From: Spirochaetia bacterium | GTDB lineage: Bacteria > Spirochaetota > Spirochaetia > UBA9216 | Direction of reading: 5' to 3' | Assembly (NCBI GenBank): GCA_965140585.1 | Contig: OZ223268.1 | Location: 133,221-197,220 of the forward strand | Length of the DNA: 64,000 nucleotides | Position numbers and translations under genes: made by a program | Notes under the pieces: generated by a model | Seen by the model: the letters and a program-made list of their open reading frames with translations, nothing else | Told to the model about the DNA's origin: nothing | Database searches by the model: none | In this document: positions 1 through 64,000 of the stretch, piece by piece | Numbering within the stretch: position 1 is the stretch's first letter | How the letters are laid out: every line of letters starts with the position of its first letter

Positions 1-87
1 AACTCCGCCCTCATATTTCCATTCTTTATTATTCTCATAATCAAAAACCTTGGTTTTGAATTCTGCGGATGTTAAATGTTCAGCCAT
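1..87 (-). CDS. trxA: Thioredoxin, N-terminal part (runs off window start)
   Basis: Not in ORF track. Reverse strand reads MAEHLTSAEFKTKVFDYENNKEWKYEGGV, the N-terminus typical of Bacteroidota/spirochaete-type thioredoxins; AAGGAGG SD upstream. The WCGPC motif would lie outside the window. Confidence 0.75.
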   Translation of the reverse strand, partial: MAEHLTSAEFKTKVFDYENNKEWKYEGGV

Positions 88-224
88 AATGGGCCTCCTT
101 TATATTTTCTCTATATATAGAATAACTAATATTTAGACAGAGGTCAACACAAATCGATATTTTTTAATTCATATTAATATCTACCGCTATTATAAATATA
201 GTATCTGCCGCCCTTCAAAATCCA

Positions 225-1241
225 CTAAAAAATCTGTATTTCAGCATTTTCTTTCAGTTCTGCAGTGAAAGTGCGTACTTTGTTATTCAGTTTCTCGTTG
301 TTCAGATAATATTCAATGCTTTCCTGTACATCTTCATATGATGCGGTGGTTTCTTCTGTCCGGTCTGTAAGAAGAATAATATGGTAGCCGAACTGCGTTC
401 TGACCGGCTGACTCAGCTCTCCTACTTCAAGCTGAAGCACTGCCTGTTCAAAAGGAGGTACCATGTCGCCCTTTCTGAAGACTCCAAGCTCCCCGCCTCT
501 TACGTTGCTAGGGCCTTGCGAAAATTCCTTTGCCATTTCAGCAAAATCTTCACCATTAACAATTCTTTCACGTATGCCGGTAATCTTCTCTTTTACAGCC
601 TGGACCTCTTCTTCAGAAGCGTCCTCATCTATCAGAAGCAGGATGTGGCTGGCCTGGAAGGTTTCCTCCTGAATAAAGTAATCAGGATTGTTATTGTAGA
701 AATCTTCCTTTTCAGATTCCGGAATCTCAATACCGGCCTGAAATTCGGCAATAACAAAATCACGTACGACGTAATACCGTTTTGTATCAGTACGAAGCTG
801 TTCCATATCTGTACCGCTTTGTACCAGCATAGCTTCAAGAGCCTCTAGGCCTCCGTAATTCATTGAAAGATCATTAATGTACTGTTCAACTTCTGCCTCA
901 TCAGCAACGTATCCCTTTTCAACTGCAGCCTGAAAAAGCAGCTCACGGCTTATCAGCGTGTCTAAAGAGTTCATACTCATCTGTTCAATCATGGCGGAAT
1001 CGGGGTACTGACCTCTGGACATCATTTCCTGGTAGGCTATCTGTATTTCCCTGTTGAGACTGTTCTCAGAAATAGCAACGCCATTGACGGAGGCGACGTT
1101 TTTTTCAGCTTCAGCTTGAGCTGCAGTGTCAGCTGCCGCTTCCGGATCTGCATCTGCAGCAGTATCCTGAGCTGTAACAGCCTGCAGGGGTATTAAAAAT
1201 GCAATTAAGACAAATAAATGTAGTAGATTTTTTCTGTTCAA
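225..1241 (-). CDS. PpiC/parvulin-type peptidyl-prolyl isomerase with SurA-like N-terminal domain, exported
   Basis: Signal peptide; ASHILL, FAEMAKEFSQGPS, GGELG, FEQAV, PVRTQFGYHII rotamase motifs. Confidence 0.9.
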   Translation of the reverse strand: MNRKNLLHLFVLIAFLIPLQAVTAQDTAADADPEAAADTAAQAEAEKNVASVNGVAISENSLNREIQIAYQEMMSRGQYPDSAMIEQMSMNSLDTLISRELLFQAAVEKGYVADEAEVEQYINDLSMNYGGLEALEAMLVQSGTDMEQLRTDTKRYYVVRDFVIAEFQAGIEIPESEKEDFYNNNPDYFIQEETFQASHILLLIDEDASEEEVQAVKEKITGIRERIVNGEDFAEMAKEFSQGPSNVRGGELGVFRKGDMVPPFEQAVLQLEVGELSQPVRTQFGYHIILLTDRTEETTASYEDVQESIEYYLNNEKLNNKVRTFTAELKENAEIQIF

Positions 1242-1360
1242 ATTATGCTCCTGTTCGTATGGCTACAGCATATCCCATCACCCTTCTGATGTCCATTAGA
1301 ATTGTGCTAATCGTGCGAAGTCTGAACAAATGTGTTTGAAATCAAATATATGTTCGTGAT

Positions 1361-2965
1361 ATGCTTCTTCGTATGAATACAGAACATATTGATTTGGATT
1401 TGGCAAAACGGATTCTTCATAATTACAATGAAGGACTTTATGATAATGTAAAACCGGTAGAGGTTACAGGAATACCCGGTATCGACGGAAGAAGCATAAT
1501 TGACCGTGCAAACCTTGAAAACTGGTCAAATCCGCTTGAAACAGTCACTGAAAACCTGAACAGAATTCATCCAGGCTTTAACGCAGCGCTTCTGGGAACA
1601 GTATTCGGTAAAAAGGAAACTGCTAACGGAGAGACTGCAATTACTTTTTCCAGGAAAGATCTGCATGATATTGGAGTCCAGCTCTACCCCTTTGTATCAT
1701 TTGGAATCTTAAACGGAGGCTCAGCAACCAGCTACGCTGATCTGAAAAAGAATTCAGCACTGAGCAGGGAACTCATGAGTATATATGAGGATATCTTTGA
1801 GGATGCTTCAGAGAACGCCACGGGAAAGGCAAAGGGGATTACCCCCGCCTACATGAACCCGGATGGTAGCTATGGCCCCGATTTCATCGAAATAAAAATC
1901 AGAGCCCTGCTGATTGAAAACCTGAGATACAGTCTCAGCGTAAATGAAGACAACGCCCTGTACAGTGATTTCAGCAATCTGAAAAAACAGGCATGCTTTC
2001 CAATGTTTCAGATGACAAGTTTCAGCACCGATTCGCAGATTAGGGAAGCACTTGAAAAATATACAAATAGCCCCGTACTCACGGATCTAATAGAAAAAAC
2101 AGGAATAGACATTACAGAAATACTTACAGGAATTCAGCCTCTTATAGCCGCGTATACACACTCGGATGTAGGCAGACCCAAGCAGATTTTTACCTTTGCC
2201 AACGGCAGAGACGGAGAAATGCTGCCGCTGCCGGGAGGACACGGACAAAACTTTCTTGTGTTGTCTGAAATTTACCGTTATCTGCATTCTGAGCTTGGTA
2301 AAAAATTCATCTATATAACAAATGTTGACAACCTGGGTAATATGCCCGACCCTGTATCACTTGCAGTTACTGCAATGTCCGGTAAACAGGCAGCCTTCGA
2401 TTTCTGTTTCAGAACACCCGTTGATGTAAAGGGCGGGATACTTGTCCTGGACGGCAGAGGACGACTCAACTGCGCTGATATCGGACCTGCAGTCTCAAAA
2501 GAGGAAGTTCACAGGCAGGAAGAATCAGGTAAAAAGATTCTTTACAACTGTGCAACCGGACTTTTCAGCCTGGATTACCTGGTTCCGAACCTGGAGGATG
2601 TCATAAACAAACTCCCCATGCGATTTACAGACCAGGTAAAGGATGCCGGCTCATACTCACAGGCTGAGCAGGTCACCTGGGAAATAATCGGCATACTTGA
2701 TGATTTCCTGATTTTCGGGGTAGATAAATACCGAAGGTTTCTTGCAGCCAAACTGCTTCTTGAATCCTTTATAACAAGCGGTCTGCGTATAGACCTGCCC
2801 GGGTTCCCTACAGATCCCGATCCTGCTGAAGATTTCAAGGCAACAGCCGAAAATCTATACAGGGGACTCAGGGAAAACCTTGAACAGGTATACGGAATGA
2901 ATTCGGACGGTGCTAAATGGCATCCTGATTCAATAGAAAAACTCGAAGAAATTATCAGAGGTTGA
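1361..2965 (+). CDS. UTP--glucose-1-phosphate uridylyltransferase (UDPGP family)
   Basis: LNGGSATSY, PGGHG, NVDNLG, DVKGG motifs of the eukaryote-like UDPGP fold. Confidence 0.8.
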   Translation: MLLRMNTEHIDLDLAKRILHNYNEGLYDNVKPVEVTGIPGIDGRSIIDRANLENWSNPLETVTENLNRIHPGFNAALLGTVFGKKETANGETAITFSRKDLHDIGVQLYPFVSFGILNGGSATSYADLKKNSALSRELMSIYEDIFEDASENATGKAKGITPAYMNPDGSYGPDFIEIKIRALLIENLRYSLSVNEDNALYSDFSNLKKQACFPMFQMTSFSTDSQIREALEKYTNSPVLTDLIEKTGIDITEILTGIQPLIAAYTHSDVGRPKQIFTFANGRDGEMLPLPGGHGQNFLVLSEIYRYLHSELGKKFIYITNVDNLGNMPDPVSLAVTAMSGKQAAFDFCFRTPVDVKGGILVLDGRGRLNCADIGPAVSKEEVHRQEESGKKILYNCATGLFSLDYLVPNLEDVINKLPMRFTDQVKDAGSYSQAEQVTWEIIGILDDFLIFGVDKYRRFLAAKLLLESFITSGLRIDLPGFPTDPDPAEDFKATAENLYRGLRENLEQVYGMNSDGAKWHPDSIEKLEEIIRG

Positions 2966-2966
2966 A

Positions 2967-4145
2967 ATGAAGTTAAACAGCTTTAGAAAATTATGGCTTG
3001 TGCTGCTCTTAACAGCAGCTGCCGCCGCCATGTATGCGCAGGATATTACCGAGGACGAAAAGGTTCTTGCGCTGATTGAGTTTGAGAACATGGAGGACAA
3101 CGGTGAACATGATTACCTTGCAAGCCTGATTTCTGCTGTACTTCGCGAGGACCTCTCACATACAGAGGGCATAACCCTCGTTGAACGCTCCAGGATTGAC
3201 AGTATAATCAACGAGCAGCAGCTGCAGCTTTCCGGACTCACGGCTGAAGACGACGCCCTTAGAGCCGGACGGATGCTTGGAAGCGATTACTTAAGCGGCG
3301 GCAGTTTCATAGTCATAGGCGGTGAAGTGCTTCTGGATGTAACCCTGATAAATGTAGAAACTTCAAGGGTGCTGTCCTTCGCAAGCCGCGGAAGCACTGA
3401 TGATCTGATTCATGTAGCAGCCGAAAAAATTGCCCGTGAACTTACCGGAAAAACAAGGGTATTCAGATCAGCTGAATCAGGCAGGCCAATAATCAAGAAT
3501 GAACTGCTGCCGCCGGGAAAACTCAAGCTTTTCTCCCATCTGATTGATGCAAGAATATATATAGATGATGAGTTTATCGGATATACAAGCGGCGACAGAA
3601 CTATTCCGGTTGAAATTGAACTTCAGCCCGGCGAACATACTATTGAAACAGATCTGGGAAACAGCTTCGGAGTTATTAAGGAACCGGAAATCATATTCGA
3701 ACACTGGAAGGTACCGTTTACTGTTGAATCAGGCAGTGTGACTATACTTGAAGACGGAACCAGACATTACAACAGCATTCTTTATGAGCTGCTTAGGCTG
3801 ACCCATAACGACAAAGAGTTTAGAAACGGCGAAAGTGAGCCATACCAGACTGAAGAATCATTCAGTTTTACCGACAGGGAGGGAAATCCTGTTGCCGGAA
3901 GCTTTACAATCTACATCACACCTACAGAGGAAAAAGGTCTGAAGATGCAGATGATGCTTATCTACAACGGCAACAGAGAGGTTTTTGATTATTCCTGCGA
4001 GCCGGGTGAAGATGAAGATTTCGAGCATGAAACAGGACATATCAAAATGGAAGTTGAGCTCAGCTGCAGATACCCGGACAGACTCGAAGCCTCATGGGAC
4101 CTCGAACGTACGGATATCTGGCAGAGCATGTTCTACAATAACTGA
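2967..4145 (+). CDS. Exported CsgG/FlgO-like domain plus PEGA-like domain protein
   Basis: Signal peptide; LVERSRIDSIINEQQLQLSGL...AGRMLGSDY (CsgG/FlgO-like); ARIYIDDEFIG...LQPGEHTI (PEGA-like). Confidence 0.65.
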   Translation: MKLNSFRKLWLVLLLTAAAAAMYAQDITEDEKVLALIEFENMEDNGEHDYLASLISAVLREDLSHTEGITLVERSRIDSIINEQQLQLSGLTAEDDALRAGRMLGSDYLSGGSFIVIGGEVLLDVTLINVETSRVLSFASRGSTDDLIHVAAEKIARELTGKTRVFRSAESGRPIIKNELLPPGKLKLFSHLIDARIYIDDEFIGYTSGDRTIPVEIELQPGEHTIETDLGNSFGVIKEPEIIFEHWKVPFTVESGSVTILEDGTRHYNSILYELLRLTHNDKEFRNGESEPYQTEESFSFTDREGNPVAGSFTIYITPTEEKGLKMQMMLIYNGNREVFDYSCEPGEDEDFEHETGHIKMEVELSCRYPDRLEASWDLERTDIWQSMFYNN

Positions 4146-4154
4146 GGCAGCGTA

Positions 4155-5441
4155 TTATCTCATGTTTACGGGGATATAATCCGGAGCCTTCTTTTCAATA
4201 AAATCTCTCTTTAACCTGGCAAAGCGCATTCTCCCGTTCTCATATGGTACAGCGGGAGGTGCCGAACCGGTCAGAGGCATGGCATATTCAATAAAATCAT
4301 CGGTAACATCAAGCCCGTCCGGAGTAATCCAGGAGTATGGAAGATGCCTTACCGAATTGGCTACAATATCAAGCCTTACCTTGTCGTAATATACACTGTA
4401 CCCGCTTACCGAGCGATCACGCAGAATTGTAGCCATCCACCCTGAACCGTCTTTTACTGCAGTTTTAACCGCAAATTTTCCGACCTGAAAGGCTTCTTCA
4501 ATATCAACCGAAGAAGCAAAAAGGCTGGTGCTACGCTGCAGAATTCCGGGAACCTGACCGGTAGCCTGTCCTCGGGCTTTGAGACCATTACTGTTAAGGT
4601 AATTCACTATTTTCTGGGCCACAGTTGATTCACTTGCACCGTATTCGATATGCCCGAATCCGTCACGGGCTTCTCCAAGGCTGCCTGCATTGAATCCCTC
4701 GCTTGCAACAACTATACAGCGGCCCCGTTCTATCAAGCAGCGGTTAACGTTTTCAGCAAGTGATTCAAGATTATGATTGGTTTCAGCGAGATAAAGCTGT
4801 AGAGGGGCTTCACGGTCAGGGTCGGCCAGTCTTGCGGCGGCCGGTATAAACCCGCTGGTCCGGCCCATTGCCTGGAAAACGGATACAGGTTCCGATACAT
4901 CTATAGCCCGGTTCTCTTCATTGGTCTGCTGAATAATGTGTTTCCAGTAGCTTGCAGCCGAACCGTAACCTGGAGTATGGTCGATAATAGAAAACTCTTC
5001 ATCTCCGAGATCATTATCGATAGTCTTGGGCACTCCTGCGACAATCAGCTCATACCCTTCCCTTTTTGCAAGAGCGGCAACCTTGTCGGCTGTATCCATA
5101 GAGTCATTTCCTCCGATGTAGAAAAACCAGCCGACATCCTGTGATCTGCATACATCGATAATACGCTGAAAATCTTCGGTGTTTTCCTCTTTCAGCTTAT
5201 ATCGACAGGTTCCTATTGCTCCAGATGCAGGAGTATAACGCAAAAGTGATAATTCATAATCATCCTCAGCATCAATATCTATCAGTTCTTCTTTCAAAAC
5301 TCCCTCAATGCCGTGCCATCCGGCAAATATACGTCCGAACTTCTCAGGCATTGACCTGCAGGCTTCTATAACGCCAAGCAGAGAGGCATTGATTACCGGC
5401 GAGGGACCGCCGGATTGTGCTACGATTACATTGCTTTTCAT
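4155..5441 (-). CDS. pfp: 6-phosphofructokinase family, probably pyrophosphate-dependent
   Basis: QSGGPSPVIN, IGGNDSMDT (Asp indicates PPi use), PKTIDNDL, MGR motifs. Confidence 0.85.
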   Translation of the reverse strand: MKSNVIVAQSGGPSPVINASLLGVIEACRSMPEKFGRIFAGWHGIEGVLKEELIDIDAEDDYELSLLRYTPASGAIGTCRYKLKEENTEDFQRIIDVCRSQDVGWFFYIGGNDSMDTADKVAALAKREGYELIVAGVPKTIDNDLGDEEFSIIDHTPGYGSAASYWKHIIQQTNEENRAIDVSEPVSVFQAMGRTSGFIPAAARLADPDREAPLQLYLAETNHNLESLAENVNRCLIERGRCIVVASEGFNAGSLGEARDGFGHIEYGASESTVAQKIVNYLNSNGLKARGQATGQVPGILQRSTSLFASSVDIEEAFQVGKFAVKTAVKDGSGWMATILRDRSVSGYSVYYDKVRLDIVANSVRHLPYSWITPDGLDVTDDFIEYAMPLTGSAPPAVPYENGRMRFARLKRDFIEKKAPDYIPVNMR

Positions 5442-5574
5442 AGTTTTATAATATTACATCACTCATGCATTCATCAATATTCATAACTGTCCTGATTTTT
5501 TTATTTCGAAATTTGTAAATTTTAAAATGATCTACTATCATTTTAATAGACAATATCCGGAAGAGGAAGAAAAT

Positions 5575-6810
5575 ATGCCCGAATTTTCAATTCTGATTGT
5601 TGATGATGAAGCAAATGTACTCGCTGCACTGCACAGGCTCTTCAGAGCGAATAAAAAGCTGAAGATTTATACTGCAGCTGATGCCCGTGCCGGTGTAGAG
5701 GTTCTTAGAAATAACGATATAGATCTCGTGATCAGTGATGAAAGGATGCCTGAGGTTGAAGGACATAAATTTCTGGCCTATCTTCGTAAGAATTTCCCTG
5801 ATGTAGTACGGATAATGCTCAGCGGCTATGCCGAGCAGGATGCCATTCTGGATGCTATTAATAAGGGTGAGGTTTACCGCTTTATTACAAAACCCTGGAA
5901 TAACCAGGAACTGATGATAACAATTGAAAAAGCCCTTGAACACGGCAGGCTTGCAAAGGAAAATCGGAAACTTGCAGAGGAATTGAAAAAGAAAAACCGG
6001 GAACTGTCAGAAATAAATAAAACTCTTGAGCAGAAGGTTAAACAGCGGACTGAAGAACTTGAAAAGGCTATGGTTCAGATAAGCAGTCAGCGTGATGCGG
6101 CCCAGAACGGCCTTGCCGACACCGCAACCTTTCTCACCAGTATGGTAGGTCTCATACGTAAGGATATACGCGATCATGTAAAGAGAATTGCCGATACCGC
6201 CCAGAAGGTGGTGCGGGAACTTAAACTGCCTGCAGACGAAGTTCAGCCGATTATTATGGCTTCATATTTTCATGAGCTTGGCCGCTTCGGTGGCAGTACA
6301 GAAGGCGGTGAAGATGAAGAAAAAACATCTGAATTAAGTGAACACCTGATCCGCAGTGTCCTTAAAATGACCGAACTGGCTGTTATTGTGCGGCATTACC
6401 GGGAGAACTGGGACGGTTCAGGAGTGCCTGACCATCTGAAGGGCGGGGATATTCCTATAGGGAGCAGGATTCTCAGAGTCTGTAAAGACTATGATCACCT
6501 GCTTTTTGTACGCAACAATAATAATGCCGAAACTGAAGACTTTCTTATCCAGCATTCCGGAATCTATTATGACCGAGATGTTGTAGCAGCCCTTCTGAGC
6601 AAGGTAAAAAATGATAATCAGGACGGAAAATGGGTTAAGGTTACCGAACTGAAAGACAATATGGTGCTTTACGGTAATGTTTATCTTGAGAGCGGAGTTC
6701 TTTTTCTGCCCTCGAATACTGTAGTTGACGAAAATGTGATCAGGCGTATTGAGGATTTTGCTGAGCTGATAGACCTTGAAAAGCAGGTATATGTAAAAAT
6801 ACTGAAATGA
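5575..6810 (+). CDS. Response regulator with degenerate HD-GYP output domain
   Basis: REC (IVDDE, ISDERMP, KPW), coiled coil, HD-GYP-like C-terminus with HE instead of HD and DGSGVP; start chosen after GAGGA SD. Confidence 0.8.
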   Translation: MPEFSILIVDDEANVLAALHRLFRANKKLKIYTAADARAGVEVLRNNDIDLVISDERMPEVEGHKFLAYLRKNFPDVVRIMLSGYAEQDAILDAINKGEVYRFITKPWNNQELMITIEKALEHGRLAKENRKLAEELKKKNRELSEINKTLEQKVKQRTEELEKAMVQISSQRDAAQNGLADTATFLTSMVGLIRKDIRDHVKRIADTAQKVVRELKLPADEVQPIIMASYFHELGRFGGSTEGGEDEEKTSELSEHLIRSVLKMTELAVIVRHYRENWDGSGVPDHLKGGDIPIGSRILRVCKDYDHLLFVRNNNNAETEDFLIQHSGIYYDRDVVAALLSKVKNDNQDGKWVKVTELKDNMVLYGNVYLESGVLFLPSNTVVDENVIRRIEDFAELIDLEKQVYVKILK

Positions 6811-6830
6811 CCGACAGCTGCTGTGATTAA

Positions 6831-8180
6831 TCAGCCAAGACCGTATTTCTTAATTTTGCGGTAAATTGTGGCCTCACCTATTTTCAGAAACTGCGCGGCA
6901 AGTCTTCTGTTGCCTTCGGCTCTGTCCAGGGCATGAATTATTGCATGCCGCTCCTGCTCCTCCATCGGAGCATCAAGAACAGCCTTATGAACAGTGCTGT
7001 CTTCTGCAGCCTCTGCAATTCTGACCGGCAGGTGTGCAACGGTCACCAGCTCATCCTGACAGAATGCTGCCGCGTGTCTGGCGGTATTCTGAAGTTCCCG
7101 GACGTTTCCGGGCCAATCGTAATCTATAAGAAGATCCAGTATTCGTTCCTCTATGCGCGGCACCTCCTGCGACATTGAATATTCACCAAGAAAGTGTCTG
7201 AAAAGAACAACAGCATCGTCACCGCGTTCTCTCAGCGGAGGTATATTGAGTTTTATCACATTCAGCCTGTAGAGAAGATCCTTCCTGAAATTACCCTGCT
7301 CGGCTTCAAGCTCAAGATCCCTGTTAGTCGCGGCAAGAAGCCTTACATCGACAGACACAGGCTTAACCCCGCCTACCGGCCTGACCTCACGTTCCTGAAG
7401 CGTACGCAGCAGCTTTGCCTGAACCTGAAGAGGAAGCTCTCCAATCTCATCAAAAAATACCGTACCCCCATCTGCAGCCCTAAGCAGCCCCTGGTTTGAG
7501 GCGGCAGCCCCTGTAAAGGCTCCCTTCTGGTGGCCGAAAAGTTCACTTTCAAAGGTGGTATCGTTTATGGCCGCGCAGTCAACAGCGATAAAAGGCTTAT
7601 CAGATCTTGAGCTCTGAAAATGCAGCTCCCTGGCAACAAGTTCTTTTCCGGTACCTGTCTCTCCATGAATAAGGACTGTTGAATCGGTTAATGCAATACG
7701 ATTGATAAGATCCCGCAAACTAAGCATTGCTGAAGAATTCCCGAGAAGACTCCCGGTTCCCGAGCGTTTTCTAAGCTCTTCTTTAAGCCTTGTATTCTCT
7801 GTATCGAGTTCCCAGATTCTGCAGCGCTGAAGAAGCTGGAGCGGCAGTTTCTCGGCCATGAACTCCTTCTCGATAAAATCTACAGCACCGATATTTACAG
7901 CCTCAACTGCATCGCTGACTGTAGCATAGCCTGTCATAATGATTACCGGAATGCTAGGATATCTCAATTTGATAGAACGAAGCATGCTCAGTCCGTCAGT
8001 GTCTGGAAGTTTCATATCAAGAACAATACAGTCCGGCTGTTGTTTTTCAAGTATTGAGTCTGCTTCCCGACCGCTTAGTGCACTGATTATTTCATATTTT
8101 TCCTGTCTGAGCAGTCTTTTAACACTTTTGTGGATATCAGGCTCGTCATCGATCATTAAAATCGTGAAAACTTCGGTCAT
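6831..8180 (-). CDS. NtrC-family sigma-54-dependent response regulator
   Basis: [40 protein letters not shown], Fis-type HTH. Confidence 0.95.
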
Positions 8181-8222
8181 GATTAAAGCATAAGAGATTC
8201 ATATTAGGGAGGCAAGAATTTA

Positions 8223-8238
8223 TGGCATGAATATTGCA
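8223..8238 (+). promoter_or_regulatory. Sigma-54 (-24/-12) promoter of the HD-GYP gene
   Basis: TGGCATGAATATTGCA matches TGGCAC-N5-TTGCW with exact GG-N10-GC spacing, about 22 bp before the start at 8261, divergent from a sigma-54 activator. Confidence 0.75.
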
Positions 8239-8260
8239 ATAAATAGGCAGGAGATACTAA

Positions 8261-9289
8261 ATGACGGGAAAGGATATCAATTTTATCGATGAAGAACTTC
8301 TTGAAGCTGTAGTAGCTGCAGTGACTTCAGCAGTTGAAACCAATGAACCCGGGAAGCTTGGACATGGAAAAAGGGTGGCCCAATACTGTATGATGCTGGC
8401 CGATGCAGCAAATAAGGAAAACGGGGGTGCTTTCGGGGTGATCAGCTTTTCAAAAGAAGAGATGATTGAATTGAAGTATTCGGCTCTGCTTCATGATATC
8501 GGAAAAATAAATGTAAAGCCTCAAATTCTTCAGAAAAGCAGCAGGCTTTATCCCGGTGAAGTATCTGATATCAATATCAGGTTTGAATATATACTCCGAT
8601 ACCATGAGCTTCTTCTTTCTCAGCAGAAACTGCAGCTTGCGTATAATGAAAGTTTCATAAGGAGATCGGAGCTGCTTAAAGAAATTGAGCAGGATTTTCA
8701 GCTGACGGTGAAAAATCTTAAGAAGATGATGCAGAAAATCAGGGAATTGAATAACAGCGGAATTACCCCAAACAATGCAGAAAATCTGCATGAGATTGAG
8801 TTTCTCAGAGACCATGTATTTGCCAGGGATCTTAACGGTAAAAGAATTGACCTGATTACTGATTCACAGCTTGAATCTCTGCGTGTAAAACATGGGAATC
8901 TCACTGAATCTGAGAGGCTGCAGATTCAGGAGCATGTTAATCACGGTTATGAGATACTTCGAAAGATCCCCTGGCCGAAAGCACTTAAAAACATACCTGA
9001 AATAGTAAGAAACCACCATGAAAGGGCAGATGGAAGCAGATACCCCAACAGCAGAACTGCAGAAGCCATCCCCCTTCAATCTATGATAATCGCTGTAGCA
9101 GATGTTTTCGACGCTCTTACTGCTTCTGATGTACCATACCGGAAAGGACTGGACTCTGCCGATGCAGTATCAGTCCTGCGGCAGGAGGCAGAACTGAATA
9201 ATCTCGATGCTGATGTGGTTGATCTTTTCTGCCGTAGCTGTGTTCCGGCTTATGAGAAAATTGCAGAAGGAGCAATTACTCCTCAATAA
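8261..9289 (+). CDS. HD-GYP cyclic dinucleotide phosphodiesterase
   Basis: GHGKRVA, LLHDIGK, HHERADGSRYP, IAVADVFDALTA..PYRK. Confidence 0.85.
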   Translation: MTGKDINFIDEELLEAVVAAVTSAVETNEPGKLGHGKRVAQYCMMLADAANKENGGAFGVISFSKEEMIELKYSALLHDIGKINVKPQILQKSSRLYPGEVSDINIRFEYILRYHELLLSQQKLQLAYNESFIRRSELLKEIEQDFQLTVKNLKKMMQKIRELNNSGITPNNAENLHEIEFLRDHVFARDLNGKRIDLITDSQLESLRVKHGNLTESERLQIQEHVNHGYEILRKIPWPKALKNIPEIVRNHHERADGSRYPNSRTAEAIPLQSMIIAVADVFDALTASDVPYRKGLDSADAVSVLRQEAELNNLDADVVDLFCRSCVPAYEKIAEGAITPQ

Positions 9290-10505
9290 TATCGCAGCAG
9301 AGAATATAGGGTATATTGTTTCCATCAGAAAAAGGCAGGGCTATAGTTGTACAGAGGTGTCCTGAGTTCCTTGAAATGTATTTCTTTGTAGTATATTTAT
9401 GAAGCCCGGTGCTGAAGTGAAAGAAATAACTCTTGTAGGAATGATCAAACCCGGCAGACGAGGCATGAAAGAGCCTGCTCTTCGGGGAAAAGTCATCGCT
9501 GAAAACACAGTCGCCAACCTGAATACCGTTCTCATCAAGGATGTAGACACAGTCTATAACAGTCTGCCGGTTCACGGCATTTTGCAGGTATTTGTGAAAA
9601 CCATGATTTGGCATTGCTGACAGTTCAAGTATAAACTGGGACATGACCGTATCGTATCTTGTAAAATTAAGGTGACGGTTCTTAACCATCTGGAGGGTCC
9701 TGTTCCTGAATCCCGAAGCAACCGGCACAGCATCAGCGGCCTGAAGTACTGAAAGCTCCTCTGTTTCCTGAGGATGCAGGATAAGAAAGCCCTGAAGCAG
9801 GTCGGAACCGTATTCAAGCGAAGTTACGGCTTCATCTTCAGTTTCAACACCTTCGACTATGACCACAGCTCCAACCTGATGTGAAATCGAGTTTATCGCC
9901 TGAACTATTTCTTTCTTATAGATATCATTCTCAATGTTTCTTACCAGAGCACTGTCTATTTTAATAATATCCGGCTGAAGAATTACAACCCTCTCAAGAT
10001 TTGACAGTGTTTTTCCTGCGCCTGTGAGCGCTATTAGAAATCCGGATTTTTTGAAGGCATCAATCGAGTTTTTCAGAATCTCGATGCTGTTGACATCCGA
10101 CTCCAGGATTTCAAGTATTATTGAAGCGGGGCTTAAACCGGCTTTGATTGCCATATCAGTAATTTCTTCTGCCGAGGTATCTATACTTAATATAGTAGGC
10201 TCCAGGTTTACTGCAAGAAGCAGGTCATGATCATCTTTCTGAATCCTGCTAAAGCGTCCAAAAGCTTTTCTCAGGCAAAGCCTGTCAAGATCAGCTGCAG
10301 TTGTAGTTCTCCGGCCCATATAAAAAAGCAGTTCCGGATTGACCAGTTCTCTGTCGGAAGTCAAGCCACGACTTAAAGCTTCTACTATCACGGTTCTGTT
10401 CTCTGAACCTGAGACAATAGGCTGAAAACAGGTGATGACAGATTCATTCTCTAAAATCCAGTGATAGTCTTTTTCTGTGACATTCTGTAGCACTTTATAT
10501 TCCAT
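9276..10505 (-). CDS. EAL-domain protein with C-terminal YkuI-like domain, probably catalytically degenerate
   Basis: FQPIV, VEALSRG, LEILES, IIKID, VEGVET, LLQGF; DDFG replaced by LTGAG; C-terminal DHSYKSYF...YISRNSGHLCTTI. Confidence 0.8.
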   Translation of the reverse strand: MEYKVLQNVTEKDYHWILENESVITCFQPIVSGSENRTVIVEALSRGLTSDRELVNPELLFYMGRRTTTAADLDRLCLRKAFGRFSRIQKDDHDLLLAVNLEPTILSIDTSAEEITDMAIKAGLSPASIILEILESDVNSIEILKNSIDAFKKSGFLIALTGAGKTLSNLERVVILQPDIIKIDSALVRNIENDIYKKEIVQAINSISHQVGAVVIVEGVETEDEAVTSLEYGSDLLQGFLILHPQETEELSVLQAADAVPVASGFRNRTLQMVKNRHLNFTRYDTVMSQFILELSAMPNHGFHKYLQNAVNRQTVIDCVYILDENGIQVGDCVFSDDFSPKSRLFHASSAGFDHSYKSYFFHFSTGLHKYTTKKYISRNSGHLCTTIALPFSDGNNIPYILCCDIIEE

Positions 10506-10562
10506 ATCAGTTTATTCCTGTTCTATTAATCGGCCTGGGCTCATGTAAATTATAGGAAAAAA

Positions 10563-12200
10563 CTATCTCCTATTCAAATCAAGCGCATAATTTGCCGCAT
10601 GCTCAAATGTATCAATAAAATGTATTTTTTCTGTGGTTTCAGTTATACCGCTCCGGTTAAGTTCTCCAAGTACAGATTCATTAACGCCAGAAAAAATAAC
10701 TGTAACACCTGAGTGTCTAAGAACTCTTAAAACGCCCTTTATATTCATAAGTCCTGTCATATCAATAAATGGTACATGTCTCATCCTTATAATAAGTATA
10801 TGACAGTCACAGGCAATTGAACGGATATTCTCTGCATAATGCCTGGCCAGGCCGAAGAACATCGGTCCGCTAATCTCATAGACACAGATATCTTCAGGAA
10901 GGTCGGAATAGCTGTCTATTATATCTATGTCCACCTCCGAAGGAATCTTTCCGCTCATATCAGCCATTCTGCGCATAAACAGCATGGACGCAAGAACAAC
11001 TCCGACTTCGATTGCCATTGTCAAATCAACCAGTACAGTCAGAATAAATGTTACCAGAAGTATGAGGATATCCGAAGCGGCGCCTCTGAATACTGAGACA
11101 AAAGATCTCCATTCACTCATATTATATGCTACAACAATCAAAATACCGGCAAGCGTGGACATCGGAATTAATTTGGCAAATCGACCGAGAAAAAGCATAA
11201 TCATCAACAGAGTCAGAGAATGAATGATACCTGCAATCGGAGTTCGTCCCCCGTTTTTAACGTTGGTTGCTGTACGAGCAATTGCCCCGGTTGCCGGGAT
11301 GCCGCCGAAAAACGGTGCCACGATGTTGGCAATCCCCTGCGCTATCAGTTCAGTGTTGGAACGGTGATTACCGCTTATCATTCCGTCCGAAACAACAGCC
11401 GAAAGCAGCGACTCAATGCCTCCAAGCAGTGCGATTGTTATTGCGGGTTGAATATAACGGGTCAAATCTCCGGGACTGAAATGCGGCAGAATAAAGATCA
11501 TACCTGAGGGGATTTCGCCGAAAAACGATTCAATCGTGGTCACAGGAAGCCCGAACAGCTGTACAACCAGAGTTGTGACAACAAGAGCAAATATTGACCC
11601 CGGAACCTTTGAAGTCAGCTTCTTTGACAGCAGAACGATAAGTATGGTTACAGCCGTAATTATTAGCGCATAAGGATTTATTGTGTGAAGTTCTGAAATA
11701 TACAGCTTCCATTTTCCGATAAAATCAGCCGGAACAGATGCTATATCAAGGCCGAGTGCGTCCTTGATCTGTGTGGAGAATATCACAAGTGCTATTCCGC
11801 TTGTGAATCCGATTATCAGCGGCTGGGGTATGTATTTTAAAAGTGAACCGAATTTTATCAGTCCGAAAATTACCAGAAGGATCCCGGCCATTATAGTCGA
11901 AATCATAAGTCCTTCTATTCCGTATTCCATTGCAATTCCGTTCACAATTACAATGAAAGCACCGGTCGGACCGCCTATCTGGACCCGGCTGCCGCCGAGC
12001 AGTGATATTATAAATCCTGCAATAACAGCAGTAATAATTCCTTTTTCAGGAGAAACCCCGGAAGCAACGGCAAAGGCTATCGAAAGCGGCAGTGCAACTA
12101 TTCCGACAACTATGCCGGACATTATATCCGCACTAATCTGCTGTCTGCTTATTCCCGCTTTGAGAAGTGAAAACAATTTTGGTTTGAATATTTTTTCCAT
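10563..12200 (-). CDS. SulP family anion transporter with STAS domain
   Basis: VALPLSIAFA, GGPTGAF, ESLLSAVV, GAIARTATN, STAS (GPMFFG, FIDMTG). Confidence 0.92.
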   Translation of the reverse strand: MEKIFKPKLFSLLKAGISRQQISADIMSGIVVGIVALPLSIAFAVASGVSPEKGIITAVIAGFIISLLGGSRVQIGGPTGAFIVIVNGIAMEYGIEGLMISTIMAGILLVIFGLIKFGSLLKYIPQPLIIGFTSGIALVIFSTQIKDALGLDIASVPADFIGKWKLYISELHTINPYALIITAVTILIVLLSKKLTSKVPGSIFALVVTTLVVQLFGLPVTTIESFFGEIPSGMIFILPHFSPGDLTRYIQPAITIALLGGIESLLSAVVSDGMISGNHRSNTELIAQGIANIVAPFFGGIPATGAIARTATNVKNGGRTPIAGIIHSLTLLMIMLFLGRFAKLIPMSTLAGILIVVAYNMSEWRSFVSVFRGAASDILILLVTFILTVLVDLTMAIEVGVVLASMLFMRRMADMSGKIPSEVDIDIIDSYSDLPEDICVYEISGPMFFGLARHYAENIRSIACDCHILIIRMRHVPFIDMTGLMNIKGVLRVLRHSGVTVIFSGVNESVLGELNRSGITETTEKIHFIDTFEHAANYALDLNRR

Positions 12201-12267
12201 ATATCTCAGAGGATTACCCTATCTGAGAAACAAAATCAATCAGTTAGACTGATTTTTCGTCAGAATT

Positions 12268-13398
12268 TCAACTATCCTGCGAAACTACCATATTTCTGCC
12301 GTGAGTCTTAGCATAGTACAGCCTTACATCAGCAGATTTAAGAATTCCCTGAATTGTCCCGGCTTCCGAAAAAGCTGCAATACCGAAGCTAGCAGTCAGC
12401 TGATATTTACCGCAGAATCGGTGTTCTGCTATTATAGTCTTCAGTCTCTGGGCAAGCTGCTCAGTACTGTACAGCGGAGTTTCGGGACAGATAATGAGAA
12501 ACTCCTCACCGCCCCAGCGGCCGCAGACATCGACTTCCCTGATATGAGTACTAATTAATCCGGCAAATTCTACAAGAACCTTATCGCCCGTATCATGACC
12601 GTAGCTGTCATTAACATTCTTGAATAAGTCAATATCCATCAGTATTACACTGTATTCCTTGTTATACCGGATGGTCTTTCCAGTGACTTCTTTCAGCACA
12701 TCATCAAGTTTTCTTCTATTATACATTGCTGTAAGACTATCCCGGATTGACTGCTCAACAAGAACAGCATTGACAGCTTCTATCTCTTTTTTATGATGAA
12801 AGCCTCGCACAAAACTGCGGTAATTCAGACTGATAAGAATAAAAGCGATCATTCCGTTGGAGATAACATCTGCACTGTAGCTTGATAAAATGATCTCCGG
12901 ATGATAAACAGGAAGAAGGACCAGAGCCGCAACACTTACCGCTGCGTAGCAGACTAAACTCTGAATGTAATCGAGATAGAAAATTACCGCTATACCGTAG
13001 AGGGCAGCAATATATATTGTTGGAATCCGGCCAAGTTCCACTTCAATCAGAATAAACCGGTAAAGAGCTATACCCATACCGGATAGAATGAAAAGCTGAA
13101 CAAATATCTGTTTGGCAAAGATTTTATCTCTAAGCCCGGTTTTCATAAAAAGAATACTGAAAAGAACAAAAAGAGCCATCAAGAGTGCCGAATGTATATA
13201 GACGGTCTTCATCAAAGATGGAATATTGCTCACCCTGAATGCATAAAAAAACTGTTCTACTACCAGAAATATAGAAATTATAAGAATCCGGAACACATTA
13301 TTCTCAGACTGATACTTTCTGAATTCGTGCATTTCACTGGAACTTACAGGCTTCCCGAATATTCTGATTTTAAGTTTTACAAACGTTTCCATAAACAC
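12268..13398 (-). CDS. Membrane diguanylate cyclase
   Basis: About 6 TM segments; DSLTAMYNRR, DIDLFKNVNDSYGHDTGD, RWGGEEF with RxxD I-site. Confidence 0.9.
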   Translation of the reverse strand: MFMETFVKLKIRIFGKPVSSSEMHEFRKYQSENNVFRILIISIFLVVEQFFYAFRVSNIPSLMKTVYIHSALLMALFVLFSILFMKTGLRDKIFAKQIFVQLFILSGMGIALYRFILIEVELGRIPTIYIAALYGIAVIFYLDYIQSLVCYAAVSVAALVLLPVYHPEIILSSYSADVISNGMIAFILISLNYRSFVRGFHHKKEIEAVNAVLVEQSIRDSLTAMYNRRKLDDVLKEVTGKTIRYNKEYSVILMDIDLFKNVNDSYGHDTGDKVLVEFAGLISTHIREVDVCGRWGGEEFLIICPETPLYSTEQLAQRLKTIIAEHRFCGKYQLTASFGIAAFSEAGTIQGILKSADVRLYYAKTHGRNMVVSQDS

Positions 13399-13432
13399 TG
13401 CGGCACTATACTAAATCGATTAACCCAAAACT

Positions 13433-15004
13433 TCAATCGGTAAAATAGGCGATTGCATTTTTGCCCGATTTTTTTACCCTGTACATTGCAGTATCAGCTT
13501 CATGAAGAATCTGTTCGAGATTTTCATGATTGCCGCCTTCAACAATACTGATTCCGATGCTTGCTCCAATATTTATCTCATGCCCTTCGATTATCAGTTT
13601 CTCATCAATCGCATTAAGAATTTTTTTTGTTACAACATCGCATTCTTCTTCACTGGAGACACGAGGAAGAAGTACTATAAATTCGTCACCTCCGTATCTG
13701 CCTACAGTGTCTGAACTGCGCAGAACAGCCTTCATTTTAAGACCAACAGTCTGAAGTAGTGAATCTCCTACATCATGGCCGAACTGATCATTGACACTTT
13801 TAAATCCGTCAAGATCAATGAAGCAGACAGCCATTTTTAATTTATACCGGTCAGCAAGCTCCAGCTGCTTCGTAATTCTGTCGTATATAAGATTACGGTT
13901 CGGCAAATCCGTCAAATTATCATATAGGGCGGCATGCTCCATTGATTTACGGTATTTATTCCTCTGTATTATTATCCTGGATATAAGCAGAGCCCCGACA
14001 ATATCAAGAAATAAAATAATTATTGCAAGAATGGTATACCGGTATTGAAAATCTTTGAGTCCCAGTCCGAATTCCTTAGCTGTTATATAGTTAATAAGAA
14101 ACCAGGAATTTTCTGAGTTATAAATAAAATCAAGCTCCTCATACGGGTTTATCTTTAAAGCTGAAACCAGAACCCTATTTTTATAAACCTGATAAAAATC
14201 ATTATTCTGCATATACTCCCAGACTTGAGGACATTCAATGCTGAAAGAAACGGCCTCCCGATCGGGAAACATGAAACCCCATTCTTTATCAGGGTCATCA
14301 CGATAAAGCCAGTCACCGTTTTCATTAGCCAGAAAAAAACTGCCCGGATTATTCAGGGTCAGGTTTTCAAAAATATCAATTAAATTATGCCCCAGGAAAT
14401 TCAGTACAACAGCGCCCTTCACTTCACCCTCATTATAGACAGGACTTCCTATCCGAATCATAGGCTTTAAAGGTTTTTCAATCCTTTCGTTCTCTACATT
14501 CAAATCAAACAGTGAGATGTAAACCTGGCCTTCATGAAGTTTAACCGTCTCTGAAAAATAATACCTGTTAGATTTATCCTGCATCTGTTCTTCTGAAACA
14601 AGTACAGGCTTTCCATCAACCAGATTAACACGAACAATTTCCATTCCGGTTTGATCAATATATCGAACCTGATCAAAAACTCTCTTATTTTCGCTGAAAT
14701 TAAGCAGATCCTGCTGCAGATCATTTTTGCCAAGACCTGTTTCAATCATGTTGTGCAGTGACGATAAACCTGCCAGGAATTTCACATCGTATACAAGTTC
14801 CCTATAATAATTTGAAACAATTTCAGATTGGGCCTGAAGCAATCGTTCAGAATCAAGACTTTGTGTGTTTATATGCTCTGATCTATGCGAAATGATGAAG
14901 ATCGTATACAGGCCGAAACTTAATATTATCACTGCTGAAAGTGTTTTGACTGCTATACTTCCTGACGCTAAAGCTTCTTTAAAAATCATTTTATATTTGT
15001 GCAT
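13433..15004 (-). CDS. Cache-domain sensor diguanylate cyclase
   Basis: TM-Cache (QVRYID.GMEIVRVN, QDKSNRYYF, KPMIRIG)-TM-GGDEF (RYGGDEF). Confidence 0.9.
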   Translation of the reverse strand: MHKYKMIFKEALASGSIAVKTLSAVIILSFGLYTIFIISHRSEHINTQSLDSERLLQAQSEIVSNYYRELVYDVKFLAGLSSLHNMIETGLGKNDLQQDLLNFSENKRVFDQVRYIDQTGMEIVRVNLVDGKPVLVSEEQMQDKSNRYYFSETVKLHEGQVYISLFDLNVENERIEKPLKPMIRIGSPVYNEGEVKGAVVLNFLGHNLIDIFENLTLNNPGSFFLANENGDWLYRDDPDKEWGFMFPDREAVSFSIECPQVWEYMQNNDFYQVYKNRVLVSALKINPYEELDFIYNSENSWFLINYITAKEFGLGLKDFQYRYTILAIIILFLDIVGALLISRIIIQRNKYRKSMEHAALYDNLTDLPNRNLIYDRITKQLELADRYKLKMAVCFIDLDGFKSVNDQFGHDVGDSLLQTVGLKMKAVLRSSDTVGRYGGDEFIVLLPRVSSEEECDVVTKKILNAIDEKLIIEGHEINIGASIGISIVEGGNHENLEQILHEADTAMYRVKKSGKNAIAYFTD

Positions 15005-15059
15005 TTCTTTTTAATGATATAGATTTATCCTATTATATGCAAATTTCAGTCTTATGAAT

Positions 15060-15096
15060 AAAAAAAGGCTGTCCGGATATTACTCACGGACAGCCT
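15060..15096 (-). terminator. Intrinsic terminator of the malonate/decarboxylase operon
   Basis: AGGCTGTCCG/CGGACAGCCT stem followed by a U-run on the minus strand, 20 nt after the beta-subunit stop. Confidence 0.85.
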
Positions 15097-15116
15097 GAAT
15101 TGAAATCAGTTTAAAA

Positions 15117-16286
15117 CTAATTAAGCGACAACAGAACACCCGCAGCAATTGCAGAGCCTATAACTCCGGCTACGTTTGGTCCCATTGCGTTCATCAGCAG
15201 AAAGTTGCCCGGGTCTTCTTTCTGACCGACCTTCTGTACTACTCGTGCAGCCATAGGTACGGCAGATACTCCTGCAGCTCCAATCATCGGATTGATCTTT
15301 CCGCCGCTTATCTTGCTCATCAGCTTTCCAAGCATTACTCCGCCGCCGGTTCCTACTCCGAATGCTATACATCCAAGCACAATAATGAAGATTGTCTCAA
15401 ATGTAAGGAAGTGGTCGGCTGACATCTTCGAACCTACTGATATTCCAAGGAATATGGTAACTATGTTTATAAGCTCGTTCTGGGCTGTCTTTGAAAGCCT
15501 GTCTACAACTCCGCACTCCTTGAACAGGTTTCCAAGCATTAGCATTCCGATTAGAGGTGCTGATGCCGGAATAAGCAGGGCTGTAACTATTGTTGTGATT
15601 ATCGGGAAAAGAATCTTTGTCCGCTTTGATACGGGTTTCGGATCTTCCATCCTGATAAGTCTTTCCTTCTTGGTTGTGAGAGCCTTGATAATAGGCGGCT
15701 GTATAATCGGTACAAGCGCCATATACGTATAGGCTGCTACTGCAATAGGTCCAAGCAGATGCGGTGCAAGCTTCGATGTAAGATATATCGCTGTAGGACC
15801 GTCAGCTCCTCCGATTATTGCGATGGAAGAGGCCTCTGCGAAGTTGAAGCCCAGATCATGCGCCGCAAGAAAGGGTATTGCTCCAAGCGCCTTTGCTCCA
15901 AGCAGGGTTATAAATATACCAAGCTGTGCAGCGGCTCCAAGAAGAAAGGTCTGCGGCTTGCCCAGTAGCGGTCCAAAGTCCGTCATCGCACCAATTCCCA
16001 TGAAGATAATCGGCGGAAACAGTCCAAGCTGAACACCCTGGTAAAAATAGTATATAAGTCCGCCGGCCTGGTCTCCGATTGGGCCTTCCAGAAGCCCTGT
16101 AAGCGGAAGGTTTACCAGTATTGCTCCAAACCCTATCGGGATAAGCAGCAGCGGCTCATAACCCTTTGCTATTGCAAGGTAAACAAGCAGACAGCCGATT
16201 GCAATCATCACAATGTTCTGCCAGGTGATTGCTGTGAAGGCGGTGCTGCTTAGAAATCTCAATATTAGATCTACGAAATTCACCAA
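15117..16286 (-). CDS. mmdB: Na+-translocating decarboxylase beta subunit (OadB/MmdB family)
   Basis: [63 protein letters not shown]. Confidence 0.93.
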
Positions 16287-16295
16287 ATCCCTCCG

Positions 16296-16781
16296 TTAGC
16301 CGATGTCTACAAGCGGCTGTCCTTCGGTTACGTTTGTACCCGGAGTTACATGGATGGCTGCTACTGTACCGGCATTGCTTGCAAATACTTCAATGTCCAT
16401 CTTCATTGCTTCCATTATCAGTAGAAGATCTCCCTTGGCTACACTTGCACCCTGGGCTACCTTGATTTCCTTGATTGTTCCTGTGATTGCAGCCTTCTCA
16501 GTTCCGGCTCCGGCTGCTACAGGGGCGGCGGCTGGTGCAGGCGCGGCAGCTGCGGGAGCGGGGGCGGCAGCTGCCGGTGCTGGTGCGGCCGGTGCAGCAG
16601 CTGCAGCAGGGGCTGCAGGCGCAGCGGCCGGTGCAGCAGGAGCTGCTGTTGCTCCTGCAGGGGTTGCAAGGCTTACAAGGTAACTATCGCCTTCATGCTC
16701 AATTGTAAGGACATTTCCGTTTCTTGTTACGTTTATGTCGTAAAGTGTTCCTTCATATTCAAACTTAATATTCTTGCTCAT
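16296..16781 (-). CDS. mmdC: Biotin carboxyl carrier subunit of Na+-pumping decarboxylase
   Basis: Ala/Pro linker and EAMKM biotinylation motif. Confidence 0.9.
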   Translation of the reverse strand: MSKNIKFEYEGTLYDINVTRNGNVLTIEHEGDSYLVSLATPAGATAAPAAPAAAPAAPAAAAAPAAPAPAAAAPAPAAAAPAPAAAPVAAGAGTEKAAITGTIKEIKVAQGASVAKGDLLLIMEAMKMDIEVFASNAGTVAAIHVTPGTNVTEGQPLVDIG

Positions 16782-16786
16782 AACTC

Positions 16787-17173
16787 TTATACTCCTGGTG
16801 CTTTTCTTGTAATTTTATTGCTAGCGACCCACGGGTCATACTTTGCTGCTCCCGCTGAGCTCCATCCTGAAGCCTTCGGGGCATTCTGCTCATCTTCCTC
16901 TGCTGCCAGAAACGCTGATACCGCAGCCGAAAGCCATTTGGCGTTGTCGGCCATTGTTGCTGTAGCTGCTGCAACTATTACAGGCAGGGGCAGACCGCCG
17001 CTCTTCTTTGCTGAAGAAGCCCTGGCAGATTTCGGCGCTGTGCTTTTGGCTGTATCACCGTCTGCGAATTTCCTTATCAGAACCATCAGCAGACTCAGAA
17101 GGACTAACAGCGTAAATACTATCAGTATTCCAAGTATGGATGTCATAACACTGTAAATAAATTCTTCCTGCAT
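16787..17173 (-). CDS. mmdD: OadG/MmdD-family anchoring subunit
   Basis: Single N-terminal TM (GILIVFTLLVLL), AAVSA and C-terminal W..AG motifs, position in operon. Confidence 0.75.
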   Translation of the reverse strand: MQEEFIYSVMTSILGILIVFTLLVLLSLLMVLIRKFADGDTAKSTAPKSARASSAKKSGGLPLPVIVAAATATMADNAKWLSAAVSAFLAAEEDEQNAPKASGWSSAGAAKYDPWVASNKITRKAPGV

Positions 17174-17188
17174 AAAACTCTCCGCCTC

Positions 17189-18739
17189 CTACAGTGGTAT
17201 ATTGCCGTGTTTCTTGGCAGGTCTGTCTTCACGCTTTTTGATGTTGATCTCAAGCGCTCTGATGAGTTCTGCACGGGTGTATTCGGGATCGATTATATCG
17301 TCTACAAGACCAAGTCCTGCGGCTACGTAGGGGTTCATGAACTCTGTCTGGAACTCTGCTATCTTTTCCTGTCTCTTTGCTTCAGGATCCGATGCTGAAC
17401 TGATGTCCTTTCGAAAGATGATGTTTGCTGCACCCTCTGCTCCCATTACTGCTATTTCTGCTGTCGGGTAGGCAAGGACTCTGTCGTATCCAAGTGACTT
17501 GGAGGACATTGCTATCATTGAACCGCCGTAGGATTTTCTCATAATCAGCGAAATCTTGGGCACTGTTGCCTCTGCTATTGCGTAGAGGATCTTTGCTCCG
17601 TGCCTGATGATTCCACCGTGCTCCTGGGCAACGCCTGGAAGGTAGCCGGGAACGTCAACGAGTGTGATTACCGGAATATTGAAAGCATCGCAGAAGCGAA
17701 TGAATCTTGCTCCCTTGTCTGATGAGTTGATATCAAGTGATGCAGCCATGAACTTCGGCTGGTTGGCAAAGATTCCTACAGTGCGTCCGTTTAGCTTTGC
17801 GAAACCTACTACTACGCTTTTGGCGAAGTCTTCCTGTACTTCAAGAAATGAACCTGCGTCGAAGGCGCTTCCGATTATATCGCGTACATCGTAGGGCTTT
17901 CTGGGCTCTTCGGGGATGATCGACATTATTTCGGGGGTGGTTCTCTCAAGTGAATCTGTACATGCGCTTACTGGCGGCTGCTCTGTGTTATTTGACGGCA
18001 GGTAGTCCATAAGCCTTCTGATGAAATCAAAACATTCCTGCTCGGATGAAAAACGGAAGTGGGCGACTCCGCTTTTTGCACAGTGAGCTGATGCTCCACC
18101 GAGGTCTTCGTGGCTGATAACCTCACCGGTTACTGTCTTGATTACATCCGGACCGGTGATGTACATGTGACTTGAACCGTCTACCATGAATATGAAGTCG
18201 GTTATGGCCGGTGAGTAAACTGCACCTCCGGCACAGGGACCGAGTATTACTGAAAACTGAGGAATTACACCTGATGAGAGTGTGTTGTTCCGAAAGATTT
18301 TGGCGTATCCGTTTAGTGAGAGTATTCCCTCCTGGATTCTTGCTCCGCCTGAATCGTTGACCTGGATAAACGGTGAGCCGTTTTTGAGTGCAAGACTTTG
18401 GGCCTCTGCAATCTTTTCGGCATGCATTTCTCCAAGTGAACCGCCGAGAACTGTAAAATCCTGAGCTGACAGGAATACCTGCTTGCCGTTCATCTTGCCT
18501 GTTCCGGTTACTACTCCGTCGCCGGCAAACTTGTTTTTATCCATTCCGAACTGGCTTGTTCTTGTCTGGATGTATGCCTGGCTTTCAACGAAACTTCCCT
18601 CATCCAGAAGTCCGGTGATCCTTTCTCTGGCGGTAAATTTCCCTTTATCATGCTGGGCTTTGATTCTGGCGTCGCCGCCGCCCTTCTGCATTTTTGCTCT
18701 GAAGTCTTTAAACTCCTGAAGCCGCTCGTTGTTATTCAT
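17189..18739 (-). CDS. mmdA: Acyl-CoA carboxyltransferase, (methyl)malonyl-CoA decarboxylase alpha subunit
   Basis: GDGVVTG, QDFTVLGGSLG, DSGGARIQEG, GPCAGGAVYSPA, DVPGYLPG, KKHGNIPL. Confidence 0.88.
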   Translation of the reverse strand: MNNNERLQEFKDFRAKMQKGGGDARIKAQHDKGKFTARERITGLLDEGSFVESQAYIQTRTSQFGMDKNKFAGDGVVTGTGKMNGKQVFLSAQDFTVLGGSLGEMHAEKIAEAQSLALKNGSPFIQVNDSGGARIQEGILSLNGYAKIFRNNTLSSGVIPQFSVILGPCAGGAVYSPAITDFIFMVDGSSHMYITGPDVIKTVTGEVISHEDLGGASAHCAKSGVAHFRFSSEQECFDFIRRLMDYLPSNNTEQPPVSACTDSLERTTPEIMSIIPEEPRKPYDVRDIIGSAFDAGSFLEVQEDFAKSVVVGFAKLNGRTVGIFANQPKFMAASLDINSSDKGARFIRFCDAFNIPVITLVDVPGYLPGVAQEHGGIIRHGAKILYAIAEATVPKISLIMRKSYGGSMIAMSSKSLGYDRVLAYPTAEIAVMGAEGAANIIFRKDISSASDPEAKRQEKIAEFQTEFMNPYVAAGLGLVDDIIDPEYTRAELIRALEINIKKREDRPAKKHGNIPL

Positions 18740-18856
18740 TCTAAGCTCCTGAATTTCTCAAAAAAATTGTGAAAGAATGTAATTTAATTCTTAATACTCA
18801 CATTATCCGTAATATAGATTCCGGATAATCAGATTTCCATTTATATACTAAACTTA

Positions 18857-19618
18857 CTAGAAAATGGCGTTAACTATCAGATATCCTACTGAAGGACAAA
18901 GAAGTGTTCCAAGTCCTGTATAGAAAGTTGCAGTCATTGCACCGTAGGGAACAAGCTTGATATCAGTAGCCGCAAGTCCGCCTGCAACACCACTGGTTGT
19001 TCCGATAATTCCGCCGTATACCATTGCTGTAGTCGGGTTATCAAGACCGATCTTCTTGGCAATAAGCGGGGTCATGATCATCGTCAGTACAGACTTAACA
19101 ACACCTGCCGCAACAGACAGGGCTACAACCGACGAGCTTACGCCTAGGGCATCACCTGTTACCGGTCCTACAATAAAAGTAACTGTACCTGCACCGATTG
19201 TTGTTAGTTCTTTGGGGTCAACAAAACCCAGTATACGGGCAATTATAACTCCGACAACGAATGAAAAAATAACACCGATGAAAAGAGCTACAACACCTGC
19301 AAGCCCTGCTTTCTTGAGATTCTCCATCTTAACACCATATGCTGTTGATACAATGGTGTAGTCTCTGAGGGCACTTCCTCCAAGTATGAGAAAACCTGCA
19401 AAAAGAGGCAGATCAGCAAGACCTTTTTTTCCGCCGGTGAATTTACCAGCAACATATGCAAGAATAAGGGCAAGTATGATTGCAAAAGCAGATCCCATCT
19501 TTCCCTGTTTGATCATTTTTGCTACATAGTAAGCAAGAAGCATCGCAAGAGCGACAAAACCGAAAGCGAGGACAAGGTGATCACGTCCCATGATACTGTT
19601 CATTATTTTTGCAATCAT
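18857..19618 (-). CDS. madM: Malonate transporter subunit MadM
   Basis: GSAFAI, TGGKKGLAD, GGSALRDYTIVST, GAGTVTFIVGPVTG, GTTSGVAGGLAATD.KLVPYGAMTATFYTGLG. Confidence 0.92.
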   Translation of the reverse strand: MIAKIMNSIMGRDHLVLAFGFVALAMLLAYYVAKMIKQGKMGSAFAIILALILAYVAGKFTGGKKGLADLPLFAGFLILGGSALRDYTIVSTAYGVKMENLKKAGLAGVVALFIGVIFSFVVGVIIARILGFVDPKELTTIGAGTVTFIVGPVTGDALGVSSSVVALSVAAGVVKSVLTMIMTPLIAKKIGLDNPTTAMVYGGIIGTTSGVAGGLAATDIKLVPYGAMTATFYTGLGTLLCPSVGYLIVNAIF

Positions 19619-19992
19619 ACTTCTTCTCCTTTATCTTTACCAAGCTTGGCTACTAATGGTACAAGAAACAGTGAAGCTATAGTTGCAATGCCTCCGGCCA
19701 GAAATGCAACCGCACCGCCGTCAACTGCAGCTACAACATTCTGGGATGCTGCCATAGCAACAACAACCGGAATGTAGATAGAACTCAGAAAAAGTATTCC
19801 GTTTTCAGTTTTTGCACTGAAACCGCCCTTTTTTGATTTTTGAACTCTTGCAGTAACAATAACCAGAAGAAGCATTGCTATACCTACACCGCCGACATTA
19901 CCCCCGATGCCGATTACCGCACCAAGAATTCTGCCGATGAAATTTCCGACAAAGTAACAGGCTGCTACTATTCCAAGGCCGTATATTTCCAT
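19615..19992 (-). CDS. madL: Malonate transporter subunit MadL
   Basis: MEIYG, NVGGVGIAMLLL, YIPVVVAMAASQNVVAA; overlaps madM start. Confidence 0.92.
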   Translation of the reverse strand: MEIYGLGIVAACYFVGNFIGRILGAVIGIGGNVGGVGIAMLLLVIVTARVQKSKKGGFSAKTENGILFLSSIYIPVVVAMAASQNVVAAVDGGAVAFLAGGIATIASLFLVPLVAKLGKDKGEEV

Positions 19993-20031
19993 ATCCTTTT
20001 CTCCTTAAACTTAAATTTGGTTTTAATAGTT

Positions 20032-21255
20032 TTATTTTTTGTCGAAGACAACTCCGCTGTTCAGCAGTTCTTCAACTTTTTCTTTTGAATATCCGAGTTC
20101 ATTCTGCAGATATTCAATTGTGTGCTCCCCAAGTCCGGGAGCCGGTGTTCTGACTGTACCGGGAGTTTCCGTCATTTTAAACGGAGATCCGGCCATAGTT
20201 ACTTTACCAACTCCGGGCTGTTCAACATCAACTATCATTTCGCGGTAAAGCAGGTTCGGGTCTTTTACAACCTTATCAATTGTGTTCAATGGTGAATACG
20301 GCAGGCCGTTTTCATCAAGAAGCTTGATCCATTCTTCGGATGTCTTCTTTTTCATTTCAACATCCAGAATTCTGACCAGTTCATCTCGGTTCTGTGTTCT
20401 GAGAGGATTAGTTTTGAAAAGTTCATGATCAGTCAGATCTTCTCTTTCAATAAGTGTACAGAATTTCTTCCAGAGAGAATCATTACCGATAGGTGTTATA
20501 ACCCAGCTGCCGTCACTTGTTTCAAATGCCTGAAACGGAGTTATGGTCGGGTGAGCACTTCCGAGAGGTACGGGAATTTCACCTTTGGCAGTGTATCTGA
20601 CAATTGCATTCTCAAGAATGTACACGAGACCATCTACCATAGAAATATCTATATGCTGTCCTTCGCCGGTTCGGTTTTTATGCTGCAGAGCTGCAAGAAT
20701 GCCGATCGCACCCTGATGTCCTGCAACTACATCACCTACAGACGAGCCTACGCGTACCGGAGCTCCGCCGAGGGGGCCTGTGATACTCATCAAACCGCTG
20801 AATCCCTGTGCAACCATGTCGTATGCCGGACGGGTTGCATACTCGGGAAGAGCATCATGTCCGAATCCGCAGATTGAGCAATAAATAATTCCGGGATTTA
20901 TTTTTTTTAATTCTTCATATGAGAAACCAAGTTTTCTCATGGTTGTCGGACGGTAGTTTTCAACTACGATATCCGCATCCTTAATCATGTCTGTCAGTAG
21001 AGCCTTACCTTCATCTTTTTTAAGGTCAACACAAATACTCTTTTTATTTCTGTTGATACTGATGAAATATCCGCTCTGCTTTCCGTTGCCGTCCTGTTCA
21101 TCAAGGAAGGGTCCGAATGCCCTTGAATCATCACCAATAGGGGGTTCAACTTTTACAACTTCAGCCCCCATATCTGCCAGAATCATCGTGCAGAACGGTG
21201 CAGCAAGTACATGACTAAGATCGACTATTTTAATTCCTTCCAATGCCTTTTTCAT
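20032..21255 (-). CDS. Family III (CaiB/BaiF) CoA-transferase, candidate malonate CoA-transferase
   Basis: DLSHVLAAPFC, NRNKKS, VENYRP, SVGD catalytic Asp, APGLGEHT; first gene upstream of madLM. Confidence 0.9.
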   Translation of the reverse strand: MKKALEGIKIVDLSHVLAAPFCTMILADMGAEVVKVEPPIGDDSRAFGPFLDEQDGNGKQSGYFISINRNKKSICVDLKKDEGKALLTDMIKDADIVVENYRPTTMRKLGFSYEELKKINPGIIYCSICGFGHDALPEYATRPAYDMVAQGFSGLMSITGPLGGAPVRVGSSVGDVVAGHQGAIGILAALQHKNRTGEGQHIDISMVDGLVYILENAIVRYTAKGEIPVPLGSAHPTITPFQAFETSDGSWVITPIGNDSLWKKFCTLIEREDLTDHELFKTNPLRTQNRDELVRILDVEMKKKTSEEWIKLLDENGLPYSPLNTIDKVVKDPNLLYREMIVDVEQPGVGKVTMAGSPFKMTETPGTVRTPAPGLGEHTIEYLQNELGYSKEKVEELLNSGVVFDKK

Positions 21256-21376
21256 AAAGGCCTCCTGTGATTTTTGTTTTCACAAAATCACTTGATCACT
21301 AATAAATTGAATTAAACACACTCTTTCACAATGTTATTTTCTTGATACCTCCAGGGGCTCTCTTTTCTTTATGAGC

Positions 21377-21411
21377 AAAAAAAAAGAGAAGTATTCTGAC
21401 ACTACTTCTCT
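21377..21411 (-). terminator. Leader intrinsic terminator between hutP and the CoA-transferase (attenuator)
   Basis: Sense AGAGAAGTA-GTGTCAGAA-TACTTCTCT followed by 8 more T; two UAG triplets overlap its 5' arm. Confidence 0.8.
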
Positions 21412-21480
21412 AATACACGCGTTAATAAAATTTCACTACAGGGACTGAACACTAATACACACTAAATTTTTTCAGTCCTG
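21402..21480 (-). promoter_or_regulatory. Putative HutP-binding RNA element (UAG repeats plus upstream hairpin)
   Basis: Five UAG at 21462, 21452, 21436, 21410, 21402 (four as UAGUG); repeated GUGUAUUAG; hairpin CAGGACTGAA/TTCAGTCCCTG with two UAG in its loop. Confidence 0.6.
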
Positions 21481-21498
21481 TTTATACACAAATAAAAA

Positions 21499-21921
21499 TT
21501 ATTTTAAATGCATAACCCCAAGCGCACACCGCTCATGGTTTGTTATTGGATAGAAGGCGGAATCACCGTAAATCGCAACGGCAACCCATTCCTCATTTGT
21601 TACAATGCCCACCTTAAGTTTCAGGCTGGCCTCTGCCGGAACACTGCTGATAACACCGTTAAGCGCTTCAAGAGCAGCATGAAGAACAGCATGAACCTGC
21701 GTTCCGTTTTTTTTGATCAATCCATTCTGAAGCGAACAACCGACGATTGATTTTACAAAACTCTTCTTGATATCGGAGGTCAGACCGGTAATAAAAGTCA
21801 CCGCAAGTTTTTCCTTTCCGATAGTGTTATTGACTTCAGCCTTAATCTGGCGCTCTTCTTCTTCATCAGACATAGCAGCAAGAAGTGCCATTTTTCCAAT
21901 ACGATCTGTATTCAGCTTCAT
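21499..21921 (-). CDS. hutP: HutP-family RNA-binding antiterminator
   Basis: RIGKMALL, HAVLHAALEALNGV, EWVAVAIYG, HERCALGVMHL parallel B. subtilis HutP (RIGRLSVL, HALYHATMEALHGV, DWIAVSLYG, HETFGVGINHI); three metal-binding His kept. Confidence 0.88.
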   Translation of the reverse strand: MKLNTDRIGKMALLAAMSDEEEERQIKAEVNNTIGKEKLAVTFITGLTSDIKKSFVKSIVGCSLQNGLIKKNGTQVHAVLHAALEALNGVISSVPAEASLKLKVGIVTNEEWVAVAIYGDSAFYPITNHERCALGVMHLK

Positions 21922-21929
21922 GTTTAGTC

Positions 21930-21959
21930 ATACTACACTCGGAAATGCACAATTGTCAA
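21930..21959 (-). promoter_or_regulatory. Sigma-70-type promoter of hutP, probably leaderless transcript
   Basis: TTGACA-18 bp-TAGTAT, then 8 nt to ATG; no SD. Confidence 0.55.
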
Positions 21960-22027
21960 TAAAAAAACTAAAGCTATCGGGATTTTTTTATCTATATATT
22001 CTGGTTTAAATTGTTGATTTTAACTTT

Positions 22028-24217
22028 TCAGGGTTGAAATCGACCTGGAATCCTAATACGAAAAACAGTCCCCTGCCCCGGTTCCGAATCGACTGCAATA
22101 TATCCATCGAGTGTATCAATAATATTTTTCACAATTGCAAGACCAAGCCCCATTCCGCGATGTATTTTAGTATAAATATTTTCAAGTTGCTGGAAAGGCT
22201 GAAAAATAAGCGGAAGATCCTCCTTCTTAATTCCGGGCCCTTCATCCGCTATTTCAAGAATCAGCTCATCAGCCGATTCTATTATGCTGCAGGTAATCTT
22301 TCCATTCTCTGAATATTTTATTGCATTTGTAATAAGGTTGTTTACTATCTGAGCAATACGGGTTTCATCACCGTAGAAAAAACCTGATTTATATTTTTTG
22401 CAAGCCGACAGGTGAAGATCCTTTTTTTCCAGAGAATCACTGAATATTTCAGAAGCAAGCATACCGATATTATTCAGTTTGAAAACCTGTTTACTGATAG
22501 AAATTTTACCAATGCTGAACTGGGTAAAATTCAAAAGATCCTCAATTATTGTTTTTAGATTATCGGTAGAAACAAGGGCAAGATTGTACCACTCTTGTTC
22601 TTCTGTATTAAAAGAAACTCCTGCCAGAAGCCTTAGCATGCCGTAGACTCCGTTAAGCGGAGTCCGCAGTTCATGACTGATATTTGCAAGAAAATCATTT
22701 TTTACCCGAAGTGCTGTTTCAGCCTTGATTCTTGCGTGTTCTATCTGTTCTGAAATTTTGATTTTTTCAGTTACATCATGTATGATTGCATAAAGATATT
22801 CATGGCTGCCGGCATTCAGACGCCCGCTGAATAACTCTATATGCCGGGTATCTCTTTTTGCAAGCTTGATCCTCATTGTTTTGCCTGATAATTCATCAAA
22901 CTTAAAAAAACCTTCTTCAATATTTTCTTCATCGGCAAGCAGATTGTAAAGTGAGAGATTTTTCAGTGCATTTTCAGGATAACCAAGATAATCCACAGCA
23001 GCCTGATTCAAATCAATTATTCTGCTTGTAACCGGTTCGAATAAAATAATGACTGATGTGTTATCATAAAAAAGGCTTCTGTATTTTAATTCACTTAAAC
23101 GAAGTGCAGATTCAGCCTTTTTCCTGATATTAATATTTATAAGTGAAAACAGAAGTAAAACTGCCATTATACTGAAAATGCTCACCGAACTCAGCACCAG
23201 AGCCTTATTTTCCCTGAGAAAACTGTATGGTCTGTTGATGATTTCAGAATCTTCCGGAAGCTTCCTCAAACTGATTCCAAAGCGTTTCAGTTCCTGATAA
23301 TCAAATATGTAGTGATTATCAGCATCACTCCGGATAGGAATTGAAGCCGGAGATGCACCATCAAGTATTTTTAGAGCAGTTTCTGCGGCACTGATTGCCT
23401 GCTCATAGTGACTAATCACCCTTCCTCCGAAAACACCATCACCGAAACCGTGATACCATAGATGAAAAAGCGGTATTTTAAGATTCTCATAAATTATCTT
23501 CAAACTCTCATTAAAAAGAAGATTATTTCCTTCACTGTCCTGATAGGCAGAAAGCAGAAGTAAACTAGTATCCCGTCCTAAACCGGAGAGAATTGCTGCA
23601 AATTCCTGCCATGTATAATCTTTAAGAGATATTGTTCTGAACTCATATGAAGGAAATTGGTTTTGAAGCTCATTAAAAGCCCTTAAATCAGCAGCTCCGC
23701 TGGTTGTTGCATCGGAAATGGCCGTAATTGTTTCAGTCTGGGGAAAAAGAGAAATCATCAATTCTATAGTATCTTTCATCGATACGGCTTCAATCAGCCC
23801 TGTTACCATCGGGTCATTATTATAACTCAGAGCTTTCTTAATATCATTGACCCCGAAAAAAACTATCGGAACATCGTTAAAAAACTCATTCCGCATACTC
23901 ATACATAAATCAAGCGCATTATCATCTGCAGTTATTACCAAATCATATTCAGGAACATGCTGAAACTTGTAGATAAAAAATTCCCTTCTAAGCTTTATTA
24001 CCTCATCAGTATTAAACCGTTTTGAATCCAGAAATTCCATATCCAGAAGAACATGTTCTTCATCAAGCACTGAACGCAATCCGTCAATCTGATGATTGAA
24101 AGTCGGAAACGAAGGGTTATATGAGCTGATAAATAAAATTCTTTTAAAATGATCATGTGTATAGGCAGGTAGACCAGTAACCAGCATAATCAGAATCAGG
24201 ACACACTTACGGAACAT
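22028..24217 (-). CDS. Sensor histidine kinase (ABC substrate-binding-like periplasmic domain, PAS, HisKA, HATPase)
   Basis: ISSYNP...EFLDSKRF, FLANISHELRTPL, NLITNAIKY, DEGPGI, GMGLGL. Confidence 0.9.
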   Translation of the reverse strand: MFRKCVLILIMLVTGLPAYTHDHFKRILFISSYNPSFPTFNHQIDGLRSVLDEEHVLLDMEFLDSKRFNTDEVIKLRREFFIYKFQHVPEYDLVITADDNALDLCMSMRNEFFNDVPIVFFGVNDIKKALSYNNDPMVTGLIEAVSMKDTIELMISLFPQTETITAISDATTSGAADLRAFNELQNQFPSYEFRTISLKDYTWQEFAAILSGLGRDTSLLLLSAYQDSEGNNLLFNESLKIIYENLKIPLFHLWYHGFGDGVFGGRVISHYEQAISAAETALKILDGASPASIPIRSDADNHYIFDYQELKRFGISLRKLPEDSEIINRPYSFLRENKALVLSSVSIFSIMAVLLLFSLININIRKKAESALRLSELKYRSLFYDNTSVIILFEPVTSRIIDLNQAAVDYLGYPENALKNLSLYNLLADEENIEEGFFKFDELSGKTMRIKLAKRDTRHIELFSGRLNAGSHEYLYAIIHDVTEKIKISEQIEHARIKAETALRVKNDFLANISHELRTPLNGVYGMLRLLAGVSFNTEEQEWYNLALVSTDNLKTIIEDLLNFTQFSIGKISISKQVFKLNNIGMLASEIFSDSLEKKDLHLSACKKYKSGFFYGDETRIAQIVNNLITNAIKYSENGKITCSIIESADELILEIADEGPGIKKEDLPLIFQPFQQLENIYTKIHRGMGLGLAIVKNIIDTLDGYIAVDSEPGQGTVFRIRIPGRFQP

Positions 24218-24315
24218 ACAAAAATTATAAGAAACATGAAACCGTAATGCAATTTTTATTTAATTTCTTCCGGTTTTCCTTGAATTAAATAGAGAATAAC
24301 TCAGTTTAATTCAGT

Positions 24316-25827
24316 ATGCCCACAAACCTTATTTTAGATGATCCAGTTCTGCATACCGCCGCGGAGAGTTTCGGACTGAAATTCCTTTATCCTTATCAAA
24401 GGCTGGTGATTGCAAACATTCTTGAGACTGCAGGCTTTTATAGTTCCGAAACAACCAATAAGGAAACAGATTACCGTTCCAGGCAGATAGTAATTCTTCC
24501 GACCGGTGCAGGCAAAAGCCTCTGCTTCATGCTGCCTTCTCTCCTGCTGTCAGGACCTACACTCATAATCTTCCCGCTTTTATCACTTATATCCGATCAG
24601 AAACGCCGCTGCGATGATGCCGGAATCAGTTCCGCAGCGCTTACCGGAGGACAGAGCAGGAATGAAAGGGATGAAATATTCAGGAATATTGAAAACGGAA
24701 GTCTGCGTATAATACTGACTAATCCGGAAACAGCTCTATCTCCGCCGGTATTCAAGCGTTTGTTGAGGGCCGGGATATCACATCTGGTTTTTGATGAGGT
24801 ACATACAGTATCTGAGTGGGGAGACAGTTTCCGCCCAGTATACCTGGAGTGCCGGAGGCTGATCGCTGAAATGAATATTCCTGTGGTAACAGCATTCACC
24901 GCTACGGCGTCTGAAACCGTGCTGTCCAGGATTATCGAGATACTTTTTCCAGGCGAATCACCTCATATAATATCAGCAAACCCTGACCGTCCCAATATTT
25001 CATACAGCGTTGTTCCCTGCCTGTCAAAAATCCATGAACTTGAAATACAGATAAGAACTGCCTGCAGACCAATCCTGGTCTTTTGCGGAAAAAGAAAGAC
25101 CGCTGAAAAGACAGCTGTGCTTCTGAGGCTCAGACTTTACGAAAAGCAGATTTTTTTCTACCATGCAGGGCTCACAAAGCCGGAAAAAAAGAAGATCGAA
25201 AACTGGTACTTCAGTTCCACCGACGGGATTCTGCTCGCAACAACGGCGTACGGAATGGGTGTGGACAAACCTGATATTCGAACTGTAATACACTATGATC
25301 TTTCACCATCTGTTGAGGCATATCTGCAGGAATCAGGCCGTGCGGGACGTGATCGTGAGCCCGCAGCAGCAGTCCTGCTTTTAAAAAAAACAGATTATCT
25401 ACACCACACCGTCATTGCCCCTGCATCAGAGCTCGACAGCCACTCTTCTTTATCGACGAGGTTCCAAAAGCTGCTTGGATTTGCACTTAACACTTCTAAA
25501 TGCAGGCGTGAATCACTGATGGAGCTGCTCGGAGCGGAACCTGAAGCCTGTTTCGGCTGTGATGTTTGCAGCGGCAGCGCTGTTAAGACCGATAAATGGG
25601 AAAAGCGAATAATCAGTTTTATCAGAAGAAATCGATTGCACTACACACCTGCAGGTGCCGCAGAAAAACTCAGCACCCTGTCTGACGAACTTCAGAAGGA
25701 TGACGCGGAAGAGATGATAGAAGAGCTGCTGCTGACAGGGGCGCTTTCTTTATCAAAGAATGGATTTCTGAAAAAAAGAGAAGGATCTAAGCCCTTCTCT
25801 AAAACAATGATCAATTCAATTGTTTAG
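24316..25827 (+). CDS. recQ: RecQ family ATP-dependent DNA helicase
   Basis: [39 protein letters not shown], Zn-binding CRR...CFGCDVC. Confidence 0.88.
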
Positions 25828-26438
25828 CGCTGCAGTTCTGCCAGATAAATTTCATTTACCTTTTTCCAGTTGATTACTTTGAAAAAATTCTCAATATACT
25901 CCGGGCGCCTGTTCTGATATTTGAGATAGTATGCATGCTCCCAGACATCCAGCCCAAGAACAGGAGTCAGCCCCTCAGAGAGAGGGTTATCCTGATTGGC
26001 CGTGCTGATAACACCTACCTTGCCGTTGCTTTCTGAAACAAGCCAGGCCCAGCCGCTTCCGAATCTTGTGGCGGCAGCATTGGAAAAGGCCGTAACAAAA
26101 CCGGAAAAACCGCCGATATCCCGGGTAATAGCTTCAGCAATTGCGCCATCAGGCGGCCCTCCTGCTTTCGGTGACATTATCTCCCAGAAAAGACTGTGAT
26201 TATAATGTCCGCCCCCGTTATTCTGCACTGCGGTTCGAATATCAGAGGGAAGCTGCTCCAAATCTTTCAAAAGTTTTTCTACAGGCCAGCTGCTGTATTC
26301 TGTTCCTTCAACAGCAGCATTGAGTTTTGACGTGTAACCGGTGTGATGTTTATCATGATGAATCTGCATTGTAGTCTCATCAATATAAGGCTCAAGTGCA
26401 TCGTATGCATATGGTAAATCTGGTGTTGTAAAAGACAT
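25824..26438 (-). CDS. sodA: Mn/Fe superoxide dismutase
   Basis: [44 protein letters not shown]. Confidence 0.93.
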
Positions 26439-26569
26439 TTATGTCCTCCTTACTTTTTTATATTACTAATTTACTCATATATTATAAAAAAGTAAAATTT
26501 TCACCCGGCAATAATCATACTTTATGCTAACAGACTGTTCATAATAGTTTTTACAGGGTATTATCGTGA

Positions 26570-27340
26570 TTGATGGAAATTACTGTACTCGGGTCAGGTA
26601 CATCCTGCGGGGTTCCAACAATAAACTGCAGCTGTGATGTCTGCAGTTCCGACGATCCACATGACAACAGAACCAGGGCTTCAATCTGGATACAGTCAGA
26701 GAATCTCTCAATTATCATTGATACTTCAACAGACCTCAGATTCCAGGCCCTGCGGGAACATATAACAGCCCTTGATTGTATTCTAATAACACATGGACAC
26801 GCTGATCATATTCACGGCATGGATGATATACGTCCCTTCTCTTCCATAAGACCGATTCCGGTATATGGAAATGAAATAAGTATAAAAGAGGTTGAAGAAC
26901 GGTTCAGCTACATATTCAAACTTACCCAAAGAGGCGGCGGAAAACCCAGAATCAAACTGAATACAATTCAGCCTGAAGACTATGATCAGGGCTTCAAGGT
27001 CGGTTTATTGAGAATAATCCCAATACCGATGCTGCATGGTAATCTTGAGACTACCGGATACAGGATCGGTGATTTTGCCTATCTATCAGACTGCAGCAGT
27101 ATTCCAGAATCCAGCTTCAAGAAACTTGAGGGTGTAAAATATCTGATAATAGACGGACTCAGGTATCGTGAGCATCCAACACATTTTACAATTCCCAAGG
27201 CTATGGAAGCTGCGAAGAGAATCGGTGCTGAGAAAACATGGTTTACCCATCTTTGTCATGATTTCAGTCATAAACAACTAAAGCAGAAGCTGCCTGACGG
27301 CTTTGCTCCTGCTTTTGACGGGTTAAAAATATATATATGA
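26570..27340 (+). CDS. MBL-fold metallo-hydrolase, PhnP-like
   Basis: LGSGTSCGVP..C.C.VC, THGHADHIHG, AYLSD, HPTHF, THLCH. Confidence 0.88.
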   Translation: MMEITVLGSGTSCGVPTINCSCDVCSSDDPHDNRTRASIWIQSENLSIIIDTSTDLRFQALREHITALDCILITHGHADHIHGMDDIRPFSSIRPIPVYGNEISIKEVEERFSYIFKLTQRGGGKPRIKLNTIQPEDYDQGFKVGLLRIIPIPMLHGNLETTGYRIGDFAYLSDCSSIPESSFKKLEGVKYLIIDGLRYREHPTHFTIPKAMEAAKRIGAEKTWFTHLCHDFSHKQLKQKLPDGFAPAFDGLKIYI

Positions 27341-27357
27341 TTAATAGGTATGCTGGA

Positions 27358-27549
27358 TTAGACTGCTTTCTGAACTTTACCGGATCTGAGGCAACTTGTA
27401 CAAATTTTTACTTTCTGCTTCTTGCCGCCGATCAGGGCCTGGATCTTAACCAGATTGGGTTTCCAGACTCTTCTGGTTTTGTTATGTGCATGGCTGACAT
27501 TATTGCCGCTTACAGTTCCTTTTCCACATATATCACATTTACGGGCCAT
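27358..27549 (-). CDS. rpmB: 50S ribosomal protein L28
   Basis: [10 protein letters not shown]...[19 protein letters not shown]...[11 protein letters not shown]. Confidence 0.97.
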
Positions 27550-27617
27550 TATATTCCTACCTTTGCTTGTATACTGGGTCTGTAATCTACCAGAATTTCA
27601 ATTTTATGTAAAGGCAT

Positions 27618-28250
27618 ATGAACGATAGAATAGAAAAGATTTACCAAATACTGAACAGGCTTGCACCGGAACAAATCGTTTTCCTGCAAGCAGATACTAC
27701 CTACAAACTGCTTATAGGGGTCATACTCTCGGCACAGACTACTGACAATCAGGTCAATATTGTACTTCCTGAGCTCTTTAGCCACTACCCTACCCCCGAA
27801 GCTCTGGGAAGGGCTTTCAGAGCTGATGTTGAAGAAATAATACGCTCTACCGGGTTTTACTCTGTGAAAGCTGCCAATATCATCGCAACCGGTAAGATGC
27901 TTGCCGAAGAGTTCGGCTCTGAAGTTCCTGACAATATGGAAAAACTTTTGAAACTTCCGGGGGTCGGAAGAAAAACAGCAAATGTAATACTGGGCGCATG
28001 CTTTAATAAACCGGCGATTATTGTTGACACACATTTTTCAAGAACAGTTAGACGGCTGGGATTCACAGATGAAAAAACTCCTGAAAAAATTGAAGCGGAT
28101 CTAAGAAAAAAAATTGATCCTGATATTCAATACCGTTTTTCAATGCTGTTTAATAAATTCGGAAGAGATTTCTGTAAATCAAGAAAACCGGATTGTATGA
28201 ACTGTCCGGTTAATGAGTACTGTGATTCAGCGGATAAGAATGCATTCTGA
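27618..28250 (+). CDS. nth: Endonuclease III
   Basis: ILSAQTTD, HhH LPGVGRKTANV, VDTH, 4Fe-4S CKSRKPDCMNCPVNEYC. Confidence 0.95.
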   Translation: MNDRIEKIYQILNRLAPEQIVFLQADTTYKLLIGVILSAQTTDNQVNIVLPELFSHYPTPEALGRAFRADVEEIIRSTGFYSVKAANIIATGKMLAEEFGSEVPDNMEKLLKLPGVGRKTANVILGACFNKPAIIVDTHFSRTVRRLGFTDEKTPEKIEADLRKKIDPDIQYRFSMLFNKFGRDFCKSRKPDCMNCPVNEYCDSADKNAF

Positions 28251-28254
28251 TTTT

Positions 28255-28698
28255 TCAGCTGTTGATGGTTTTTTCCCAGTCTGTCCGGGATACAGGTTCG
28301 CCCTTATCAAGAATACCTGTTATATATGTACTGCAGTTTTTGAAACGTTCAGCGGTGTCTGAATCTATTACATGCTCGATATTACAGGCCTGTTCAACGG
28401 CTCTGGAATGCGGAAGCAGCAGAATCTTTTCAAGAAACTCAACAAGAACAGAATGCTTGTTAAAGATATCTTCTGCAGCAGTCTTTCCTTCATCAGTGAG
28501 GCTGATAAAAGAGTTTTTTTCGTAATTTACCAGCCCCTTATCACGAAGGTTTTTCAATGCGCCTGTTACTGAAGGCATCTGAACATTTAAATGGGCTGCA
28601 ATGTCTCTTACCCGGGCTACACGGTGCCGGTTTTCAAGGATAAGGATTGCTTCGAGATAATCTTCAAGACTTGGTGAAAGAGATTTACATTCAGCCAT
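28255..28698 (-). CDS. DtxR/MntR family metal-dependent regulator
   Basis: SLEDYLEAI, ARVRDIA, PSVT, ACNIEH. Confidence 0.9.
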   Translation of the reverse strand: MAECKSLSPSLEDYLEAILILENRHRVARVRDIAAHLNVQMPSVTGALKNLRDKGLVNYEKNSFISLTDEGKTAAEDIFNKHSVLVEFLEKILLLPHSRAVEQACNIEHVIDSDTAERFKNCSTYITGILDKGEPVSRTDWEKTINS

Positions 28699-28742
28699 AA
28701 TGATAATAATATATAGGATAAAAGAGAGAGAATAAAGTCTTT

Positions 28743-30392
28743 ATGAAAGGAATATCTGAAAAAACCAGCAAAAAGCTTAACGAACTGCGGCAAGGTTACT
28801 TTTCTAAGCTGCCCCGAAGATTCAATGAGATAAAAACACTGTCCTCACAGGCCGTTTCAGCCCAGTCGGATTACGAGGTAATGGCCAGCCTGAAAATGGC
28901 CCTCCACAAGATTGCAGGCTCTGCAGCAACCTTCGGTATAAACCGGCTGACCGAAACAGCAGGAAAATTTGAAATACTGATAGAAACAATTATCGGTTCA
29001 GGCGCTAAAATTGACCAGGCTGCGACAAAACTGATTCATCAGTATCTGCTGGAAATGAGAGAAATCTGCGCTGATCCTGAAAAATACTCTGAAAATACAG
29101 GTCTGGATGAAGATGGCAATGAAACCGGAAGCGGAACCGAAAAAAAGATAGTCTTTGTTCTCGGCGAGAAAGATTCTGTTGCAAAGGATCTATCTGAACA
29201 GCTTGGCTACTTCGGCTACCATGTCGAGATACTCAAAAGCTTCTCAGCTCTAAAAGAACATATGGAAGCGGCAGACAATGAACTGCTTATTCTCAACTCT
29301 TCAATAATAGAAAACAACCCGAAAACTGCAGATGTTGTTAAAAATATAAAATACGATTACAAACGCCAGCTTGGAATTATCTTTTTTTCCTATAAAGATA
29401 ACTTTGACATCAGACTGGACTGTGTTAAAGCCGGAGGTGATGATTTCTTTACGGTTCCTCTGGATGTCAGCAGGCTTATAGACAGGGTTGATTCACTTAC
29501 TAAGGATGAAAATACCCACCCTTTTCATATTCTGATAATTGATGATGATCCTGAACAGGTATCGTACTATGCACTCCTGCTGCAGCAGGCCGGAATGATT
29601 ACATCAGTGGCATCGGATCCGCGGAAAGTTCTGGACATAATGGCTGAATCAAAGCCAGATCTGATTCTAATGGATATGTATATGCCCGGATGTGACGGTC
29701 CCGAGCTAGCTTCAATTATCAGGCAGCAGGAAGCATTTCTCAGTATCCCGATTGTATACCTCAGCTATGAGTCCAACAAGGAGATTCAGCTTGAGGCTAT
29801 GAGAACCGGCGGTGACGACTTCCTTACCAAACCTATAAAGGCACATCATCTTATCACCTCGGTTATGGCAAAAGCCGAAAGAACCAGAAGCCTTCGATAT
29901 TTCATGGAGCGCGATTCACTTACCGGTCTGTTAAACCACACAAATACAAAAGAATCGCTTGCTAATGAGGTGTTAAGGGCTGAACGATCAGAGGGGAATA
30001 TGTGTTTTGCGATGATCGATATAGATCATTTTAAAAAGGTCAATGATGAGCATGGTCATATGACCGGTGACAGGGTTCTTAAAAGCCTTTCGAGGCTGCT
30101 TCAGGACCGGCTGCGCAGAACTGATATTATAGGACGCTACGGCGGTGAGGAATTCGCTGTAATTCTGATTAACACTGATATTGCAAATGCTACACGGATA
30201 ATGGATAAGATAAGGCAGAACTTCAGTCAGATACGGCAGATTTCAGGAGAGGGCGATTTCTACGTCACCTTCAGCTGTGGAATTGCATCCTTCCCTACCT
30301 TCCGAGGGGCATCTGAACTCAACAGTGCAGCAGACCAGGCCTTATACAAGGCTAAGGATAAGGGTCGTAACCAGATAGCTACTGCCGGCTGA
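28743..30392 (+). CDS. Hpt-REC-REC-GGDEF diguanylate cyclase
   Basis: HKIAGSAATFG (Hpt), pseudo-REC, REC (IIDDD, LMDMYMP), RYGGEEF with RRTD I-site. Confidence 0.9.
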   Translation: MKGISEKTSKKLNELRQGYFSKLPRRFNEIKTLSSQAVSAQSDYEVMASLKMALHKIAGSAATFGINRLTETAGKFEILIETIIGSGAKIDQAATKLIHQYLLEMREICADPEKYSENTGLDEDGNETGSGTEKKIVFVLGEKDSVAKDLSEQLGYFGYHVEILKSFSALKEHMEAADNELLILNSSIIENNPKTADVVKNIKYDYKRQLGIIFFSYKDNFDIRLDCVKAGGDDFFTVPLDVSRLIDRVDSLTKDENTHPFHILIIDDDPEQVSYYALLLQQAGMITSVASDPRKVLDIMAESKPDLILMDMYMPGCDGPELASIIRQQEAFLSIPIVYLSYESNKEIQLEAMRTGGDDFLTKPIKAHHLITSVMAKAERTRSLRYFMERDSLTGLLNHTNTKESLANEVLRAERSEGNMCFAMIDIDHFKKVNDEHGHMTGDRVLKSLSRLLQDRLRRTDIIGRYGGEEFAVILINTDIANATRIMDKIRQNFSQIRQISGEGDFYVTFSCGIASFPTFRGASELNSAADQALYKAKDKGRNQIATAG

Positions 30393-30948
30393 CAGGCTTG
30401 ATGTAACACTCATCAAGATATTCAACAACCACATCTTCCCACCATTTGAGCGTATCAACAGACAGCTTTAAACTGCACAAGCGGCAGCTTTTCCATTTTT
30501 TTATATTATTAGAAAGAGCGTCAATACGGGCTTTCAGGATCGGCAGAACACTTCCCGCACCGCTCTCATTCAAATCAGCCATATAGAGTCCTTCGCAGGA
30601 GCCTAAAATAGAATTATCAGGATTACCATCTGCAATCTGAGCAGCAATCCCCGAGAAAAAGCCGTAATCGTTCTCCCAGCCAATCGACAGCCGATTCTGC
30701 TTCTCATTAATTAGATTAAAAACGATACCGGATGAAGGGAAGCCTGAGATTTCAAGTTTTCCCAAATTTACTGCGGTGACAGCTTGTACTACAGGAACCA
30801 TCGGAGTTAGCGCCCAGGCAGAAATAACACCCGTGGTATAGAAGAGATCTTTCTTTAAGCGCAGAATTTCCATCTCGATATGATTCTGAGGTACTGCTGC
30901 AAGTAAAAATAATTCTTTTTTCATAATTCTGTATTTGCTATGAATCAT
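30379..30948 (-). CDS. Hypothetical protein
   Basis: 189-aa ORF filling the gap between two clear genes; no motif recognised. Confidence 0.5.
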   Translation of the reverse strand: MIHSKYRIMKKELFLLAAVPQNHIEMEILRLKKDLFYTTGVISAWALTPMVPVVQAVTAVNLGKLEISGFPSSGIVFNLINEKQNRLSIGWENDYGFFSGIAAQIADGNPDNSILGSCEGLYMADLNESGAGSVLPILKARIDALSNNIKKWKSCRLCSLKLSVDTLKWWEDVVVEYLDECYIKPVSRQ

Positions 30949-30974
30949 ACCCTGTTTATGTTAGAATATACAAT

Positions 30975-31748
30975 ATGAGACAAAGAGTTCAGAAAATTTC
31001 AGCTACCCTTTCCGAGCGTCTATCCGGATGGAAAGAAGTAGACTCAATAACCGCAATGAAGGCTGCCGATGAAGATCTTACAAGTCCGTATTTTTTCATC
31101 AGCCTTGATGTTTATTACAGGGGTGATATTCCACCAGCCGAAACAAGGCAGAAGCTTTTTTCTGATGCGGGCGCATTTGAATCTTCCAGCCACGGAAAGA
31201 AGGACCGCTTTTTCATGGACGACATTCCGGTGCGAATAGAGTTCAAGGACATGGAACGAATAAACCATATACTGAATATTAATCCTGATAATTTCTGGAC
31301 CTTCAGGGCCACCGGAACTTATATGTTTTACCGCATCATGAACGGACGGGTACTCTTCCAGAAAAGTCCATGGCTTAACCAGGTAAGGGAAAAACTGGCG
31401 GAGATTCCCGAGCACTTCTGGACACTACTGATCAACTCATGCCTGACAACAATGGAACACTATCTTGTGGATGTGAAGTCATCGGCAGTACTTGGAGATC
31501 AGCTGTTTTATACACTGTCGCTAAGCGGCTTTCTTAAGAGTTTTATTAGCCTGATGTTTGCCATCAATCATACTTTTGAACCTTCATCAAGGAATCTGAA
31601 GTCTCAGATGGACTCGCTTTCACTCACCCCCGAGCATTTTAAAAGCCGGTTTGGCATCCTGTTTTCAGACCAGGAAGAGATGTCCCCGGAACGTAAAGCA
31701 GAGATATGTGAACTTCTGGCAAGAAGCGTAATTCCCTTTATAAAATAG
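30975..31748 (+). CDS. Nucleotidyltransferase-fold/DUF4037-like protein
   Basis: N-terminal alpha/beta region (ISLDVY) plus helical C-terminus with FAINH.FEPS; family call tentative. Confidence 0.5.
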   Translation: MRQRVQKISATLSERLSGWKEVDSITAMKAADEDLTSPYFFISLDVYYRGDIPPAETRQKLFSDAGAFESSSHGKKDRFFMDDIPVRIEFKDMERINHILNINPDNFWTFRATGTYMFYRIMNGRVLFQKSPWLNQVREKLAEIPEHFWTLLINSCLTTMEHYLVDVKSSAVLGDQLFYTLSLSGFLKSFISLMFAINHTFEPSSRNLKSQMDSLSLTPEHFKSRFGILFSDQEEMSPERKAEICELLARSVIPFIK

Positions 31749-31791
31749 ACTTATGAGCTGATTATTAGATTAAAATATTACCGCTTAAGAC

Positions 31792-31820
31792 TTGACTCAT
31801 GTCTGCAAAATTCTTATACT
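31792..31820 (+). promoter_or_regulatory. Sigma-70 promoter of the tRNA pair
   Basis: TTGACT-17 bp-TATACT, 20 bp before tRNA-Pro. Confidence 0.75.
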
Positions 31821-31840
31821 TTGCAGACTTCATGAGAAAC

Positions 31841-31913
31841 CGGGATGTAGCCTAGTGGCTAAGGCGCCTGCTTTGGGAGCAGGAGATCGCGAGTTCGAGT
31901 CCCGCCATCCCGA
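31841..31913 (+). tRNA. tRNA-Pro (TGG)
   Basis: Acceptor CGGGATG/CATCCCG, anticodon stem CCTGC/GCAGG with loop TTTGGGA, TTCGAGT T-loop; CCA not encoded. Confidence 0.95.
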
Positions 31914-31933
31914 TAGCGGAAATATCTGCACGA

Positions 31934-32007
31934 GCGTCCATAGCTCAGCTGGATAGAGCAACGGCCTTCTAAGCCGTAGGTCAGAGGTTCGAATCCTCTT
32001 GGACGTA
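31934..32007 (+). tRNA. tRNA-Arg (TCT)
   Basis: Acceptor GCGTCCA/TGGACGT, anticodon stem ACGGC/GCCGT with loop CTTCTAA, GGTTCGAATCC. Confidence 0.95.
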
Positions 32008-32013
32008 AAAAAT

Positions 32014-32047
32014 ACCGAAGTGACCGTAAGGTTGCTTCGGTTTTTTT
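32014..32047 (+). terminator. Intrinsic terminator after tRNAs
   Basis: ACCGAAGTGACC-GTAA-GGTTGCTTCGGT followed by T-run. Confidence 0.88.
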
Positions 32048-32051
32048 ATGC

Positions 32052-32136
32052 TCCAAATCGGGAGGATTCGAACCAGAGTGCCGGCGCGCGAAGCGGAAGC
32101 GAGGCACGATGCCGAGCGCCAGCGAACGAGGCGGCC
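32052..32136. repeat. GC-rich palindromic element starting with an inverted copy of the tRNA-Arg T-arm
   Basis: GAGGATTCGAACC (32062-32074) is the reverse complement of GGTTCGAATCCTC in tRNA-Arg; followed by GCGAAGC and GGCA-CGA-TGCC mini-hairpins. Confidence 0.45.
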
Positions 32137-32213
32137 TGAATTAAATTACCTTCCGCATCTTTGTGAACTGTTCATAGTGATTCAGAGTTTTAAACAAGAA
32201 AGTTCCGCTTTAT

Positions 32214-33199
32214 TTATTCTCTTGCTATAATTGTATAGTTTATCAGATTCTCAGTCATCAGAGTTTCTTTAGCTTCTATTGATAATCCACGTGCAATAAA
32301 GCCCTGTGATATTTCTCCTATGTCGACAAATGCAGTTTCAATACCATCATACTGACTTGTTGAAGCTATTACTTTTATAATTCTGTCCCATAGGGAGCTT
32401 CCAGTTCAAAGTTAAAAGGATATGAACCATCCGGTATTTTGTAGATTGTTTCAGAAGATATATAATTATTATCAAAGTACTCATTAGGAAAAATAAGCTG
32501 ATACTGACCTTCCACATCAATATGATATATTTTTACATAGCAGTTTTTATTGGCTATCAAGTTAACAATAAGATTCTCTCCCTCGAAATATACTCCGCCA
32601 TCCCCCCTGCTCGTCCAAACTTTTAAAACCAATTCATCATCATGTTTTAAAATTCCTGATATTTCTTTAATCACATTTTTTGCTTTATTATAGTTATCAG
32701 GATATAAGGCTATTTTACTTGGAATAACACCTTTAGGGATACTGATTTTAACAGTATTTAAAGTAACAGCTGTTCTTATAGAAAGTAAATCCAGATATAA
32801 CTCAATGATTTCATCGAACACATAATACTTCCCTGTTATAAGCGTATCTACGACCTTCAGTTCACCAGTCATAGAGCCAGCTTCATCATCAAACAATCCG
32901 GATAATTCAAGGGTTATCTCATCAATGATCTGATCCATATTATTCCGGTTAACGACACTAACCGCTGATTCTTCAGTTAAAACAAGTTCAATCCGTTCTG
33001 ATACATAGGAACTGAATTCAGATCCTATATTTTTATCAGAAAGCACTATATTCCCAATACCGATTGTTAGATTTTCTTCAACCGGATTGATCAATTTTTT
33101 TAAAGGAGGATACAGGATTGAATCCATAGAATCTGAGAAAACCAGCCCACCAATAAAAATGAGATAAATCACTGTCACTACTTTCTTAGCTGAGCTCAT
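32214..33199 (-). pseudogene. Exported FlgO/CsgG-like plus DUF4384 protein, frameshifted near 32380
   Basis: Signal peptide after ATG 33199; VVNRNNMDQIIDEITLELSGL; YFEGENL...LIFPNEY...IPD...APYGTE; shifted frame continues IKVIASTSQ...YTIIARE to stop at 32214. May be an assembly error. Confidence 0.65.
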
Positions 33200-33357
33200 A
33201 CTTCCTTCCATAACTAATTTTAATTCCTCTAGCTGATTCACTATACCATGACTGACAGGTATATCAAAAGTCTTTCTTGACGGCTCCTCAAAGATCAAAT
33301 ACCATACTAAAAAACAAAAACGGCTTTTTACTCTTCCAAAGAGAAATAGGGACAGTA

Positions 33358-36300
33358 ATGAAAAAACTGATAATAATTCTTGTAATCATAATATCTACAT
33401 ATTGTTGTTCAACACAGAGTAAATATCAAAATATTGAATACAAAACATCAACTTCACAATATTCAGTACTAAACAGACCGCAAAATCCTCCTTCTGATTT
33501 TAATCCTGTGATAGAAATTGATCCCGGCGGACATACCAGTGCTGTAAAAAGTATTTCAGCTTCAAAATCTGGTATGACTATATTTTCCGCAGGGCAGGAT
33601 AGAACTATCAGACTTTTTGACAAAGAAACAGGTAGACAACTTAGAAAATTTATATTTGAACTCGAATCAACTGGAGAGAAAACTTTTTTAAATTCTGTTT
33701 CATTATCACCTGATGAAAATTATATTGCAGTCGGAGGCTCAACACCAGGAATCAGAATTTTTAATGTCAACTCAGGTAAAATGGTAAAGATAATTTACGG
33801 TCCAATGAGCATCATCTATGACTTGAAATACAGTCCGGATGGTAAATATATCGCGGCTGGGTTTACAGATGGTACCGGAGGAGGGATAGCTGTTTTTTCT
33901 GTTTTAGATAATTATCAGAACATTTTTGAAATTAGAACTGATGATAATTACCCTATGGATATTGAGTTTTTTAGCAAGAAGAATGAAGTCTTTTTAACTG
34001 CAGGATATGTAAGAAAAGGAAGAATTGATATCATTTCAGTCACTCAGGAAAAAGTCATAAAAACGGTCACAACAACCTCAGTAGTACGTGATATAGCAGT
34101 AAACGAGAATAACATTGCGGCAGCCTTCCAGGAAAACAACTTAATCATTTTTTATGATTTCAATTTGAATAAAGTACGAGAATTAAGAAGTGAAATCAAA
34201 AATCCATATAAAATACTTTTCACACCTGATAACAGGTATGTAGTAATTGGTGATGGTTCCGGACTACCCTTTAAGTGCATAAGCTATGAATTAAAAACTT
34301 TACAAAAAGTCTCTGAGTTTACTATGCATAAAGGCTCGGTATTATCAATGGCTGCACTCCCGGATAATACAATATTGAGCGGCGGTGTAGAAGGAAAAAT
34401 CTTCAATTGGAATCCTGAAACAGGGACTCTGGTTACGGAATTTGGAAAACATGAAGAACCGATTAGACGAATATGTACTGACGGTCAGAAAATCTTCTTT
34501 GCTTATAACTGGACACAAAACAATTCTGAAATTTCCGAATTTATTTTTTCCGGGTATATAAAACCAGAAAATTTCAGTTTTGAATTTGGAGAATTCAGTA
34601 CACCGAAGGTTTCTTTTTTAAACACGGAAAAGGATGGTCTGAAAATACAAGCAGTAAGTTCTACCGAGATTGAATTAACACTTAATAGCAGAGAAAAGAA
34701 GATCATCTCTCCAGGATACGGCTCCCGGGGCTTGGGTATTACAAAAGACAGGTTGTTTGTGATCGGAAGCTGGGAAGGGACGATATCAATCTTTGATTCT
34801 GAAGGTAATTTCAGAGCAAAACTCACCGGGCATGATGGCGTAGTATCCGGATTTACAGAATATAAAGACTACCTTGTTTCATGTGGTGATGACAGAACTA
34901 TACGATTCTGGGATCTTGGCATAATTGATGATCTCTCAGCGCTCCCTATGAGTTTTATTATAAAAGAAGTTTTTCCCGGAGGCCCGGCAGATAAATCCGG
35001 ACTTGATACAGGGGATATAATAACTGCTGTCAATGGTAGAAAATTCAATGATACTATTTCGTTCGTAGATTATGTACGCAACACCAATCAATGCAGTTTT
35101 GAAATAAGAAGGGAGAATAGGAACATTACAATTGATGCAGCTAAAGAAGAAAATGAAATGTATGCATTCTCACTCGGAACAAATGAATCATCCCTGAAAC
35201 CTTCAATATCCTTTTATATATCACAGAAAGAAGGCCTTGTTGCCTGGACACCGGATGGAGCATTTGAAGGTTCCATGGGAGCCGGCGAAAACATTGGATT
35301 CCACGTCAACCAGGGATTGGCATATGAATCGGATTGGCTTCCCTTAAGGCAGCTGGCTGATATCTATTATAAGCCAGGACTTGTAACAGATTTTTTTAAC
35401 GGTGATCAAATAACCTCACCGCCGCCGATAAAATCACTTAAACTTCCACCTATACTTACTGCTCTGGACATTCAAAAAAAAGATAATCTTGCATGTATCA
35501 AGTTAAGATGTGAAGACCGCGGAGGTGATGCAGTAAATATCAAACTCTATAGAAATAACAGAATCGTTGAGACTTCAATTGAGACCACCTATTCTGAAAA
35601 AATGGTTGAAGAGTTTGAACTGACATCTGAAATGACAGATGGAAAAAATGTATTTCTTATTTCAGCTGAATCAACAGATAAACTGACCTCATTCTCAAAT
35701 AAGATCGAATTTAATAACCCCACAACTAATGAAACTAATCCGGAATTATACATATTATCTTCCGGAGTAAACACTTATTCAGATTTTAATTTGAATACTG
35801 AAAATCGGGGATTAACTATAAATAAAACTGCGTTCAGCCAGGACTCAAACGATAAAAAAGTAACAAACTACAATTATTTTCCAAGTCTGAACTATTCCGT
35901 AAAAGATGCAGAAGATTTTACCGCTGCCTACGTTGCGGGGGCACCGAATTATTTTTCCAGCACTACAGTAATTAAACTCATTGATGATAATGCAACAAAA
36001 GAAAATATAATTATTAATCTCACTGAACTTTCACAAAAAGCGGATTCAAATGACCGTGTAGTAATGTTTTTTGCAGGACATGGTATAACAGTTGAAAAGC
36101 AATATTACTTTGTACCCTATGGAGTAAACACTCTAAAAGAGGTTAAGGAATTCGGAATATCCGCTGCAGAAATAACAAACTGCATTGAAAAAATACAGGC
36201 TGATGAAATCTTTCTTATTCTTGACACGTGTCAAAGCGGTGCAACCAATGATGAACTCTCTAAAAGCATTTTCGGAGCGCTGCTCCTGTTAGGAGAAAAG

Positions 36301-36561
36301 ACCGGGATTTGGGTTATGGCTTCTTCTACGGAATCAGAAGCCAGCCTTGAAAGCAGTCAACTTGAAAATGGTCTATTTACTTACTGCTTAACTGATGTAA
36401 TCAAGTCAGCCAAAGATCTTCCTTATGGAATTAATTTTCAGGAGGCGGCATTAAAAACAGATAAACTTATCAAGGAAAAACTAAAAATTCTCAGTACAAA
36501 TTCTTCGCTTAATCAGACAATCATGTTTACACATGAGATGGATGCAATATTTGCTCAATGA
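33358..36561 (+). CDS. Secreted/lipoprotein WD40-PDZ-caspase-like (peptidase C14) protein
   Basis: MKKLIIILVIIISTYCC signal; GH..V/SAGQDRTIRLFD and GHDG...DDRTIRFWD WD40 repeats; PDZ (PGGPADKSGL.GDIITAVNG); C14 dyad FFAGHG and LDTCQSG. Confidence 0.85.
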   Translation: MKKLIIILVIIISTYCCSTQSKYQNIEYKTSTSQYSVLNRPQNPPSDFNPVIEIDPGGHTSAVKSISASKSGMTIFSAGQDRTIRLFDKETGRQLRKFIFELESTGEKTFLNSVSLSPDENYIAVGGSTPGIRIFNVNSGKMVKIIYGPMSIIYDLKYSPDGKYIAAGFTDGTGGGIAVFSVLDNYQNIFEIRTDDNYPMDIEFFSKKNEVFLTAGYVRKGRIDIISVTQEKVIKTVTTTSVVRDIAVNENNIAAAFQENNLIIFYDFNLNKVRELRSEIKNPYKILFTPDNRYVVIGDGSGLPFKCISYELKTLQKVSEFTMHKGSVLSMAALPDNTILSGGVEGKIFNWNPETGTLVTEFGKHEEPIRRICTDGQKIFFAYNWTQNNSEISEFIFSGYIKPENFSFEFGEFSTPKVSFLNTEKDGLKIQAVSSTEIELTLNSREKKIISPGYGSRGLGITKDRLFVIGSWEGTISIFDSEGNFRAKLTGHDGVVSGFTEYKDYLVSCGDDRTIRFWDLGIIDDLSALPMSFIIKEVFPGGPADKSGLDTGDIITAVNGRKFNDTISFVDYVRNTNQCSFEIRRENRNITIDAAKEENEMYAFSLGTNESSLKPSISFYISQKEGLVAWTPDGAFEGSMGAGENIGFHVNQGLAYESDWLPLRQLADIYYKPGLVTDFFNGDQITSPPPIKSLKLPPILTALDIQKKDNLACIKLRCEDRGGDAVNIKLYRNNRIVETSIETTYSEKMVEEFELTSEMTDGKNVFLISAESTDKLTSFSNKIEFNNPTTNETNPELYILSSGVNTYSDFNLNTENRGLTINKTAFSQDSNDKKVTNYNYFPSLNYSVKDAEDFTAAYVAGAPNYFSSTTVIKLIDDNATKENIIINLTELSQKADSNDRVVMFFAGHGITVEKQYYFVPYGVNTLKEVKEFGISAAEITNCIEKIQADEIFLILDTCQSGATNDELSKSIFGALLLLGEKTGIWVMASSTESEASLESSQLENGLFTYCLTDVIKSAKDLPYGINFQEAALKTDKLIKEKLKILSTNSSLNQTIMFTHEMDAIFAQ

Positions 36562-36695
36562 ACCTTTCATAAATAAGCATCGACACTAAGTAGAAGTTCA
36601 GCACTCCCCATTACCTATCGCTTTTCTCCTTAAATTGAATCGGCAGAAACTTTTTCAGGGTTTTAACAGGCAAACCATCAAACAAGGAGAAAAAT

Positions 36696-37553
36696 ATGAA
36701 ATCAGTAAAAGTATTAAGCATCATCAGTCTTATTCTTATCACAATAGTTGTGATAAGCGGATGCGGAGGCGCGCCGGATTCACCGGTAAAAGCCACCGGA
36801 GTAATTAACATCACCATCGGCTCTTCGGCCGGACAGGCGGCAAGAAATCTGGACCCGCTTAACTCCGCAATTGCAAGCGCAAACAGCGACCTCTTTGAGG
36901 TTCTTATTTACAACGCCAGCACCCTGCTCTCCGCTATCCCGGGGGATGCTGCTGAAACAATCAGTCTTTCTGTTAATCCCGGAACCTACACTGTAATGGT
37001 AATAGCGGGGACGGGTTCTGAATCAAACGCGCTTTATCTGGGTTCCGGATATCGGGATGAGGTTGAGGTAATAGAAGATACTATTACTGACGTGACAATC
37101 ACTCTCATGCCGGCAGGACATGAACTTGATATCCCTGAAACAGTTAACTGCGCAGACACTTACACCGTCAATTTCAGCGGCGATACAAACTCAGACCTGC
37201 TGGGAATATCCTGGGGAGGCACCGCTATGACAAACAGACCCTACATTGAACTTGGTACTGATGCAACAAATATCTATCTGACATGCAGTGAAACAGGCTC
37301 TTCACTGTCCGGTTCTGTAGAGCTGTCAGCACCGACTTCCGAAGGCTCACTTGAAATAAGATTCTACGGCAGCAGAATAAGGCTGACTGATGCCGCATAC
37401 CTGATTGAGAGCGATCTGATTGATTTCGGAAGCATCAACTGGATGTGGGTAGGTGAAACCGTTGTTCCGGACAGTCTTGCAGCTGAGGCAGCAGGAACAG
37501 TTGATTTTGTCTCAACAGGGTCCGGCGTCGGAGTAACTGTAAACTGGTATTAA
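36696..37553 (+). CDS. Hypothetical lipoprotein with Ig/beta-sandwich-like content
   Basis: Lipobox ISGC, AGGAG SD, beta-rich sequence (VNPGTYTVMV). Confidence 0.7.
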   Translation: MKSVKVLSIISLILITIVVISGCGGAPDSPVKATGVINITIGSSAGQAARNLDPLNSAIASANSDLFEVLIYNASTLLSAIPGDAAETISLSVNPGTYTVMVIAGTGSESNALYLGSGYRDEVEVIEDTITDVTITLMPAGHELDIPETVNCADTYTVNFSGDTNSDLLGISWGGTAMTNRPYIELGTDATNIYLTCSETGSSLSGSVELSAPTSEGSLEIRFYGSRIRLTDAAYLIESDLIDFGSINWMWVGETVVPDSLAAEAAGTVDFVSTGSGVGVTVNWY

Positions 37554-37563
37554 ACTAATCCTA

Positions 37564-37593
37564 CCGGGATAAGCCTGGCAGAGTTTATCCCGG
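37564..37593. terminator. Hairpin between convergent genes
   Basis: CCGGGATAAGC/GTTTATCCCGG stem; no clear U-tract. Confidence 0.5.
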
Positions 37594-37609
37594 CGGTTAG
37601 TATCCGAAA

Positions 37610-37933
37610 TCAGGATTTTCTGTAAACAAGCAGTGATGCTGTGCCTGTACCCTTTGTGAATACTATTGTGAAACTGTATCCGGGTAATGATTTCTCTGTA
37701 AAATCAAGCTCGTCAATTTCTACAGCCTCGTCATCGGTGGTGACTCTTGCGCTGACGGGAACTGCTTCCTCTGCAGGTTTAATCACCGTTTCAGGAAAAT
37801 TTGCGGCAATTTCAAGAGACATTCCTTCAACTTCAGTTTTGTAAAGATCTCCGGTAATAAGTTTGTCTTCTATAACCGAAACAGCCTCATCATATCCTGT
37901 CAGGACGTATTCGTTTTCGTTTTCTTTTCCCAT
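37610..37933 (-). CDS. Small acidic hypothetical protein
   Basis: 107-aa ORF with protein-like composition, divergent from the ADP-ribosylhydrolase gene. Confidence 0.55.
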   Translation of the reverse strand: MGKENENEYVLTGYDEAVSVIEDKLITGDLYKTEVEGMSLEIAANFPETVIKPAEEAVPVSARVTTDDEAVEIDELDFTEKSLPGYSFTIVFTKGTGTASLLVYRKS

Positions 37934-37974
37934 AAGATTAATTATAATTATTTTTTGGCTGGATTCAAAAAAAC

Positions 37975-38002
37975 TTGATATCTTTCAACTTAGTGTTATA
38001 AT
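37975..38002 (+). promoter_or_regulatory. Sigma-70 promoter with extended -10 for the ADP-ribosylhydrolase fusion
   Basis: TTGATA-16 bp-TATAAT with TGn; supports a start at 38061 rather than 37863. Confidence 0.55.
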
Positions 38003-38060
38003 TACACATATAAATAGTTTTAAGATTACACTATTATTCCGGAAAATAAGGAAACAGCTG

Positions 38061-39989
38061 ATGATTGGAGCAGTAATAGGTTCACCCTATGAGGTTAAAT
38101 CAACCAAAGATAAGAGCTTTCCCCTGATAACTATTTTTTCGAATATTACTGATGATACAGTTATGACCTGTGCGGCTGCCCTGACACTCCTGAACAGGGG
38201 ACATAATGCTGAATCCGATGATTTTGCCGATTCGTTTCGTAAACTCGGAAATAAATATCCCGGGGCCGGATACGGCGGTAATTTCAGGCGATGGCTGAAG
38301 AAACCCGATGCTCCTGCGTATAATTCATGGGGCAACGGTTCCGCTATGAGAGTAAGTCCTGTGGGATGGATTGTGGAGGATGAAAAAACGGTTCTGAAAC
38401 TTGCCGAGGCCTCTGCAGCCTGCACTCATAACCATCCTGACGGAATAAAAGGCGCTCAGGCTTCAGCCCTGGCCGTTTTTATGGCCAGAAAAGGAAAATC
38501 AAAGGAAGAAATCAGGGGTCGTCTCACAGAACTTTTCGGATATGACCTAAATAGAAAAACAGCTGACATAAGACAAAATTATACCTTCCAGGTCAGCTGC
38601 ATGGAATCAGTACCGGAGGCTATCATTGCATTTCTTGATTCAGACAGCTTTGAAGATGCCCTGCGTAACGCTGTTTCGCTTGGAGGCGATTCCGATACCC
38701 AGGCAGCAATATGCTGCTCAATAGCCGAAGCCTTCTACGGGGAAATCCCTCAAAAAATATTAGCAATGGTTCTTCCCCGCATTCCGTATGATCTGCTCTC
38801 TATTGTTCACAGCTTCTCGCAGAGGTATCTTCCTGAATCATCTGTAAAGGCTGTTAGAAATGAAATGAAATTCAGATCAGGAAATAACATGGACGGAATC
38901 TTTGAACAGTCAAGTCGCTACAGCATTCTGCTTTATTCAAAAACGCAGAAAAATCTACAGGACTACATGGATTCATTAAAAGACGGGACAGCAAATCCCG
39001 GAAGATGGCTGCAGCACCAGCTTGATGGTTTTCAGGTCGCAAAAGAAAAATGGGAGTTTATGCTTCAGTGCCTATTAAACAGCAAGCAGCCCCGCATTTA
39101 TGCAGAAAGCGAACTTCGGGGAGACGGCAGCGACTGGAGTAATGAAGAACTTAAAATATTAGGCGGGATTTCAGTTGCCGTTCCGGTTAGTGTATTTGAC
39201 GACGGCAGACACTATGCCCCTGAAATTCATACTGAGCCATTCGATGCATGCCTTATTTATACTCCGGGAATTCTGCTTAGAAACGATACCGGTAATCCCC
39301 CTGTAGACTGGGACATTATTTCTGATGGAAGTATTAATCAGGATTTATTCACCGAACTCTATGAAACAAAGCTGCTTCCGGCCTTTAAGTATGCCAGCGC
39401 AGCTTCCCTTAAAAATAACAAAAAAGCCATTGTAACAGTGCCGGGCATAGGCTGCGGACAGTTTGCCGACCGGTTTAAAAACAATGCCCCCTACTATCTC
39501 AAAACCGCGCTTGAAACCATCCTTGAGAAACACTGTGAAAGCCTAACTGGAATAGCACTGGTATATTATGACCCCTACAGTGAATGCTCTGATGATGAAA
39601 AAGTATTCGGTAGTCTTACAATGAGAACACGCCCGCTAAGAATAACCCCGCGCCCGCTTTCCCAGCTATGCAGACCACAAGCCTACGCCGAGAACGCGGA
39701 TGATTATTCAGCTCATGACCTGTACAGCATAGTAGCCTGGGATCATGTCTCATGGCCGGGAAATGATTTTTATACAGGAAACAGGGCAACCGACGACGGT
39801 GTGAAGGCGGCAGCAACCGATTCAATGTTCAGAATTACCGGGATTCGAGGTTTTTATGATTCTGATACAAACAGATACCTGCCTCCGGAAGGATATAAAA
39901 ACTGGGAAAGTGCCGTACTTAAGAACCGGCTGGAAATTCGAGCCTTGCGAAATGTGATTCTTACCGGAAATGATACTATATGGAAGTAA
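38061..39989 (+). CDS. ADP-ribosylglycohydrolase (ARH/DraG family) fused to a MavL-like macrodomain
   Basis: N-half: TDDT, SWGNGSAMR, THNHPDGIKGA, GGDSDT. C-half: KQPRIYAES..GDGSDW, PGIGCGQFA, AWDHVSWPGNDFYTGNRATDDGVKAAAT. Confidence 0.8.
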   Translation: MIGAVIGSPYEVKSTKDKSFPLITIFSNITDDTVMTCAAALTLLNRGHNAESDDFADSFRKLGNKYPGAGYGGNFRRWLKKPDAPAYNSWGNGSAMRVSPVGWIVEDEKTVLKLAEASAACTHNHPDGIKGAQASALAVFMARKGKSKEEIRGRLTELFGYDLNRKTADIRQNYTFQVSCMESVPEAIIAFLDSDSFEDALRNAVSLGGDSDTQAAICCSIAEAFYGEIPQKILAMVLPRIPYDLLSIVHSFSQRYLPESSVKAVRNEMKFRSGNNMDGIFEQSSRYSILLYSKTQKNLQDYMDSLKDGTANPGRWLQHQLDGFQVAKEKWEFMLQCLLNSKQPRIYAESELRGDGSDWSNEELKILGGISVAVPVSVFDDGRHYAPEIHTEPFDACLIYTPGILLRNDTGNPPVDWDIISDGSINQDLFTELYETKLLPAFKYASAASLKNNKKAIVTVPGIGCGQFADRFKNNAPYYLKTALETILEKHCESLTGIALVYYDPYSECSDDEKVFGSLTMRTRPLRITPRPLSQLCRPQAYAENADDYSAHDLYSIVAWDHVSWPGNDFYTGNRATDDGVKAAATDSMFRITGIRGFYDSDTNRYLPPEGYKNWESAVLKNRLEIRALRNVILTGNDTIWK

Positions 39990-39996
39990 AATTGTG

Positions 39997-40599
39997 ATGA
40001 ATAAGCTTAGGGTAATTGATAATTCAGCTGTCTATTACGGGGAACTTCATGATAACGAAGTCCACAGCCATCATGCAATACAGCTCATCATATCTCCTGA
40101 AGGGGAATCATAACTTCTGATTAACAATCATAGAATAAAATACAAATCAATTATGATAAATCATGATATTCCGCATGCCATTGAGAAGACTTCAAAAAAT
40201 CTTGTTATTATTTTGTTCAAACCCCTGCTGGACAGTTTATTTAAACTTTCCCTGGATACAGATTATGAAATACTCAATCCAAACCTGGCAACAAAAATAC
40301 TGGATGTTATATCGGGTAAAAATGATGAAAATAAACTGGGACTGTCAAAAAGCAGAATCTCTCATCTTTTCACCGAAGAAATCGGCATATCTCTAAAACA
40401 ATATATTTTATGGAAAAAGCTTCTCTTTGCCATAGACTCAATCCGTTCAGTCTCAGATTTAAGCCAAATTGCGATTGACTGCGGATTTTCTGATATGTCT
40501 CATTTAAGCCGTACATTTAAAAAAATGTTCGGCCACACACCCTCGTCAATATTTAAAAACAGCAGTTCCGTTCAAGTCGATTTTTCAGATTCCCTGTAA
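39997..40599 (+). pseudogene. AraC family regulator, interrupted
   Basis: ATG 39997 (HSHHAIQL cupin motif), in-frame TAA at 40111-40113, then same frame to the HTH (SRISHLF, GFSDMSHLSRTFKKMFG); also short in the middle. Confidence 0.75.
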
Positions 40600-40622
40600 T
40601 TTATATTTCATAGGAGAAAATT

Positions 40623-41243
40623 ATGAAAGAATATTTACAGGAAACTGAGTTATTAAATTTTACTAATCCATCAATATCTGAACTTTCAGAAAAGATGGGA
40701 TGGAAAGATATGTCCGAGTCAGAAAAAATAAGAAGTATCTATAATTACGTACGTGATGATAAAAAATTTGGCTATAACATAGATGATAAAATTCCGTGCA
40801 GATTTCACGGCTTTACTATTGATAAAGCGCTGCAGAAAGGAGCTATTACCGGGATATGGTACCAGCTTAGTCCAAGGGCCATTGTTCACAGCTGGGTCGA
40901 AATTTATCACGATGGTGTCTGGTATGATATTGAAGGATTCATTATTGACAGTGATTATTTACGGACAATTCAGATACTGAACCCAGATTCTAAAAATTTC
41001 TGCGGATACGGGATCGCCACAAAAGACCTGATGAATCCTGAGGTTTCATGGGACAGAAACAATACCTACATTCAGAAAGAGGGGATCAATAATGATTTGG
41101 GAATTTACAACGATCCTGATTCATTTTTTGTGGGACACAGCCAGAAACTTGGACACCTGAAGCGAACTGTATACAAATATATCACAAGGCATATAATGAA
41201 CAGAAATGTAAAAAGAATCAGAACTTTTCAAATCAAAGAATAA
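40623..41243 (+). pseudogene. Transglutaminase-like protein lacking the catalytic Cys segment
   Basis: YVRD..FGYN...IP|CRFHGFTIDK...HSWVE..EG; the usual ASEVL..GYGQCNTK...LLR..G block between two IP dipeptides is missing at about 40795. Confidence 0.7.
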
Positions 41244-41321
41244 AGTTTACAAAAAAGGTTCATTAAATTTTTTGTTTTAATTATAGTTAATCCAGTTTCA
41301 ACAAGTTTGAGGAGGTTAAAT

Positions 41322-41810
41322 ATGGAAGCAAAAAAAATCAGTGACAGTGCGCTAACAATGATTCAGCTCATGGAAAGGGCTGATGCGAATCTGGCTGGCA
41401 ACGTTCACGGAGGCGTCATTATGAAACTTGTGGATAATGCCGCCGGCATAGTGTGCGCAAGACACAGCGGACGAAACGCGGTTACCGCCTCAATTGACAG
41501 GCTTGATTTTCATTCCCCGGTTTTTATCGGGAATCTTATAAGAATACATGCAAGTATCAACTACGTTGGAAAGACCTCAATGGAGGTTGGTGTGAGAGTA
41601 GAAGCGGAAGATGTAATAACCAGCGAAGTCAGACACACAGGTTCAGCATACCTGACATATGTATCACTTGATGATAAGCTCAGGCCGGTTGAACTTCCGC
41701 CCCTGATTGTCGAGACTGAGGCGGAAAAACGAAGACACGCCGCAGCCATCGAACGAAAAGCCAGCAGGATGAAAGAAAGAAAAGCGGAGAAAGAATCCGG
41801 AGATATTTAA
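41322..41810 (+). CDS. Acyl-CoA thioesterase (hotdog fold, YciA-like)
   Basis: DANLAGNVHGG..MKLVD, VTASID, GKTSMEVGV; GGAGG SD. Confidence 0.92.
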   Translation: MEAKKISDSALTMIQLMERADANLAGNVHGGVIMKLVDNAAGIVCARHSGRNAVTASIDRLDFHSPVFIGNLIRIHASINYVGKTSMEVGVRVEAEDVITSEVRHTGSAYLTYVSLDDKLRPVELPPLIVETEAEKRRHAAAIERKASRMKERKAEKESGDI

Positions 41811-41814
41811 ATTG

Positions 41815-41851
41815 AAGGGAAGCGATTACAAATAATCAGCTTCCCTTTTTT
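41815..41851 (+). terminator. Intrinsic terminator
   Basis: AAGGGAAGC...GCTTCCCTT stem plus T-run between convergent genes. Confidence 0.75.
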
Positions 41852-42482
41852 ATACATGGCTAAGCAGATCGCTGATTGAGCTTAAAATAAAATCAGCCTT
41901 TCCGTAATTTACGGAATCGCCGATTGAGGCAGATGAAAATCCCCCTGCAATTGCTGCATCAATTCCGGCATAGGCATCCTCAACAACAAGACAGTCAGAG
42001 GGCTGAAGCCCCAGAAACCCAGCCGCTTTAAGAAAAACCTCAGGGTCGGGTTTGCTGTTCGTTATATTGGTTCCATCGGAGATCGCATCAAATAGTCCGG
42101 TTATTCCGGTTTTCTCCAGGATAAGTCTGGCATTACGGCTTGAGCTTCCAATAGCCGTTTTTATTCCCCGGTTTTTGAGTTCATGTAAAGTATCGACGAC
42201 CCCCTTATCGAGGGAGTCGGGAGACATCTCATTCAATGATTCCTTGTATATTTCATTTTTTTCTGTTGTGTATTGGAGCTTTTCATTCTCATCCATACTC
42301 CGGCTGTTATGTTCAAGAATAATCTCAAAGCTCTCCATTCTTGACACACCTCTCAGCCGGTTATTGATCTGTTCATCAAACTCAAATCCCAGGCGGTCTG
42401 CCACAACTTTCCAGGCTTTATAATGGTAGTTATCGGTATGAACAAGAACTCCGTCGAGATCGAATATAATTCCTTTTATCAT
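41850..42482 (-). CDS. pgmB: Beta-phosphoglucomutase
   Basis: FDLDGV..T...HY.AW, LRGVSRMES, SSSRNA, SKPDPEVF, VEDA. Confidence 0.9.
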   Translation of the reverse strand: MIKGIIFDLDGVLVHTDNYHYKAWKVVADRLGFEFDEQINNRLRGVSRMESFEIILEHNSRSMDENEKLQYTTEKNEIYKESLNEMSPDSLDKGVVDTLHELKNRGIKTAIGSSSRNARLILEKTGITGLFDAISDGTNITNSKPDPEVFLKAAGFLGLQPSDCLVVEDAYAGIDAAIAGGFSSASIGDSVNYGKADFILSSISDLLSHV

Positions 42483-42492
42483 CGCATTCTCC

Positions 42493-43983
42493 TTATAATC
42501 TTGTATCCCATTTTCCGCAGAACGGGTCTACAGGACTGATACCTTTAAAAACAGATCTGCCCATAAGCTTATCCATCAGCTTCTTTAGTGTAACATCATT
42601 GGAGCTATAGGTGTTGATATAGGTTTTAACACGGGGAACATCAAGCAGATGATAGGGATTCTCAAGCGATATAAACACTGTTGGTACCGAAGTCAAATAT
42701 ATCGGGACATTGGCCCCCATCGGCATAGCCCACTCAATTCTGACAACTGTCTGATTGCTTTTGGTATCAAGGCTTGCGAGGTAGAGAATTAGATCATAAT
42801 TATCGGTAATCTCTGATGAAGCCTGCATTAGTCCTTCCATACCCTTTGAAGGATCAAATCGGTCAACCTTAAAACCTTCGGCTTCAAGCATTTCAATGAA
42901 TGTCCGGTAGACAGGCTTTTTTTCGCCGTGAAAGAATCCGCCTTCATCCTGAATATCATAGAGAAGAACTCTATTATGCTTTTGGGGAGACAGGGGCAGA
43001 GTATCCTCGAGGTTTTTAACGAGTGTTATAGAATCATCCGCACATTCTTCAGCCCATCGTTGATATTTTTCTGAACCTAATGCCGAAGTTATATTGTCAA
43101 GAACAGGGATATCTTTTCCGCTTAAATGCTTTTTATGAAGTTTTTATGCAGCCTTCAACGCAAGTATTCTGGTCACCGCCTCATCAAGCCGCTCCGCGGT
43201 AATTGTTCCGTCTGCAACACCGGCTTTCATGAATGCGAAATCCTCTTCCATGTTCCTTATAAACAGAAACATATCGCAGCCGGCTGCAATTGCGGCAGGG
43301 ACAGCCTTTGACCTGGGCATAGGAATAGCCATTCAGGCCATTGCGGTAGCATCGGTGATTACAAGCCCGTTAAACCCAAGCTCATTTCGCAGGAGTCCTT
43401 CTATCAGTTCCGGAGACAGAGTTGCAGGGAGGATCTCTTCATCCTTCAGTTCAGGATTGAGTTTCCGGCTCCAGGAAGGAAGCATAATATGGCCGGCCAT
43501 CACCGTCAGCACTCCCGCAACAATACAGTCCCGGAATATCTTTCCGTATGTTTTGTCCCACTCTACACAGCTTAAGTCGTTAACAGTGGAAACCAGATGC
43601 TGATCCCTTTCATCAACTCCGTCGCCGGGAAAGTGTTTGCCGGTAGCAGCGGTCTGCATGGGAGAACCGAGAGATGTTCCTCCGTTTACAAGTCCGTTAC
43701 CGCCCCGCTCCAGGTTTGCTGAAATGAGCATTGGAATATCAGTGTTCTTCTGCAGGGTGCCGATAGTTTTAACAAGCTCCTCAGGGTCCATTGCACGGCA
43801 CATCAATCCACCGGGTTTAATATCCCCGGCCATGTGCATCAGGAATCCTTCATCCGGGGCATAGGCAATAAGGCAGAAAAGCTGTGCAATCTTTTCATCT
43901 TCAGAGAGGGAAGCAAGGACCGAGTTTACCCAATTAATATCATCATCACAAAGGTTGAATGGTTTTGCTTTAAGATCTATCAT
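42493..43983 (-). pseudogene. Glycoside hydrolase family 3, interrupted
   Basis: One frame with in-frame TGA (43333) and TAA (43144); MIDLKAKPF, KHFPGDGVDERDQH, GFNGLVITDAT, GISPVDPFC; internal deletion at AATG|KHFPG. Confidence 0.85.
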
Positions 43984-44005
43984 ATAGAGTTTCTCCTGTT
44001 ATATT

Positions 44006-45970
44006 CTATTTTCCGGCAAAGGCTGTATTCATAATTTCAACAACCTTATCTGCATCCGGCATCATCTGCAGGGCACTTCGCAGCGTCACAAGCTTTTTGG
44101 TAAAAATAACCGCCTTAAGAAATCCCGGCGCGTCTAGTTCATCAAGAGTTTTCATGAGGATTCCGAATGCCCGGGGATCTGCATGAATTTCACCGTTGAT
44201 ATCGTCGACAGTATATGGTCCCCTTAAATCAGGATATGTATAATTACAGTCCCAGGACCAGAAACCTGAGCCGGTGTTTCTCGGCGCCTGTGTTCCGGGA
44301 AGTATTATTTCTGCCGTGCAGTTTACAGGAATTTCAGCATCAAGATAAAACTTCCCGCCTTCTATCTTCCATGAAACGTTTATCTTTCCATAAGGGCAGA
44401 TGTGAGTTGCACTGCAATGCTCTATTCCGCCGCCCGGTCTGGGGGCTATACTAATAAGACTGTAGCCGGGTTCTGCGGATTAAATTCCGCCTATAGTCCG
44501 GTGCAGCCAGTCGCCGAACTGGAAGCCTCTGTTCCATAGAAAGTTATCGCCTGCCGAATCTGAAATAAAATCAACCCAGGCCTTCATGCTTTCATACTGG
44601 ACTGCCGGAATTCCGCTGTCACCAAAGCGATTGTATAAGACCCAGGGCACTACAGTGGCTGCATCTCCCCATGCGGCAGCACCGAAGGCTTCTCCAAAAG
44701 CATTGGGAATAACAGGAGGAACAGCACCCCCTATTTTTGTCTGCTCAAAAGAAAGGTCTCGAAGCCATGACTGAAGAAATGAAGTGACATCATAAAGGTA
44801 GGATGCTGTCGGTGAAAAAACCTGCAGATCTCCTGTCCACCCGAGCCGCTCATCACGCTGCGGACAGTCGGTCGGAATGGAAAGAAAGTTGCCCTTTAGC
44901 CCCCAGCGGATATTTTCATGCAGGCGGTTTAGAAGTTCATCCGAGGTTTCAAACCAGCCGGGCCTTTCCAAATCGGAATGTATTACCCTTGCCTCAAAAA
45001 ACTCAGGCTTAAGCTCGCCCGTCCATCCCGAGACTTCGGCATATCTGAAACCATGAAAGGTGAAGGCAGGTTCAAAAACTTCCTCAACTTTGCCTTTTAA
45101 AATATAGCGGTCTGTAGCTTCAGCCATCCTGAGCGGCCGGACTCCAAGCTCTCCGTTTTCAAGAACTTCAGCATGACGGATAACAAGCTCCTGCCCCGCT
45201 TTGCCGGAACCCCTTATACGAAGGCTTCCCACAAGGTTCTGGCCGAAGTCAAGAATTGTTTTCCCGAAGGACTGGTTATAACTTCTTTTACTTTAAGCGT
45301 TTCAATTTCCCTGACCGGCGGACTCAGCATCGGCATAAGAATGGATACCGGCGTATCAAGGAGCCCGACATTCCGCCATATGCTGTCATCAAAGCCGGGG
45401 CTGGTCCATCCTGCAGTTTCCTGCCGGCCGTCCGCATAGCTGAGCTCAAGCTGAGAAATAAAACCTAACCTGTTTCCCCAGATATCACGTTTACCGCCTT
45501 CAAAGCCTATACGCCCCTTGTACCAGCCTTCGGCAAGAACTGCACTTATCGCGTTTTTACCCTCTTTAATAAGAGATGTAACATCATAGGTCTGGTAATT
45601 GAGGACGCTGTCATAGGAGGTCCATCCGGGTGTAAAAAGCTGATCACCGGCCTTCACACCATTGATACAGCACTCATAGAGTCCAAGCGCACTTGAATAC
45701 AGACGGGCCTTTACCAGACCGGGGCCAGCTGTAAATTCTTTTCGAAGACAGGGTGACGGTGCTGTGATGCCCTCAGCTTCTTCCCGGCATGGACTGATGA
45801 AGATAGCACTCCAATCCGATTCATCCAGCAGTCCCGCCTCAATATGCAGAGGCTCACTCCACGGGGAGGCATCATCCGAACTGCTGCCCCAGACTCTTAC
45901 GCTCACGGTTAAAGCCTGCCTCGAAATTAACGGCGGAGACGGCCACCCTGCGTAGATTGATTCATTGCTT
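44006..45970 (-). pseudogene. Alpha-L-rhamnosidase (GH78), fragmented
   Basis: ARLYSSALGLYE, PGWTSY, EPAFTFHGFRY, PTDCPQRDERLGWTGD, AAWGDA, FQFGDWL across frameshifted pieces; N-terminus and much of the catalytic barrel missing. Confidence 0.85.
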
Positions 45971-46606
45971 TCATCCGCGAAGACCCTTAAGAAATAATTC
46001 TGCAATCTGGATGAAGATGTCACGGCTGGGAATGCTGAACTCCTCATCAAGCTTAGGTCCCAGTTCACCTATCCTGTTCATCAATCCCGAGTTCAGATTA
46101 AAAATTGAGGCTATAATCATATCAATGCTGATATCAGCCCTGATACTTCCGTCAGCCTGACCGGATTGGACAGCCTTTCTTAGATTAAGGTCCCCTTCAC
46201 CCAGAGCTCCTCGGATTATTTCCAGAGCCTGCTCACCGGTCCAGTGCTTTGCGTAAAGATAGTTGAACTCTGCAATAAAGGAGGCTTCCCTGATATTGTC
46301 AAACATTCTATCTATATGTTTCATTATGAATTTCTCAACAGTTGCATATCCGGAGTCCCTGCAGCTCCATACTTTTACCCTGTCATCCTCTGCCCATCCG
46401 GATGTTACCGTCTTGAATATTTCAATAGCCATATCTTCCTTACATGAGAAATATTTATACAGAGTAGGCCTGGTAATGTTTGAAGTCTGTGCAATATCAA
46501 TTATAGTCACCGCCTCAATGCCGTTTTTTATAAAAAGATCTTCAGCTGTATTTAATAACTGCTCACGCTGATTTTCCCTATGCCTTGTATACTGACCTTT
46601 TTCCAC
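45971..46606 (-). CDS. TetR family regulator
   Basis: N-terminal HTH TIIDIAQTSNITRPTLYKYF. Confidence 0.88.
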   Translation of the reverse strand: MEKGQYTRHRENQREQLLNTAEDLFIKNGIEAVTIIDIAQTSNITRPTLYKYFSCKEDMAIEIFKTVTSGWAEDDRVKVWSCRDSGYATVEKFIMKHIDRMFDNIREASFIAEFNYLYAKHWTGEQALEIIRGALGEGDLNLRKAVQSGQADGSIRADISIDMIIASIFNLNSGLMNRIGELGPKLDEEFSIPSRDIFIQIAELFLKGLRG

Positions 46607-46772
46607 AATGCTCTCCGTATATTTTATTTTTTCATATATTTACAGTATGTTTAAATTTTTACATATTGTTAATTTTATAATAAAATATATCTTTTCCTAT
46701 GTCAAATTAAGAATTGATTAAATACGCTCAGGTGTCTGGATCAAATCTTCACGTATATATTACTATCTGCGG

Positions 46773-47684
46773 ATGGTTATAATAGAAGTAAACAGTCTGA
46801 ACAAGCGCTACGGAAACATTGAAGCAGTAAATAATATCAGTTTTTCAGTAGAAGAGAATTCATTCTTTGCCCTGCTCGGCCCCAACGGCGCAGGAAAAAG
46901 TACGACAATAAATATTTTATCAAGTCTGCTTGATTTCAATTCCGGTGAAGTTAATATTGGCGGGTATAAACTTGGTGAGGATGATAATGAGATAAGGAAA
47001 ATTATTGGTGTTGTCTTCCAGGGGTCGATGCTTGATAATCTTCTTACAGTTAAGGAAAACCTTCATGTACGGGCAGCTTTTTACGGTATCAGTTCACACG
47101 AGACCGATAAGCGTGTTGAACAGATAAATGAACTTCTTGAAATAAAACCCTTCTATACTATGAAATATGGAAACCTTTCCGGAGGACAGAAAAGAAAGGC
47201 TGACATTGCCAGGGCCTTGCTTAACTGGCCGAGGATACTGATTCTGGACGAGCCGACAACCGGGCTTGATCCCAAAAGCAGACGTGATATATGGGAACTG
47301 ATCCACCGGCTCCGTCTTGAAAAGAACATTACTATATTCCTGACAACCCACTACATGCAGGAAGTACAGGATGCTAACAAGGTTGTGATTATAGATAAAG
47401 GTAATATAGTCGCCCAAGGTTCAAGCGATGAACTAAGATCAAAATACTCTCATGACAGATTGAAGGTGGCAATGAACAGCGACCTGGAGAATCTTCTGAA
47501 AATACAAAACAAAAAATATTACCTGATGAATGATACCATCAATATTGTTCTGGAAGATTCCTTTGAAGGGATTAATCTCGTAAATGAATACCGGGAATAT
47601 ATAAGCAGTTTTGAAATCCTGAAAGGAAATATGGATGATGTTTTCCTCAATATTACCGGCAGAGAACTGGAGATCAGGCAATGA
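46773..47684 (+). CDS. ABC transporter ATP-binding protein (DrrA-like exporter)
   Basis: GPNGAGKST, LSGGQ, ILDEPTTGLDP, LTTHY. Confidence 0.93.
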   Translation: MVIIEVNSLNKRYGNIEAVNNISFSVEENSFFALLGPNGAGKSTTINILSSLLDFNSGEVNIGGYKLGEDDNEIRKIIGVVFQGSMLDNLLTVKENLHVRAAFYGISSHETDKRVEQINELLEIKPFYTMKYGNLSGGQKRKADIARALLNWPRILILDEPTTGLDPKSRRDIWELIHRLRLEKNITIFLTTHYMQEVQDANKVVIIDKGNIVAQGSSDELRSKYSHDRLKVAMNSDLENLLKIQNKKYYLMNDTINIVLEDSFEGINLVNEYREYISSFEILKGNMDDVFLNITGRELEIRQ

Positions 47685-48556
47685 GAACATTAGCACAACT
47701 TGTGAAGCGAAATACTTTACTCTATTTAAGAGACAGGGCTTCGGTCTTCTTCTCCTTTCTATCGGTAATTATCATTATTGCCATGTATATTCTCTTTCTG
47801 GGTAAAATGCAGGGAAATGATCTTTCAGATGCATTAGGAACAATTCCGGGAATAAACGCGCTTACCAGCAGCTGGATTATGGCCGGAATACTGACGGTTT
47901 CCACAGTGACTGTACCTCTGGCGTCGCTCGGCACCCTTATCAGAGATCGGGAAAGCGGCAAAATAGCCGATTTTTATACTTCTCCAATCAGCAGACGGAT
48001 ACTGGCGCTCAGCTATCTGCTCAGTTCATGGGTAATTTCTTTCATTATGGTGGCGCTGAATTTCATAATAGGTCAGATATACGTATTATCAAACGGCGGT
48101 GACTTTTTTCCGTTACTGACCCTTTTCAAAATCATCGGGCTGTATACCCTGTCAATAATTTCATTCAGCAGTCTTTTTTTCTACATCAGCCTTTTTATGA
48201 AAAGTCTTAATGCCTTCAGTCTTCTAAGTACTCTTGTAGGCACTTTTGTAGGTTTTCTGGGTGGGATATATATACCGGTTGGAGTTCTCAGTGAAAATAT
48301 TCAGAGGGTTATGAACCTTTTACCTACTGCACATAGTGTTACTCTTATAAGAAAAATCTACATGGAAGGTGCAATAAACAAAGTTTTTGAACATGCACCT
48401 GAGCAGGCCTATACAAGCTATGCACACATGTACGGATTGTCAATTAAAATAGGAGACATGGAACTTTCAAATTCACTGATGCTTCTGAGTCTAGCTCTAT
48501 TCGCCGTGCTTTTCTATCTGTTAAGTGTGCTTAAACTTTCAAGATCAAAACTGTAA
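47681..48556 (+). CDS. ABC-2 type permease
   Basis: Six TM segments, overlaps ATPase stop, GFLGGIYIP. Confidence 0.88.
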   Translation: MRTLAQLVKRNTLLYLRDRASVFFSFLSVIIIIAMYILFLGKMQGNDLSDALGTIPGINALTSSWIMAGILTVSTVTVPLASLGTLIRDRESGKIADFYTSPISRRILALSYLLSSWVISFIMVALNFIIGQIYVLSNGGDFFPLLTLFKIIGLYTLSIISFSSLFFYISLFMKSLNAFSLLSTLVGTFVGFLGGIYIPVGVLSENIQRVMNLLPTAHSVTLIRKIYMEGAINKVFEHAPEQAYTSYAHMYGLSIKIGDMELSNSLMLLSLALFAVLFYLLSVLKLSRSKL

Positions 48557-48604
48557 TCAGGTACGAAATGATGAATTTTTAACTGAATGCGTTCAATAAA
48601 ATAC

Positions 48605-48633
48605 TTGACGGCACAACAGAGCGATATTAGACT
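48605..48633 (+). promoter_or_regulatory. Sigma-70 promoter
   Basis: TTGACG-17 bp-TAGACT upstream of ferritin-like gene. Confidence 0.5.
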
Positions 48634-48672
48634 TTACCAATGTACTCATATTATTCCTTAAGGAGGTTGAAT

Positions 48673-49188
48673 ATGGCAGATTTAAAAGACGCATTAGAAA
48701 AAATTGATATTGCTGAAGCTTTCGGGCTTGCAATCAAAGTTGAAGAAGACGGATATGCCTTTTATGACAAGGCAAGCCAGTTAGCAGAAGATAAGAGAAC
48801 AAAAGAGGATCTGACCTTTCTCCGTGATCAGGAAAAGGGGCATAAGCTTTATTTCGAAAAGCTTTTGAAGGAAACTGGAAAAGATTACAAAGAAGATCCA
48901 GGTTCAGCACTTTATGCATGGGTAAAGAAACAGCTGATTGATCCTGTTCAGAACGCCCTTGAGAAGAATCCTCCTAAAACCAGCGATGAAGCAGTTCAGA
49001 TAGGAATCAGACTTGAAACAAACAGCGTCCAGCTTTACAAAAGCATAAGGAAGGCCACTGATTCAAAAGAGATAAAAAAGGCCATCAAGAAAATTATCAG
49101 AGAAGAACAGAGCCACAGAGAGTTTCTTAAAGCTATACTGAAATATTCCTCATTAAGAGAAATTATCATGGACGGACTTGAATCCTGA
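48673..49188 (+). CDS. Ferritin-like/rubrerythrin-family protein
   Basis: AIKVEEDGYAFY...QEKGH and LETNSVQLY...EEQSH di-iron motifs; AGGAGG SD. Confidence 0.85.
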   Translation: MADLKDALEKIDIAEAFGLAIKVEEDGYAFYDKASQLAEDKRTKEDLTFLRDQEKGHKLYFEKLLKETGKDYKEDPGSALYAWVKKQLIDPVQNALEKNPPKTSDEAVQIGIRLETNSVQLYKSIRKATDSKEIKKAIKKIIREEQSHREFLKAILKYSSLREIIMDGLES

Positions 49189-49213
49189 GCAGGATTTCCT
49201 ATTTTATCTAATA

Positions 49214-49247
49214 AGGAGGCTGACATAAAAGTCAGCTTCTTTTTTTT
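49214..49247 (+). terminator. Intrinsic terminator
   Basis: GGAGGCTGAC/GTCAGCTTCT stem followed by T-run. Confidence 0.8.
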
Positions 49248-50441
49248 ATTCAAATAAATCTTTCTTTTTTACGGTAATTAAATAGCAAATACATGCCAGA
49301 AACGCCACCAGGGCTGACCCGGTGAAGACATTTCCGAGACCGAGAAAATCACCAACAACACCCCAGGCAAGGGAGCCGATACTATTCCGGCATCCATAGC
49401 AAGATAAAAGGTGGCATTGGCAGCAGCCCGTTCTTTTTTTGTAGTCTTAACTACTGCCCCCACATTCAGCAGCAGTGAAGAAAATCCGTAACCAAGCCCG
49501 TAAATCAAAGCGACAGGAATCAGAAAATACACTGATCTCACAAATAAAATTCCCAGAGTTCCGGCAAAAACCGCAAAAAGACCGGCAGCAAGAACTGTAT
49601 ACTCGGAAAACCGTTTTGAGACTTTGCCTGCAAAAAGCCTTGAAAATCCTACACCGGCAGCTCTTACGGTAAAATAAAGGGCAATACTTTCGATTCCCAC
49701 AAGTTTTGCGTAGGGAACAAGAAAAGTTGAAACAGCGGCACTGAGCAAAGCTAAAATTCCCATAAAAAGCGATGCATATGCAGCCTTGGGTTCGATTATC
49801 CTGCTGATAAAGCGGACTGTTTTTTCACCGGGCTCCTTACAGGCATCAAGTGTCTTACAGGCAGATGTCAAAGGACGACTTTCATATCTGATAAATACAG
49901 CAGCTATGACCGCTGCAGCTGCAATTATTCCGACAATTACAAAACCGGGACTGTAACCGGTTTTATCTATCAGCATCAGAGCTGCTGCAGGCCCGGCTGC
50001 CTGAGCAAGTGTTGCAGTCAATCCGTAATATCCCAGCCCTTCAACCAGCCGTTTCTGAGGCACTATATCGGTAACCATAGTGGTGCTTGAAACCGACTGG
50101 AAAGAAAAGCCTACTCCGCACAATGCCTGAAAAATAAAAAGCGCCGGAAGATTATACACAAAACCGAATGGTATAGTTGTTACAGCAAAGAGCAAAGTCC
50201 CGATTGTGAATATTGACTTCCGTCCATATTTATCAATTATCCTTCCTGAAAAAGGACGTAATACTATTGAAGATAGTGTAAAAACCGTCATTGCAGCCCC
50301 GGCTATTGTTTTTGAGGAGAAAAGATCAAGCAGATATAGAGGCTGCAGCGTCATCTTTATAAACATAGCAAGACGAACAAGCAGTCCGATTATAGAAACA
50401 AGATAAAAATCAAGAGTAAAAAGCTTTTCTGTTTTGTTCAT
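49246..50441 (-). CDS. MFS transporter, frameshifted in the last TM pair (about 49381)
   Basis: RPFSGRIIDKYGRK motif A; after DAGI the shifted frame continues IGSLAWGVVGDFLG...KKKDLFE to stop at 49246. Confidence 0.8.
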
Positions 50442-50755
50442 CAAGGCCGCCGTTTCCTGTATTTGCATAATCAGCAGATTTGATTCTGACCTATTCCAAC
50501 TTGGGAAGGTCAAGGATTTTTTTCTTATCAAGATTTTTTTTTACATAATTGTTAATTTTGTAAATTATTTTGATTTTCCTTGAAATAAGCAGTACAGGGA
50601 AGTAATTTATAGTTACGTTTCGTCGAACATAAATTCTTTTTAAATCACGACAGCGAAGCGATTCACAGGTTTTCAATTTTCCTGTCCGGTAAAATAACTT
50701 GAGACTTCCTTATTTGACACAACCTTACCGGGCTGTCGGTTTTATTACATTAAGT

Positions 50756-51358
50756 TCATACAGCATCTAAATTAAGATAACTCTTCATCGAGTGATACAT
50801 AGTTCCGGCAAGAAAATCTGCAAACTGATCTTCAGGCATCGAAGATTCAGATGCCAGCCAGTCGCCAATAACAAAAAGAAATCCGTAGCTATTGAAATCA
50901 ATAAACAGCTGTTGATGTTCAAATCCCTTTCCTTCAGCATTACCAAGTGAATCAACTATCTTCTTCTTTGAATTGATCCGTATGCTGTCAAAAACAAAGC
51001 GGTATTCACCGCTGCAGAAAAGACGGCGATGCAGAGCTTTGTTTTTTAATATTATCCTTAAAAATCCCTTCACAAACCGACTGTAATGTTCAAGTTCAAG
51101 CGGAAGGCAGCTAAAATCCTGGAGTCCTGAGAGATCTTCCATTATTTCCTGCTGCAGTTCTTCCAGGATACTGTACTGCGACTGGTAATGACGATAAAAG
51201 GTCTTACGGTTTATATCAGCCCGCCTGGCTATTTCACTTACAGTGATATCTCTGTATTCCATTTCAAAAATAAGCTCCTTGAAGATGTTTCTGATCTGGC
51301 AATGAGTTTTGATATACCTTTTATCTGTCTTTTCCAACAAAAATCTCCCTTCTACCAC
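50756..51358 (-). CDS. TetR family regulator
   Basis: DKRYIKT...ITVSEIARRADINRKTFYRHY. Confidence 0.88.
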   Translation of the reverse strand: MVEGRFLLEKTDKRYIKTHCQIRNIFKELIFEMEYRDITVSEIARRADINRKTFYRHYQSQYSILEELQQEIMEDLSGLQDFSCLPLELEHYSRFVKGFLRIILKNKALHRRLFCSGEYRFVFDSIRINSKKKIVDSLGNAEGKGFEHQQLFIDFNSYGFLFVIGDWLASESSMPEDQFADFLAGTMYHSMKSYLNLDAV

Positions 51359-51484
51359 AGTTTTGTAAAATTTGTGGCATAAACCACTTTAATTGAAACA
51401 TCGCCCCTTGTTTTATCATAGATCGGGATTATCATATTATAAAGTATTTAAGCAACACCTGTGGCTGATATAAAGGAGATACTT

Positions 51485-52963
51485 GTGAACGGAACTTCAG
51501 CAAAAATAAAATATGGAAAAATTGAAGGGAAAGAAGAAAACGGGATCATTAAATGGCATGGAATTCCATACGCCGAACCACCTGTTGGAAAACTGAGATT
51601 TAAAAGACCTATTCCGGCCAAATCCTGGAGCGGAACACTTGAGGCTAAAAATTTCGGGCCCCGACCGTTTCAGTTCATAGACAGAAAGGCTGTCCGAAAA
51701 ATGGAAATGAGTGAAGACTGCCTCCACCTGAATATCTGGGCTCCTGCAAAGCGAACCCGCTGTCCGGTTTTCGTATATTACTACGGCGGAGCAAACACAA
51801 CAGGCGAAAGTTCTGATCCTATGTATGACGGAACCTCCTTTGCCGAAAACGGAATCATCTATATCTGCTTCAATTACAGACTGGGTCCTCTTGGATTTTA
51901 TGATTTTTCCATTTTCGACAGCTCCTTCGACTCGAACTGCGGTTTTGCCGATCAGATAGCAGGTCTTAAATGGGTTAAAGAGAATATTGAATCATTCGGG
52001 GGAGATCCCGAAAATATCACAATCTGCGGAGAATCAGCCGGCGGAACAGCAGTATATGATCTTCTTACAGCGCCCTCAGCAAGGGGACTTTTCAGAAGGG
52101 CTATAGCAATGAGCGGTTTGGCGGACGATGCAGTATCAACCAGACATAACCGGCTTAATATGGAACTGTTCCTTGATAAGATGAACCTCAAACCTGAAAA
52201 TATATCACGATTAAAGACAATGAATCCGTCAGAAATGATAAGTGCTGCCGGCTGGATTTTCAGCAGCAATAATACAGTCTACCCGGGAATATTTGTCCCT
52301 GGGCCAGTCATAGATGATATCCTGCCGCAGAAACCCTGGACAGCTATGCAGTCGGGGTCAGCTGAAGGTGTTGACTGTATGTTCGGTACATGCCGGGATG
52401 AAGCAAGCCTTTTCTTTTTGATGAAAATACTTCCGTTAACATGGACTGAAGTAGAAAAAATGCTTGAGCTTAATGATCACCTGGATAAACTTGACGATTT
52501 CAAAAGAATATATTCTGATAAAAACGATAAAAAAGCTCTTCAGAAACTCTTCAGGGACAGGCTGTTCTGGGCTCATTCAGTATTGTGTGCAGATGCTCAG
52601 AGTATACATGGAAAAGTATATACATATCGAAATGACTTTGAATACAATTTTCTGAGGTTTGCCGGCCTTGGAGCGATGCATGGTTCGGATGTAGGTATGG
52701 CACTGAATACAAGCGGGGGAACACTCGGCAAGGCGGCTATAGGAACCCCGAAAGCCCGTAAGGCTCTGATGAAACAGTTTGTACACGGGGCATGGCTAAA
52801 CTTCACCAAAACAGGGGATCCTAACGGGGAGCTGCCGCTTGAATGGGACCTCTACAATGCTCAGCAGCGGGCTACATTTATTTTCAATGACACATGCAGC
52901 ATAGAGAATAACCCTAACGCTGAAGCATTTGAAGTCTGGAAAACTCTTAAACTCTACGAATAA
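51485..52963 (+). CDS. Type B carboxylesterase
   Basis: GIPYAEPPVGKLRF, SEDCLHLNIW, NYRLG, GESAGG nucleophile, E and H (AMHGSD) of the triad; GTG start after AAGGAG. Confidence 0.92.
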   Translation: MNGTSAKIKYGKIEGKEENGIIKWHGIPYAEPPVGKLRFKRPIPAKSWSGTLEAKNFGPRPFQFIDRKAVRKMEMSEDCLHLNIWAPAKRTRCPVFVYYYGGANTTGESSDPMYDGTSFAENGIIYICFNYRLGPLGFYDFSIFDSSFDSNCGFADQIAGLKWVKENIESFGGDPENITICGESAGGTAVYDLLTAPSARGLFRRAIAMSGLADDAVSTRHNRLNMELFLDKMNLKPENISRLKTMNPSEMISAAGWIFSSNNTVYPGIFVPGPVIDDILPQKPWTAMQSGSAEGVDCMFGTCRDEASLFFLMKILPLTWTEVEKMLELNDHLDKLDDFKRIYSDKNDKKALQKLFRDRLFWAHSVLCADAQSIHGKVYTYRNDFEYNFLRFAGLGAMHGSDVGMALNTSGGTLGKAAIGTPKARKALMKQFVHGAWLNFTKTGDPNGELPLEWDLYNAQQRATFIFNDTCSIENNPNAEAFEVWKTLKLYE

Positions 52964-52976
52964 AAAGGAGAATTAT

Positions 52977-53426
52977 ATGTCGATGGAGAATAGACTTTCC
53001 CTGCCTGAACCAAAACTTGAGCTGCTTTTTATGGCAGAAATTGCAGCCGGAGAAATTTTCGACGCAGGTATAACCTCAGAAGGCCGCCTTAAAATATCCG
53101 CCGGCTCAGAAGGTTCTTTCACGAGTCCTGAATTAAGCGGTAAGGTGCTCAGCTGTTCCGGTATTTCGCAAACTACAGATTCTGCCGGAATGACATACAC
53201 AAGTTCAAAATATATGCTCAGAACAGAAAAGGGCGGGGTGATCAGTATTGAGGCATCAGGCACTGCCGGAGATACCGCTTCTGGTGAAGCTGAAATCAGT
53301 TATGAGAAATTATTTATAAAAACATGGGATCCTAAATTCAGAAGATTAAACAACACAGTGGCCATTGGTGTGGTCAGCAGGATCAGTGAGAAAAAAATAA
53401 GGCTCGATACCTATCTGGTAAATTGA
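52977..53426 (+). CDS. DUF3237-like protein (divergent)
   Basis: PKLELLF, LSGKVL, KYMLRTEKG, KFRRLNNTVAIG; paralogue of the next gene. Confidence 0.6.
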   Translation: MSMENRLSLPEPKLELLFMAEIAAGEIFDAGITSEGRLKISAGSEGSFTSPELSGKVLSCSGISQTTDSAGMTYTSSKYMLRTEKGGVISIEASGTAGDTASGEAEISYEKLFIKTWDPKFRRLNNTVAIGVVSRISEKKIRLDTYLVN

Positions 53427-53438
53427 GAAGCATTAAGT

Positions 53439-53909
53439 ATGGAGATGAAGGAATTTACAAAGCCTGAATTTGAACATCTTTACTACATTGAAGTAGAGGT
53501 GGAAAAGGCTATTAAATGCGGCAGACTTCCTGAAGGTAAGTATAATGTTATCCCGATAAAAGGCGGCAGCTTTAAAGGGGATAAACTCAAAGGGAAAGTT
53601 CTGCATGTCGGAGCAGACTGGAATACACAACGCCCACCAAATTTTCATATCAGTACAAGATATCTGCTCAATACTGACGATGGAGCCCTGATTTCACAGT
53701 TCACAGATGGAAATGCAAAAATTACTTTTCGAGGCGGATTAAGCATGGCTCTTGGAAAACCCGATCCGTAAAAATACAATTTCAGACGGCATCTGACATT
53801 CAGAACCGGAGCCCCTGAGTACAGCTGGCTTAACAACAGAACGGGTTTCGCAGTAATAGAGTTGAGCAAGGATCGGCGCATCTGCTATGATGCTTATCTT
53901 CTGAAATAG
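53439..53909 (+). pseudogene. DUF3237 protein with in-frame stop
   Basis: IPIKGGSF.G..LKGKVL.GADW, RYLLNTDDGA; TAA at 53769-53771, then same frame FRTGAPEYSWLN...YDAYLLK to TAG 53909. Confidence 0.8.
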
Positions 53910-53937
53910 TAGTAAATTAAGCAGGCAGCTGAATAAA

Positions 53938-55014
53938 TCAGCTGCTGAATTTTATCCTGGACAGCCTGTACAATTCCTCTCTGAATACCGGCGGCAGTAC
54001 CGAATTGGCCATATGATTCAAAACTACGGGTTTTTCAGGATTACAGTATTTATCGACAAAGGCTGCAGCCTCTGTCCTGAGTCTTGTATCATCTGCATCT
54101 CCAGGATATTCCTCGGGGGCAACACCAAGAATGAGCTGATCTCCATAATTTTCATACATACTGAATGTATTATTTATAGTCTGCGGCGACCAGATATCCC
54201 ATCCCGCCTTAATAATTGACGGTACTCGTGACTCCAGCAGACCGCAGCTGTGAAGTTCGGCAATTCGCCCTTTGCTGTGAATATGGCTGGTTAAACGCTT
54301 CATAGCCGGAACAATCATTTCTTCCGCAGTGTCTTCTGAGAAAAGTGGTCCGCGCATAGCGCCCCAGTCATCATGAACAAGGACTCCATCAATATCGAAA
54401 TATTCAATAAATTTGTCAATAATTCCTGAATAAAGTTCGGTCAGCCTGTCAAAAAGCGCCTTGACAGCTTCCTTCTGAGAATCGTCGATAAGTGCAATTG
54501 ATGCATTTCCAAAATCCATGAATGATATCAGTCTCTCAAAATATCCAGAAAAAATTGTTGTAAAAACAGCCCTTCCGCCTTTGAGATAATTCTGATTCCG
54601 TTCTCGTGCACCGGACCAGTCCCAGCTGTCAATATCGGGCCAGACAAGTTTCGATGTCCACTCATTCGCATCGGTAAATATATGATTCATCGGGTCAACT
54701 GCTGAGCCGTGGTTATCTATGTCATACTTCCATTCAACACCGAACATATCCTTACCGCCATAGCTATCCGCAGAAATATCTTGCTCCTGACTTACAGCTC
54801 CTCGTGCGAGATTATCCGGTACAATATCCGGTGTAAAATTCAGCTTTTCCACACCTGTAATCTGCCATACCGGTTTTCTTTTGAGGAAACTATGATACCC
54901 CTCACGCGGCGGAATGGGAAAATTATAAACTGGCAGCACGGGACGTTCAGGACGTCCCGGCTTGATCTCATCGACAACTGTAAGTTCATCTTCGGAAAAA
55001 GCAATTTTTGTCAT
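53938..55014 (-). CDS. Uroporphyrinogen decarboxylase-fold protein (MtaA/CmuA-like)
   Basis: DMFGVEW, FERLISFMDF, HDDWG, ELHSCG. Confidence 0.78.
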   Translation of the reverse strand: MTKIAFSEDELTVVDEIKPGRPERPVLPVYNFPIPPREGYHSFLKRKPVWQITGVEKLNFTPDIVPDNLARGAVSQEQDISADSYGGKDMFGVEWKYDIDNHGSAVDPMNHIFTDANEWTSKLVWPDIDSWDWSGARERNQNYLKGGRAVFTTIFSGYFERLISFMDFGNASIALIDDSQKEAVKALFDRLTELYSGIIDKFIEYFDIDGVLVHDDWGAMRGPLFSEDTAEEMIVPAMKRLTSHIHSKGRIAELHSCGLLESRVPSIIKAGWDIWSPQTINNTFSMYENYGDQLILGVAPEEYPGDADDTRLRTEAAAFVDKYCNPEKPVVLNHMANSVLPPVFREELYRLSRIKFSS

Positions 55015-55016
55015 AT

Positions 55017-56228
55017 TCAGATTACACCCTCGGTCTTGAGTATCTGGATTTCCGCGTCACTCATACCCATAAAAGTCTTGTATATTTCATCGTTGTGCTG
55101 ACCCAGATCAGGTGCCGGTTTCACAGGAACATATGTATCAGACATTCTGTATGCTGATCCGACCAGCGTTATCTCTCCAAGGCTTGGGTGGTCGATAGTC
55201 TGCAGAAAATTGGATTCATACATTTCTTTTGTATTTACTACATCTTCTATAGTAAGTGTTGCTCCGCAGGGAATCATCTTATCACACATGATACGCATCA
55301 CTTCATCCTTGTCAAGCGCGGAGGTCCACTTGATGACTTCAGCTTCCAGAGCTTCAACATTATCCAGTCTTGTAGGACCATCGGCATATTTCGGATCTTC
55401 GAACATATCCATCCGGTCAATTGCTTCACAGAACTTCTGCCACATTATCTGCTTCGGAGTGTCCCGTACCAGAATAAAGACATAGTTATTCTCATCACCT
55501 TCATAACGCGGCTTTGTCGGATACATATTTCTTGGAGCATTCCTTCCCGCAAAACGCATTGCGCCGCCGCGCTTGGGCATTACCTTCTGTTCAACAAATG
55601 ACATCCTTGATGTGGAAATGCATACTTCCTGCATGTTTATCCGAAGCTGCTGACCACGGCCGGTTTTCTCCCGCTGATACAGGGCGGCAAGAACACTTGA
55701 AAGAGCATAATGCCCGGAAGGATCATCTGCCAGACCGACTGAAGAAATCAGCGGAGGCCCGTCAAGCATACCATTCTGGCTGGCAAGAGTTCCGGTGGCC
55801 TGGACCGGCCCATCCATGGCAGGAAATCCTGCATACGGGCTGTTATCATCGTATCCCTTAATCTGACACATTATACAGCGCTCATTAAGAGACTTGATAA
55901 CATCGTAGCTGAACCCGAGCCGTTCGAAGGTATTCGGAGCAAAGTTTTCGATAACAACATCACATTTTTTAATCATTTCTCTGAGAATTTCTTTACCCTT
56001 ATCACTTTTAAGATCCAGGGTAATGGATTTCTTATTTGCGTGAAGTATTGCCCAGAGCATGTTCTGTCCGCCGCCCCTGGGTCTGCCCTGTTCACCGACT
56101 CCCGGGCGTTCAATTTTTATAATATTTGCACCCATCTGAGCAAGAGACAGTGTACATATCGGTCCACTTGCAAACTGGGTTAGATCAATTACATTTATTC
56201 CCTCAAGGGCATTAGGTGTCTCAGTCAT
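55017..56228 (-). CDS. Family III CoA-transferase (Frc/CaiB-like)
   Basis: DLTQFASGP, ANKKSITLD, ENFAP, GLADD, APDLGQHN. Confidence 0.9.
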   Translation of the reverse strand: MTETPNALEGINVIDLTQFASGPICTLSLAQMGANIIKIERPGVGEQGRPRGGGQNMLWAILHANKKSITLDLKSDKGKEILREMIKKCDVVIENFAPNTFERLGFSYDVIKSLNERCIMCQIKGYDDNSPYAGFPAMDGPVQATGTLASQNGMLDGPPLISSVGLADDPSGHYALSSVLAALYQREKTGRGQQLRINMQEVCISTSRMSFVEQKVMPKRGGAMRFAGRNAPRNMYPTKPRYEGDENNYVFILVRDTPKQIMWQKFCEAIDRMDMFEDPKYADGPTRLDNVEALEAEVIKWTSALDKDEVMRIMCDKMIPCGATLTIEDVVNTKEMYESNFLQTIDHPSLGEITLVGSAYRMSDTYVPVKPAPDLGQHNDEIYKTFMGMSDAEIQILKTEGVI

Positions 56229-56252
56229 TCTTCTCTCCTTTGATTTACCTGA

Positions 56253-57557
56253 CTATTTTTTATTCGAAAGAATCCGCTGTTCGATCAAAGCTTCAACTTC
56301 TGCGACCATATGTTCCTGGCTCCACTTCTTGGCATCCGCCGGATCAGCTCTGAGTACACAGACAGGAAATCCTGCTGTTTCAAGTGACCATACGATGTTG
56401 TAGAAGAAGTCACCGTTATTCATACAGTTTTCAGGAACAAGGAATACTACGCCGTCAATGCTGTTTTTCTTTGCTTCTTTCACAAACCACTGGCTGTTAA
56501 ATGGCGGAACATGAAGTATGTCTTCAAGAAATGAAAACCTTGAGGCAAGTGCCCGTATGGGGTTCTCCTCCACATTGTTTCTTATGTAGCCGTCCGCAGC
56601 GAGGGCCAGATACATAGTCCATACAAAGGCAGCACCGTATTTCTCTTCAAAATGCTGGTAGAAGGCAAGGTTGAACCAGAGGCCTCTGCCTATCCATAGA
56701 AGTCTCACATTTTCATTTTCAACAGCCGCAGTTCCGTTATCGGCAAGAGCCTTTACTTCGTCATAAAGGCTTTTGGCCATATCAACAGCCCATCTTGTCC
56801 CCCGGTGCCACTGAGCCTGCATTACAGCATTGATTGTGTCAGTAACGGTTACCGGTGCAGGTATAGTTTTTGCAATAAGATCCCTGGTCTTGCGGTACCA
56901 ATGTTCCTGTTCATTTACATTATTAAGTGTTTCAATCAGTTTATTAAGCTTGAGTTTCCTGCCTGTTGTCTGTTCAAGAAATTCAATCAACAGCCTAAGC
57001 TCTTTCTCGTAGAAATCAATTCTGGTTTTGCCAATCAGTTCTTCCCAGTCATCACAGGATTTTTCCCACCAGTTATCGGTAATAACATCCTGATGGTAGT
57101 GCTGAATCCGGAATGATGCGGCATCGAAAGATTCCGACATCAGCTCTTCGATTTTAATTCCACTTGAACAGGTCTCTGCACAGATAACAAGCGATGGTTT
57201 TGGAAGACCGCCCCAGGGGCCTTCCTCAGGCTTTGAATCAAGTGAACATGCATAGGCAGCGGCACAGTATGAACAGATATCATTCCTGTAGCCGGCATCC
57301 TCAAGCAGTCCGTAGAATCGGGGCCCCATCTGCTTTGCAGAACATATGGCGGTCCACCACTGGTTTACGACATAAGGAATATCCATTGCTCTTAGAAGTT
57401 CCATAGGAGAGTTCGCACCTACAAAACCGAAAGGTTCTCCTGCTTCTACCCGTTCATGCAATCCCATGAACCACTCTTTCTGATATGAACCGACAAGCCT
57501 GGTTGTATTCAGTTTTTTAACCGATTTTGTTTCGTATTTCTTCTTTTCTTCAGCCAT
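56253..57557 (-). CDS. 2-hydroxyacyl-CoA dehydratase family, alpha-like subunit
   Basis: PMELLRAMD, DICSYC, PWGGLPKP, ETCSS, IDGVVFL..ENC. Confidence 0.78.
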   Translation of the reverse strand: MAEEKKKYETKSVKKLNTTRLVGSYQKEWFMGLHERVEAGEPFGFVGANSPMELLRAMDIPYVVNQWWTAICSAKQMGPRFYGLLEDAGYRNDICSYCAAAYACSLDSKPEEGPWGGLPKPSLVICAETCSSGIKIEELMSESFDAASFRIQHYHQDVITDNWWEKSCDDWEELIGKTRIDFYEKELRLLIEFLEQTTGRKLKLNKLIETLNNVNEQEHWYRKTRDLIAKTIPAPVTVTDTINAVMQAQWHRGTRWAVDMAKSLYDEVKALADNGTAAVENENVRLLWIGRGLWFNLAFYQHFEEKYGAAFVWTMYLALAADGYIRNNVEENPIRALASRFSFLEDILHVPPFNSQWFVKEAKKNSIDGVVFLVPENCMNNGDFFYNIVWSLETAGFPVCVLRADPADAKKWSQEHMVAEVEALIEQRILSNKK

Positions 57558-57558
57558 C

Positions 57559-58725
57559 TTACCTGCCCTGCCTTACTGTTTCAGCAAAGCTGCTGAAGAG
57601 ATCTTTTAGTTTCTGTGTGTCTTTCAGGGGATAGTACTGATCTTCCACAGTCAGAACTTTGATTCCCATCCGGTCTAGTTCCAGTTTCTGCCGGGGTAAA
57701 TCCCAGATATAGGACTCATCATTGTGGTTCATAAAAAGAACCACAGCCTCAGCTCCCGTTTCAGCAGCCCTTTCAGGAATTGCCTTCGCACGGTCTTTGA
57801 TAAAACTGCGTTCGCTTGAAGGGAAACGTTCATGATACCTTCCCGAAACGGCACGAACAGGATTTATTCCTGTATCCGCATCGGTATCAGCATAGCGGTC
57901 ACCGGGAACCTTATCCTCGGTTACGACATTTAAACCGGCTTCCTCCATGAGACCGTAGACTTCGGTAGTATCCTGCATGCTTCCGGTGTACAGACAGCGT
58001 ACTTCGTTAACTGCCGGCCATGAGGCAGCATCAAGTGTAACTTTTTTTATAAGTTCAATTGATTTATCTTTTTCCAGGTAGAATGAGCCGGCTATTACAT
58101 TCAATGCCTCACTTCCGGTTATCCGGCAGTCTTTTGCGTATCTTAGCATGGAAAAAGCTCTGAGTGCAGCCTTGTATTCGTTACACAGCGCTATGGCATC
58201 AGCCAGATCCTGTTCACTTATCTTTTTTCCGGTCCATGATTCAACTTTTGTGATAAATCTCTGTGTCTCACGCCAGTTGCGTTCCTGCGCCCTGAAATCC
58301 CGGTTCACAAGCCAGTAATCCACATAATCTATTTCAGGCAGACGCCGATCAGGCTCTATCTTTTTGATCTGAACCAGATAGTAATAAAGCTTCTGAATTA
58401 TGTCAGAAGAGTTAGCTAATACAAGATAGTCCATTATGTCTGAATGCTCATTGGATAATACTGACTCAAAAAGCCCTCGCCAGACAGCACCGAAGGAAAC
58501 TTCGAGGTACTTATCAGCGTTCGGCCGCTCACCCTGATGTCCCCAGGCTCTAACCGGAACAAGACCTCCGGCCATTAGAATTTCTTCAGGGACTTCATCA
58601 CCCAGCATCCAGGCTGTTTTTTTACCACTCAGCATAAGGTTAACCACAGACTCATGTCTGTATTCAAATGCTGTTTTCAATTCTTTATATGCTGCACTTG
58701 ACAGTGCATCGGATCTCTCAGCCAA
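57559..58725 (-). CDS. 2-hydroxyacyl-CoA dehydratase family, beta-like subunit lacking cluster cysteines
   Basis: VPEEILMAGGLVPVR, ADKYLE, WTGKKISEQDLADAI, ITGSEA; TTG start after GGAGG. Confidence 0.75.
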   Translation of the reverse strand: MAERSDALSSAAYKELKTAFEYRHESVVNLMLSGKKTAWMLGDEVPEEILMAGGLVPVRAWGHQGERPNADKYLEVSFGAVWRGLFESVLSNEHSDIMDYLVLANSSDIIQKLYYYLVQIKKIEPDRRLPEIDYVDYWLVNRDFRAQERNWRETQRFITKVESWTGKKISEQDLADAIALCNEYKAALRAFSMLRYAKDCRITGSEALNVIAGSFYLEKDKSIELIKKVTLDAASWPAVNEVRCLYTGSMQDTTEVYGLMEEAGLNVVTEDKVPGDRYADTDADTGINPVRAVSGRYHERFPSSERSFIKDRAKAIPERAAETGAEAVVLFMNHNDESYIWDLPRQKLELDRMGIKVLTVEDQYYPLKDTQKLKDLFSSFAETVRQGR

Positions 58726-58824
58726 AAATATTCACCTCCCGAAGATACAAATAGGTATTTGAGAATTTTGAAATTATGCTAACACGGATTATTTTTGATT
58801 TCTAACACCAAAAGATACGTAATA

Positions 58825-58844
58825 CCACAACGGAAAGGTTGTGG
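58825..58844. promoter_or_regulatory. Palindromic operator candidate between the dehydratase operon and LysR
   Basis: CCACAAC-GGAAAG-GTTGTGG perfect 7-bp inverted repeat in the divergent intergenic region. Confidence 0.45.
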
Positions 58845-58965
58845 ACTCATATTTCAGGGGCTTAAATTGTAAATAGTGCAATAATTGCAACAAATACTGT
58901 TTCTACGATTTTAATAAAGCATGCTATAATGACTGAATTCATTCGGTCAAACAGGAGTATTTCTT

Positions 58966-59973
58966 ATGACAATCCTGAATCTGCATATGTTCTTAGAAAT
59001 TGTCAAAGACATGAACCTTTGTGTCACAGCTCAAAGACTGTTTACCACCCAGCAGGGCCTTTCCGGACATATTAAACGTCTTGAAAACCATTTCGGTGTT
59101 TCTCTTTTTGATCGTAACCCTAGACTGGTACTTACCCCCGAAGGAAGGGCTCTTCTTCAGGAAGCTAAAAATATACTGGAATCAGAACAGAGACTCTTTA
59201 CTGTATTCGGAACTAGCAGCAGCTACAATTTCGGAAATATCAAGCTCTCCTGCGGAATGGCAAGATCCAGGTACTGCATGCCCAGAATCATCAGTGATTT
59301 CAGTTCACTCTATCCTTCAGTGAGTGTTAACCTTTTCGATGAAAACCATCTGAGGGATTCTGATATTTTTTCCGAGGGCAAAATCGATATAGCTATCGGC
59401 CGAGCTGTCAAATCATCTCACACAATCAAGGAAATTCCTCTCATTGATCTGCATGGATATATTATGGTATCGGATGTCCTACTAAGAAAAAGTCTGAAGG
59501 ATGAAACCGCTGCCTTCGTAAAAAAAGCACTCGGCGGTATTGAAGTCAGTGAAATTCCTTCAGATATTCCAATGGCTTATGCCGGGTCAAATAAAAAGGA
59601 ACCCTGGATCTGTGAAAAAATTCCAGAATTGAGAAACAGACCGCGTGTAGCCGTTGAACGTGAAAACTACGACATACTAGTCGGTCTATGCCGTGAAGGT
59701 AAAATGATGATAATCATTTCAGAGATGTACCTTCACTATATAAAAAACACATTTTCTCCCAAATTTTATGAAAATATTTATTTCTTTCCTCATTTTCAGA
59801 ACGGGAAGAGATTTATAGAGCATGAAGTTCTTTCATACGATTCTTCAAAGTATCACCCCCAGTATTTCGATGAGTTCATCAAAATAGTTCTGCATGTATT
59901 TGAGGATATAAAGAATGATTTTAAAATCGAAGAAACCCGCGAAAACAGAACTCTCACAACACTAATGTTGTAG
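58966..59973 (+). CDS. LysR family regulator
   Basis: TAQRLFTTQQGLSGHIKRLENHFGVSLFDR...LTPEG. Confidence 0.9.
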   Translation: MTILNLHMFLEIVKDMNLCVTAQRLFTTQQGLSGHIKRLENHFGVSLFDRNPRLVLTPEGRALLQEAKNILESEQRLFTVFGTSSSYNFGNIKLSCGMARSRYCMPRIISDFSSLYPSVSVNLFDENHLRDSDIFSEGKIDIAIGRAVKSSHTIKEIPLIDLHGYIMVSDVLLRKSLKDETAAFVKKALGGIEVSEIPSDIPMAYAGSNKKEPWICEKIPELRNRPRVAVERENYDILVGLCREGKMMIIISEMYLHYIKNTFSPKFYENIYFFPHFQNGKRFIEHEVLSYDSSKYHPQYFDEFIKIVLHVFEDIKNDFKIEETRENRTLTTLML

Positions 59974-60070
59974 TAGTACCCGCATTTTGATGTTAGCGCA
60001 GTAAAAAATACTGTGTTAGCATACCCATAAAGGCTGATTAATAATTTCACAAACTAAAAAAGGAGGAACA

Positions 60071-60550
60071 ATGAAGCAGTTCCGAAGCTTGACTGAAACA
60101 CTGGGAAAGTATGTAGTGCTTCTCTCATGCGTTTCCTTATCACTGGTCGTAGTGATAATAGCAGCTAATGTTATCAGCAGAGCTCTGAATCATCCGATAC
60201 CCGGCGGGTATGATCTGGCGACTCTGTGTGCAGCTGTCTCGGGCAGCCTTGCAATCGCATATACAACCAAAGAATGCGGTCATGTAAGCGTTGATATTAT
60301 TACCGATATTCTTCCGCCGACTCTGAAAAAGATACAGGGTCTTCTGATTCACCTTGTTGCATTATTTATCTTTGTAATTCTTACCTGGCAGGGATTTGGA
60401 ATTTTCATTACAAGATTTCACGCTGAAATCACTGAGACTCTGAGAATCCCCTACTGGCCGTTCAGACTGATTTGGGTTATTTCAATGTTCAGTTCGATTC
60501 TGTTCTGCATCACTCAATTAATACTTACAGCAATCGGAGGTGAAGAATAA
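60071..60550 (+). CDS. dctQ: TRAP transporter small permease
   Basis: Four TMs, NVISR, GHVSVDI. Confidence 0.88.
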   Translation: MKQFRSLTETLGKYVVLLSCVSLSLVVVIIAANVISRALNHPIPGGYDLATLCAAVSGSLAIAYTTKECGHVSVDIITDILPPTLKKIQGLLIHLVALFIFVILTWQGFGIFITRFHAEITETLRIPYWPFRLIWVISMFSSILFCITQLILTAIGGEE

Positions 60551-61857
60551 TGGATCCAATAACGATCGGCTTGATAGCCATAATTCTTTTAATTGTCCTT
60601 ATGGCACTGGGTATTCCAATCGGACTTGTGATGATGCTTTTAGGTTTTCTCGGTGTAGCCTACCTGGTCAATCCTTCTGCAGCCCTCATGAAAATGGCGG
60701 TAATTCCGTTTGATTTTGTGCAGAACTATGATTTTGCAGTCATTCCGATGTTCATGCTAATGGCAAATATTATACTCGTATCAGGACTGGGAACCGACCT
60801 GTACAATATTGCTTCAAAGTGGCTTGGAAGAAGAAGCGGCGGTCTTGCCACTGCAACTACTGTAGCCTGTGCCGGTTTTGCTGCAATCAGCGGTTCCGGA
60901 CTTGCAACATCACTTACAATCGGCCAGACAGCCATGCCGGAAATGAAGAAATACAAATATGATACAGCATTTTCAGCAGCTGTTATCTGTTCAAGCGGTA
61001 CCATTGGTCTTCTCATTCCGCCCAGTACAGCCCTGATGGTGTACGGTATTGTAACAGGAACTTCAGTCAGAAGTCTTTTTATCGGCGGTTTCGTCCCCGG
61101 CATTACCCAGGCACTTTTCTATATCATACTAATAACAATATTAACAAAGGTTAAGCCAGAACTCGGCCCCCGCGGAGAGAAGTATACACTTAAGGAAAAA
61201 CTTCTTTCACTTAAACACGGTGCTGAAATAATCATACTTATATCATTCGTATTCATAGGAATGCTGGTTGGATGGTTCACCCCCACCGAAGCAGGTGCAA
61301 TGGGAGCAGCCGGAGCATTTATCATAACCGTGATACGAAGACGTATGAGCTGGAAAGATTTTAAAAAGGCTATAAAAGACACAATCAAGATTTCGGGAAT
61401 GTATTTCATCATTCTTATCGGTGCCCAGATGTTCATGTACCTTACAACAGTTACTACTGTTCCGAGGGTTGTAGCCCACTGGGTTGGCGGACTTGATGTT
61501 CCTCCGATGGCAATACTGCTTATTATGATGGGTATCTACATGATATTGGGATGCTTCATGAGCGGCAATGCAATAATGATGCTAACTATTCCAATTTTCT
61601 TCCCAATCATTATAGATATAGGTTTCAGTCCGATACTCTTCGGCATCCTGCTTACCAGGGTTTCCGAAATCGGGCAGCTTACACCGCCTGTCGGTCTGGG
61701 CGTATACAGTATTCAGGCGATTCTGCCGGAAAAAGTACCTATCCAGAGGATTTTCAAATGGACTGCCGCCTTTGTAGGTGCTGATGCAATCCATCTGCTT
61801 TTACTGCTTTTTGTACCGGCAGTAACACTGTTTCTACCTTCGCTTTTTGCGGGTTGA
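60550..61857 (+). CDS. dctM: TRAP transporter large permease
   Basis: IPMFMLM, GGLATAT, GTIGLLIPPS, FTPTEAGA, LTPPVG. Confidence 0.93.
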   Translation: MDPITIGLIAIILLIVLMALGIPIGLVMMLLGFLGVAYLVNPSAALMKMAVIPFDFVQNYDFAVIPMFMLMANIILVSGLGTDLYNIASKWLGRRSGGLATATTVACAGFAAISGSGLATSLTIGQTAMPEMKKYKYDTAFSAAVICSSGTIGLLIPPSTALMVYGIVTGTSVRSLFIGGFVPGITQALFYIILITILTKVKPELGPRGEKYTLKEKLLSLKHGAEIIILISFVFIGMLVGWFTPTEAGAMGAAGAFIITVIRRRMSWKDFKKAIKDTIKISGMYFIILIGAQMFMYLTTVTTVPRVVAHWVGGLDVPPMAILLIMMGIYMILGCFMSGNAIMMLTIPIFFPIIIDIGFSPILFGILLTRVSEIGQLTPPVGLGVYSIQAILPEKVPIQRIFKWTAAFVGADAIHLLLLLFVPAVTLFLPSLFAG

Positions 61858-61881
61858 TTATAATTTCAAAGGAGAGAAAGG

Positions 61882-62976
61882 ATGAAGAAAATGAAAAAGT
61901 ACAGGAGAATCCTGTCTATTTGTATGGCTATGGCTCTTATAGTTGCGGCGATGCTTACAGGCTGCAGCAAAGATTCAGACGCAAAGACTGCAGATACAGG
62001 CGATGCAGAAAGCTGGTCACTTGATCTGACACTTGCCGCCCCTCATACCCCGCCACAGAATTATGCCCTTTGCGATGAAGCATATATTGAGCATATGAAA
62101 GAGGTTTCAGGCGGAAAAATCAATTTCACCTACTACCCCGGCGGCTCACTTATCGGTGGACGTGAAGCGGTAACTGAACTTGCAGCAGGAACAGCTGACA
62201 TGGGTTGGCCGAGATACGGATATTCACAGTACGGCTATAAGGTTAACAATGCCAGCCTTACCTGGATGTACAATCTCGATCCGATTAACGATGTAGAAGC
62301 GGAACTTGAAATATTCGGAGAGATTCTCAAGCAGGAACCCTTTGCTTCCGAGTTTGAAGGAATCGTCCCCTACGGTAAGAATGCAGGCGGAACATCAGCA
62401 TTTTTCTTTTCAAACAAACCTATTGAAAAACTTACTGATATAAAGGGAAAAACAATAAGAGCAAACGCAGCATGGGCAAAGGTTGTTACAGCCCTCGGCG
62501 GAGTACCGGTAAATATTCCAATGTCAGAACTTTATCTTGCACTTGAAAAAGGTACTGTAGACGGAACATTCGGACTTCCCGCAGAAGTACTCTCCAGTCA
62601 GAACTTCGGAGAAGTAGTTGACTACGGTATGGACATTATGATCAACCAGTCACCATATGTTGCATATGCTTTCAATGAAAAATCATGGAACAGCATGCCT
62701 GTTGATGCACAGGAAATGTTCAAAGAGGAAGAACCCTGGCTGGAAAGAGAAATCGTAGACAAAATTGTCTCACAGATTGAACCCTCCATTGAGTTCGGAA
62801 AAGAACATGGAATGAAATTCATCGATATTTCTGATGAAGACAAGCAGCTTCTGTTCAACATCATGGATAAAGTCATAAGAGAAGACTGTGCTGTTCTCGA
62901 TAAAGACGGTTACAAGGCCACAGAAATGTATGAACTGACACAGAGTTTAATAAAAGATTATTTAGCTTCAAAATAA
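61882..62976 (+). CDS. dctP: TRAP substrate-binding lipoprotein
   Basis: Lipobox LTGC; YPGGSL, DIKGKTIR (carboxylate-binding Arg), ELYLALEKGTVDG. Confidence 0.9.
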   Translation: MKKMKKYRRILSICMAMALIVAAMLTGCSKDSDAKTADTGDAESWSLDLTLAAPHTPPQNYALCDEAYIEHMKEVSGGKINFTYYPGGSLIGGREAVTELAAGTADMGWPRYGYSQYGYKVNNASLTWMYNLDPINDVEAELEIFGEILKQEPFASEFEGIVPYGKNAGGTSAFFFSNKPIEKLTDIKGKTIRANAAWAKVVTALGGVPVNIPMSELYLALEKGTVDGTFGLPAEVLSSQNFGEVVDYGMDIMINQSPYVAYAFNEKSWNSMPVDAQEMFKEEEPWLEREIVDKIVSQIEPSIEFGKEHGMKFIDISDEDKQLLFNIMDKVIREDCAVLDKDGYKATEMYELTQSLIKDYLASK

Positions 62977-62984
62977 TTCCCCCG

Positions 62985-63010
62985 GTCAGCCGGTTATCTG
63001 GCTGACTTTC
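62985..63010 (+). terminator. Hairpin after dctP (weak terminator or mRNA stabiliser)
   Basis: GTCAGCCGG-TTAT-CTGGCTGAC then TTTC. Confidence 0.5.
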
Positions 63011-63033
63011 AATTTCACAATAAGGAACTGCAT

Positions 63034-64000
63034 ATGAATAAAACAGCATTGGAAGGAATCAGGGTTATAGATCTAACCCAATTCGAAGCCGGAACCGTAT
63101 GTACAATGTCTCTGGCATGGATGGGCGCTGAGGTAATCAAGGTCGAACATCCAAAACGCGGTGCAGGCGGAAGATTTTCTTTCGAGGATCCCGCTAATGA
63201 TGCAAAGGGCTTTCTTATAATGAACGCCAACAAGAAATCCGTGACGCTTGATGTCAAATCAGATAAGGGTAAAGAAATCCTCAAAAAACTGATTGAGCAG
63301 GGCGATGTCCTGGTTGAGAACATGGGGCCCGGAACTATTGAACGTCTCGGTTTTGATTATGAGACAGTAAAAAGCATTAATCCCCGAATGATTTTCGCTC
63401 AGATTAAAGGCTTCGGCTCCGACAGCCCCTTTGCAAAATACCCCGCATTTGCACCAATCGGGCATGCCACTGGAGGAGCGGCAAGCATCACTGGAGATCC
63501 TGAAGGACCACCTATGCAGCCCGGTGTAAATGTCGGAGACAGTGGCCCCGGCTACCTCAGTGCAATGGGAATTGTAGCGGCCCTGTTTCAGCGGGAATCA
63601 ACCGGTGTCGGCCAGAAGATTGAAGTAACCATGCAGGAAACAATCATTGCTTTTGCCAGAGGTTCATGGGAGCAGCAGTACCGCACTGGTAAAGCTGCAC
63701 CGAGAGCAGGAAACGGAATGCCTCTTGATAATGTGGCTCCAGCAGGGATGTTTCCATGCAAGCCTTTCGGCCCCAATGATTATGTGCACATTTATATTTC
63801 AAGACATCCTGGAAGTAAGCAGTGGGATCTTCTATGTGAAGTAATAGAAAGGACTGATCTGATTTCTGATGAACGTATGGCTACACCGCATTCCAGGTAT
63901 AATCACCGTGAAGAACTCAACTCAATAATCGGTGAATGGACTTCAAAACGGACTAAAAATGAAGCCATGGATATTCTTGCTAAAGCCGGAATTCCTGCAG
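63034..64000 (+). CDS. Family III CoA-transferase (Frc-like), runs off window end
   Basis: Not in ORF track. Reads MNKTALEGIRVIDLTQFEAGTVCT...NANKKSVTLD...ENMGPG...NVGDSG, open to the window end; AAGGA SD. Confidence 0.9.
   Translation, partial: MNKTALEGIRVIDLTQFEAGTVCTMSLAWMGAEVIKVEHPKRGAGGRFSFEDPANDAKGFLIMNANKKSVTLDVKSDKGKEILKKLIEQGDVLVENMGPGTIERLGFDYETVKSINPRMIFAQIKGFGSDSPFAKYPAFAPIGHATGGAASITGDPEGPPMQPGVNVGDSGPGYLSAMGIVAALFQRESTGVGQKIEVTMQETIIAFARGSWEQQYRTGKAAPRAGNGMPLDNVAPAGMFPCKPFGPNDYVHIYISRHPGSKQWDLLCEVIERTDLISDERMATPHSRYNHREELNSIIGEWTSKRTKNEAMDILAKAGIPA

Follow-up and report, generated by a model that had tools for sequence, protein, structure and literature searches.

The usual malonate system relies on a dedicated carrier protein; the spirochaete operon described here most likely uses a CoA-transferase in its place. 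Malonyl-CoA is not new as a route of malonate degradation: a 1994 paper is said to have already reported it. The route is therefore already known and less new than the sequence-only reading of this DNA had implied, but the gene-level variant is new, and the operon supplies candidate genes for a pathway known so far from enzyme assays alone.

Gene content and the CoA-transferase

Within the 64-kb stretch of DNA that was analysed (the window), seven ORFs lie on the minus strand at 15117-21255, the same limits at which the sequence-only reading had placed seven co-oriented genes and a terminator. They encode, from 5' to 3', a family III CoA-transferase, MadL, MadM, an MmdA-type carboxyltransferase, an OadG-like protein, a biotin carrier and a beta subunit. 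A terminator follows (15060..15096, minus strand; a 10-bp G+C-rich stem, then a T-run), which was read from the sequence after the beta stop codon; with a loop of more than 8 nt, it had escaped a consensus terminator scan. The seven genes had been taken for a minimal unit; all are present, but a HutP-family gene, a leader and another terminator are found upstream of the CoA-transferase gene on the same strand, so the unit is larger and consists of eight genes plus the leader. Based on comparative genomics, we consider that the operon probably encodes antiterminator-controlled malonate catabolism on free CoA thioesters, with no dedicated acyl carrier protein.

The absence of the acyl carrier protein system, noticed earlier at the locus, holds for the whole genome (completeness 98.49%): the only match to MdcA/MadA (PF16957) has 19.5 bits and is below the cut-off, and the malonate acyl carrier protein (PF06857) and CitG (PF01874) have no match. 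Together with the conservation and the mutual exclusivity with MdcA described below, this absence supports in silico the CoA-based malonate decarboxylation that had been suggested.

MadL (malonate transporter small subunit, 19615..19992; PF03817, 139.7 bits) and MadM (malonate/Na+ symporter large subunit, 18857..19618; PF03818, 333.2 bits), whose minus-strand genes overlap by 4 nt, both exceed the cut-offs of their equivalog models (TIGR00807, 127.4 over 113.45; TIGR00808, 307.8 over 236.3) and would bring in malonate with Na+. According to the accessible part of the source (PMC8085960), MadLM specificity is experimentally known for the Malonomonas proteins only. The family III CoA-transferase (407 aa, 20032..21255, minus strand; PF02515, 427.7 bits, full length) is proposed to be an acetyl-CoA:malonate CoA-transferase, which would convert malonate to malonyl-CoA with acetyl-CoA as the likely donor and release acetate. 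It is far below the cut-offs of all named NCBIfam equivalogs, and among solved structures it comes closest to human SUGCT (9br6, 301.5 bits) and E. coli YfdE (4hl6, 273.5 bits). Its D175 lines up with the Asp that both of these conserve; the catalytic residue of SUGCT is given as Asp212 in the available portion of its description (PMC10871334). A point against the proposed activity is that SUGCT uses succinyl-CoA with C4-C5 diacids and that malonate competes less strongly there than succinate or glutarate does (same portion of PMC10871334).

The same machinery could serve another substrate, turning methylmalonate into propionate or acting on a broader range of short dicarboxylates, with malonate at best a side substrate; we regard this as unlikely. 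In its favour, SUGCT-type transferases are promiscuous for diacids (PMC10871334, as far as accessible), and close relatives of the transferase are found in varied contexts: among 16 metagenome loci with transferases 53-66% identical to ours (five of the contigs are shorter than 2.5 kb), none has MadLM, one has the pump and the neighbours are diverse. As 0/16 of these close relatives are MadLM-linked, the transferase clade is not malonate-specific, and its tree needs at least three origins for the MadLM-adjacent transferases. The transporter argues the other way, with both MadL and MadM over the equivalog cut-offs for malonate transporters.

The decarboxylase pump and its duplication

In the proposed mechanism, the MmdA-type carboxyltransferase (516 aa, 17189..18739, minus strand; PF01039, 633.7 bits) would take CO2 from malonyl-CoA and load it onto biotin: the free carboxyl would move to the biotin of the carrier protein, and acetyl-CoA would be regenerated. 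In the PDB it comes closest to 1vrg (675 bits) and 1x0u. Two observations favour methylmalonate here: among NCBIfam models the carboxyltransferase scores highest against TIGR01117 mmdA (781.7, below the cut-off of 998.8), and the solved structures most similar to it are those of propionyl-CoA carboxylase beta subunits and of a putative methylmalonyl-CoA decarboxylase alpha subunit; none of the comparisons made here separates malonyl-CoA from methylmalonyl-CoA specificity. However, methylmalonyl-CoA mutase has no match in the genome and no epimerase is over the cut-off, so a link to propionate metabolism is missing and the pump does not belong to a pathway from succinate to propionate.

Three more minus-strand genes complete the pump. 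The first encodes an OadG/MmdD-like small membrane anchor (128 aa, 16787..17173) with an N-terminal hydrophobic helix and weak matches under both family cut-offs (PF04277, 26.1 vs 27; TIGR01195, 29.8 vs 36.05); the gene at this position in an Acidaminobacter MAG (L008) passes TIGR01195 (46.2). The second encodes a biotin carboxyl carrier protein (161 aa, 16296..16781; PF00364, 59.5) with an Ala/Pro linker and an EAMKM biotinylation motif, and the third the Na+-translocating decarboxylase beta subunit (15117..16286; PF03977, 539.2; TIGR01109, 520.9 over 190.6). The beta subunit of such pumps acts as carboxybiotin decarboxylase and ion channel. In the comparison with the OadB structure 6iva (408 bits), six OadB residues, which we take to be catalytic or ion-path residues (D203, Y229, N373, G377, S382 and R389, 6iva numbering), are all conserved. 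The beta subunit, anchored together with the OadG-like protein, would decarboxylate carboxybiotin and pump Na+ out; the predicted net reaction is malonate + H+ to acetate + CO2, its energy being stored as a Na+ gradient.

Most of the pump is duplicated. A block from about codon 8 of mmdA through the beta gene and the terminator (15055..18718; blastn and tblastn) has 97.9% nucleotide identity over 3673 aligned bases to a second copy on another contig (G000:C6, ~677.7-681.3 kb); with the block ending at 15055, the operon terminator falls inside it. A same-genus genome (G001/G806) also has both pump copies, on one contig. The ancestral copy adjoins genes for a class III aminotransferase and a SauS-like CoA-acylating aldehyde dehydrogenase (553.6 bits vs a cut-off of 600), with a nucleobase permease and PreA (598 bits, over 335) nearby, and this context is kept in 3/3 same-family genomes of another genus. 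Given the aminotransferase and aldehyde dehydrogenase neighbours, the ancestral locus also points to malonyl-CoA, and its context would fit a route from beta-alanine through malonate semialdehyde to malonyl-CoA; it would suit methylmalonate semialdehyde from thymine or valine just as well, which counts for methylmalonate. The pump part of the operon is a copy, specific to this genus, of the pump locus resident in the family, and the part with hutP, the CoA-transferase and madLM is foreign to the spirochaete family.

Such a recent, nearly identical duplicate could have landed by chance behind an unrelated CoA-transferase/transporter pair, with no functional coupling. We find this very hard to credit, as the madM-mmdA spacer (117 nt) has no strong terminator, a ribosome-binding site precedes mmdA, and the same-genus genome keeps the arrangement.

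The genome content would also fit a biosynthetic role. Biotin carboxylase (Biotin_carb_C) was not found in the genome, and the same search found it in one of eight same-family genomes (0/4 high-quality ones) and in 13 of 14 control genomes. As the genome has FabD (172.8 bits to 3hjv) and FabF (480 bits to 4ls5), malonyl-CoA may be needed for biosynthesis too. In a family without an ATP-dependent acetyl-CoA carboxylase, scavenged malonate could thus become malonyl-CoA for type II fatty-acid synthesis, with the pump disposing of the excess or, reversed on the Na+ gradient, carboxylating acetyl-CoA. Apart from the gene content just given, this is favoured by the two mmdA copies being the only Carboxyl_trans genes in the genome (AccA, PF03255, was outside the search); in addition, Dimroth and Hilpert reportedly reversed the Mmd and Oad pumps in vitro in 1984. 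As the main function it is quite improbable: co-transcription of a decarboxylase with the enzyme forming malonyl-CoA argues for catabolic flux, and MadM is found in 2/401 genomes of a phylum-wide sample, though the family is generally without biotin carboxylase, so malonate scavenging cannot be the family's general solution.

Conservation of the gene association

Malonate catabolism through a CoA-transferase is supported by the distribution of MdcA. Twelve of the 14 genomes with MadLM have a CoA-transferase adjoining MadLM (G000, G001-G004, G442, G454, G492, G602, G688, G714 and G740), and two do not. MdcA is over the cut-off in 0/12 of the former and 2/2 of the latter (958 and 955 bits in G402 and G498; on the same contig as MadM in G498). 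MdcA and the MadLM-linked transferase are thus mutually exclusive in these 14 genomes, in line with the earlier proposal to search for genomes that combine madLM and the transferase without mdcA. That the linked transferase and the malonate-specific MdcA substitute for each other argues against methylmalonate as the substrate.

The gene association itself, whose lack of conservation had been named as grounds for refutation, is conserved. The association was sampled from the MadM side in 401 Bacillota-type genomes, from the phylum to which the Acidaminobacter MAG belongs: a CoA-transferase is directly upstream in eight of the nine genomes with MadM, and MmdA is directly downstream in five of these eight loci. 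The Acidaminobacter MAG shows full synteny with the spirochaete operon. The order CoAT-MadL-MadM-MmdA, retained in the same-genus genome, is found again in distant lineages (L008, G442 and the group G602/G688/G714, which has near-identical transferases in the tree), which speaks against a chance juxtaposition. On the other side, the two transferases most closely related to that of the spirochaete (in G492 and Halanaerobium) are in CoAT-MadL-MadM loci without an adjacent pump; in G002, G492 and G454, which have no adjacent pump, MmdA-BCCP-beta is located elsewhere. Two further loci lend support, with parts swapped in a way that would keep the pathway logic: Neobacillus, whose genome is without OAD_beta, has a crotonase-family gene inserted between transferase and MadLM, and in a Peptococcaceae MAG (L007) MmdA is followed by a TRAP transporter and then two transferases, with TRAP replacing MadLM.

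The HutP-like regulator and its leader

The additional gene (21499..21921, minus strand) encodes a candidate HutP-family RNA-binding antiterminator of 140 aa (PF09021, 108.7 bits; NF002838 HutP, 40.6, below the cut-off of 155). It is single copy in the genome (tblastn) and its relatives are found beside other malonate loci: out of 13 distinct MadLM loci, six have a HutP-like gene next to them, the MdcA-type one of G498 among these. Their presence at both operon types fits a shared inducer, and a regulator in common with an MdcA-type malonate locus is a further point against methylmalonate. Just upstream of the hutP-like gene is a sigma-70-like promoter (21930..21959, minus strand; TTGACA, 18 nt spacer, TAGTAT), the top score in the scanned region by consensus match only (10/12 matches).

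The leader RNA (21256..21498, minus strand) has five UAGUG, one UAGAG and a terminator, and no family match in Rfam. The first bases of the UAGUG motifs are at 21464, 21454, 21438, 21404 and 21301; five of the 27 minus-strand TAGTG in the 64 kb are thus inside the 245-nt leader (Poisson P(>=5) per 245-nt window = 4e-8). The intrinsic terminator (21377..21411, minus strand), found from sequence and MFE fold, has a 9-bp stem (AGAGAAGUA / UACUUCUCU), a 9-nt loop and an 8-U run; with its loop above 8 nt, this one had also escaped the consensus scan. Its 5' arm and loop share bases with one UAGUG and one UAGAG. We propose that the promoter drives the HutP-family protein, which, with an effector (possibly malonate), would bind the UAGUG cluster and prevent formation of this terminator.

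Three features had escaped the sequence-only reading: the hutP gene with its leader, the pump duplication, and two more family III CoA-transferase paralogues within the 64-kb window.

Genes of the operon and the proposed cycle

Seven closely spaced ORFs on the minus strand fill positions 15117-21255 of the window (ORF calling, with Pfam and NCBIfam profiles) in a source genome of 4.85 Mb, assembled in 10 contigs and 98.49% complete. The sequence-only reading had placed here a seven-gene operon for ACP-independent, CoA-based, Na+-pumping malonate decarboxylation, and its seven genes are confirmed at these limits by the ORFs, the family assignments, conserved residues and a terminator. The unit itself is larger: a HutP-family gene and a leader lie upstream on the same strand, and we therefore describe it as eight genes plus a regulatory leader.

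The first of the seven genes (20032-21255) encodes a CoA-transferase that matches PF02515 with 427.7 bits over profile positions 1-366 of 366. In alignments, its D175 falls on the Asp conserved in SUGCT, YfdE and a formyl-CoA transferase, and would correspond, by motif rather than by numbering, to Asp212, the catalytic residue of SUGCT (PMC10871334, partial text). The protein falls under every named NCBIfam family III equivalog cut-off (succinyl-CoA:mesaconate, 355.5 versus 700; succinate-glutarate, 343.2 versus 750; CoA:oxalate, 301.6 versus 522; formyl-CoA transferase, 268.3 versus 504), and is thus, as judged by profile scores, a family III member within none of the named equivalogs. It shares with SUGCT and Escherichia coli YfdE the fold family, a full-length alignment (301.5 and 273.5 bits) and the Asp of a V-R-x-G-x-x-x-x-D motif, and both of those enzymes act on dicarboxylates; it differs in that its equivalog scores are far under the cut-offs and its gene lies among those for MadLM and a decarboxylase. 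YfdE is named as an acetyl-CoA:oxalate CoA-transferase.

The next two genes, madL and madM, are adjacent with a 4-nt overlap, and both products pass their equivalog cut-offs (TIGR00807, 127.4 versus 113.45; TIGR00808, 307.8 versus 236.3), so that MadLM is a predicted malonate/Na+ symporter. The carboxyltransferase (516 aa) is a clear Carboxyl_trans member (PF01039, 633.7 bits); its best NCBIfam model is TIGR01117 (mmdA), at 781.7 versus 998.8, and the curated threshold does not place the protein in mmdA. A 128-aa anchor candidate has sub-threshold OadG-type similarity (PF04277, 26.1 versus 27; TIGR01195, 29.8 versus 36.05), while its gene position and N-terminal hydrophobic helix fit a small gamma/delta subunit. 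The biotin carrier (PF00364, 59.5) has an EAMKM motif close to its C-terminus. The beta subunit (TIGR01109, 520.9 versus 190.6) retains D203, Y229, N373, G377, S382 and R389 (numbering of the OadB structure 6iva), which we take to be residues of the ion and decarboxylation site, and a strong hairpin with a T-run follows its gene, the last of the operon. Going by these subunits, the pump is assigned to the Oad/Mmd/Gcd class. Rfam gave just two matches, both sub-threshold and both in an Ala/Pro-coding stretch of the carrier gene, and these were taken as chance.

The reading that we consider probable is a cycle of four steps: MadLM would import malonate with Na+; the CoA-transferase would move CoA from acetyl-CoA to malonate; the carboxyl group would pass to biotin, regenerating acetyl-CoA; and decarboxylation of carboxybiotin would pump Na+. 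The closed cycle needs acetyl-CoA, the inferred CoA donor.

Relation to known systems and conservation around MadLM

The operon resembles the Mad system of Malonomonas rubra in MadLM uptake, a biotin carrier, a carboxyltransferase and an OadB-type Na+-pumping beta subunit. Malonomonas draws energy from the conversion of malonate to acetate and CO2 (PMC8085960, available text). Mad activates malonate on a dedicated ACP via MadA and needs prosthetic-group enzymes, whereas here a family III CoA-transferase is found instead. Mad-type loci were seen in two other genomes, G498 and G402; the single-protein MmdA-type carboxyltransferase shares 28% identity over 196 aa with the carboxyltransferase-like region of the Mad type in G498, and the beta subunit shares 32% with its Mad-type counterpart. 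The absence of MadA/MdcA, ACP and CitG that had been noticed at the locus extends to the whole 98.49% complete genome, and mdcA or ACP genes that might supply the pathway from elsewhere were not found over cut-off: the only match to PF16957 (MdcA/MadA) scores 19.5 bits, below the cut-off of 25.4, and neither PF06857 (malonate ACP) nor PF01874 (CitG/MdcB) has a match. The PF16957 model does detect Mad-type loci (958 bits in G402, 955 bits in G498). With MadA, ACP and CitG absent, the operon fails membership of the Mad systems though it would work like them.

MadLM-type carriers occur in some Mdc loci as well, and the Klebsiella/Pseudomonas Mdc system has the same substrate and the same net reaction as proposed here from the genes. 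Mdc is soluble, ACP-based and biotin-free and pumps no ions (PMC5534430, in the part available). None of the Mdc hallmarks searched for (MdcA, ACP and CitG) was found in the source genome. With the Mmd pumps of Veillonella and Propionigenium the operon has its subunit set in common (MmdA-type carboxyltransferase, biotin carrier, beta subunit and, as a candidate, the small anchor), and Veillonella Mmd also accepts malonyl-CoA. The two-step biotin mechanism of Mmd-type pumps has been described (PMC8473912, partial text). Unlike those pumps, the one here is wired to malonate uptake and CoA transfer, and its MmdA is below the TIGR01117 cut-off.

A precedent in logic is a 1994 report by Dehning and Schink, in which Sporomusa malonica is said to degrade malonate via malonyl-CoA, by CoA transfer and then decarboxylation, as followed by enzyme assays; we know of no genes assigned to that route. 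S. malonica grows on malonate (PMC8085960, available text). The likeness is one of pathway logic, in an anaerobe living on malonate decarboxylation. In the part of the review PMC8307300 that is available, malonate CoA-transferase (EC 2.8.3.3) is listed without a KEGG function number. If our reading is true, the operon provides genes for EC 2.8.3.3 and for the CoA-dependent, membrane-energised malonate fermentation of the 1994 assays. The Rhizobium matABC genes, for a malonyl-CoA synthetase, a soluble malonyl-CoA decarboxylase and a carrier, also convert malonate to acetyl-CoA by a CoA-based, ACP-independent route; unlike the operon, matABC spends ATP on activation and conserves no energy at decarboxylation. 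The transferase and MadLM would form a three-gene, ATP-free module from malonate to malonyl-CoA that could replace the MatB-based supply described for polyketide work. The literature searched, with subscription journals mostly outside it, contained no description of this operon. The pathway logic had been reported in 1994; the novelty would lie in the genetic variant, which is plausible without being startling.

Two samples of 401 genomes each were scanned, one from the window's own phylum and one from the phylum of an Acidaminobacter MAG; they are samples in which relatives are not independent and several contigs are short. In the latter sample MadM was found in nine genomes, with the transferase directly upstream in eight, and MmdA lies directly downstream at five of those eight loci (four of these five contigs stop within mmdA). 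The gene association is therefore conserved when viewed from the MadM side; a lack of conservation would have counted against the sequence-only reading. Three genomes (G002, G454 and G492) have no adjacent pump and encode MmdA, BCCP and beta elsewhere in the genome. That pump and transferase/transporter genes sit together by chance is a reading we regard as very improbable. The CoA-based form is apparently the commoner context of MadLM in the sampled anaerobic Bacillota-type genomes (8 of 9 MadM loci). Parts also vary: in Neobacillus a crotonase-family gene lies between the transferase and MadLM genes and OAD_beta was not found in the genome, and in a Peptococcaceae MAG the MmdA gene is followed in turn by those for a TRAP transporter and two transferases. 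The crotonase family includes a methylmalonyl-CoA decarboxylase, E. coli YgfG. Both variants would keep the pathway logic while swapping parts.

MdcA and the transferase were compared across all genomes in which MadLM was found (n = 14). MdcA is over cut-off in none of the 12 genomes with a transferase beside MadLM (G000, the source genome; G001-G004, G442, G454, G492, G602, G688, G714 and G740), and it is present in both genomes that have MadLM and no adjacent transferase (G402, 958 bits; G498, 955 bits); in G498 it belongs to a Mad-type cluster on the same contig as MadM. On this distribution, the transferase and the ACP machinery stand in for one another, and ACP-based and CoA-based solutions interchange around one MadLM carrier. 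MCD (PF05292) matched none of nine genomes, and no control genome either.

Seen from the transferase, the association is looser. Among 25 transferase loci in genome contigs, MadLM is adjacent in four (a same-species MAG, Halanaerobium congolense, the Acidaminobacter MAG, which has the full seven-gene order, and Neobacillus; L005, L006, L008 and L027), and MmdA is present in three. In a second, alignment-based scan of 80 metagenome transferase loci, MadLM is adjacent in none and MmdA is found at six, one of these only at 31-34% identity; none of the 16 metagenome loci with a 53-66% identical transferase has MadLM, and one of the 16 reads transferase-amidase-MmdA-anchor-BCCP-beta. The neighbors of 11 close transferase relatives were varied (amidase, TRAP subunit, Cas1, MFS carrier, aminotransferases, AFOR and others). 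On a tree of 51 of the 116 transferase rows (every one of the 38 at 44.4% identity or above, and 13 others; 65 omitted), the MadLM-adjacent transferases are not one clade: five changes are needed, at least three of them forced by starred branches, giving at least three origins, and 106 out of 500 label shuffles were as low as the observed five. The diverse neighbors, the absence of MadLM from the 16 close and all 80 metagenome loci, and the at least three origins show that the transferase clade is not a dedicated malonate family, and we gave up the view that all its members are malonate enzymes.

On one metagenome contig (L047, 6941-13650), a 63%-identical transferase is followed by an amidase-signature protein (PF01425, 521.9 bits), MmdA, anchor, BCCP and beta; we speculate that this amidase may be an amide feeder, for example of malonamate, to the same pump.

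Origin of the pump copies and the acyl-CoA substrate

The stretch that runs from mmdA through the terminator (15055-18718) has a second copy, 97.9% identical, on another contig of the same genome (C6), and a same-genus genome also carries both pump copies, on a single contig. In each of the three same-family genomes from another genus there is just one beta gene, in a C6-type context (L177-L179), and we therefore regard the C6 copy as ancestral. That locus (C6, 677725-681344; L004 and L030) has an NCS2 nucleobase permease, two small ORFs, MmdA, anchor, BCCP and beta on one strand; the context conserved in the three genomes comprises this array, with a LysM peptidase on one side and a divergent SauS-like dehydrogenase with a class III aminotransferase on the other. 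The two small conserved ORFs (126 and 146 aa) belong to no known family, and a database lookup gives only 'hypothetical protein'. A Na+/solute symporter, an IS1595 transposase and PreA with a GltD-like partner are found near the locus.

MadM occurs in only two of the 401 genomes of the window's own phylum. The transferase groups in a supported clade (98, starred) with its closest relatives, those of G492 (70% identity) and Halanaerobium (65%), and both of these genomes have only the three-gene CoAT-MadL-MadM module. We infer that the operon arose when hutP, CoAT and madLM, a module of foreign origin, were linked to a newly made duplicate of the pump already resident. In G442, G602 and G740, contigs break inside mmdA or beta genes (L141-L144, L152-L157) and beta-gene fragments lie at several contig ends, which suggests multi-copy pump modules there too.

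Which acyl-CoA the pump receives bears on an alternative, that the substrate is methylmalonate or a broader range of diacids. Methylmalonyl-CoA mutase (PF01642) has no match in the source genome (8 of 14 control genomes match), and the best epimerase score there is 42.2 (TIGR03081, cut-off 114.95); with neither over cut-off, the classical Mmd role (succinate to propionate) is excluded. The ancestral locus pairs the pump with a class III aminotransferase and a CoA-acylating aldehyde dehydrogenase closest to SauS (553.6 bits versus a cut-off of 600), and PreA (598 bits, cut-off 335) with its GltD-like partner is within about 10 kb. Malonate semialdehyde is the carboxylate analogue of sulfoacetaldehyde, the substrate of SauS (sulfoacetaldehyde dehydrogenase). 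The simplest reading of the locus runs from beta-alanine through malonate semialdehyde and malonyl-CoA to the pump, and it looks like an energy-conserving route for beta-alanine and pyrimidines; known Pyd clusters end in a malonic semialdehyde reductase or dehydrogenase instead (PMC7332683, available text). This is a second, independent pointer to malonyl-CoA, and we think methylmalonate or a broader range unlikely. One Na+-pump module would then have been copied and attached to different feeder modules, all converging on malonyl-CoA.

Malonyl-CoA might also be wanted mainly for biosynthesis. FabD and FabF are present (C6, at about 210-213 kb), biotin carboxylase (PF02785) was not found in the source genome and is missing in seven of eight same-family genomes (G806-G814), including all four of high quality, and the only Carboxyl_trans genes of the source genome are the two mmdA copies. 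We nevertheless rate a mainly biosynthetic role as quite improbable. A wider proposal, doubtful but somewhat less so, is that the Mmd-type Na+ pump and its feeders are the only malonyl-CoA node of the cell, where lipid synthesis would be supplied with malonyl-CoA either out of scavenged C3 compounds or by the pump reversed as a Na+-driven acetyl-CoA carboxylase, and where the operon would be switched by a malonate-sensing HutP-family antiterminator; the feeders would be malonate via the CoA-transferase, and beta-alanine or pyrimidines via the aminotransferase and the SauS-like dehydrogenase. A spirochaete family without a recognisable acetyl-CoA carboxylase is a lead in its own right.

The HutP-family gene, the leader and other genes in the window

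The gene upstream of the CoA-transferase gene (21499-21921) encodes a 140-aa protein, the only copy in the genome, that matches PF09021 with 108.7 (cut-off 25) and scores 40.6 against the HutP equivalog NF002838 (cut-off 155). It is thus a member of the HutP family but not a hut equivalog, and a candidate RNA and ligand binder. The best promoter-like site of the region in a consensus scan precedes this gene. The 243-nt leader that follows it (21256-21498) contains five UAGUG motifs and, at 21377-21411, a hairpin of 9 bp with eight U in a row. UAGUG occurs 27 times on that strand in the 64 kb (Poisson P of the cluster, 4e-8 per 245-nt window), and outside the cluster no 245-nt window on either strand has more than two. 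The leader matches no Rfam family, and its fold z-score is only -1.54. A consensus terminator scan detected neither the leader terminator nor the operon terminator, because both loops exceed its limit.

In Bacillus, the hut operon has hutP first, then a terminator and then the enzymes, and HutP recognises UAG triplets once it carries histidine and Mg2+. The present unit is like that of B. subtilis in having a promoter, a hutP-like first gene, a terminator and the structural genes, with UAG-containing repeats before and within the terminator; unlike it, malonate genes rather than histidine genes lie downstream, the UAGUG repeats are irregularly spaced, and the equivalog score is far under its cut-off. 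Of 13 distinct MadLM loci, six have a HutP-like gene next to them, the MdcA-type locus of G498 among these, and a further such gene accompanies a transferase of 66% identity on a short metagenome contig; terminator-like hairpins were read in the sequence after the hutP-like gene in three loci (L139, L141 and L146). A HutP-like regulator common to both operon types is consistent with one inducer for the two, and malonate would be that inducer. These observations suggest HutP-type antitermination with a non-histidine effector, and with it a second ligand class for such antiterminators. A literature search linking HutP with malonate returned nothing relevant (subscription journals were mostly outside it). 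The malonate-linked HutP subfamily, which recurs at loci of both the CoA-transferase and the MdcA type (window 21256-21921, L062, L139, L141, L142, L143 and L146), is a side lead.

Two further regions of the window encode family III CoA-transferases. At 53938-58725, a second one (55017-56228) lies by two genes for 2-hydroxyacyl-CoA dehydratase component D (HGD-D) and a 358-aa ORF without a known family, probably a 2-hydroxyacid fermentation module. At 58966-63999, a LysR regulator and a TRAP transporter (DctQ, DctM and DctP) are found with a third that runs off the contig end; by gene content this is a predicted further module for organic-acid uptake and activation. The flanks of the operon (8261-15004 and 22028-24217) carry c-di-GMP genes, namely two for GGDEF proteins (one with a Cache-type sensor), one for an EAL protein and others for HD-GYP-like proteins, together with genes for a DauA-like SulP transporter and a histidine kinase with an ABC-substrate-binding-like sensor domain.

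What the first reader, a model, noticed from the sequence alone, without database searches (positions are those of the whole stretch)
21256..21959. HutP-type RNA antitermination co-opted to a malonate operon
Seen: promoter, hutP, a 243-nt leader, then catabolic genes. The leader has a hairpin with two UAG in its loop, a third UAG just after it, and an intrinsic terminator (21377-21411) whose 5' arm overlaps two more UAG; GUGUAUUAG and UAGUG are repeated. No histidine utilisation gene is in the window. Known: B. subtilis HutP, activated by L-histidine plus a divalent metal, binds clustered NAG triplets overlapping the terminator between hutP and hutH, the same layout. Inference: a HutP-RNA switch that controls malonate catabolism in a non-Bacillus host. 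I know of no description of this, and it is the best candidate for a new system here.
Basis: partly seen in the sequence, partly recalled or inferred. Interest (0 to 1): 0.9.

Follow-up and report, generated by a model that had tools for sequence, protein, structure and literature searches.

The report
Malonate operon under a HutP-like antiterminator
A distant relative of the histidine-sensing RNA-binding protein HutP sits in front of a transcription terminator and a malonate-breakdown operon, and the same layout recurs in several bacterial phyla, which points to an undescribed, probably malonate-responsive branch of this small regulator family.

Summary
All features lie on the minus strand:
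- a promoter-like site;
- a 140-aa HutP-family gene;
- a 243-nt leader with a hairpin and an intrinsic terminator (21411-21385 plus U9);
- a CoA-transferase / madL / madM / Na+-pumping biotin decarboxylase operon.

The genome has no hutH or hutU.

Of 40 related HutP loci, 31 lie next to malonate genes. These use two unrelated pathways and come from Spirochaetota, Thermodesulfobacteriota, Caldisericota, Bacillota (including Sporomusa malonica) and Rhodobacter.

On a tree these proteins form the sister side to the hutH-linked HutPs. They keep the three metal-binding histidines but have lost the residues that are invariant in hut-type proteins.

Most of their leaders carry a terminator whose 5' flank holds NAG repeats 8 nt apart. 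The same test on canonical hut leaders recovers the known 7-nt spacing.

The plain UAG count in this leader is not above chance. UAGUG, AGUG and GUGUAUUAG are.

Best reading: a HutP-type antiterminator with a new effector, most likely malonate with a divalent metal. The effector, RNA binding and read-through are untested. My literature searches found no description of this.

The parts
21930..21959 (-). Sigma-70-like promoter TTGACA-18-(TG)TAGTAT. The -10 box ends 8 nt before the hutP ATG and there is no Shine-Dalgarno sequence, so the mRNA may be leaderless.
   Evidence: 10 of 12 matches. The same arrangement is seen in L005 and L006 (read by eye from the alignment).
21499..21921 (-). HutP-family gene, 140 aa, non-hut clade.
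   Evidence: PF09021 E 3.1e-31. NCBIfam HutP equivalog 40.6 bits against cut-off 155. AF2 model pLDDT 89.8. The top 8 PDB fold matches are all HutP, TM 0.60-0.74. H77, H81 and H129 are invariant.
21438..21481 (-). Leader hairpin 1. Its loop carries UAGUG at 21464 and 21454; a further UAGUG starts at 21438. Possible upstream binding site.
   Evidence: -13.2 kcal/mol, z -4.6; motif positions. Large-loop hairpins with GUGU-rich loops in L006 and L008 were seen by eye only.
21396..21418 (-). GUGUAUUAG followed by a NAG cluster: UAG (21412) - N5 - UAG (21404) - N3 - CAG (21398). It overlaps the 5' arm and loop of the terminator. Proposed main binding site.
   Evidence: Sequence. TAGTG is invariant in the 4-lineage alignment A2. 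The 8-nt AG-AG spacing is enriched.
21377..21411 (-). Intrinsic terminator: stem-loop 21411-21385 and a run of nine U (21385-21377).
   Evidence: -10.3 kcal/mol, 5 of 200 shuffles as good. Terminators in the same position in related leaders. Compensatory changes in the Bacillota set.
21261..21301 (-). Second conserved block: UAGUG (21301) - N - AAGUG (21293), then hairpin 21291-21267, then Shine-Dalgarno AGGAGG 21266-21261. Role open: second binding site, translational element or DNA operator.
   Evidence: Conserved in the window, L005, L006 and L009. AG pair at 8 nt in L004, L005 and L009; in L006 the pair lies outside the stretch that analysed and was read by eye from the alignment. The hairpin appears in the MFE fold.
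20032..21255 (-). Family III CoA-transferase, below every NCBIfam equivalog cut-off. Inferred to be a malonate CoA-transferase.
   Evidence: Orthologues (47-99% identity) lie directly after HutP in 14 of 40 loci.
18857..19992 (-). madL (19615-19992) and madM (18857-19618), the two-subunit Na+/malonate symporter.
   Evidence: Pfam. NCBIfam equivalogs TIGR00807 (127.4 against 113.45) and TIGR00808 (307.8 against 236.3).
15117..18739 (-). Na+-translocating biotin decarboxylase genes: MmdA-like carboxyltransferase 17189-18739, gamma-like 16787-17173, biotin carrier 16296-16781, beta subunit 15117-16286.
   Evidence: TIGR01109 scores 520.9 against 190.6. mmdA scores 781.7, below its cut-off of 998.8.

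Best explanation
This is a HutP-type RNA-binding antitermination switch whose regulator belongs to a sister clade of the histidine-sensing HutP. It controls a malonate operon, inferred to take up malonate through MadLM, transfer CoA to it, and decarboxylate malonyl-CoA with a Na+-pumping biotin enzyme.

Proposed course of events. Each step is marked as shown (seen in the sequence or in comparisons) or inferred.
1. Shown: a sigma-70-like promoter-like site precedes hutP. Inferred: it drives hutP, possibly as a leaderless mRNA.
2. Shown: the terminator is present. Inferred: without inducer, transcription stops there (21411-21377).
3. Inferred: with inducer, the protein binds NAG/UAGUG repeats spaced 8 nt apart that overlap the 5' arm of the terminator (21412-21396), and perhaps those in the upstream hairpin loop. 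By analogy it does this as a hexamer carrying a divalent metal on the conserved His triad.
4. Inferred: binding keeps the terminator from folding, so RNA polymerase reads through into the operon.

The effector is most likely malonate itself. The same regulator clade precedes two biochemically unrelated malonate pathways, and malonate is the only metabolite they share (inferred).
For: Protein.
- PF09021 match.
- HutP fold: the top 8 PDB matches are all HutP.
- The residues aligned to B. subtilis His73, His77 and His138 are invariant: H77, H81 and H129 in 30 of 30 malonate-linked, 25 of 25 hut-linked and 8 of 8 other rows. The B. subtilis residue numbers come from my own count along the alignment.

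Not a histidine system.
- No hutH or hutU in the genome.
- Equivalog score 40.6 against a cut-off of 155.
- Positions that are 25 of 25 invariant in hut-type proteins are replaced here. Window positions 73, 74, 80, 92 and 98 are Tyr, Arg, Tyr, Arg, Arg in hut-type proteins, and P/S/G, T/G/Q, L/I/V, V/H/S, A/S/T in this clade.

Linkage, from the 40 loci.
- 14 have the CoA-transferase orthologue directly downstream. madLM follows in L004, L005 and L009, and its start is seen in L006.
- 17 lie at Malonomonas-type malonate decarboxylase clusters. MadA (PF16957) is seen in 16; L036 shows only a MadB-like gene before its contig ends.
- Carriers include Sporomusa malonica and Rhodobacter capsulatus.
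- Among the 41 closest genomes, G000 included, HutP and MadM occur in the same 3 and in no other.

Tree. The 25 hutH-linked rows form one side of a branch (support 99/89). The other side (97/94) holds 39 rows: 30 malonate-linked, 5 AllH-linked, 3 V-ATPase-linked and 1 other. In both of its large subclades, mad-type and CoA-transferase-type contexts are interleaved.

RNA.
- A terminator-like hairpin follows hutP in 22 of 27 leaders that lie wholly between genes.
- AG-AG spacing of 8 nt: 53 observed against 24.8 expected, z 6.1, in 24 leaders. It is seen separately in two groups whose leaders share no evident sequence similarity, each with z 4.2.
- The same test on 21 canonical hutP-hutH leaders gives 7 nt (z 6.6) and 14 nt (z 3.9), as published for HutP (PMC2425495).
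- An AG pair at 8 nt flanks the terminator in 13 of 19 leaders, against 67 of 706 terminator-like hairpins in the window's own genome.
- In the own genome this leader is one of only three 243-nt windows with 7 AGTG, the maximum found. The seven other clusters listed (6 or 7 AGTG) lie in long open frames, sense or antisense, or, for three identical copies, in what I read as 23S rRNA (recognised by eye, no tool).
- The proximal terminator stem in 13 Bacillota leaders keeps pairing, with compensatory changes in 4 of 10 pairs, while its 5' arm GAGGGACAGAG is sequence-conserved.
- No Rfam family matches the leader.
Against: - No experiment and no RNA data: no RNA run is listed.
- The UAG count in this leader is not above chance.
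- At the window's terminator only two NAGs keep the 8-nt register. The third, CAG, sits at +6. L005 has no third NAG.
- My finder found no terminator-like hairpin in 5 leaders: L007, L013, L030, L031 and L041. L028 has only 29 nt between hutP and madA.
- 6 of 19 terminators lack the 8-nt pair. One of these is the only Rhodobacter leader tested, which has a strong terminator but just one AG.
- The z-scores and binomial p-values overstate the case because many leaders are related.
- The 40 loci were recruited through one peptide pattern (SA[FI][YH]P[ILM]TNH). They are therefore a biased sample of the family.
- 9 of 40 loci are not at malonate genes: V-type ATPase 3, AllH/FdrA-like/AllG 5, PriA 1. 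These share the clade's invariant residues, so those residues do not by themselves specify malonate.
- In 10 loci the only link to malonate is the CoA-transferase orthologue. In Sporomusa its neighbours are microcompartment and c-di-GMP genes.
- Residues aligned to hut-invariant surface positions also differ: window L60, G61, L64 and N128, against E, T, K and E in hut-type proteins. RNA binding is therefore inferred, not assured.
- A conserved palindrome-like block just before the ribosome-binding site (21291-21267) could be a DNA operator for another regulator.
Confidence: 0.65

Rival explanations
1. Same RNA mechanism, different signal. The protein antiterminates at this leader but senses something other than malonate: malonyl-CoA or acetyl-CoA, another small dicarboxylate (methylmalonate, succinate), or a metal or ion signal tied to Na+-based energy conservation.
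For: - Clade members with the same invariant residues precede V-type ATPase operons (L010-L012) and AllH/FdrA-like/AllG clusters (L019-L023).
- L013 couples the CoA-transferase to a BKACE enzyme and an MFS carrier instead of madLM.
- In Sporomusa the regulated unit seems to be the CoA-transferase alone.
- S. malonica is reported to grow on malonate or succinate (passage read in PMC8085960).
Against: - The ACP-based mad pathway and the CoA-transferase pathway share malonate but no CoA-ester intermediate, and both alternate within each subclade.
- MadL and MadM pass their malonate equivalog cut-offs.
Confidence: 0.2
2. The terminator only insulates hutP. The operon is driven by its own promoter, controlled by another regulator that acts on the conserved block before the ribosome-binding site. 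The HutP-like protein would then have another role, or act on translation or stability there.
For: - Block 21301-21261, with an inverted repeat (GTGATTTTG..CAAAAATCAC), is conserved in four lineages.
- L009 has an 11-of-12 promoter match inside its leader, though upstream of its terminator. Weak 8-of-12 matches lie downstream of the terminator in L005 and L009.
- A sensor kinase gene lies directly upstream.
Against: - No sigma-70-like site of 9 of 12 or better lies on the minus strand between the terminator and the start codon in the window, and none of 8 of 12 or better in L004 or L006.
- The block ends 12 nt before the ATG, which leaves no room for a promoter downstream of it.
- The block itself carries the UAGUG/AAGUG pair at the 8-nt spacing, as expected for a second protein-RNA site.
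- This reading would not explain the sequence-conserved 5' arms of terminators across phyla.
Confidence: 0.1
3. An unchanged histidine-responsive HutP was simply moved in front of a malonate operon.
For: Family membership and the retained His triad.
Against: - Residues invariant in all 25 hut-type proteins around the ligand site are replaced.
- It lies in a separate clade on a long branch.
- It fails the equivalog cut-off.
- S. malonica keeps a separate hutH-linked paralogue beside the CoA-transferase-linked one.
- The genome has no hut pathway.
Confidence: 0.03
4. Chance juxtaposition: the motifs and the hairpins have no regulatory meaning.
For: The UAG count is at shuffle expectation. The stem is AU-rich and of modest stability.
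Against: - UAGUG, AGUG and GUGUAUUAG are in excess.
- Gene order, terminator position and the 8-nt register are conserved across phyla.
- The method passes a positive control.
Confidence: 0.02

Closest known systems
Bacillus subtilis HutP and the hutP-hutH terminator (PDB 1wmq, 1vea, 3BOY; PMC2425495; review PMC12591593)
   Same: - Same Pfam family and fold.
- Same order: regulator gene, then terminator, then catabolic genes.
- Same conserved histidine triad.
- Clustered NAG triplets overlap the 5' side of the terminator.
   Different: - About 25% identity, a sister clade, and it fails the equivalog cut-off.
- The hut-invariant residues at the ligand site are replaced.
- The repeat register is 8 nt (NAG-N5, often NAGUG) rather than 7 nt (UAG-N4).
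- The regulon is malonate catabolism, and the genome has no hut genes.
- Hosts include Gram-negative phyla.
TRAP (trp RNA-binding attenuation protein) of Bacillus
   Same: A ligand-activated ring of subunits that reads spaced (G/U)AG triplets in a leader. The comparison is drawn in PMC2425495 section 18, read.
   Different: An unrelated fold. TRAP binding promotes termination; here, as for HutP, binding is proposed to prevent it. (The TRAP details beyond that passage are recalled.)
Known malonate regulators: MdcR (LysR type), MdcY and MatR (GntR type).
   Same: They control malonate decarboxylase or malonyl-CoA pathway operons in response to malonate.
   Different: They are DNA-binding transcription factors. 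No such gene lies beside this operon, and the proposed control here acts on RNA at a terminator.
Malonomonas rubra mad cluster, and the malonyl-CoA route of Sporomusa malonica and Rhodobacter capsulatus
   Same: - MadLM symporter, biotin carrier and Na+-pumping beta subunit (review PMC8085960, passages read).
- S. malonica and R. capsulatus carry this HutP clade at a CoA-transferase or a mad-type cluster.
   Different: - The window's pathway uses a family III CoA-transferase and an MmdA-like carboxyltransferase instead of the ACP-based MadA/E/C/D set.
- The passages I read mention no HutP-like regulator for these organisms. Of Dehning and Schink 1994 I saw only the title, in a reference list.

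Membership tests
HutP family (Pfam PF09021) | Profile match above the gathering score | tested here: met
   108.7 bits against 25, covering profile positions 1-128 of 128.
HutP family (Pfam PF09021) | HutP fold | tested here: met
   AF2 model pLDDT 89.8, pTM 0.85. The 8 best PDB matches are all HutP chains, TM 0.60-0.74, 23-29% identity. The next hits have E >= 0.019.
HutP family (Pfam PF09021) | Three histidines that hold the divalent metal (B. subtilis His73, His77, His138; their role is recalled, their positions read) | tested here: met
   H77, H81 and H129 are invariant in 30 of 30 malonate-linked, 25 of 25 hut-linked and 8 of 8 other rows.
HutP family (Pfam PF09021) | Homohexamer with two RNA-binding faces | not tested
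   No oligomer prediction was run. Inferred from homology only.
Histidine-utilisation HutP (NCBIfam NF002838 equivalog) | Score above the equivalog cut-off | tested here: not met
   40.6 bits against a cut-off of 155.
Histidine-utilisation HutP (NCBIfam NF002838 equivalog) | Residues invariant in hut-linked proteins at and near the L-histidine site (aligned to B. subtilis Tyr69, Arg70, Tyr76, Arg88, Arg98; their ligand role is recalled) | tested here: not met
   25 of 25 conserved in hut-linked rows. In the 30 malonate-linked rows they are replaced by P/S/G, T/G/Q, L/I/V, V/H/S and A/S/T.
Histidine-utilisation HutP (NCBIfam NF002838 equivalog) | Linked to hutH/hutU | tested here: not met
   No PF00221 or PF01175 match in the 98.5%-complete genome. 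By contrast, 23 of 24 HutP loci from a Bacillales sample have hutH next to hutP.
HutP-type antitermination system | Intrinsic terminator between the regulator gene and the regulated genes | tested here: met
   Stem-loop 21411-21385 plus U9. Terminator-like hairpins in 22 of 27 related leaders that lie wholly between genes.
HutP-type antitermination system | Regularly spaced NAG triplets overlapping the 5' side of the terminator | tested here: met
   UAG-N5-UAG-N3-CAG at 21412-21396. The 8-nt register is enriched with z 6.1. 13 of 19 terminators carry the pair, against 9.5% of 706 control hairpins. The register differs from the canonical 7 nt.
HutP-type antitermination system | Ligand- and metal-dependent RNA binding that causes read-through | not testable with these tools
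   Needs binding assays, in vitro transcription or Term-seq. No RNA run is listed.
Malonate utilisation operon | MadL/MadM malonate symporter | tested here: met
   TIGR00807 scores 127.4 against 113.45, and TIGR00808 scores 307.8 against 236.3.
Malonate utilisation operon | Enzymes specific for malonate or malonyl-CoA | tested here: inconclusive
   The CoA-transferase is below all equivalog cut-offs; the best are succinyl-CoA:mesaconate (355 against 700) and succinate-glutarate (343 against 750). The carboxyltransferase is below the mmdA cut-off (781.7 against 998.8). The beta subunit passes TIGR01109. Substrate cannot be read from sequence.

The most novel reading that the evidence does not exclude
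The HutP fold is a general sensor in which a metal bridges protein and a small acid ligand, not a histidine-only device. Its sister clade reads malonate as a chelate on the conserved His3-metal site. Side branches next to oxamate-carbamoyltransferase-type genes and V-type ATPase operons would read other chelating acids or signals. This clade reads RNA in an 8-nt rather than a 7-nt register (NAGUG repeats). It would be the ancestral regulator of Na+-pumping malonate decarboxylation, carried with the pathway genes across at least five phyla, with a second site at the ribosome-binding region adding translational control.
Probability: 0.3. Interest if true: 0.85.

Novelty: new variant of a known kind. 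Interest (0 to 1): 0.72.

Why it matters
HutP is presented in a 2025 review as a one-regulon system: histidine utilisation in Bacillus (PMC12591593, sections read). A sister clade with a different effector, a shifted RNA register and a spread over several phyla would change that picture.

- It would turn HutP into a family of ligand-switched antiterminators.
- It would give a natural experiment on how subunit geometry sets repeat spacing (7 against 8 nt).
- It would supply a compact part for synthetic biology, responsive to malonate or another dicarboxylate.
- It would name the missing regulator for malonate fermentation genes in anaerobes.
- It can be tested in cultured, non-pathogenic carriers: Rhodobacter capsulatus and Sporomusa malonica.

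The family is small. Only 68 clusters at 50% identity, out of 1.84 billion representatives, match at E <= 0.001. A full survey of contexts is therefore feasible.

Tried and rejected
Rfam scan of 20900-22300 at E <= 10: only three chance-level hits (snoRNA, miRNA, NRON), so no known riboswitch or leader family.

Consensus terminator scan: 0 sites. This was rejected as evidence of absence, because the scanner caps loops at 8 nt and this loop has 9. Folding shows the hairpin.

First terminator script: it returned nothing for every leader because I misused a folding constraint. It was replaced. The perfect-stem finder recognises only 8 of the 24 leaders, so I used it only to build the genome-wide control.

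k-mer enrichment over 24 leaders: the top 5- and 6-mers (GGAGCG, GACAGA, GGGACA) mostly reflect relatedness among the Bacillota leaders. I used only the AGUG figure (52 against 19).

Whole-leader fold: z -1.5, 14 of 200 shuffles as good, so there is no evidence for one global structure. I found no alternative antiterminator pairing for the terminator's 5' arm by eye.

Sequencing runs: no RNA holder listed. Read laying was therefore not used, and nothing can be said on expression.

Literature.
- 'HutP' + 'malonate': 2 papers, both irrelevant.
- 'malonate' + 'antitermination': 10 papers, none on this by title and abstract.
- 'HutP family' / 'HutP-like' / 'HutP domain' / 'PF09021': 0 papers.

These searches cover only the held open-access library. 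Subscription papers were not seen: Berg et al. 1997 on the Malonomonas mad cluster with its unassigned genes, Dehning and Schink 1994, and Kumarevel et al. 2005. Supplements are closed, including Supplementary Figure 3 of PMC2425495, which aligns Bacillus hut terminators.

Effector-pocket reading: I could not inspect model coordinates, so I make no claim about which clade-specific residues (K27, K103, R131) face the metal site.

Rows dropped.
- From the leader statistics: near-duplicates L011, L026, L034 and L040; loci with 4-29 nt gaps (L019-L024, L028); and the GC-rich Rhodobacter leaders L014-L018.
- L004 (99% identical) stood in for the window.
- From the tree: L004 and L053 (duplicates), and L042 and L043 (hutP frame broken).
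- From the residue table: L051 (very long branch).

Full report
WHAT IS THERE

The finding lies on the minus strand. Reading 5' to 3':
- A sigma-70-like site, TTGACA-18-TAGTAT, at 21959-21930 (10 of 12).
- A 140-codon ORF at 21921-21499 that matches Pfam HutP over the full profile (E 3.1e-31).
- A 243-nt leader (21498-21256).
- An operon for a family III CoA-transferase, MadL, MadM, an MmdA-like carboxyltransferase, a gamma-like subunit, a biotin carrier and a Na+-pump beta subunit, spanning 21255-15117.

MadL and MadM pass NCBI's malonate-transporter equivalog cut-offs. The CoA-transferase and the carboxyltransferase stay below theirs. The pathway (malonate uptake, CoA transfer, Na+-pumping decarboxylation of malonyl-CoA) is therefore inferred from the gene set.

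THE LEADER

A hairpin at 21481-21438 folds at -13.2 kcal/mol, and 0 of 200 shuffles fold as well. Two UAGUG lie in its loop and a third starts at its 3' end.

An intrinsic terminator follows: a 9-bp stem at 21411-21385, a 9-nt loop and nine U. Its 5' arm overlaps UAG at 21412 and 21404, and CAG at 21398 sits in the loop.

Against 2000 dinucleotide shuffles of the leader:
- The bare UAG count is not unusual (6 against 5.18).
- UAGUG is in excess (5 against 0.56; 0 of 2000 shuffles reach it).
- AGUG is in excess (7 against 2.39; 6 of 2000).
- GUGUAUUAG is in excess (2 against 0; 0 of 2000).

Genome-wide, this leader is one of only three 243-nt windows with seven AGTG, the maximum found. The seven other clusters listed (6 or 7 AGTG) lie in long open frames, sense or antisense, or, for three identical copies, in what I read as 23S rRNA (recognised by eye, no tool). 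Rfam has nothing for the leader. The whole leader does not fold better than shuffles (z -1.5).

THE PROTEIN IS A HutP, BUT NOT THE HISTIDINE ONE

An AlphaFold model (pLDDT 89.8) matches only HutP crystal structures at significant scores: the top 8 hits have TM 0.60-0.74 and 23-29% identity. Sequence identity to B. subtilis HutP is about 25% (E 3e-5).

The protein scores 40.6 bits on NCBI's HutP equivalog, whose cut-off is 155. The genome is 98.5% complete and has neither histidase nor urocanase.

In a maximum-likelihood tree of 65 rows, the 25 hutH-linked proteins fall on one side of a long branch (support 99/89). They come from a Bacillales sample, where 23 of 24 loci have hutH next door, plus the hutH-linked paralogue of Sporomusa malonica. 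On the other side (97/94) lie 39 of the other 40 rows; the remaining row, L051, sits on a very long branch at the midpoint root.

A column-by-column comparison shows:
- The three histidines aligned to the metal ligands of B. subtilis HutP are invariant in every row (window H77, H81, H129).
- Five positions invariant in all 25 hut-type proteins are replaced here. They align to Tyr69, Arg70, Tyr76, Arg88 and Arg98 of B. subtilis HutP. Their role in histidine binding is recalled, not checked.
- The clade has its own invariant set: E23, K27, T42, G46, K103, S121, P125, T127, N128, R131 and M137, each in 30 of 30 rows.

The plain reading is the same scaffold and metal site with a different pocket.

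LINKAGE TO MALONATE GENES

The search for related loci returned 40 loci. I called ORFs, clustered them and annotated cluster representatives with Pfam.

- 14 loci have the orthologue of the window's CoA-transferase (47-99% identity) directly after hutP. madLM follows in L004, L005 and L009, and the start of madL is seen at the contig end of L006.
- 17 loci sit at Malonomonas-type, ACP- and biotin-dependent malonate decarboxylase clusters with MadA, the ACP, two carboxyltransferase subunits, MdcG, CitG, a beta subunit and a biotin ligase. MadA itself is seen in 16. L036 shows only the beta-subunit gene before its contig ends.
- 3 loci (Bacteroidaceae, Segatella) precede V-type ATPase genes. One of these, L011, breaks off at its contig end.
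- 5 loci (Caldisericota and unclassified) are fused head-to-tail to AllH / FdrA-like / cyclase / AllG genes, with only 5-14 nt between.
- 1 locus precedes priA.

So 31 of 40 are at malonate-related genes, and 20 of 40 carry malonate-specific markers. Carriers span Spirochaetota, Thermodesulfobacteriota, Caldisericota, Bacillota (Negativicutes, Clostridia, Bacillales) and Pseudomonadota (five Rhodobacter species).

Two carriers, S. malonica and R. capsulatus, appear in the title of a 1994 paper on anaerobic malonate degradation. I saw that title only in a reference list.

S. malonica has three HutP paralogues: one beside a histidase-like lyase, one at the CoA-transferase, and one after a sodium:solute symporter.

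In the window's own lineage the gene is rare. It occurs in 2 of the 40 closest genomes and in 1 of 400 genomes sampled across the phylum. Among the 41 closest genomes, G000 included, MadM occurs in exactly the three that have HutP.

On the tree, mad-type and CoA-transferase-type contexts alternate within both large subclades. This is why I favour malonate itself as the signal over a pathway intermediate.

THE LEADERS COMPARED

Terminators. A terminator-like hairpin followed by a U-run lies shortly after hutP in 22 of the 27 leaders I could examine that lie wholly between genes. I found none in L007, L013, L030, L031 and L041. L030 has one by eye, with an interrupted U-run.

Conserved islands. 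The window, L005, L006 and L009 have HutP proteins 57-74% identical to the window's. Their leaders align only in two islands. One is the terminator's 5' flank, (G)UGUAuUAGaGAAgUAGUGU, with TAGTG invariant. The other is a block just before the ribosome-binding site.

Bacillota leaders. In 13 of them the 5' arm reads GAG-N5-GAG-N5-GAG (gAGUGaauGAGGGACAGAG). The distal stem varies but stays paired, and 4 of 10 consensus pairs show compensatory changes.

Spacing test. I counted distances between AG dinucleotides and compared them with dinucleotide shuffles, which keep the number of AGs fixed.
- In 24 non-redundant leaders, 8 nt stands out (53 against 24.8; z 6.1).
- It stands out independently in the spirochaete-like group (20 against 7.9; z 4.2) and in the Bacillota CoA-transferase group (14 against 4.6; z 4.2). 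The two groups share no evident sequence similarity.
- The nine Bacillota mad-type leaders peak at 6-7 nt instead (z 2.6 and 3.2).

Positive control. The same script on 21 canonical hutP-hutH leaders gives 7 nt (42 against 16.9; z 6.6) and 14 nt (z 3.9). This is the published UAG-N4 repeat (PMC2425495, abstract and sections read).

Terminator control. An AG pair at 8 nt lies within -18 to +14 of the stem start in 13 of 19 HutP-clade terminators, and a triple lies there in 9 of 19. Among 706 terminator-like hairpins of the window's genome the figures are 67 and 5.

Caveat. Relatedness among leaders inflates all of these figures. The two terminator sets were also defined by different finders.

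Further example. The only other Spirochaetota genome found in the phylum sample has two tandem hutP copies, each followed by AGUG-N4-AGUG next to a terminator-like hairpin.

MECHANISM PROPOSED

Shown by sequence and comparison:
- a HutP-fold protein with the metal triad;
- a terminator between it and a malonate operon;
- phased NAG(UG) repeats on the terminator's 5' side;
- conservation of all three across phyla.

Inferred: the protein, probably a hexamer as in Bacillus, binds these repeats when loaded with metal and effector. This keeps the 5' arm single-stranded, so the terminator cannot form. The effector is most likely malonate.

The window's site has two UAGs in the 8-nt register and a CAG at +6. 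Variable spacers of 2-4 nt are described for the Bacillus sites (PMC12591593, section 27, read). The upstream hairpin loop (UAG-N7-UAG-N4-CAG) may be the counterpart of site I. That is speculation.

What weakens the case:
- there is no expression or binding data;
- some loci lack a terminator or the register;
- nine loci have non-malonate neighbours yet share the clade's invariant residues;
- the loci were recruited through one peptide pattern;
- the conserved block before the ribosome-binding site could instead be an operator for another regulator.

No sigma-70-like site of 9 of 12 or better lies between the terminator and the start codon in the window, and none of 8 of 12 or better in L004 or L006. 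Weak 8-of-12 matches exist in L005 and L009.

COMPARISON WITH WHAT IS KNOWN, AND NOVELTY

It works like HutP and belongs to the Pfam family. It is not a member of the histidine-utilisation HutP equivalog: three defining features were tested and not met (score, hut-invariant pocket residues, hut linkage).

A 2025 review of RNA-binding antiterminators lists HutP only for hut operons of Bacillus. Three full-text searches found nothing linking HutP-like proteins to malonate or to any non-hut regulon. Those searches cover open-access papers only.

I rate it a new variant of a known kind: same fold and logic; new effector class, new regulon, shifted RNA register, wide phyletic spread.

The family is small. 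Only 68 clusters at 50% identity match at E <= 0.001 among 1.84 billion representatives.

TOOLS NOT AVAILABLE

Paper supplements are closed.

Noticed in passing
window 15117-21921 against 22028-24217; L004: Against the congeneric genome (L004), the hutP-malonate genes compared (hutP to the gamma-like subunit) are 96-99.6% identical at protein level. The sensor kinase directly upstream is only 85% identical. This suggests recent exchange or replacement of the malonate island between the two species.
   Followed up: no
window 21919-21959; L005 about 5960-6003; L006 about 5960-6003: The -10 box ends 8 nt before the hutP start codon and there is no Shine-Dalgarno sequence. The same TTGACA-17/18-TGTGTAnnAT-N8-start arrangement is seen in L005 and L006. 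hutP may be translated from a leaderless mRNA.
   Followed up: partly
window 21261-21301: A block conserved in four lineages, just before the CoA-transferase start: UAGUG-N-AAGUG, a 9-bp hairpin (21291-21267), then AGGAGG. It could be a second protein-RNA site, a translational element or a DNA operator.
   Followed up: partly
L010 118-5437, L012 6001-11369, L011 2966-3834: In Bacteroidaceae and Segatella genomes a member of this HutP clade precedes a 105-117-nt AG-rich leader with a terminator-like hairpin and a V-type ATPase operon. In the Spirochaetota locus L007, V-ATPase genes, two tandem hutP copies and mad genes lie together.
   Followed up: partly
L019-L023 (for example L019 5971-9881, L021 5971-11106): HutP-clade genes sit 5-14 nt upstream of AllH, an FdrA-like CoA-ligase-domain protein, a cyclase and AllG (oxamate carbamoyltransferase-type genes), with no leader. 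Any RNA target must lie elsewhere.
   Followed up: no
L051 2926-3417; L052 9462-9914; L034 5929-6387 (one genome, G042): Sporomusa malonica has three HutP paralogues: one after a sodium:solute symporter (very divergent, branch length 6.6-7.8), one directly after a histidase-like lyase, and one before the CoA-transferase.
   Followed up: partly
L042 5944-6398 (G043:C1:156725-157113); L043 2730-2962: In Tepidibacillus marianensis and one Clostridia MAG the hutP frame next to the mad cluster is split into two pieces. This may be decay of the regulator or an assembly error.
   Followed up: no
L007 6931-7316: The leader after the second hutP copy holds several copies of a module of roughly 55 nt (..UUAGUGUAUAAGUGUUUCUCACC..ACGACUUUGUGUACUAGUGUG..). 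It is interrupted by a masked run of N.
   Followed up: no
L009 9365-10786: An amidase-signature gene lies inside the Caldisericota CoA-transferase-madLM-carboxyltransferase cluster. It may be a malonamidase feeding malonate (speculation).
   Followed up: no
window 8261-15004: Directly downstream of the operon lies a run of c-di-GMP genes: two GGDEF proteins (one with a Cache-type sensor domain), an EAL protein and an HD-domain (PF13487 HD_5) protein, interrupted by a SulP/STAS transporter. In Sporomusa a GGDEF-EAL gene follows the CoA-transferase.
   Followed up: no
window 22028-24217: The upstream histidine kinase has an ABC-transporter substrate-binding-like domain (PF04392) plus PAS. No response regulator was seen between it and hutP.
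   Followed up: no

Follow-up and report, generated by a model that had tools for sequence, protein, structure and literature searches.

The window that we analyzed, the whole stretch of 64,000 nt from a Spirochaetia MAG, carries on its minus strand a hutP-like gene, a leader of 243 nt and, beyond it, genes for a family III CoA-transferase, MadL, MadM and the subunits of a Na+-translocating biotin decarboxylase (Table 1). The product of the hutP-like gene matches the Pfam family HutP (PF09021) over all 128 positions of the profile with E 3.1e-31 and 108.7 bits, above the cut-off of 25, and a whole-genome profile search identified it as the sole PF09021 gene in the 4.85-Mb MAG, which is 98.5% complete. 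Its relatives, which the databases name 'hut operon positive regulatory protein', are scarce: a search of 1.84 billion representatives gave 93 clusters (E ≤ 1e-3). Sequence similarity to the PDB chains of HutP from B. subtilis (1vea, 1wmq) and Geobacillus is weak (E about 3e-5, HMMER alignment), and identity to the solved HutP structures is 22-29%. An AlphaFold model, predicted with 29 homologues as input, has a pLDDT of 89.9, and the top ten Foldseek matches of this model in the PDB were all HutP structures (TM 0.65-0.72). Judged by profile match and predicted structure, the 140-aa protein is a HutP-family member with the HutP alpha/beta fold. Only 8 nt separate the upstream promoter match from the ATG, and the hutP-like mRNA may therefore be nearly leaderless.

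Table 1. Features of the hutP-like gene, its leader and the downstream genes (positions in the window)
Feature	Position	Strand	Basis
Sigma-70-like promoter match, TTGACA-18-TAGTAT	21930..21959	minus	consensus scan, 10/12 matches, consensus match only
hutP-like gene, putative MadY-type HutP-family RNA-binding regulator	21499..21921	minus	ORF, 140 aa + stop
Site A, 13 nt ahead of site B, hairpin containing imperfect GUG/UAGUG repeats	21434..21480	minus	-11.1 kcal/mol, z -3.1
Site B, GUG-N5-GAG-N5-GUG, 8-nt period	21400..21418	minus	strict pattern match
Intrinsic terminator	21377..21411	minus	fold -11.8 kcal/mol, z -2.4
Two-unit repeat GUGAAAGAGUG between terminator and site C	21319..21329	minus	sequence reading
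Site C, GUG-N5-GUG-N5-GUG, 8-nt period	21281..21299	minus	strict pattern match
Second hairpin, 8-10 bp, A/U-rich, with site C units 2 and 3	21268..21291	minus	-9.4 kcal/mol, z -2.65
Family III CoA-transferase, candidate acetyl-CoA:malonate CoA-transferase	20032..21255	minus	Pfam CoA_transf_3, 427.7 bits
madL	19615-19992	minus	NCBIfam equivalog passed, 127.4 vs 113.45 bits
madM	18857-19618	minus	NCBIfam equivalog passed, 307.8 vs 236.3 bits
Na+-translocating biotin decarboxylase, whole	15117..18739	minus	Pfam and NCBIfam
Carboxyltransferase	17189-18739	minus	mmdA subfamily 781.7 bits, under 998.8 cut-off
Gamma-like subunit	16787-17173	minus	Pfam/NCBIfam
Biotin carrier	16296-16781	minus	Pfam/NCBIfam
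Beta pump subunit	15117-16286	minus	Na_pump_decarbB 520.9 bits, over 190.6 cut-off

With both malonate-transporter equivalog cut-offs passed, MadL and MadM together constitute a Na+/malonate symporter. The CoA-transferase scores under every NCBIfam equivalog cut-off; that malonate is the substrate of this enzyme and of the carboxyltransferase is suggested by the adjoining MadLM and by homologous loci. On the simplest reading, malonate would be taken up, converted to malonyl-CoA by CoA transfer and decarboxylated by the Na+-translocating biotin enzyme. A malonyl-CoA route via CoA transfer and a biotin decarboxylase is known biochemically for Sporomusa malonica. Growth by malonate decarboxylation in Malonomonas rubra and S. 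malonica, and the MadLM symporter, are described in PMC8085960.

Divergence from the histidine-utilization regulators

Is the 140-aa protein a regulator of histidine utilization, as the name given to its relatives implies? It failed the NCBIfam HutP equivalog NF002838 (40.6 bits, where 155 are required), and the 98.5%-complete genome contained no match to the urocanase and histidase families (PF01175, PF00221) and no match to HutH by tblastn. Similarly, HutH was found at none of 54 related genome loci and at none of 80 metagenome loci (the best 80 of 283 relatives). In a careful maximum-likelihood tree, the branch separating five canonical representatives from 53 relatives had a support of 100/100. 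A first-pass annotation of the gene had proposed a dicarboxylate-sensing HutP subfamily with malonate as a possible effector, to be examined by setting phylogeny against neighboring genes. The tree places the protein outside the hut-linked HutPs, and this split, the equivalog failure, the lack of hutH and hutU and the malonate-gene neighbors described below support a HutP subfamily that is separate from hut and linked to malonate.

We paired residues of the protein with those of B. subtilis HutP, numbered by counting along the 148-aa chain 1vea, through a HMMER alignment and a profile-profile alignment (probability 98.9%). H77, H81 and E85 pair with B. subtilis H73, H77 and E81, and toward the C-terminus H129, E130 and H138 pair with H138, E139 and H147. 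At other positions the residues differ: Y69 of B. subtilis corresponds to T or a gap, R88 to S92 and E137 to N128, while R98 and T99 either fall in a 4-residue deletion (profile-profile) or correspond to L102 and K103 (HMMER). The roles of these B. subtilis residues in contacts with metal, L-histidine and RNA are those reportedly assigned by Kumarevel and colleagues in 2004 and 2005.

For comparison we used a canonical set of 80 hut-linked HutP loci, all from Bacillota, in which HutH was detectable at 76 and was the next ORF after hutP at 74 of the 79 with a downstream ORF (Lyase_aromatic). Y69, H73, H77, R88, R98, T99, E137, H138, E139 and H147 were each present in all 80 of these proteins. 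In the malonate-linked relatives it is H77, H81, N128, H129, E130 and H138 that were each found in 40 of 40, and none of the 40 has Y or R in the columns of Y69 and R88. As each hut invariant is present 80 times in 80 and yet Y69, R88, R98, T99 and E137 are all replaced or deleted in the protein of the window, the residue observation goes far beyond chance.

How does this bear on the pocket described in the first-pass annotation? Its strings GTQVHAVLH, KLKVGI and GDSAFYPITNHE all occur in the translation, and the B. subtilis strings set against them occur in the aligned PDB chains 1vea and 1wmq. The HxxxH and HE metal ligands that it regarded as retained are those of the alignment (H77, H81, H129 and E130), and the loss of Y69 and R88 confirms its observation that aromatic and arginine residues differ from B. 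subtilis HutP. The three motif changes that it cited are likewise real, but as signs of malonate specificity they did not hold up, since they are common to the whole non-hut branch: relatives of the AllH, V-ATPase and rpmE-thyX types keep the histidines and have motifs that are identical or almost so. Pocket motifs common to non-malonate paralogs thus constitute no proof of malonate specificity.

By alignment, the histidine triad H77/H81/H129 would be a metal site in the protein of the window; in B. subtilis HutP, L-histidine and Mg2+ lie together at the monomer-monomer interface, according to a review (PMC12591593). In a HutP-like protein that Klebsiella encodes at the end of a mad-type cluster, all three histidines are missing, which means that metal-bridged malonate cannot be universal. 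This Klebsiella gene, used as query, had no match in E. coli genomes.

A few positions follow the neighboring genes. Among malonate-linked proteins, position 101 is K or R in 32 of the 40 from genomes and in 20 of the 21 from metagenomes; it is S in all 13 AllH-type proteins, G in 38 of 39 of the rpmE-thyX type and G in the hut type; K101 is the best clade-specific basic residue, though the malonate-linked Negativicutes have Ala there. Similarly, position 57 is K or R in malonate-linked and P in AllH-type proteins, and position 131 is R in the former and K in the latter.

Genomic neighbors of the relatives

We surveyed genomes, one per species, with the subfamily alignment as query. The 54 loci obtained, which include a copy of the window at 99% identity, were then sorted by a tblastn tally. 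Malonate genes adjoin 41 of the 54. At 29 loci the hutP-like gene belongs to a cluster for the Mad-type malonate decarboxylase (ACP-based, Na+-pumping), where mdcB follows it directly (20 loci) or where it stands after madL-madM (seven) or between madB and mdcA (two). At another 12, S. malonica included, the next gene downstream encodes a CoA-transferase III that is 47-98% identical to that of the window; MadLM is visible at three of these, the contig is too short at four, and at five there is room but no MadLM. The 13 loci with no malonate link comprise five upstream of AllH/FdrA/AllG-type genes, three from Bacteroidota that precede a V-type ATPase operon, and five that are other or too short.

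The malonate-linked loci are distributed over six phyla (Spirochaetota, Thermodesulfobacteriota, Caldisericota, Planctomycetota, Pseudomonadota and Bacillota) and include those of M. rubra, S. malonica and Rhodobacter capsulatus, in which the annotated plasmid pRCB133 of strain SB1003 has the hutP-like gene right before mdcB-madB-...-madL. These counts overstate the number of independent events, which is much smaller, because many close relatives (nine Rhodobacter) are among them and several metagenome contigs duplicate MAG loci. For the same reason the V-ATPase clade of Bacteroidota, which is nested in the tree, has similar AGUG repeats and consists of three near-identical rows, counts as one event.

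In the metagenome survey, again the best 80 of 283 relatives, the 40 closest loci (at least 44% identity) comprised 20 that were malonate-linked, eight of the AllH type, four others with room and eight that were too short. The 40 more distant loci (38-43% identity) comprised one that was malonate-linked; among eight sampled from the other 39, DUF1385 adjoined the hutP-like gene at all eight and thyX at six, with an NMT1_3 binding protein upstream in most. There is, then, a large branch at about 40% identity that lies beside rpmE-thyX-DUF1385. From this it follows that the HutP-like scaffold serves other signals as well, with pocket motifs that hardly differ. There is a Caldisericota MAG with two paralogs, L016 and L050, one before a CoA-transferase/MadLM operon and one before AllH/FdrA/AllG, a pair that fits a divergence of effectors after duplication.

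Proteins that are 55-59% identical to that of the window serve both the ACP-based and the CoA-based malonate pathway. The two pathways activate malonate by unrelated chemistry and have in common only malonate, MadLM and a Na+ pump, which points to malonate as the signal.

The leader RNA

If the protein acts on RNA, where might it bind? The leader between the hutP-like gene and the CoA-transferase gene contains an intrinsic terminator with a 9-bp stem (21411-21403 / 21393-21385), a 9-nt loop and a U8 tract (21384-21377). A simple terminator scan of 21000-22300 reported none, as its loop limit of 8 nt made it blind to a terminator with a 9-nt loop. Site B runs from just before the terminator stem through the 5' arm into the loop. 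This arrangement is conserved in the related loci L012, L003, L064 and L082, as is the second hairpin, which has no U tract and ends just before the Shine-Dalgarno sequence AGGAGG (21261-21266). The two-unit repeat is conserved as GUGAAAnAGUGAA in L003, L064 and L082, and a hairpin with the repeat in its loop, resembling site A, is present in L064 and L082. Site C follows site B at 105-119 nt, and nine CoA-transferase-type leaders have this two-site layout. The z-score of the fold of the whole leader is only -1.68. There was no match to an Rfam family in 21150-22100, and a consensus scan of the coding strand found no promoter-like site between the terminator and the CoA-transferase gene. These GUG triplets over a terminator, the candidate RNA target, are new here and were absent from the first-pass annotation.

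The repeat is not a common sequence in this genome. A strict pattern, GTG-N5-G[TA]G-N5-GTG, occurs four times in 9.70 Mb (both strands of 4.85 Mb), against 41.7 expected from base composition, and sites B and C, 119 nt apart on the coding strand, are two of the four. Among the 54 loci, the same pattern gave 17 matches in 1.60 Mb (both strands searched), all on the hutP strand, with 12 of them within 500 nt downstream of the hutP-like genes and two just upstream. A relaxed pattern was found at 0.57/kb in the leaders and 0.064/kb elsewhere, a nine-fold enrichment. Where the hutP-like gene lies upstream of malonate genes, 26 of 32 loci have a relaxed site; the three-unit version is missing from the other six, M. 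rubra included, in which two-unit versions are visible by eye. Over 50 distinct sites, the units have the consensus (A)GUG(A/U), and 72 of 100 spacings between them follow a period of 8 nt. We had also read the repeat as UAGUG or UAG, a reading that was dropped because GC-rich relatives, which have CGUG units and no AG, keep GUG but not UAG.

By an automatic criterion, nine of the 32 loci have a relaxed site lying over a terminator-like hairpin that has a U tract; in most alphaproteobacterial leaders the repeat was seen and a clear U-tract terminator was not. We also folded ten modules chosen from ten loci of five phyla. Every one of them forms a terminator whose 5' arm contains repeat units, even though the stems are not alike in sequence. 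In its composition, an intrinsic terminator overlapped by a presumed binding site, the leader would appear to belong to the protein-dependent antitermination type.

Proposed regulation, alternatives and known systems

We consider it fairly probable that the 140-aa protein is a HutP-type RNA-binding antiterminator of a MadY subfamily that controls the downstream malonate operon, with malonate as the most likely effector. The parts of this proposal differ in strength: regulation of the operon at the level of RNA is very likely, malonate as the direct effector is a reading toward which we lean, and chelation of malonate through a bridging metal, as the first-pass annotation had suggested, is tentative and somewhat doubtful. 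For the protein of the window we infer RNA binding, hexamer formation, antitermination and malonate as the ligand, and the sequence of events may be as follows. Transcription from the promoter before the hutP-like gene would continue into the 243-nt leader and by default stop at the terminator (21411-21377). The protein, by homology probably a homohexamer built as a trimer of dimers with two three-fold RNA-binding faces, would when loaded with effector bind the three G(U/A)G units of site B (21418-21400), 8 nt apart. Occupation of the 5' arm and loop would block the hairpin and allow read-through into the genes of the CoA-transferase, MadLM and the Na+-pumping decarboxylase. Site C, beside the ribosome-binding site, probably engages the other face or affects translation or stability. 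Malonate may sit with a divalent metal on the retained site of His77, His81 and His129'.

Could the same antitermination device respond to something other than malonate, for instance a CoA or ACP thioester, acetate, Na+ status or a metal ion alone? We regard this as unlikely, albeit as a reading that has to be taken seriously. The Bacteroidota clade that precedes V-type ATPase operons has AGUG repeats too, and V-type ATPases belong to ion energetics, as do MadB, OAD-beta and MadLM; however, that clade represents a single event. The pocket motifs are common to non-malonate paralogs, and the Klebsiella form lacks the metal site. Against this, catabolic operons are usually induced by their substrates. 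The ACP-based and CoA-based pathways have no activated intermediate in common, their common substrate being malonate, and MadL and MadM pass the cut-offs for malonate transporters. Moreover, MdcR and MdcY are described as regulators of malonate operons in PMC5534430.

Alternatively, the hairpin might be the plain end of a monocistronic hutP-like transcript, with the malonate genes under a promoter of their own and the protein acting elsewhere or, via site C, only on translation or stability. It is true that site C lies beside the ribosome-binding site and that its hairpin has no U tract, that the AllH-type loci have no leader at all, and that seven loci have the gene after madM, far from the operon leader. 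Nonetheless, we consider this improbable, because the consensus scan found no promoter-like site ahead of the CoA-transferase gene and because the repeat lies over the 5' arm of the terminator in 10 of 10 folded modules despite their differing stems, an overlap that would be unexpected for a plain gene-end terminator. That the protein is an ordinary histidine-responsive HutP lying beside malonate genes by accident is very improbable, for although Pfam family, fold, three histidines and database name are those of HutP, five residues invariant in hut-linked proteins are replaced, the equivalog score is far below its cut-off, the genome has neither hutH nor hutU, the triplets are GUG at an 8-nt period rather than the NAG with 4-nt spacers of B. 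subtilis (PMC2425495), and a 100/100 branch sets the hut-type proteins apart.

Returning to malonate-dependent antitermination, can it be generalized? It is close to evenly balanced, in our view slightly on the unfavorable side, whether MadY-type HutPs are ligand-gated RNA antiterminators across several phyla, in which malonate replaces L-histidine as the effector bridged by a metal and the RNA code has shifted from NAG at 7 nt to GUG at 8 nt. We found no link between the HutP family and malonate, and no MadY in papers on malonate decarboxylase, in literature whose coverage left out subscription journals. In its table and its section 27, a 2025 review (PMC12591593) lists HutP only for the hut operons of Bacillus.

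HutP has so far been treated as a curiosity of one operon in Bacillus. If our reading is correct, the HutP family would gain, through its malonate-linked branch in six phyla, a second class of effector and a second RNA code; anaerobic, Na+-pumping malonate fermentation would have its first regulator, and MadY, deposited in 1997, a function. The branch would also point to a candidate gene for the malonate CoA-transferase. Furthermore, the non-hut PF09021 branch as a whole (AllH/FdrA/AllG, V-ATPase, rpmE-thyX) would be a general platform of riboregulators that sense small molecules, with specificity set by few positions, such as 57, 101 and 131. The model can be tested in R. capsulatus, S. malonica and M. 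rubra, which are cultured and in part genetically tractable, and, if it is true, malonyl-CoA engineering might obtain from it a compact RNA switch that responds to malonate.

The closest known system is HutP of B. subtilis (PDB 1VEA, 1WMQ, 1WPV and 4H4L; Geobacillus 4OK9), with which the protein of the window has in common the Pfam family, the fold and the three histidines at metal positions. The hutP-hutH layout, too, resembles that of the window: a regulator, a leader terminator overlapped by repeat triplets, and catabolic genes (PMC2425495 and PMC12591593). In PMC2425495, however, the B. subtilis target is two clusters of three NAG with 4-nt spacers that flank the terminator stem, as opposed to (A)GUG(A/U) repeated every 8 nt in window-type leaders, and the two clusters are separated by a linker of only 12-20 nt (similarly in PMC12591593), whereas the triplet sites of window-type leaders are 105-119 nt apart. 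Also unlike B. subtilis HutP, the window type adjoins malonate rather than hut genes and occurs in six phyla of non-Bacillus type.

A second comparison is with MadY of M. rubra (AAC45396.1), a 56% identical homologue that lies directly upstream of the madG(mdcB)-madB-madA... genes and is the 97-aa partial first ORF of the mad cluster deposited in 1997. MadY stands beside a decarboxylase of the ACP type and the protein of the window beside the CoA-transferase type. Berg and colleagues, in 1997, reportedly gave MadY no function.

Malonate catabolic operons are likewise controlled by MdcR, a LysR-type protein of Klebsiella, and by MdcY of Acinetobacter (PMC5534430), but these bind DNA and act at initiation, whereas for the protein of the window we propose binding to RNA at a terminator, once transcription has begun. 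A further comparison, made for HutP in PMC2425495, is with TRAP (trp RNA-binding attenuation protein), likewise a ring protein that a ligand activates and that recognizes trinucleotides repeated at even spacing in a leader. TRAP has an unrelated fold, promotes termination and reads 11 GAG/UAG repeats.

Start of the hutP-like gene and rarity of its candidate target

Only 8 nt separate the end of a promoter-like -10 element from the ATG of the hutP-like gene that heads the malonate operon, and no Shine-Dalgarno sequence is visible ahead of that ATG in the same interval; as read from the sequence, the mRNA may be leaderless. The strict GUG-triplet pattern, the candidate RNA target over the leader terminator, was seen 4 times in the whole genome against 41.7 expected, making it about 10-fold rarer than base composition predicts.

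HutP-like genes in other settings

Relatives of the gene occur in several genomic contexts (see table). The paralogs of Caldisericota and relatives adjoin AllH/FdrA/AllG-type genes, cyclases and xanthine-dehydrogenase-type genes, and both the leader and the GUG triplets are absent from these loci; in one Caldisericota MAG, such a paralog is found together with a malonate-type hutP-like gene. Judging from eight sampled loci (DUF1385 in 8/8, thyX in 6/8, upstream NMT1_3 in most), the extended branch has an NMT1_3 binding-protein gene on one side and rpmE-thyX-DUF1385 on the other; it retains the histidines aligned to the HutP metal ligands, but position 128 is H and position 101 is G. The Klebsiella pneumoniae protein is without all three histidines and its gene overlaps a divergent LysR gene.

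Repeats accompany two of these forms. In the Bacteroidaceae and Segatella clade, the hutP-like gene is flanked on either side by AAGUGUA/UAGUG repeats with an 8-nt period. The Spirochaetota array before mdcB holds at least eight UAGUGU/AAGUGU-type repeats, broken by a run of N.

Genes accompanying malonate operons

The family III CoA-transferase of the window is a candidate for the malonate CoA-transferase, an enzyme still without an assigned gene, as is its Sporomusa malonica homologue, because in S. malonica this homologue is the sole gene directly after the hutP-like gene and terminator. Separately, a Cache-domain diguanylate cyclase comes after the decarboxylase genes in the window and a GGDEF-EAL protein after the CoA-transferase in S. 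malonica, either by chance or through a possible connection to c-di-GMP. In the Caldisericota operon the products of the GatC-like and amidase genes could supply the malonate pathway with malonamate or malonamide.

Coordinates of the hutP-like relatives and accompanying genes
Feature	Location	Strand	Remarks
-10 element to hutP-like ATG	window 21919-21959	-	
Family III CoA-transferase	window 20032-21255	-	scores under every NCBIfam equivalog cut-off
Cache-domain diguanylate cyclase	window 13433-15004	-	after decarboxylase genes
CoA-transferase homologue, S. malonica	L060:9404-10678		51% identity to window protein
GGDEF-EAL protein, S. malonica	L060:10811-12799		after CoA-transferase
GatC-like and amidase genes, Caldisericota malonate operon	L016:12071-13786		between madM and carboxyltransferase
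HutP-like paralogs, Caldisericota and relatives	L004-L008, L049-L052, e.g. L050:9007-9420		46-48% identity
HutP-like branch, N-terminal extension, about 182 aa	L104-L143, e.g. L104:2360-2908		38-43% identity
HutP-family protein, K. pneumoniae	L010:7974-8405		3' of madL-madM in mad-type cluster
Two tandem hutP-like genes, repeat array, then mdcB, Spirochaetota	L013:9421-10485		
Nested HutP-like clade, Bacteroidaceae and Segatella	L018-L020, e.g. L020:9001-9420 and flanks		5' of V-type ATPase operon

Follow-up and report, generated by a model that had tools for sequence, protein, structure and literature searches.

Positions 38061–39989 on the plus strand of the analysed DNA (the window, a stretch of 64,000 nucleotides from a Spirochaetia bacterium) encode a protein in which an ADP-ribosylglycohydrolase (ARH) domain is fused to a macrodomain of the MavL class. 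This fusion is a new architecture built from known parts; its design has been inherited within a small spirochaete-like group and is not a product of local decay. We consider it probable, if not strongly so, that the protein is a cytoplasmic two-module ADP-ribosyl hydrolase which is kept by selection, with a MavL half that has a complete active site and an ARH half that is probably weakened in this genus. No printed description of an ARH–MavL fusion was found in main texts; the term fusion does not occur in PMC10951314, and neither fusions nor spirochaetes are mentioned in PMC11668277. The features of the gene are listed below.

38061–39989, plus strand: coding sequence of the ARH–MavL fusion protein, 642 aa plus stop (ORF call, Pfam, orthologue of equal length in the congener G001)
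38048–38054, plus strand: AAGGAAA, putative ribosome-binding site, 6 nt 5' of the ATG (read from the sequence)
38061–38846, plus strand: ARH domain, aa 1–262, all-helical (PF03747, ARH3 structures, Foldseek, helices of the structure model)
38061–38093, plus strand: N-terminus MIGAVIGSPYE, four residues short including the Asp of ‘GD’; E11, the counterpart of ARH3 E41, is retained (alignment, G001)
38148–38159, plus strand: TDDT, aa 30–33, first ARH metal-ligand motif (aligned to ARH3 TDDT)
38682–38699, plus strand: GGDSDT, aa 208–213, second ARH metal-ligand motif (aligned to ARH3 GGDTDT)
38835–38918, plus strand: helical linker, aa 259–286, containing Met277 (ATG at 38889; alignment, structure model)
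38919–39896, plus strand: MavL-type macrodomain, aa 287–612 (PF24754, MavL chains, Foldseek)
39099–39110, plus strand: YAES, aa 347–350, corresponding to MavL F105-A-E107-S, substrate-side loop (alignment)
39438–39464, plus strand: VPGIGCGQF, aa 460–468, diphosphate-binding loop, F468 corresponding to MavL F227 (motif of PMC10951314, alignment)
39738–39797, plus strand: WDHVSWPGNDFYTGNRATDD, aa 560–579, catalytic loop (alignment, PMC10951314)

The gene is a single uninterrupted frame initiated by ATG. Its start is fixed at 38061 by 29 fused homologues, which open with M-[IL]-G-A at the corresponding alignment position. A sequence-only reading had seen one frame joining an ARH domain with a second domain, and Pfam agrees, as PF03747 and PF24754 were both found far above chance. 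All motifs quoted in that reading are present: TDDT (aa 30–33), GGDSDT (208–213), YAES (347–350), PGIGCGQFA (461–469) and WDHVSWPGNDFYTGNRATDDGV (560–581). The last of these, the catalytic-loop motif, occupies nt 39738–39803, so that the span of 39735–39822 originally given for it was a few codons too wide. The predicted model of the fusion protein has a pLDDT of 89.1 and a pTM of 0.87.

An internal ATG at 38889 had been proposed to mark the fusion point. This ATG is codon 277, lies within the linker and has AGGAA upstream. It is unsupported as a start because Met277 is conserved only inside the genus in the alignment of fused homologues; stand-alone MavL proteins start about eight residues further on. 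The ATG was thus rejected as an internal start and as a mark of the fusion.

The C-terminal half is a MavL-like macrodomain, as had been suspected. It matches Pfam family PF24754 (MavL) over profile positions 1–325 of 325 with 396.4 bits against a cut-off of 27 (E = 1.1e-118), and a PDB sequence search retrieves the MavL structure chains with E = 1e-72. Foldseek aligns the model to MavL (8dmp/8ipw) over about 360 columns with E = 2e-28, a TM score (target) of 0.87–0.89 and an rmsd of 2.4 Å, so sequence and fold both answer the doubt whether this half matches MavL at all. PF24754 is the only macrodomain family matched; PF16062 was absent among the Pfam matches of the protein at E values up to 1.

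Two motifs characterize the MavL class, [V/I/L]xGxGxGx[F/W/Y] in the diphosphate loop, together with WDxx[S/A]xPGN[D/E][F/Y][F/W/Y] in the catalytic loop (PMC10951314). Both are found, as VPGIGCGQF (460–468) and WDHVSWPGNDFY (560–571), and the spacing D-x6-ND-x7-T-x-D, quoted in the sequence-only reading, agrees with that paper and with our alignment. All eleven mapped MavL residues, named in PMC10951314 as ADP-ribose-binding or catalytic, have counterparts in the window protein. In the catalytic loop these are (MavL/window) D315/D561, N322/N568, D323/D569, T331/T577, D332/D578 and D333/D579, and elsewhere H142/H384, Y265/Y506, F227/F468, F105/Y347 and E107/E349. In MavL, D315, D323, D333 and F227 are catalytic, H142 and Y265 stack on the adenine, and F105 and E107 were examined by mutagenesis (PMC10951314). 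D561, D569, D579, F468, H384 and Y506 are invariant or nearly so across the 31 fusions. The loop at 348–353 has a pLDDT below 50 in the structure model. In the structural alignment the domain is 36% identical to MavL (Lpg2526) of Legionella pneumophila, from which it differs by Gln in place of C226 and Cys in place of T224.

To our knowledge, MavL-class macrodomains are the sole macrodomains known to reverse arginine ADP-ribosylation, and they have been studied so far only as Legionella effectors and as two fly proteins. Because this is the only activity demonstrated for the class, the MavL half, with its complete active site, would most likely remove mono-ADP-ribose from arginine side chains, a specificity carried over from enzymes that are about 36–45% identical. 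The DUF4804/PF16062 enzymes (Drosophila CG2909 and CG3568) and Larg1 belong to the same Arg-specific class and share its catalytic-loop logic, but these are eukaryotic or effector proteins and have no ARH fusion. Bacteria are not known to have a ubiquitin system; the substrate in the bacterial carriers must therefore differ from that of Legionella MavL.

That the fusion is a secreted effector like Legionella MavL, targeting host ubiquitin or other host proteins, is very improbable. Effector-type modules do occur in the MavL family, as ankyrin repeats were found in five of the 63 long representatives scanned, and SidC_N, LepB_N and lpg1496_N in one each. However, the fused clade contains none of these modules, and a signal would find no space at the N-terminus, which is itself part of the ARH fold. 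Unlike Legionella MavL, the window macrodomain sits behind an ARH domain. An ARH fusion is present in only one of the 150 MavL-family representatives listed, and all named carriers of the fusion among the matches listed are spirochaetes, known from environmental metagenome-assembled genomes (MAGs). The MavL class is found, stand-alone or ARH-fused, in genomes or MAGs named as those of environmental spirochaetes, methanotrophs, cyanobacteria and Chloroflexi. The earlier suggestion of a non-effector setting for MavL-type domains is borne out by the ARH fusion in environmental spirochaetes free of effector modules, and these stand-alone and fused proteins offer testable non-effector members of the class. 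The location of the window protein is presumed to be cytoplasmic.

The N-terminal half was correctly recognized as an ARH domain. It matches PF03747 (ADP_ribosyl_GH) with 126.9 bits against a cut-off of 26.2 (E = 1.7e-36), and the motifs for the ligands of the binuclear metal site (T30 D31 D32 and D210 D212 T213) are in place together with the catalytic Glu (E11); T30, D31 and D32 are invariant across the 31 fusions. ARH3 is its closest solved relative (E = 2e-14 in the sequence search of PDB, E = 1.5e-10 with Foldseek). With ARH3 (ADPRHL2/ADPRS), a hydrolase of serine-ADP-ribose, PAR and O-acetyl-ADP-ribose, the domain has in common the TDD and GGDxDT metal motifs, the counterpart of Glu41 and a GNGxAMR segment. 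In contrast, the two are no more than about 24% identical, and the window domain is smaller (about 260 versus about 350 aa) and lacks the Asp equated with D34 (see below).

DraG and Tri1 are Arg-specific ARH enzymes which are partnered by DraT and Tre1. Although the window domain has the ARH fold and metal site in common with both, its proposed assignment to the DraG/Tri1 type fails, since it scores far below the NCBIfam equivalog cut-offs (DraG model TIGR02662, 52 bits against 337; Tri1 model NF041672, 29.3 bits against 490), and both identities were ruled out. The DraG and Tri1 matches in PDB have E values of 5e-6 and 0.04, respectively, and, unlike these paired enzymes, the window ARH has no ADP-ribosyltransferase (ART) neighbour and its genome no DraT match (PF07357, for which the control genomes were silent too). 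As the ARH half is closest to ARH3, the idea of two unrelated folds for a similar Arg reaction in one chain is an assumption. We propose instead that this module, which is compact, has a binuclear metal site and belongs to a widespread clade of bacterial ARH domains, probably processes another ADP-ribose conjugate or derivative and would not duplicate the MavL reaction.

In the genus under study the ARH domain has an unusual N-terminus. Set against the consensus MIGAIxGDvlGSxYE, taken from the 29 fused homologues whose N-terminus is complete, the window protein (MIGAVIGSPYE) has lost four residues, which agrees with the short deletion around the missing GD proposed from the sequence. The congener G001 has the identical short N-terminus, so this is inherited and no assembly slip. 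Among the homologue matches listed, 109 of the 110 ARH domains with an N-terminus keep GD, the window protein being the sole exception, and the PF03747 match begins at profile position 48 in the window protein and at position 3 in intact homologues. The lost Asp is at a position which we take to be that of ARH3 D34, based on identical D-to-E spacing with the ARH3 sequence; the equivalence is a presumed one because phmmer alignments of an intact homologue to ARH3 start only at residue 29. PMC8319183 describes ARH3 D34G, a mutation ‘within the active site’, as severely reduced in activity.

With four residues gone, this Asp among them, the ARH of this genus is likely to be weakened or altered, and the MavL half probably carries the main work. 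The description of the protein as a double eraser may overstate the case here, as the ARH of this genus lacks the Asp equated with ARH3 D34. On the other hand, the ARH half is under constraint in comparison with G001 (dN/dS 0.15; 14.5 non-synonymous and 26.5 synonymous differences), which implies that it still does something and counts against a weakened ARH. A genus-specific loss of this Asp under purifying selection provides a natural experiment on the residue and on the purpose of the domain.

Purifying selection keeps the whole gene intact. Its dN/dS against G001 is 0.12, that of the MavL half 0.10, and the G001 orthologue is of equal length with no indel within the gene. Among the matches listed, at least 37 protein clusters (37 of 120) carry both families, with 44–53% identity, and the fusion is also present in G001, at locus L002 and at loci L088–L090. 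The MavL tree places the 31 fused sequences in a clade with 33 members, and the ARH tree places them in one with 35 (FastTree, local support only; the fused label requires three changes on each tree). Since each half thus forms essentially one clade, the trees are consistent with a single fusion event. It had been considered that the fusion might be unique, resulting from a deletion that merged two genes in a decaying region, or might be a pseudogene. The genes around it are indeed broken by deletions relative to G001, but the same architecture and length recur in the clusters named above, two species keep the frame open under the constraint just described, and linker and domain order are conserved. 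A chimera made by decay was therefore ruled out, and an accident of this kind is extremely improbable.

The comparison with G001 defines two features next to the gene.

39997–40599, plus strand: remnant of an AraC-family regulator gene, broken by a 113-bp deletion (comparison with G001)
37610–37933, minus strand: divergently oriented ORF of 107 aa that belongs to no known family and is also conserved in G001 (ORF call, comparison with G001)

Eight deletions strike the neighbours in the window relative to G001, compared with zero indels in the fusion gene. The AraC-family gene is whole in G001, where it codes for 240 aa and begins 8 bp past the fusion stop; the adjoining regulator is thus AraC-type in both, and broken in the window. 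In G001 the 107-aa ORF is followed by a gene for a DSP-type phosphatase (HCxxGxxR), two genes from the fusion, which in the window falls in a 785-bp deletion. Among the window neighbours we found no Nudix or WYL regulator, NAD gene, phosphatase, peptide-binding chaperone (vWA, SseB, TY-Chap) or nuclease effector.

The neighbours of relatives point to NAD/ADP-ribose metabolism (NrtR, NadR-like proteins, DSP phosphatases). Because NAD, Nudix and phosphatase genes are all missing around the window gene, this context is drawn from distant relatives and from a minority of loci. At the fused locus L089 the fusion is preceded, at a distance of 21 bp, by an NrtR-like repressor gene, and at L002 a homologue of NadR-like NMN adenylyltransferase/kinase is found upstream, which makes NrtR/NadR-like context in two of the six fused loci with any flank. 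Stand-alone MavL genes are adjoined by DSP-type phosphatases in five of 27 loci. Stand-alone members of the ARH clade have neighbours of NAD/ADP-ribose type in six of 27 loci: at L005 the gene is located behind NadM-Nudix-like and NAMPT-type genes, and the others adjoin Nudix (L032, L039), NrtR (L080), SIR2 (L021) or Macro (L046) genes. The genome of the window retains one SIR2 gene on another contig, one Macro gene and two canonical ARH genes.

These associations would fit a housekeeping role, in which the fusion would reverse an unrecognized endogenous or a non-enzymatic ADP-ribosylation or clear small ADP-ribose conjugates, returning ADP-ribose to a salvage controlled by Nudix/NrtR regulators; the repressor directly upstream at L089 is of an ADPR-responsive kind. 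We hold this role to be possible but rather doubtful, as none of the associations occurs in the window itself, MavL-class enzymes act on Arg-ADP-ribose in proteins or peptides, not on metabolites (PMC10951314), and the genome search with five ART families revealed no endogenous Arg-ART.

This search used PF01129, PF03496, PF07357, PF01375 and PF00644 and gave no match in the genome; the five blanks count for little because none of these families was matched in the 14 control genomes either. No ART was detected among the scanned neighbours of the window gene and of its relatives, in line with the original remark that no cognate transferase is nearby. With no transferase beside the gene and no genome match for the five families, the substrates of the two-module hydrolase may be produced by ARTs of foreign origin, from phages or competitors, or may arise, through an unrecognized enzyme or non-enzymatically, in connection with NAD/ADP-ribose turnover.

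The first of these sources would make the fusion an eraser-only immunity protein which strips the ADP-ribose placed by phage ARTs (Alt/Mod type) or competitor toxins, its two modules covering several linkages. Such orphan immunity had been inferred from the sequence, and the idea is not new: for transferase-less ARG-centred systems, a role against viral ADP-ribosylation has been predicted (Iyer, Burroughs, Anantharaman and Aravind, 2022; PMC9503650, section 3.8). In these predicted systems, regulators of the Nudix or WYL kind occur together with coupled phosphatases (rhodanese-phosphatase, calcineurin-like, HD or HAD), with vWA chaperones and with additional Macro domains. As in them, neither an ART nor a sirtuin is coupled to the ARH of the window, to which a further ADP-ribose-processing domain is added. 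Relatives of the fusion hold further pieces of the pattern: a Nudix-HTH/WYL regulator, lacking at the window locus and in G001, is found as NrtR at the fused locus L089, Metallophos occurs near L088 (some 2.2 kb upstream of the fusion), L046 and L051, Macro adjoins L046 and L069, and other members of the ARH clade are ARH-vWA and ARH-Macro fusions. A related ARH is also carried by phages, as the ARH half, unlike the MavL half, has a PHROGs family (phrog_6572, E = 9e-43).

Several observations speak against immunity. The core accessory genes of ARG-centred systems are all missing from the window locus, its adjoining AraC-type regulator is broken, and no defence marker, toxin system or PADLOC match accompanies it, no PADLOC model matching the fusion or the unknown ORFs of its neighbours. 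Among the neighbours scanned, PADLOC gave weak matches only, with caspase and HEAT-ARM models on a WD40-caspase protein and, on the NadR-like protein, with three models at about 1e-4. The published systems are themselves predictions and come from other phyla, spirochaetes not being among the lineages listed in PMC9503650; Macro and NADAR are named there as accessory genes, whereas DUF4804, and apparently also MavL, is not mentioned. The low dN/dS of the gene bears no trace of the rapid evolution that has been named as a hallmark, and the NrtR and NadR-like neighbours are equally compatible with NAD salvage. We regard the immunity role, like the housekeeping one, as possible but rather doubtful; in it the fusion would supply a concrete two-fold eraser for the published idea of transferase-less hydrolases against foreign ADP-ribosylation.

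More speculatively still, MavL-type macrodomains might originally have been cytoplasmic enzymes of free-living bacteria, later borrowed as effectors by Legionella-like symbionts. The spirochaete fusion could then be a self-contained, writer-less anti-ADP-ribosylation module with two folds for different linkages, switched on in some carriers through ADP-ribose sensing by NrtR and working with a cysteine phosphatase, that protects from phage or competitor ARTs. If true, eraser-only immunity employing the MavL macrodomain class would thereby gain its first concrete candidate.

The fusion gene is a single open reading frame, preceded by AAGGAAA six bases 5' of its start codon.

38061–39989, + strand: ARH–MavL fusion gene, ATG start, 642 codons
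Residues 29–228, + strand: PF03747 ADP_ribosyl_GH (Pfam 127 bits, cut-off 26.2)
Residues 287–612, + strand: PF24754 'Macrodomain effector MavL' (Pfam 396 bits, cut-off 27)

The PF24754 match spans profile positions 1–325 of 325. In a comparison with solved structures, six distinct MavL sequences were matched by the C-terminal half (E 1e-70 to 1e-73), and ARH3 (2e-14), DraG (5e-6) and a Tri1-type chain (0.04) by the N-terminal half. An AlphaFold model of the protein, built on 31 fused homologues, had a mean pLDDT of 89.1 and a pTM of 0.87, which is high for a two-domain protein and suggests a fixed mutual arrangement of the domains. Foldseek matched the model to MavL (E 2e-28, target TM 0.87–0.89, rmsd 2.4 Å) and to ARH3 (E 1.5e-10, target TM about 0.6). 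The sequence-only reading, that one frame joins an ARH to a MavL-like domain, is confirmed by these data. Every motif it quoted was found, although its coordinates for the catalytic loop were a few codons too wide.

For MavL, PMC10951314 gives two signatures, [V/I/L]xGxGxGx[F/W/Y] and WDxx[S/A]xPGN[D/E][F/Y][F/W/Y]. According to that paper, activity is lost in D315A, D323A, D333A and F227A and affected less strongly in N322A and T331A, H142 and Y265 stack on the adenine, and F105 and E107 are important in the substrate-side loop. The MavL half of the window protein contains VPGIGCGQF and WDHVSWPGNDFY; the catalytic-loop spacing that the sequence-only reading gave for MavL is therefore verified. 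Individual residues were mapped by alignment to chain 8xep_A in native numbering.

Counterparts of MavL residues in the fusion protein (alignment to 8xep_A)
MavL F105: window Y347
MavL E107: window E349
MavL H142: window H384
MavL F227: window F468
MavL Y265: window Y506
MavL D315: window D561
MavL N322: window N568
MavL D323: window D569
MavL T331: window T577
MavL D332: window D578
MavL D333: window D579

Judged by its sequence, the MavL half is complete. The sole activity demonstrated for the class (PMC10951314), release of mono-ADP-ribose from arginine, is by analogy most likely that of this half too.

The ARH half belongs to a compact, widespread type. A DraG or Tri1 identity, as suggested earlier, was rejected, the NCBIfam scores (52 bits for DraG, 29 bits for Tri1) lying far under the cut-offs of 337 and 490; the nearest solved relative is ARH3. 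The same type, at 50–58% identity, also occurs as stand-alone proteins of about 255–265 residues in genomes or MAGs named Chloroflexi, Bacteroidetes, Clostridia, Desulfobacterota, cyanobacteria and others, and fused to DUF1810, OGFr_N, DUF3293, DUF6508, Macro, CutC, vWA, STAS or a second ARH. Since the linkage preference of this ARH cannot be read from sequence, the proposal of two folds for a similar arginine reaction is not established; complementary linkage specificities of the two halves are at least as likely.

Intact homologues of the ARH half begin M-[IL]-G-A-I-x-G-D-v-l-G-S-x-Y-E and match PF03747 from profile position 3. The window protein begins MIGAVIGSPYE; because four residues, Asp among them, are absent, its match begins only at profile position 48. 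The GD is present in 29 of the 30 other fused proteins, the remaining one being cut at the N-terminus, and in 109 of 110 ARH domains with an N-terminus among the best 120 matches, the window protein being the single exception. The congeneric genome G001, which carries the same fused gene, has an identical short N-terminus. The loss, already proposed as a short deletion, is therefore inherited and real. From the D-to-E spacing and the ARH3 sequence, we take the lost Asp to be the counterpart of ARH3 D34, the alignments themselves stopping short of the N-terminus: D34 and E41 are seven residues apart, as are the GD and the Glu of intact homologues. PMC8319183 counts human ARH3 D34G among mutations 'within the active site' and gives its activity as severely reduced. 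The window protein retains the metal ligands (TDD, GGDxDT) and the Glu. In this genus the ARH has probably been altered or weakened; persisting purifying selection on this half shows that it is not dead weight.

Comparison with G001 supplied the measure of selection. The two fusion genes are of equal length and identical at 588 of 643 aligned positions (stop counted), with dN/dS of 0.12 overall, 0.10 in the MavL half and 0.15 in the ARH half, where 14.5 non-synonymous stand against 26.5 synonymous differences. Around the gene (window 37605–46680), eight stretches of 76–785 bp present in G001 are absent.

137 bp: intergenic stretch
785 bp: DSP-fold phosphatase gene removed
113 bp: within an AraC-type regulator, which in G001 begins 8 bp past the fusion stop
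81 bp: in-frame, transglutaminase-like gene, ...GYGQCNT... segment removed
201 bp: GH3 gene
558, 76 and 201 bp: rhamnosidase gene

The region had rightly been described as decaying. A chimera created by such a deletion had been envisaged as well; the opposite is seen, the fusion being spared while its neighbours are hit. The fusion protein is real and under selection. In the window, the BLAST segments on either side of six deletion junctions share an overlap of 6–17 bases, a hint that deletion took place between short direct repeats. Synonymous divergence is threefold higher in the MavL part (dS 0.50) than in the ARH part (0.16), and DNA identity to G001 is about 93.6% upstream and about 81–93% downstream of the fusion; a recombination boundary within the gene is possible.

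The fusion, sought in other genomes as the sequence-only reading had advised, recurs. In a search of 5.8 billion proteins, at least 37 of the 120 clusters listed (the window's own counted) carry both families over the full length at 44–53% identity; among these 120 matches, the four organism-named fusion clusters are Spirochaetaceae, Spirochaetia or Spirochaetales MAGs. Species-representative genomes yielded one fused locus of 79 kept (L002, a Spirochaetaceae MAG), and metagenome contigs three, all full length (L088, L089 and L090). Three of 61 related genomes have the MavL family: the window's own, G001 (fused) and G015 (another family, stand-alone). Against 1.84 billion representatives, the MavL half gave 527 matches (E up to 0.001), and P0028 is the only ARH-fused representative among the 150 listed. 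Domain scanning of 63 of the 97 long MavL-family representatives revealed ankyrin repeats in five and SidC_N, LepB_N, lpg1496_N, a helicase, a cNMP-binding and a ricin-type lectin domain in one each; the remainder had the MavL domain alone. The best match outside the fusions, P0121 (1078 residues), shows PF24754 (570 bits) as two MavL stretches within a single chain and would be a tandem MavL architecture.

In FastTree trees of 114 MavL and 109 ARH rows (rows below 250 or 200 aligned residues dropped), all 31 fused rows fall within a clade of 33 and a clade of 35, respectively; of the four intruders in the latter, two are truncated fusions themselves. This fits a single fusion event, with tree support local only and three changes of the fused label needed per tree. 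The fusion is an inherited, clade-specific architecture.

No ART was found among the 17 neighbouring ORFs of the window, among 26 neighbours of eight loci, in 61 of 123 ORFs around 24 loci (mostly ORFs under about 100 residues, antisense overlaps and more distant ORFs left out) or in 100 of the 135 ORFs flanking 27 ARH loci of the stand-alone or otherwise-fused kind (excluding the ARH genes, some very long ORFs and some very short ones). Five ART families had no match in the 98.5%-complete genome; control genomes were silent too. Elsewhere the genome contains two canonical ARH genes, one Macro and one SIR2.

Recurring neighbours of the fusion and its MavL and ARH relatives are NAD/ADP-ribose genes. 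L089 has an NrtR-like ADPR-responsive repressor 21 bp upstream of the fusion (E 1e-50), L002 a NadR-like gene upstream of it (E 9e-35), and L088 an HDAC-type gene directly upstream of it, with a calcineurin-like phosphoesterase further upstream. Around the ARH clade, six of 27 loci have such neighbours.

L005: NadM-Nudix-like plus NAMPT-type genes
L032, L039: Nudix
L080: NrtR plus PP2C
L021: SIR2
L046: Macro plus Metallophos

DSP-PTPases of the PTP-SAK / Tc-R-P / PTP-NADK kind adjoin stand-alone MavL genes in five of 27 loci (L069, L099, L105, L114 and L153), a recurrent pair of which no description was found in the literature searched; Macro lies downstream of the MavL gene in L069, and OGFr_N also appears in L166. 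The phosphatase near the G001 fusion has an HCxxGxxR loop and resembles these enzymes around that loop only. In L099 and L114, the MavL–phosphatase pair includes ankyrin repeats.

Section 3.8 of PMC9503650 predicts ahead of experiment that transferase-less ARG systems counter viral ARTs, and associates them with Nudix/WYL regulators, phosphatases, chaperones and additional Macro domains. The neighbour pattern of the relatives would fit such a system and equally a housekeeping link to NAD salvage, and does not separate the two. PADLOC has no model for the fusion protein. Related ARHs are carried by phages. The interpretation given in the sequence-only reading is partly supported. The fusion joins a complete MavL-class macrodomain to an ARH that in this genus lacks the Asp equated to an ARH3 active-site residue, and is a new architecture of known parts. 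Databases already label these proteins 'ADP-ribosylglycohydrolase family protein', and no printed description of an ARH–MavL fusion was found in the literature searched, supplements aside. It places MavL-type enzymes in free-living bacteria without effector trappings.

Some further genes were observed. A 107-residue acidic ORF of no known family (37610–37933, − strand) is divergent from the fusion and kept in G001, there 5' of the phosphatase gene. At 32375–36561, a 1094-residue protein with WD40 propellers, PDZ and a C-terminal caspase (Peptidase_C14) domain, weakly matching PADLOC 'caspase' (E 1e-12), adjoins a divergent DUF4384 protein; both are kept in G001. In L084 (9619–11633), from G015, a genome of the same class, a co-directional gene for an inosine-uridine nucleoside hydrolase, another ribosyl N-glycosidase, comes after the stand-alone MavL gene.
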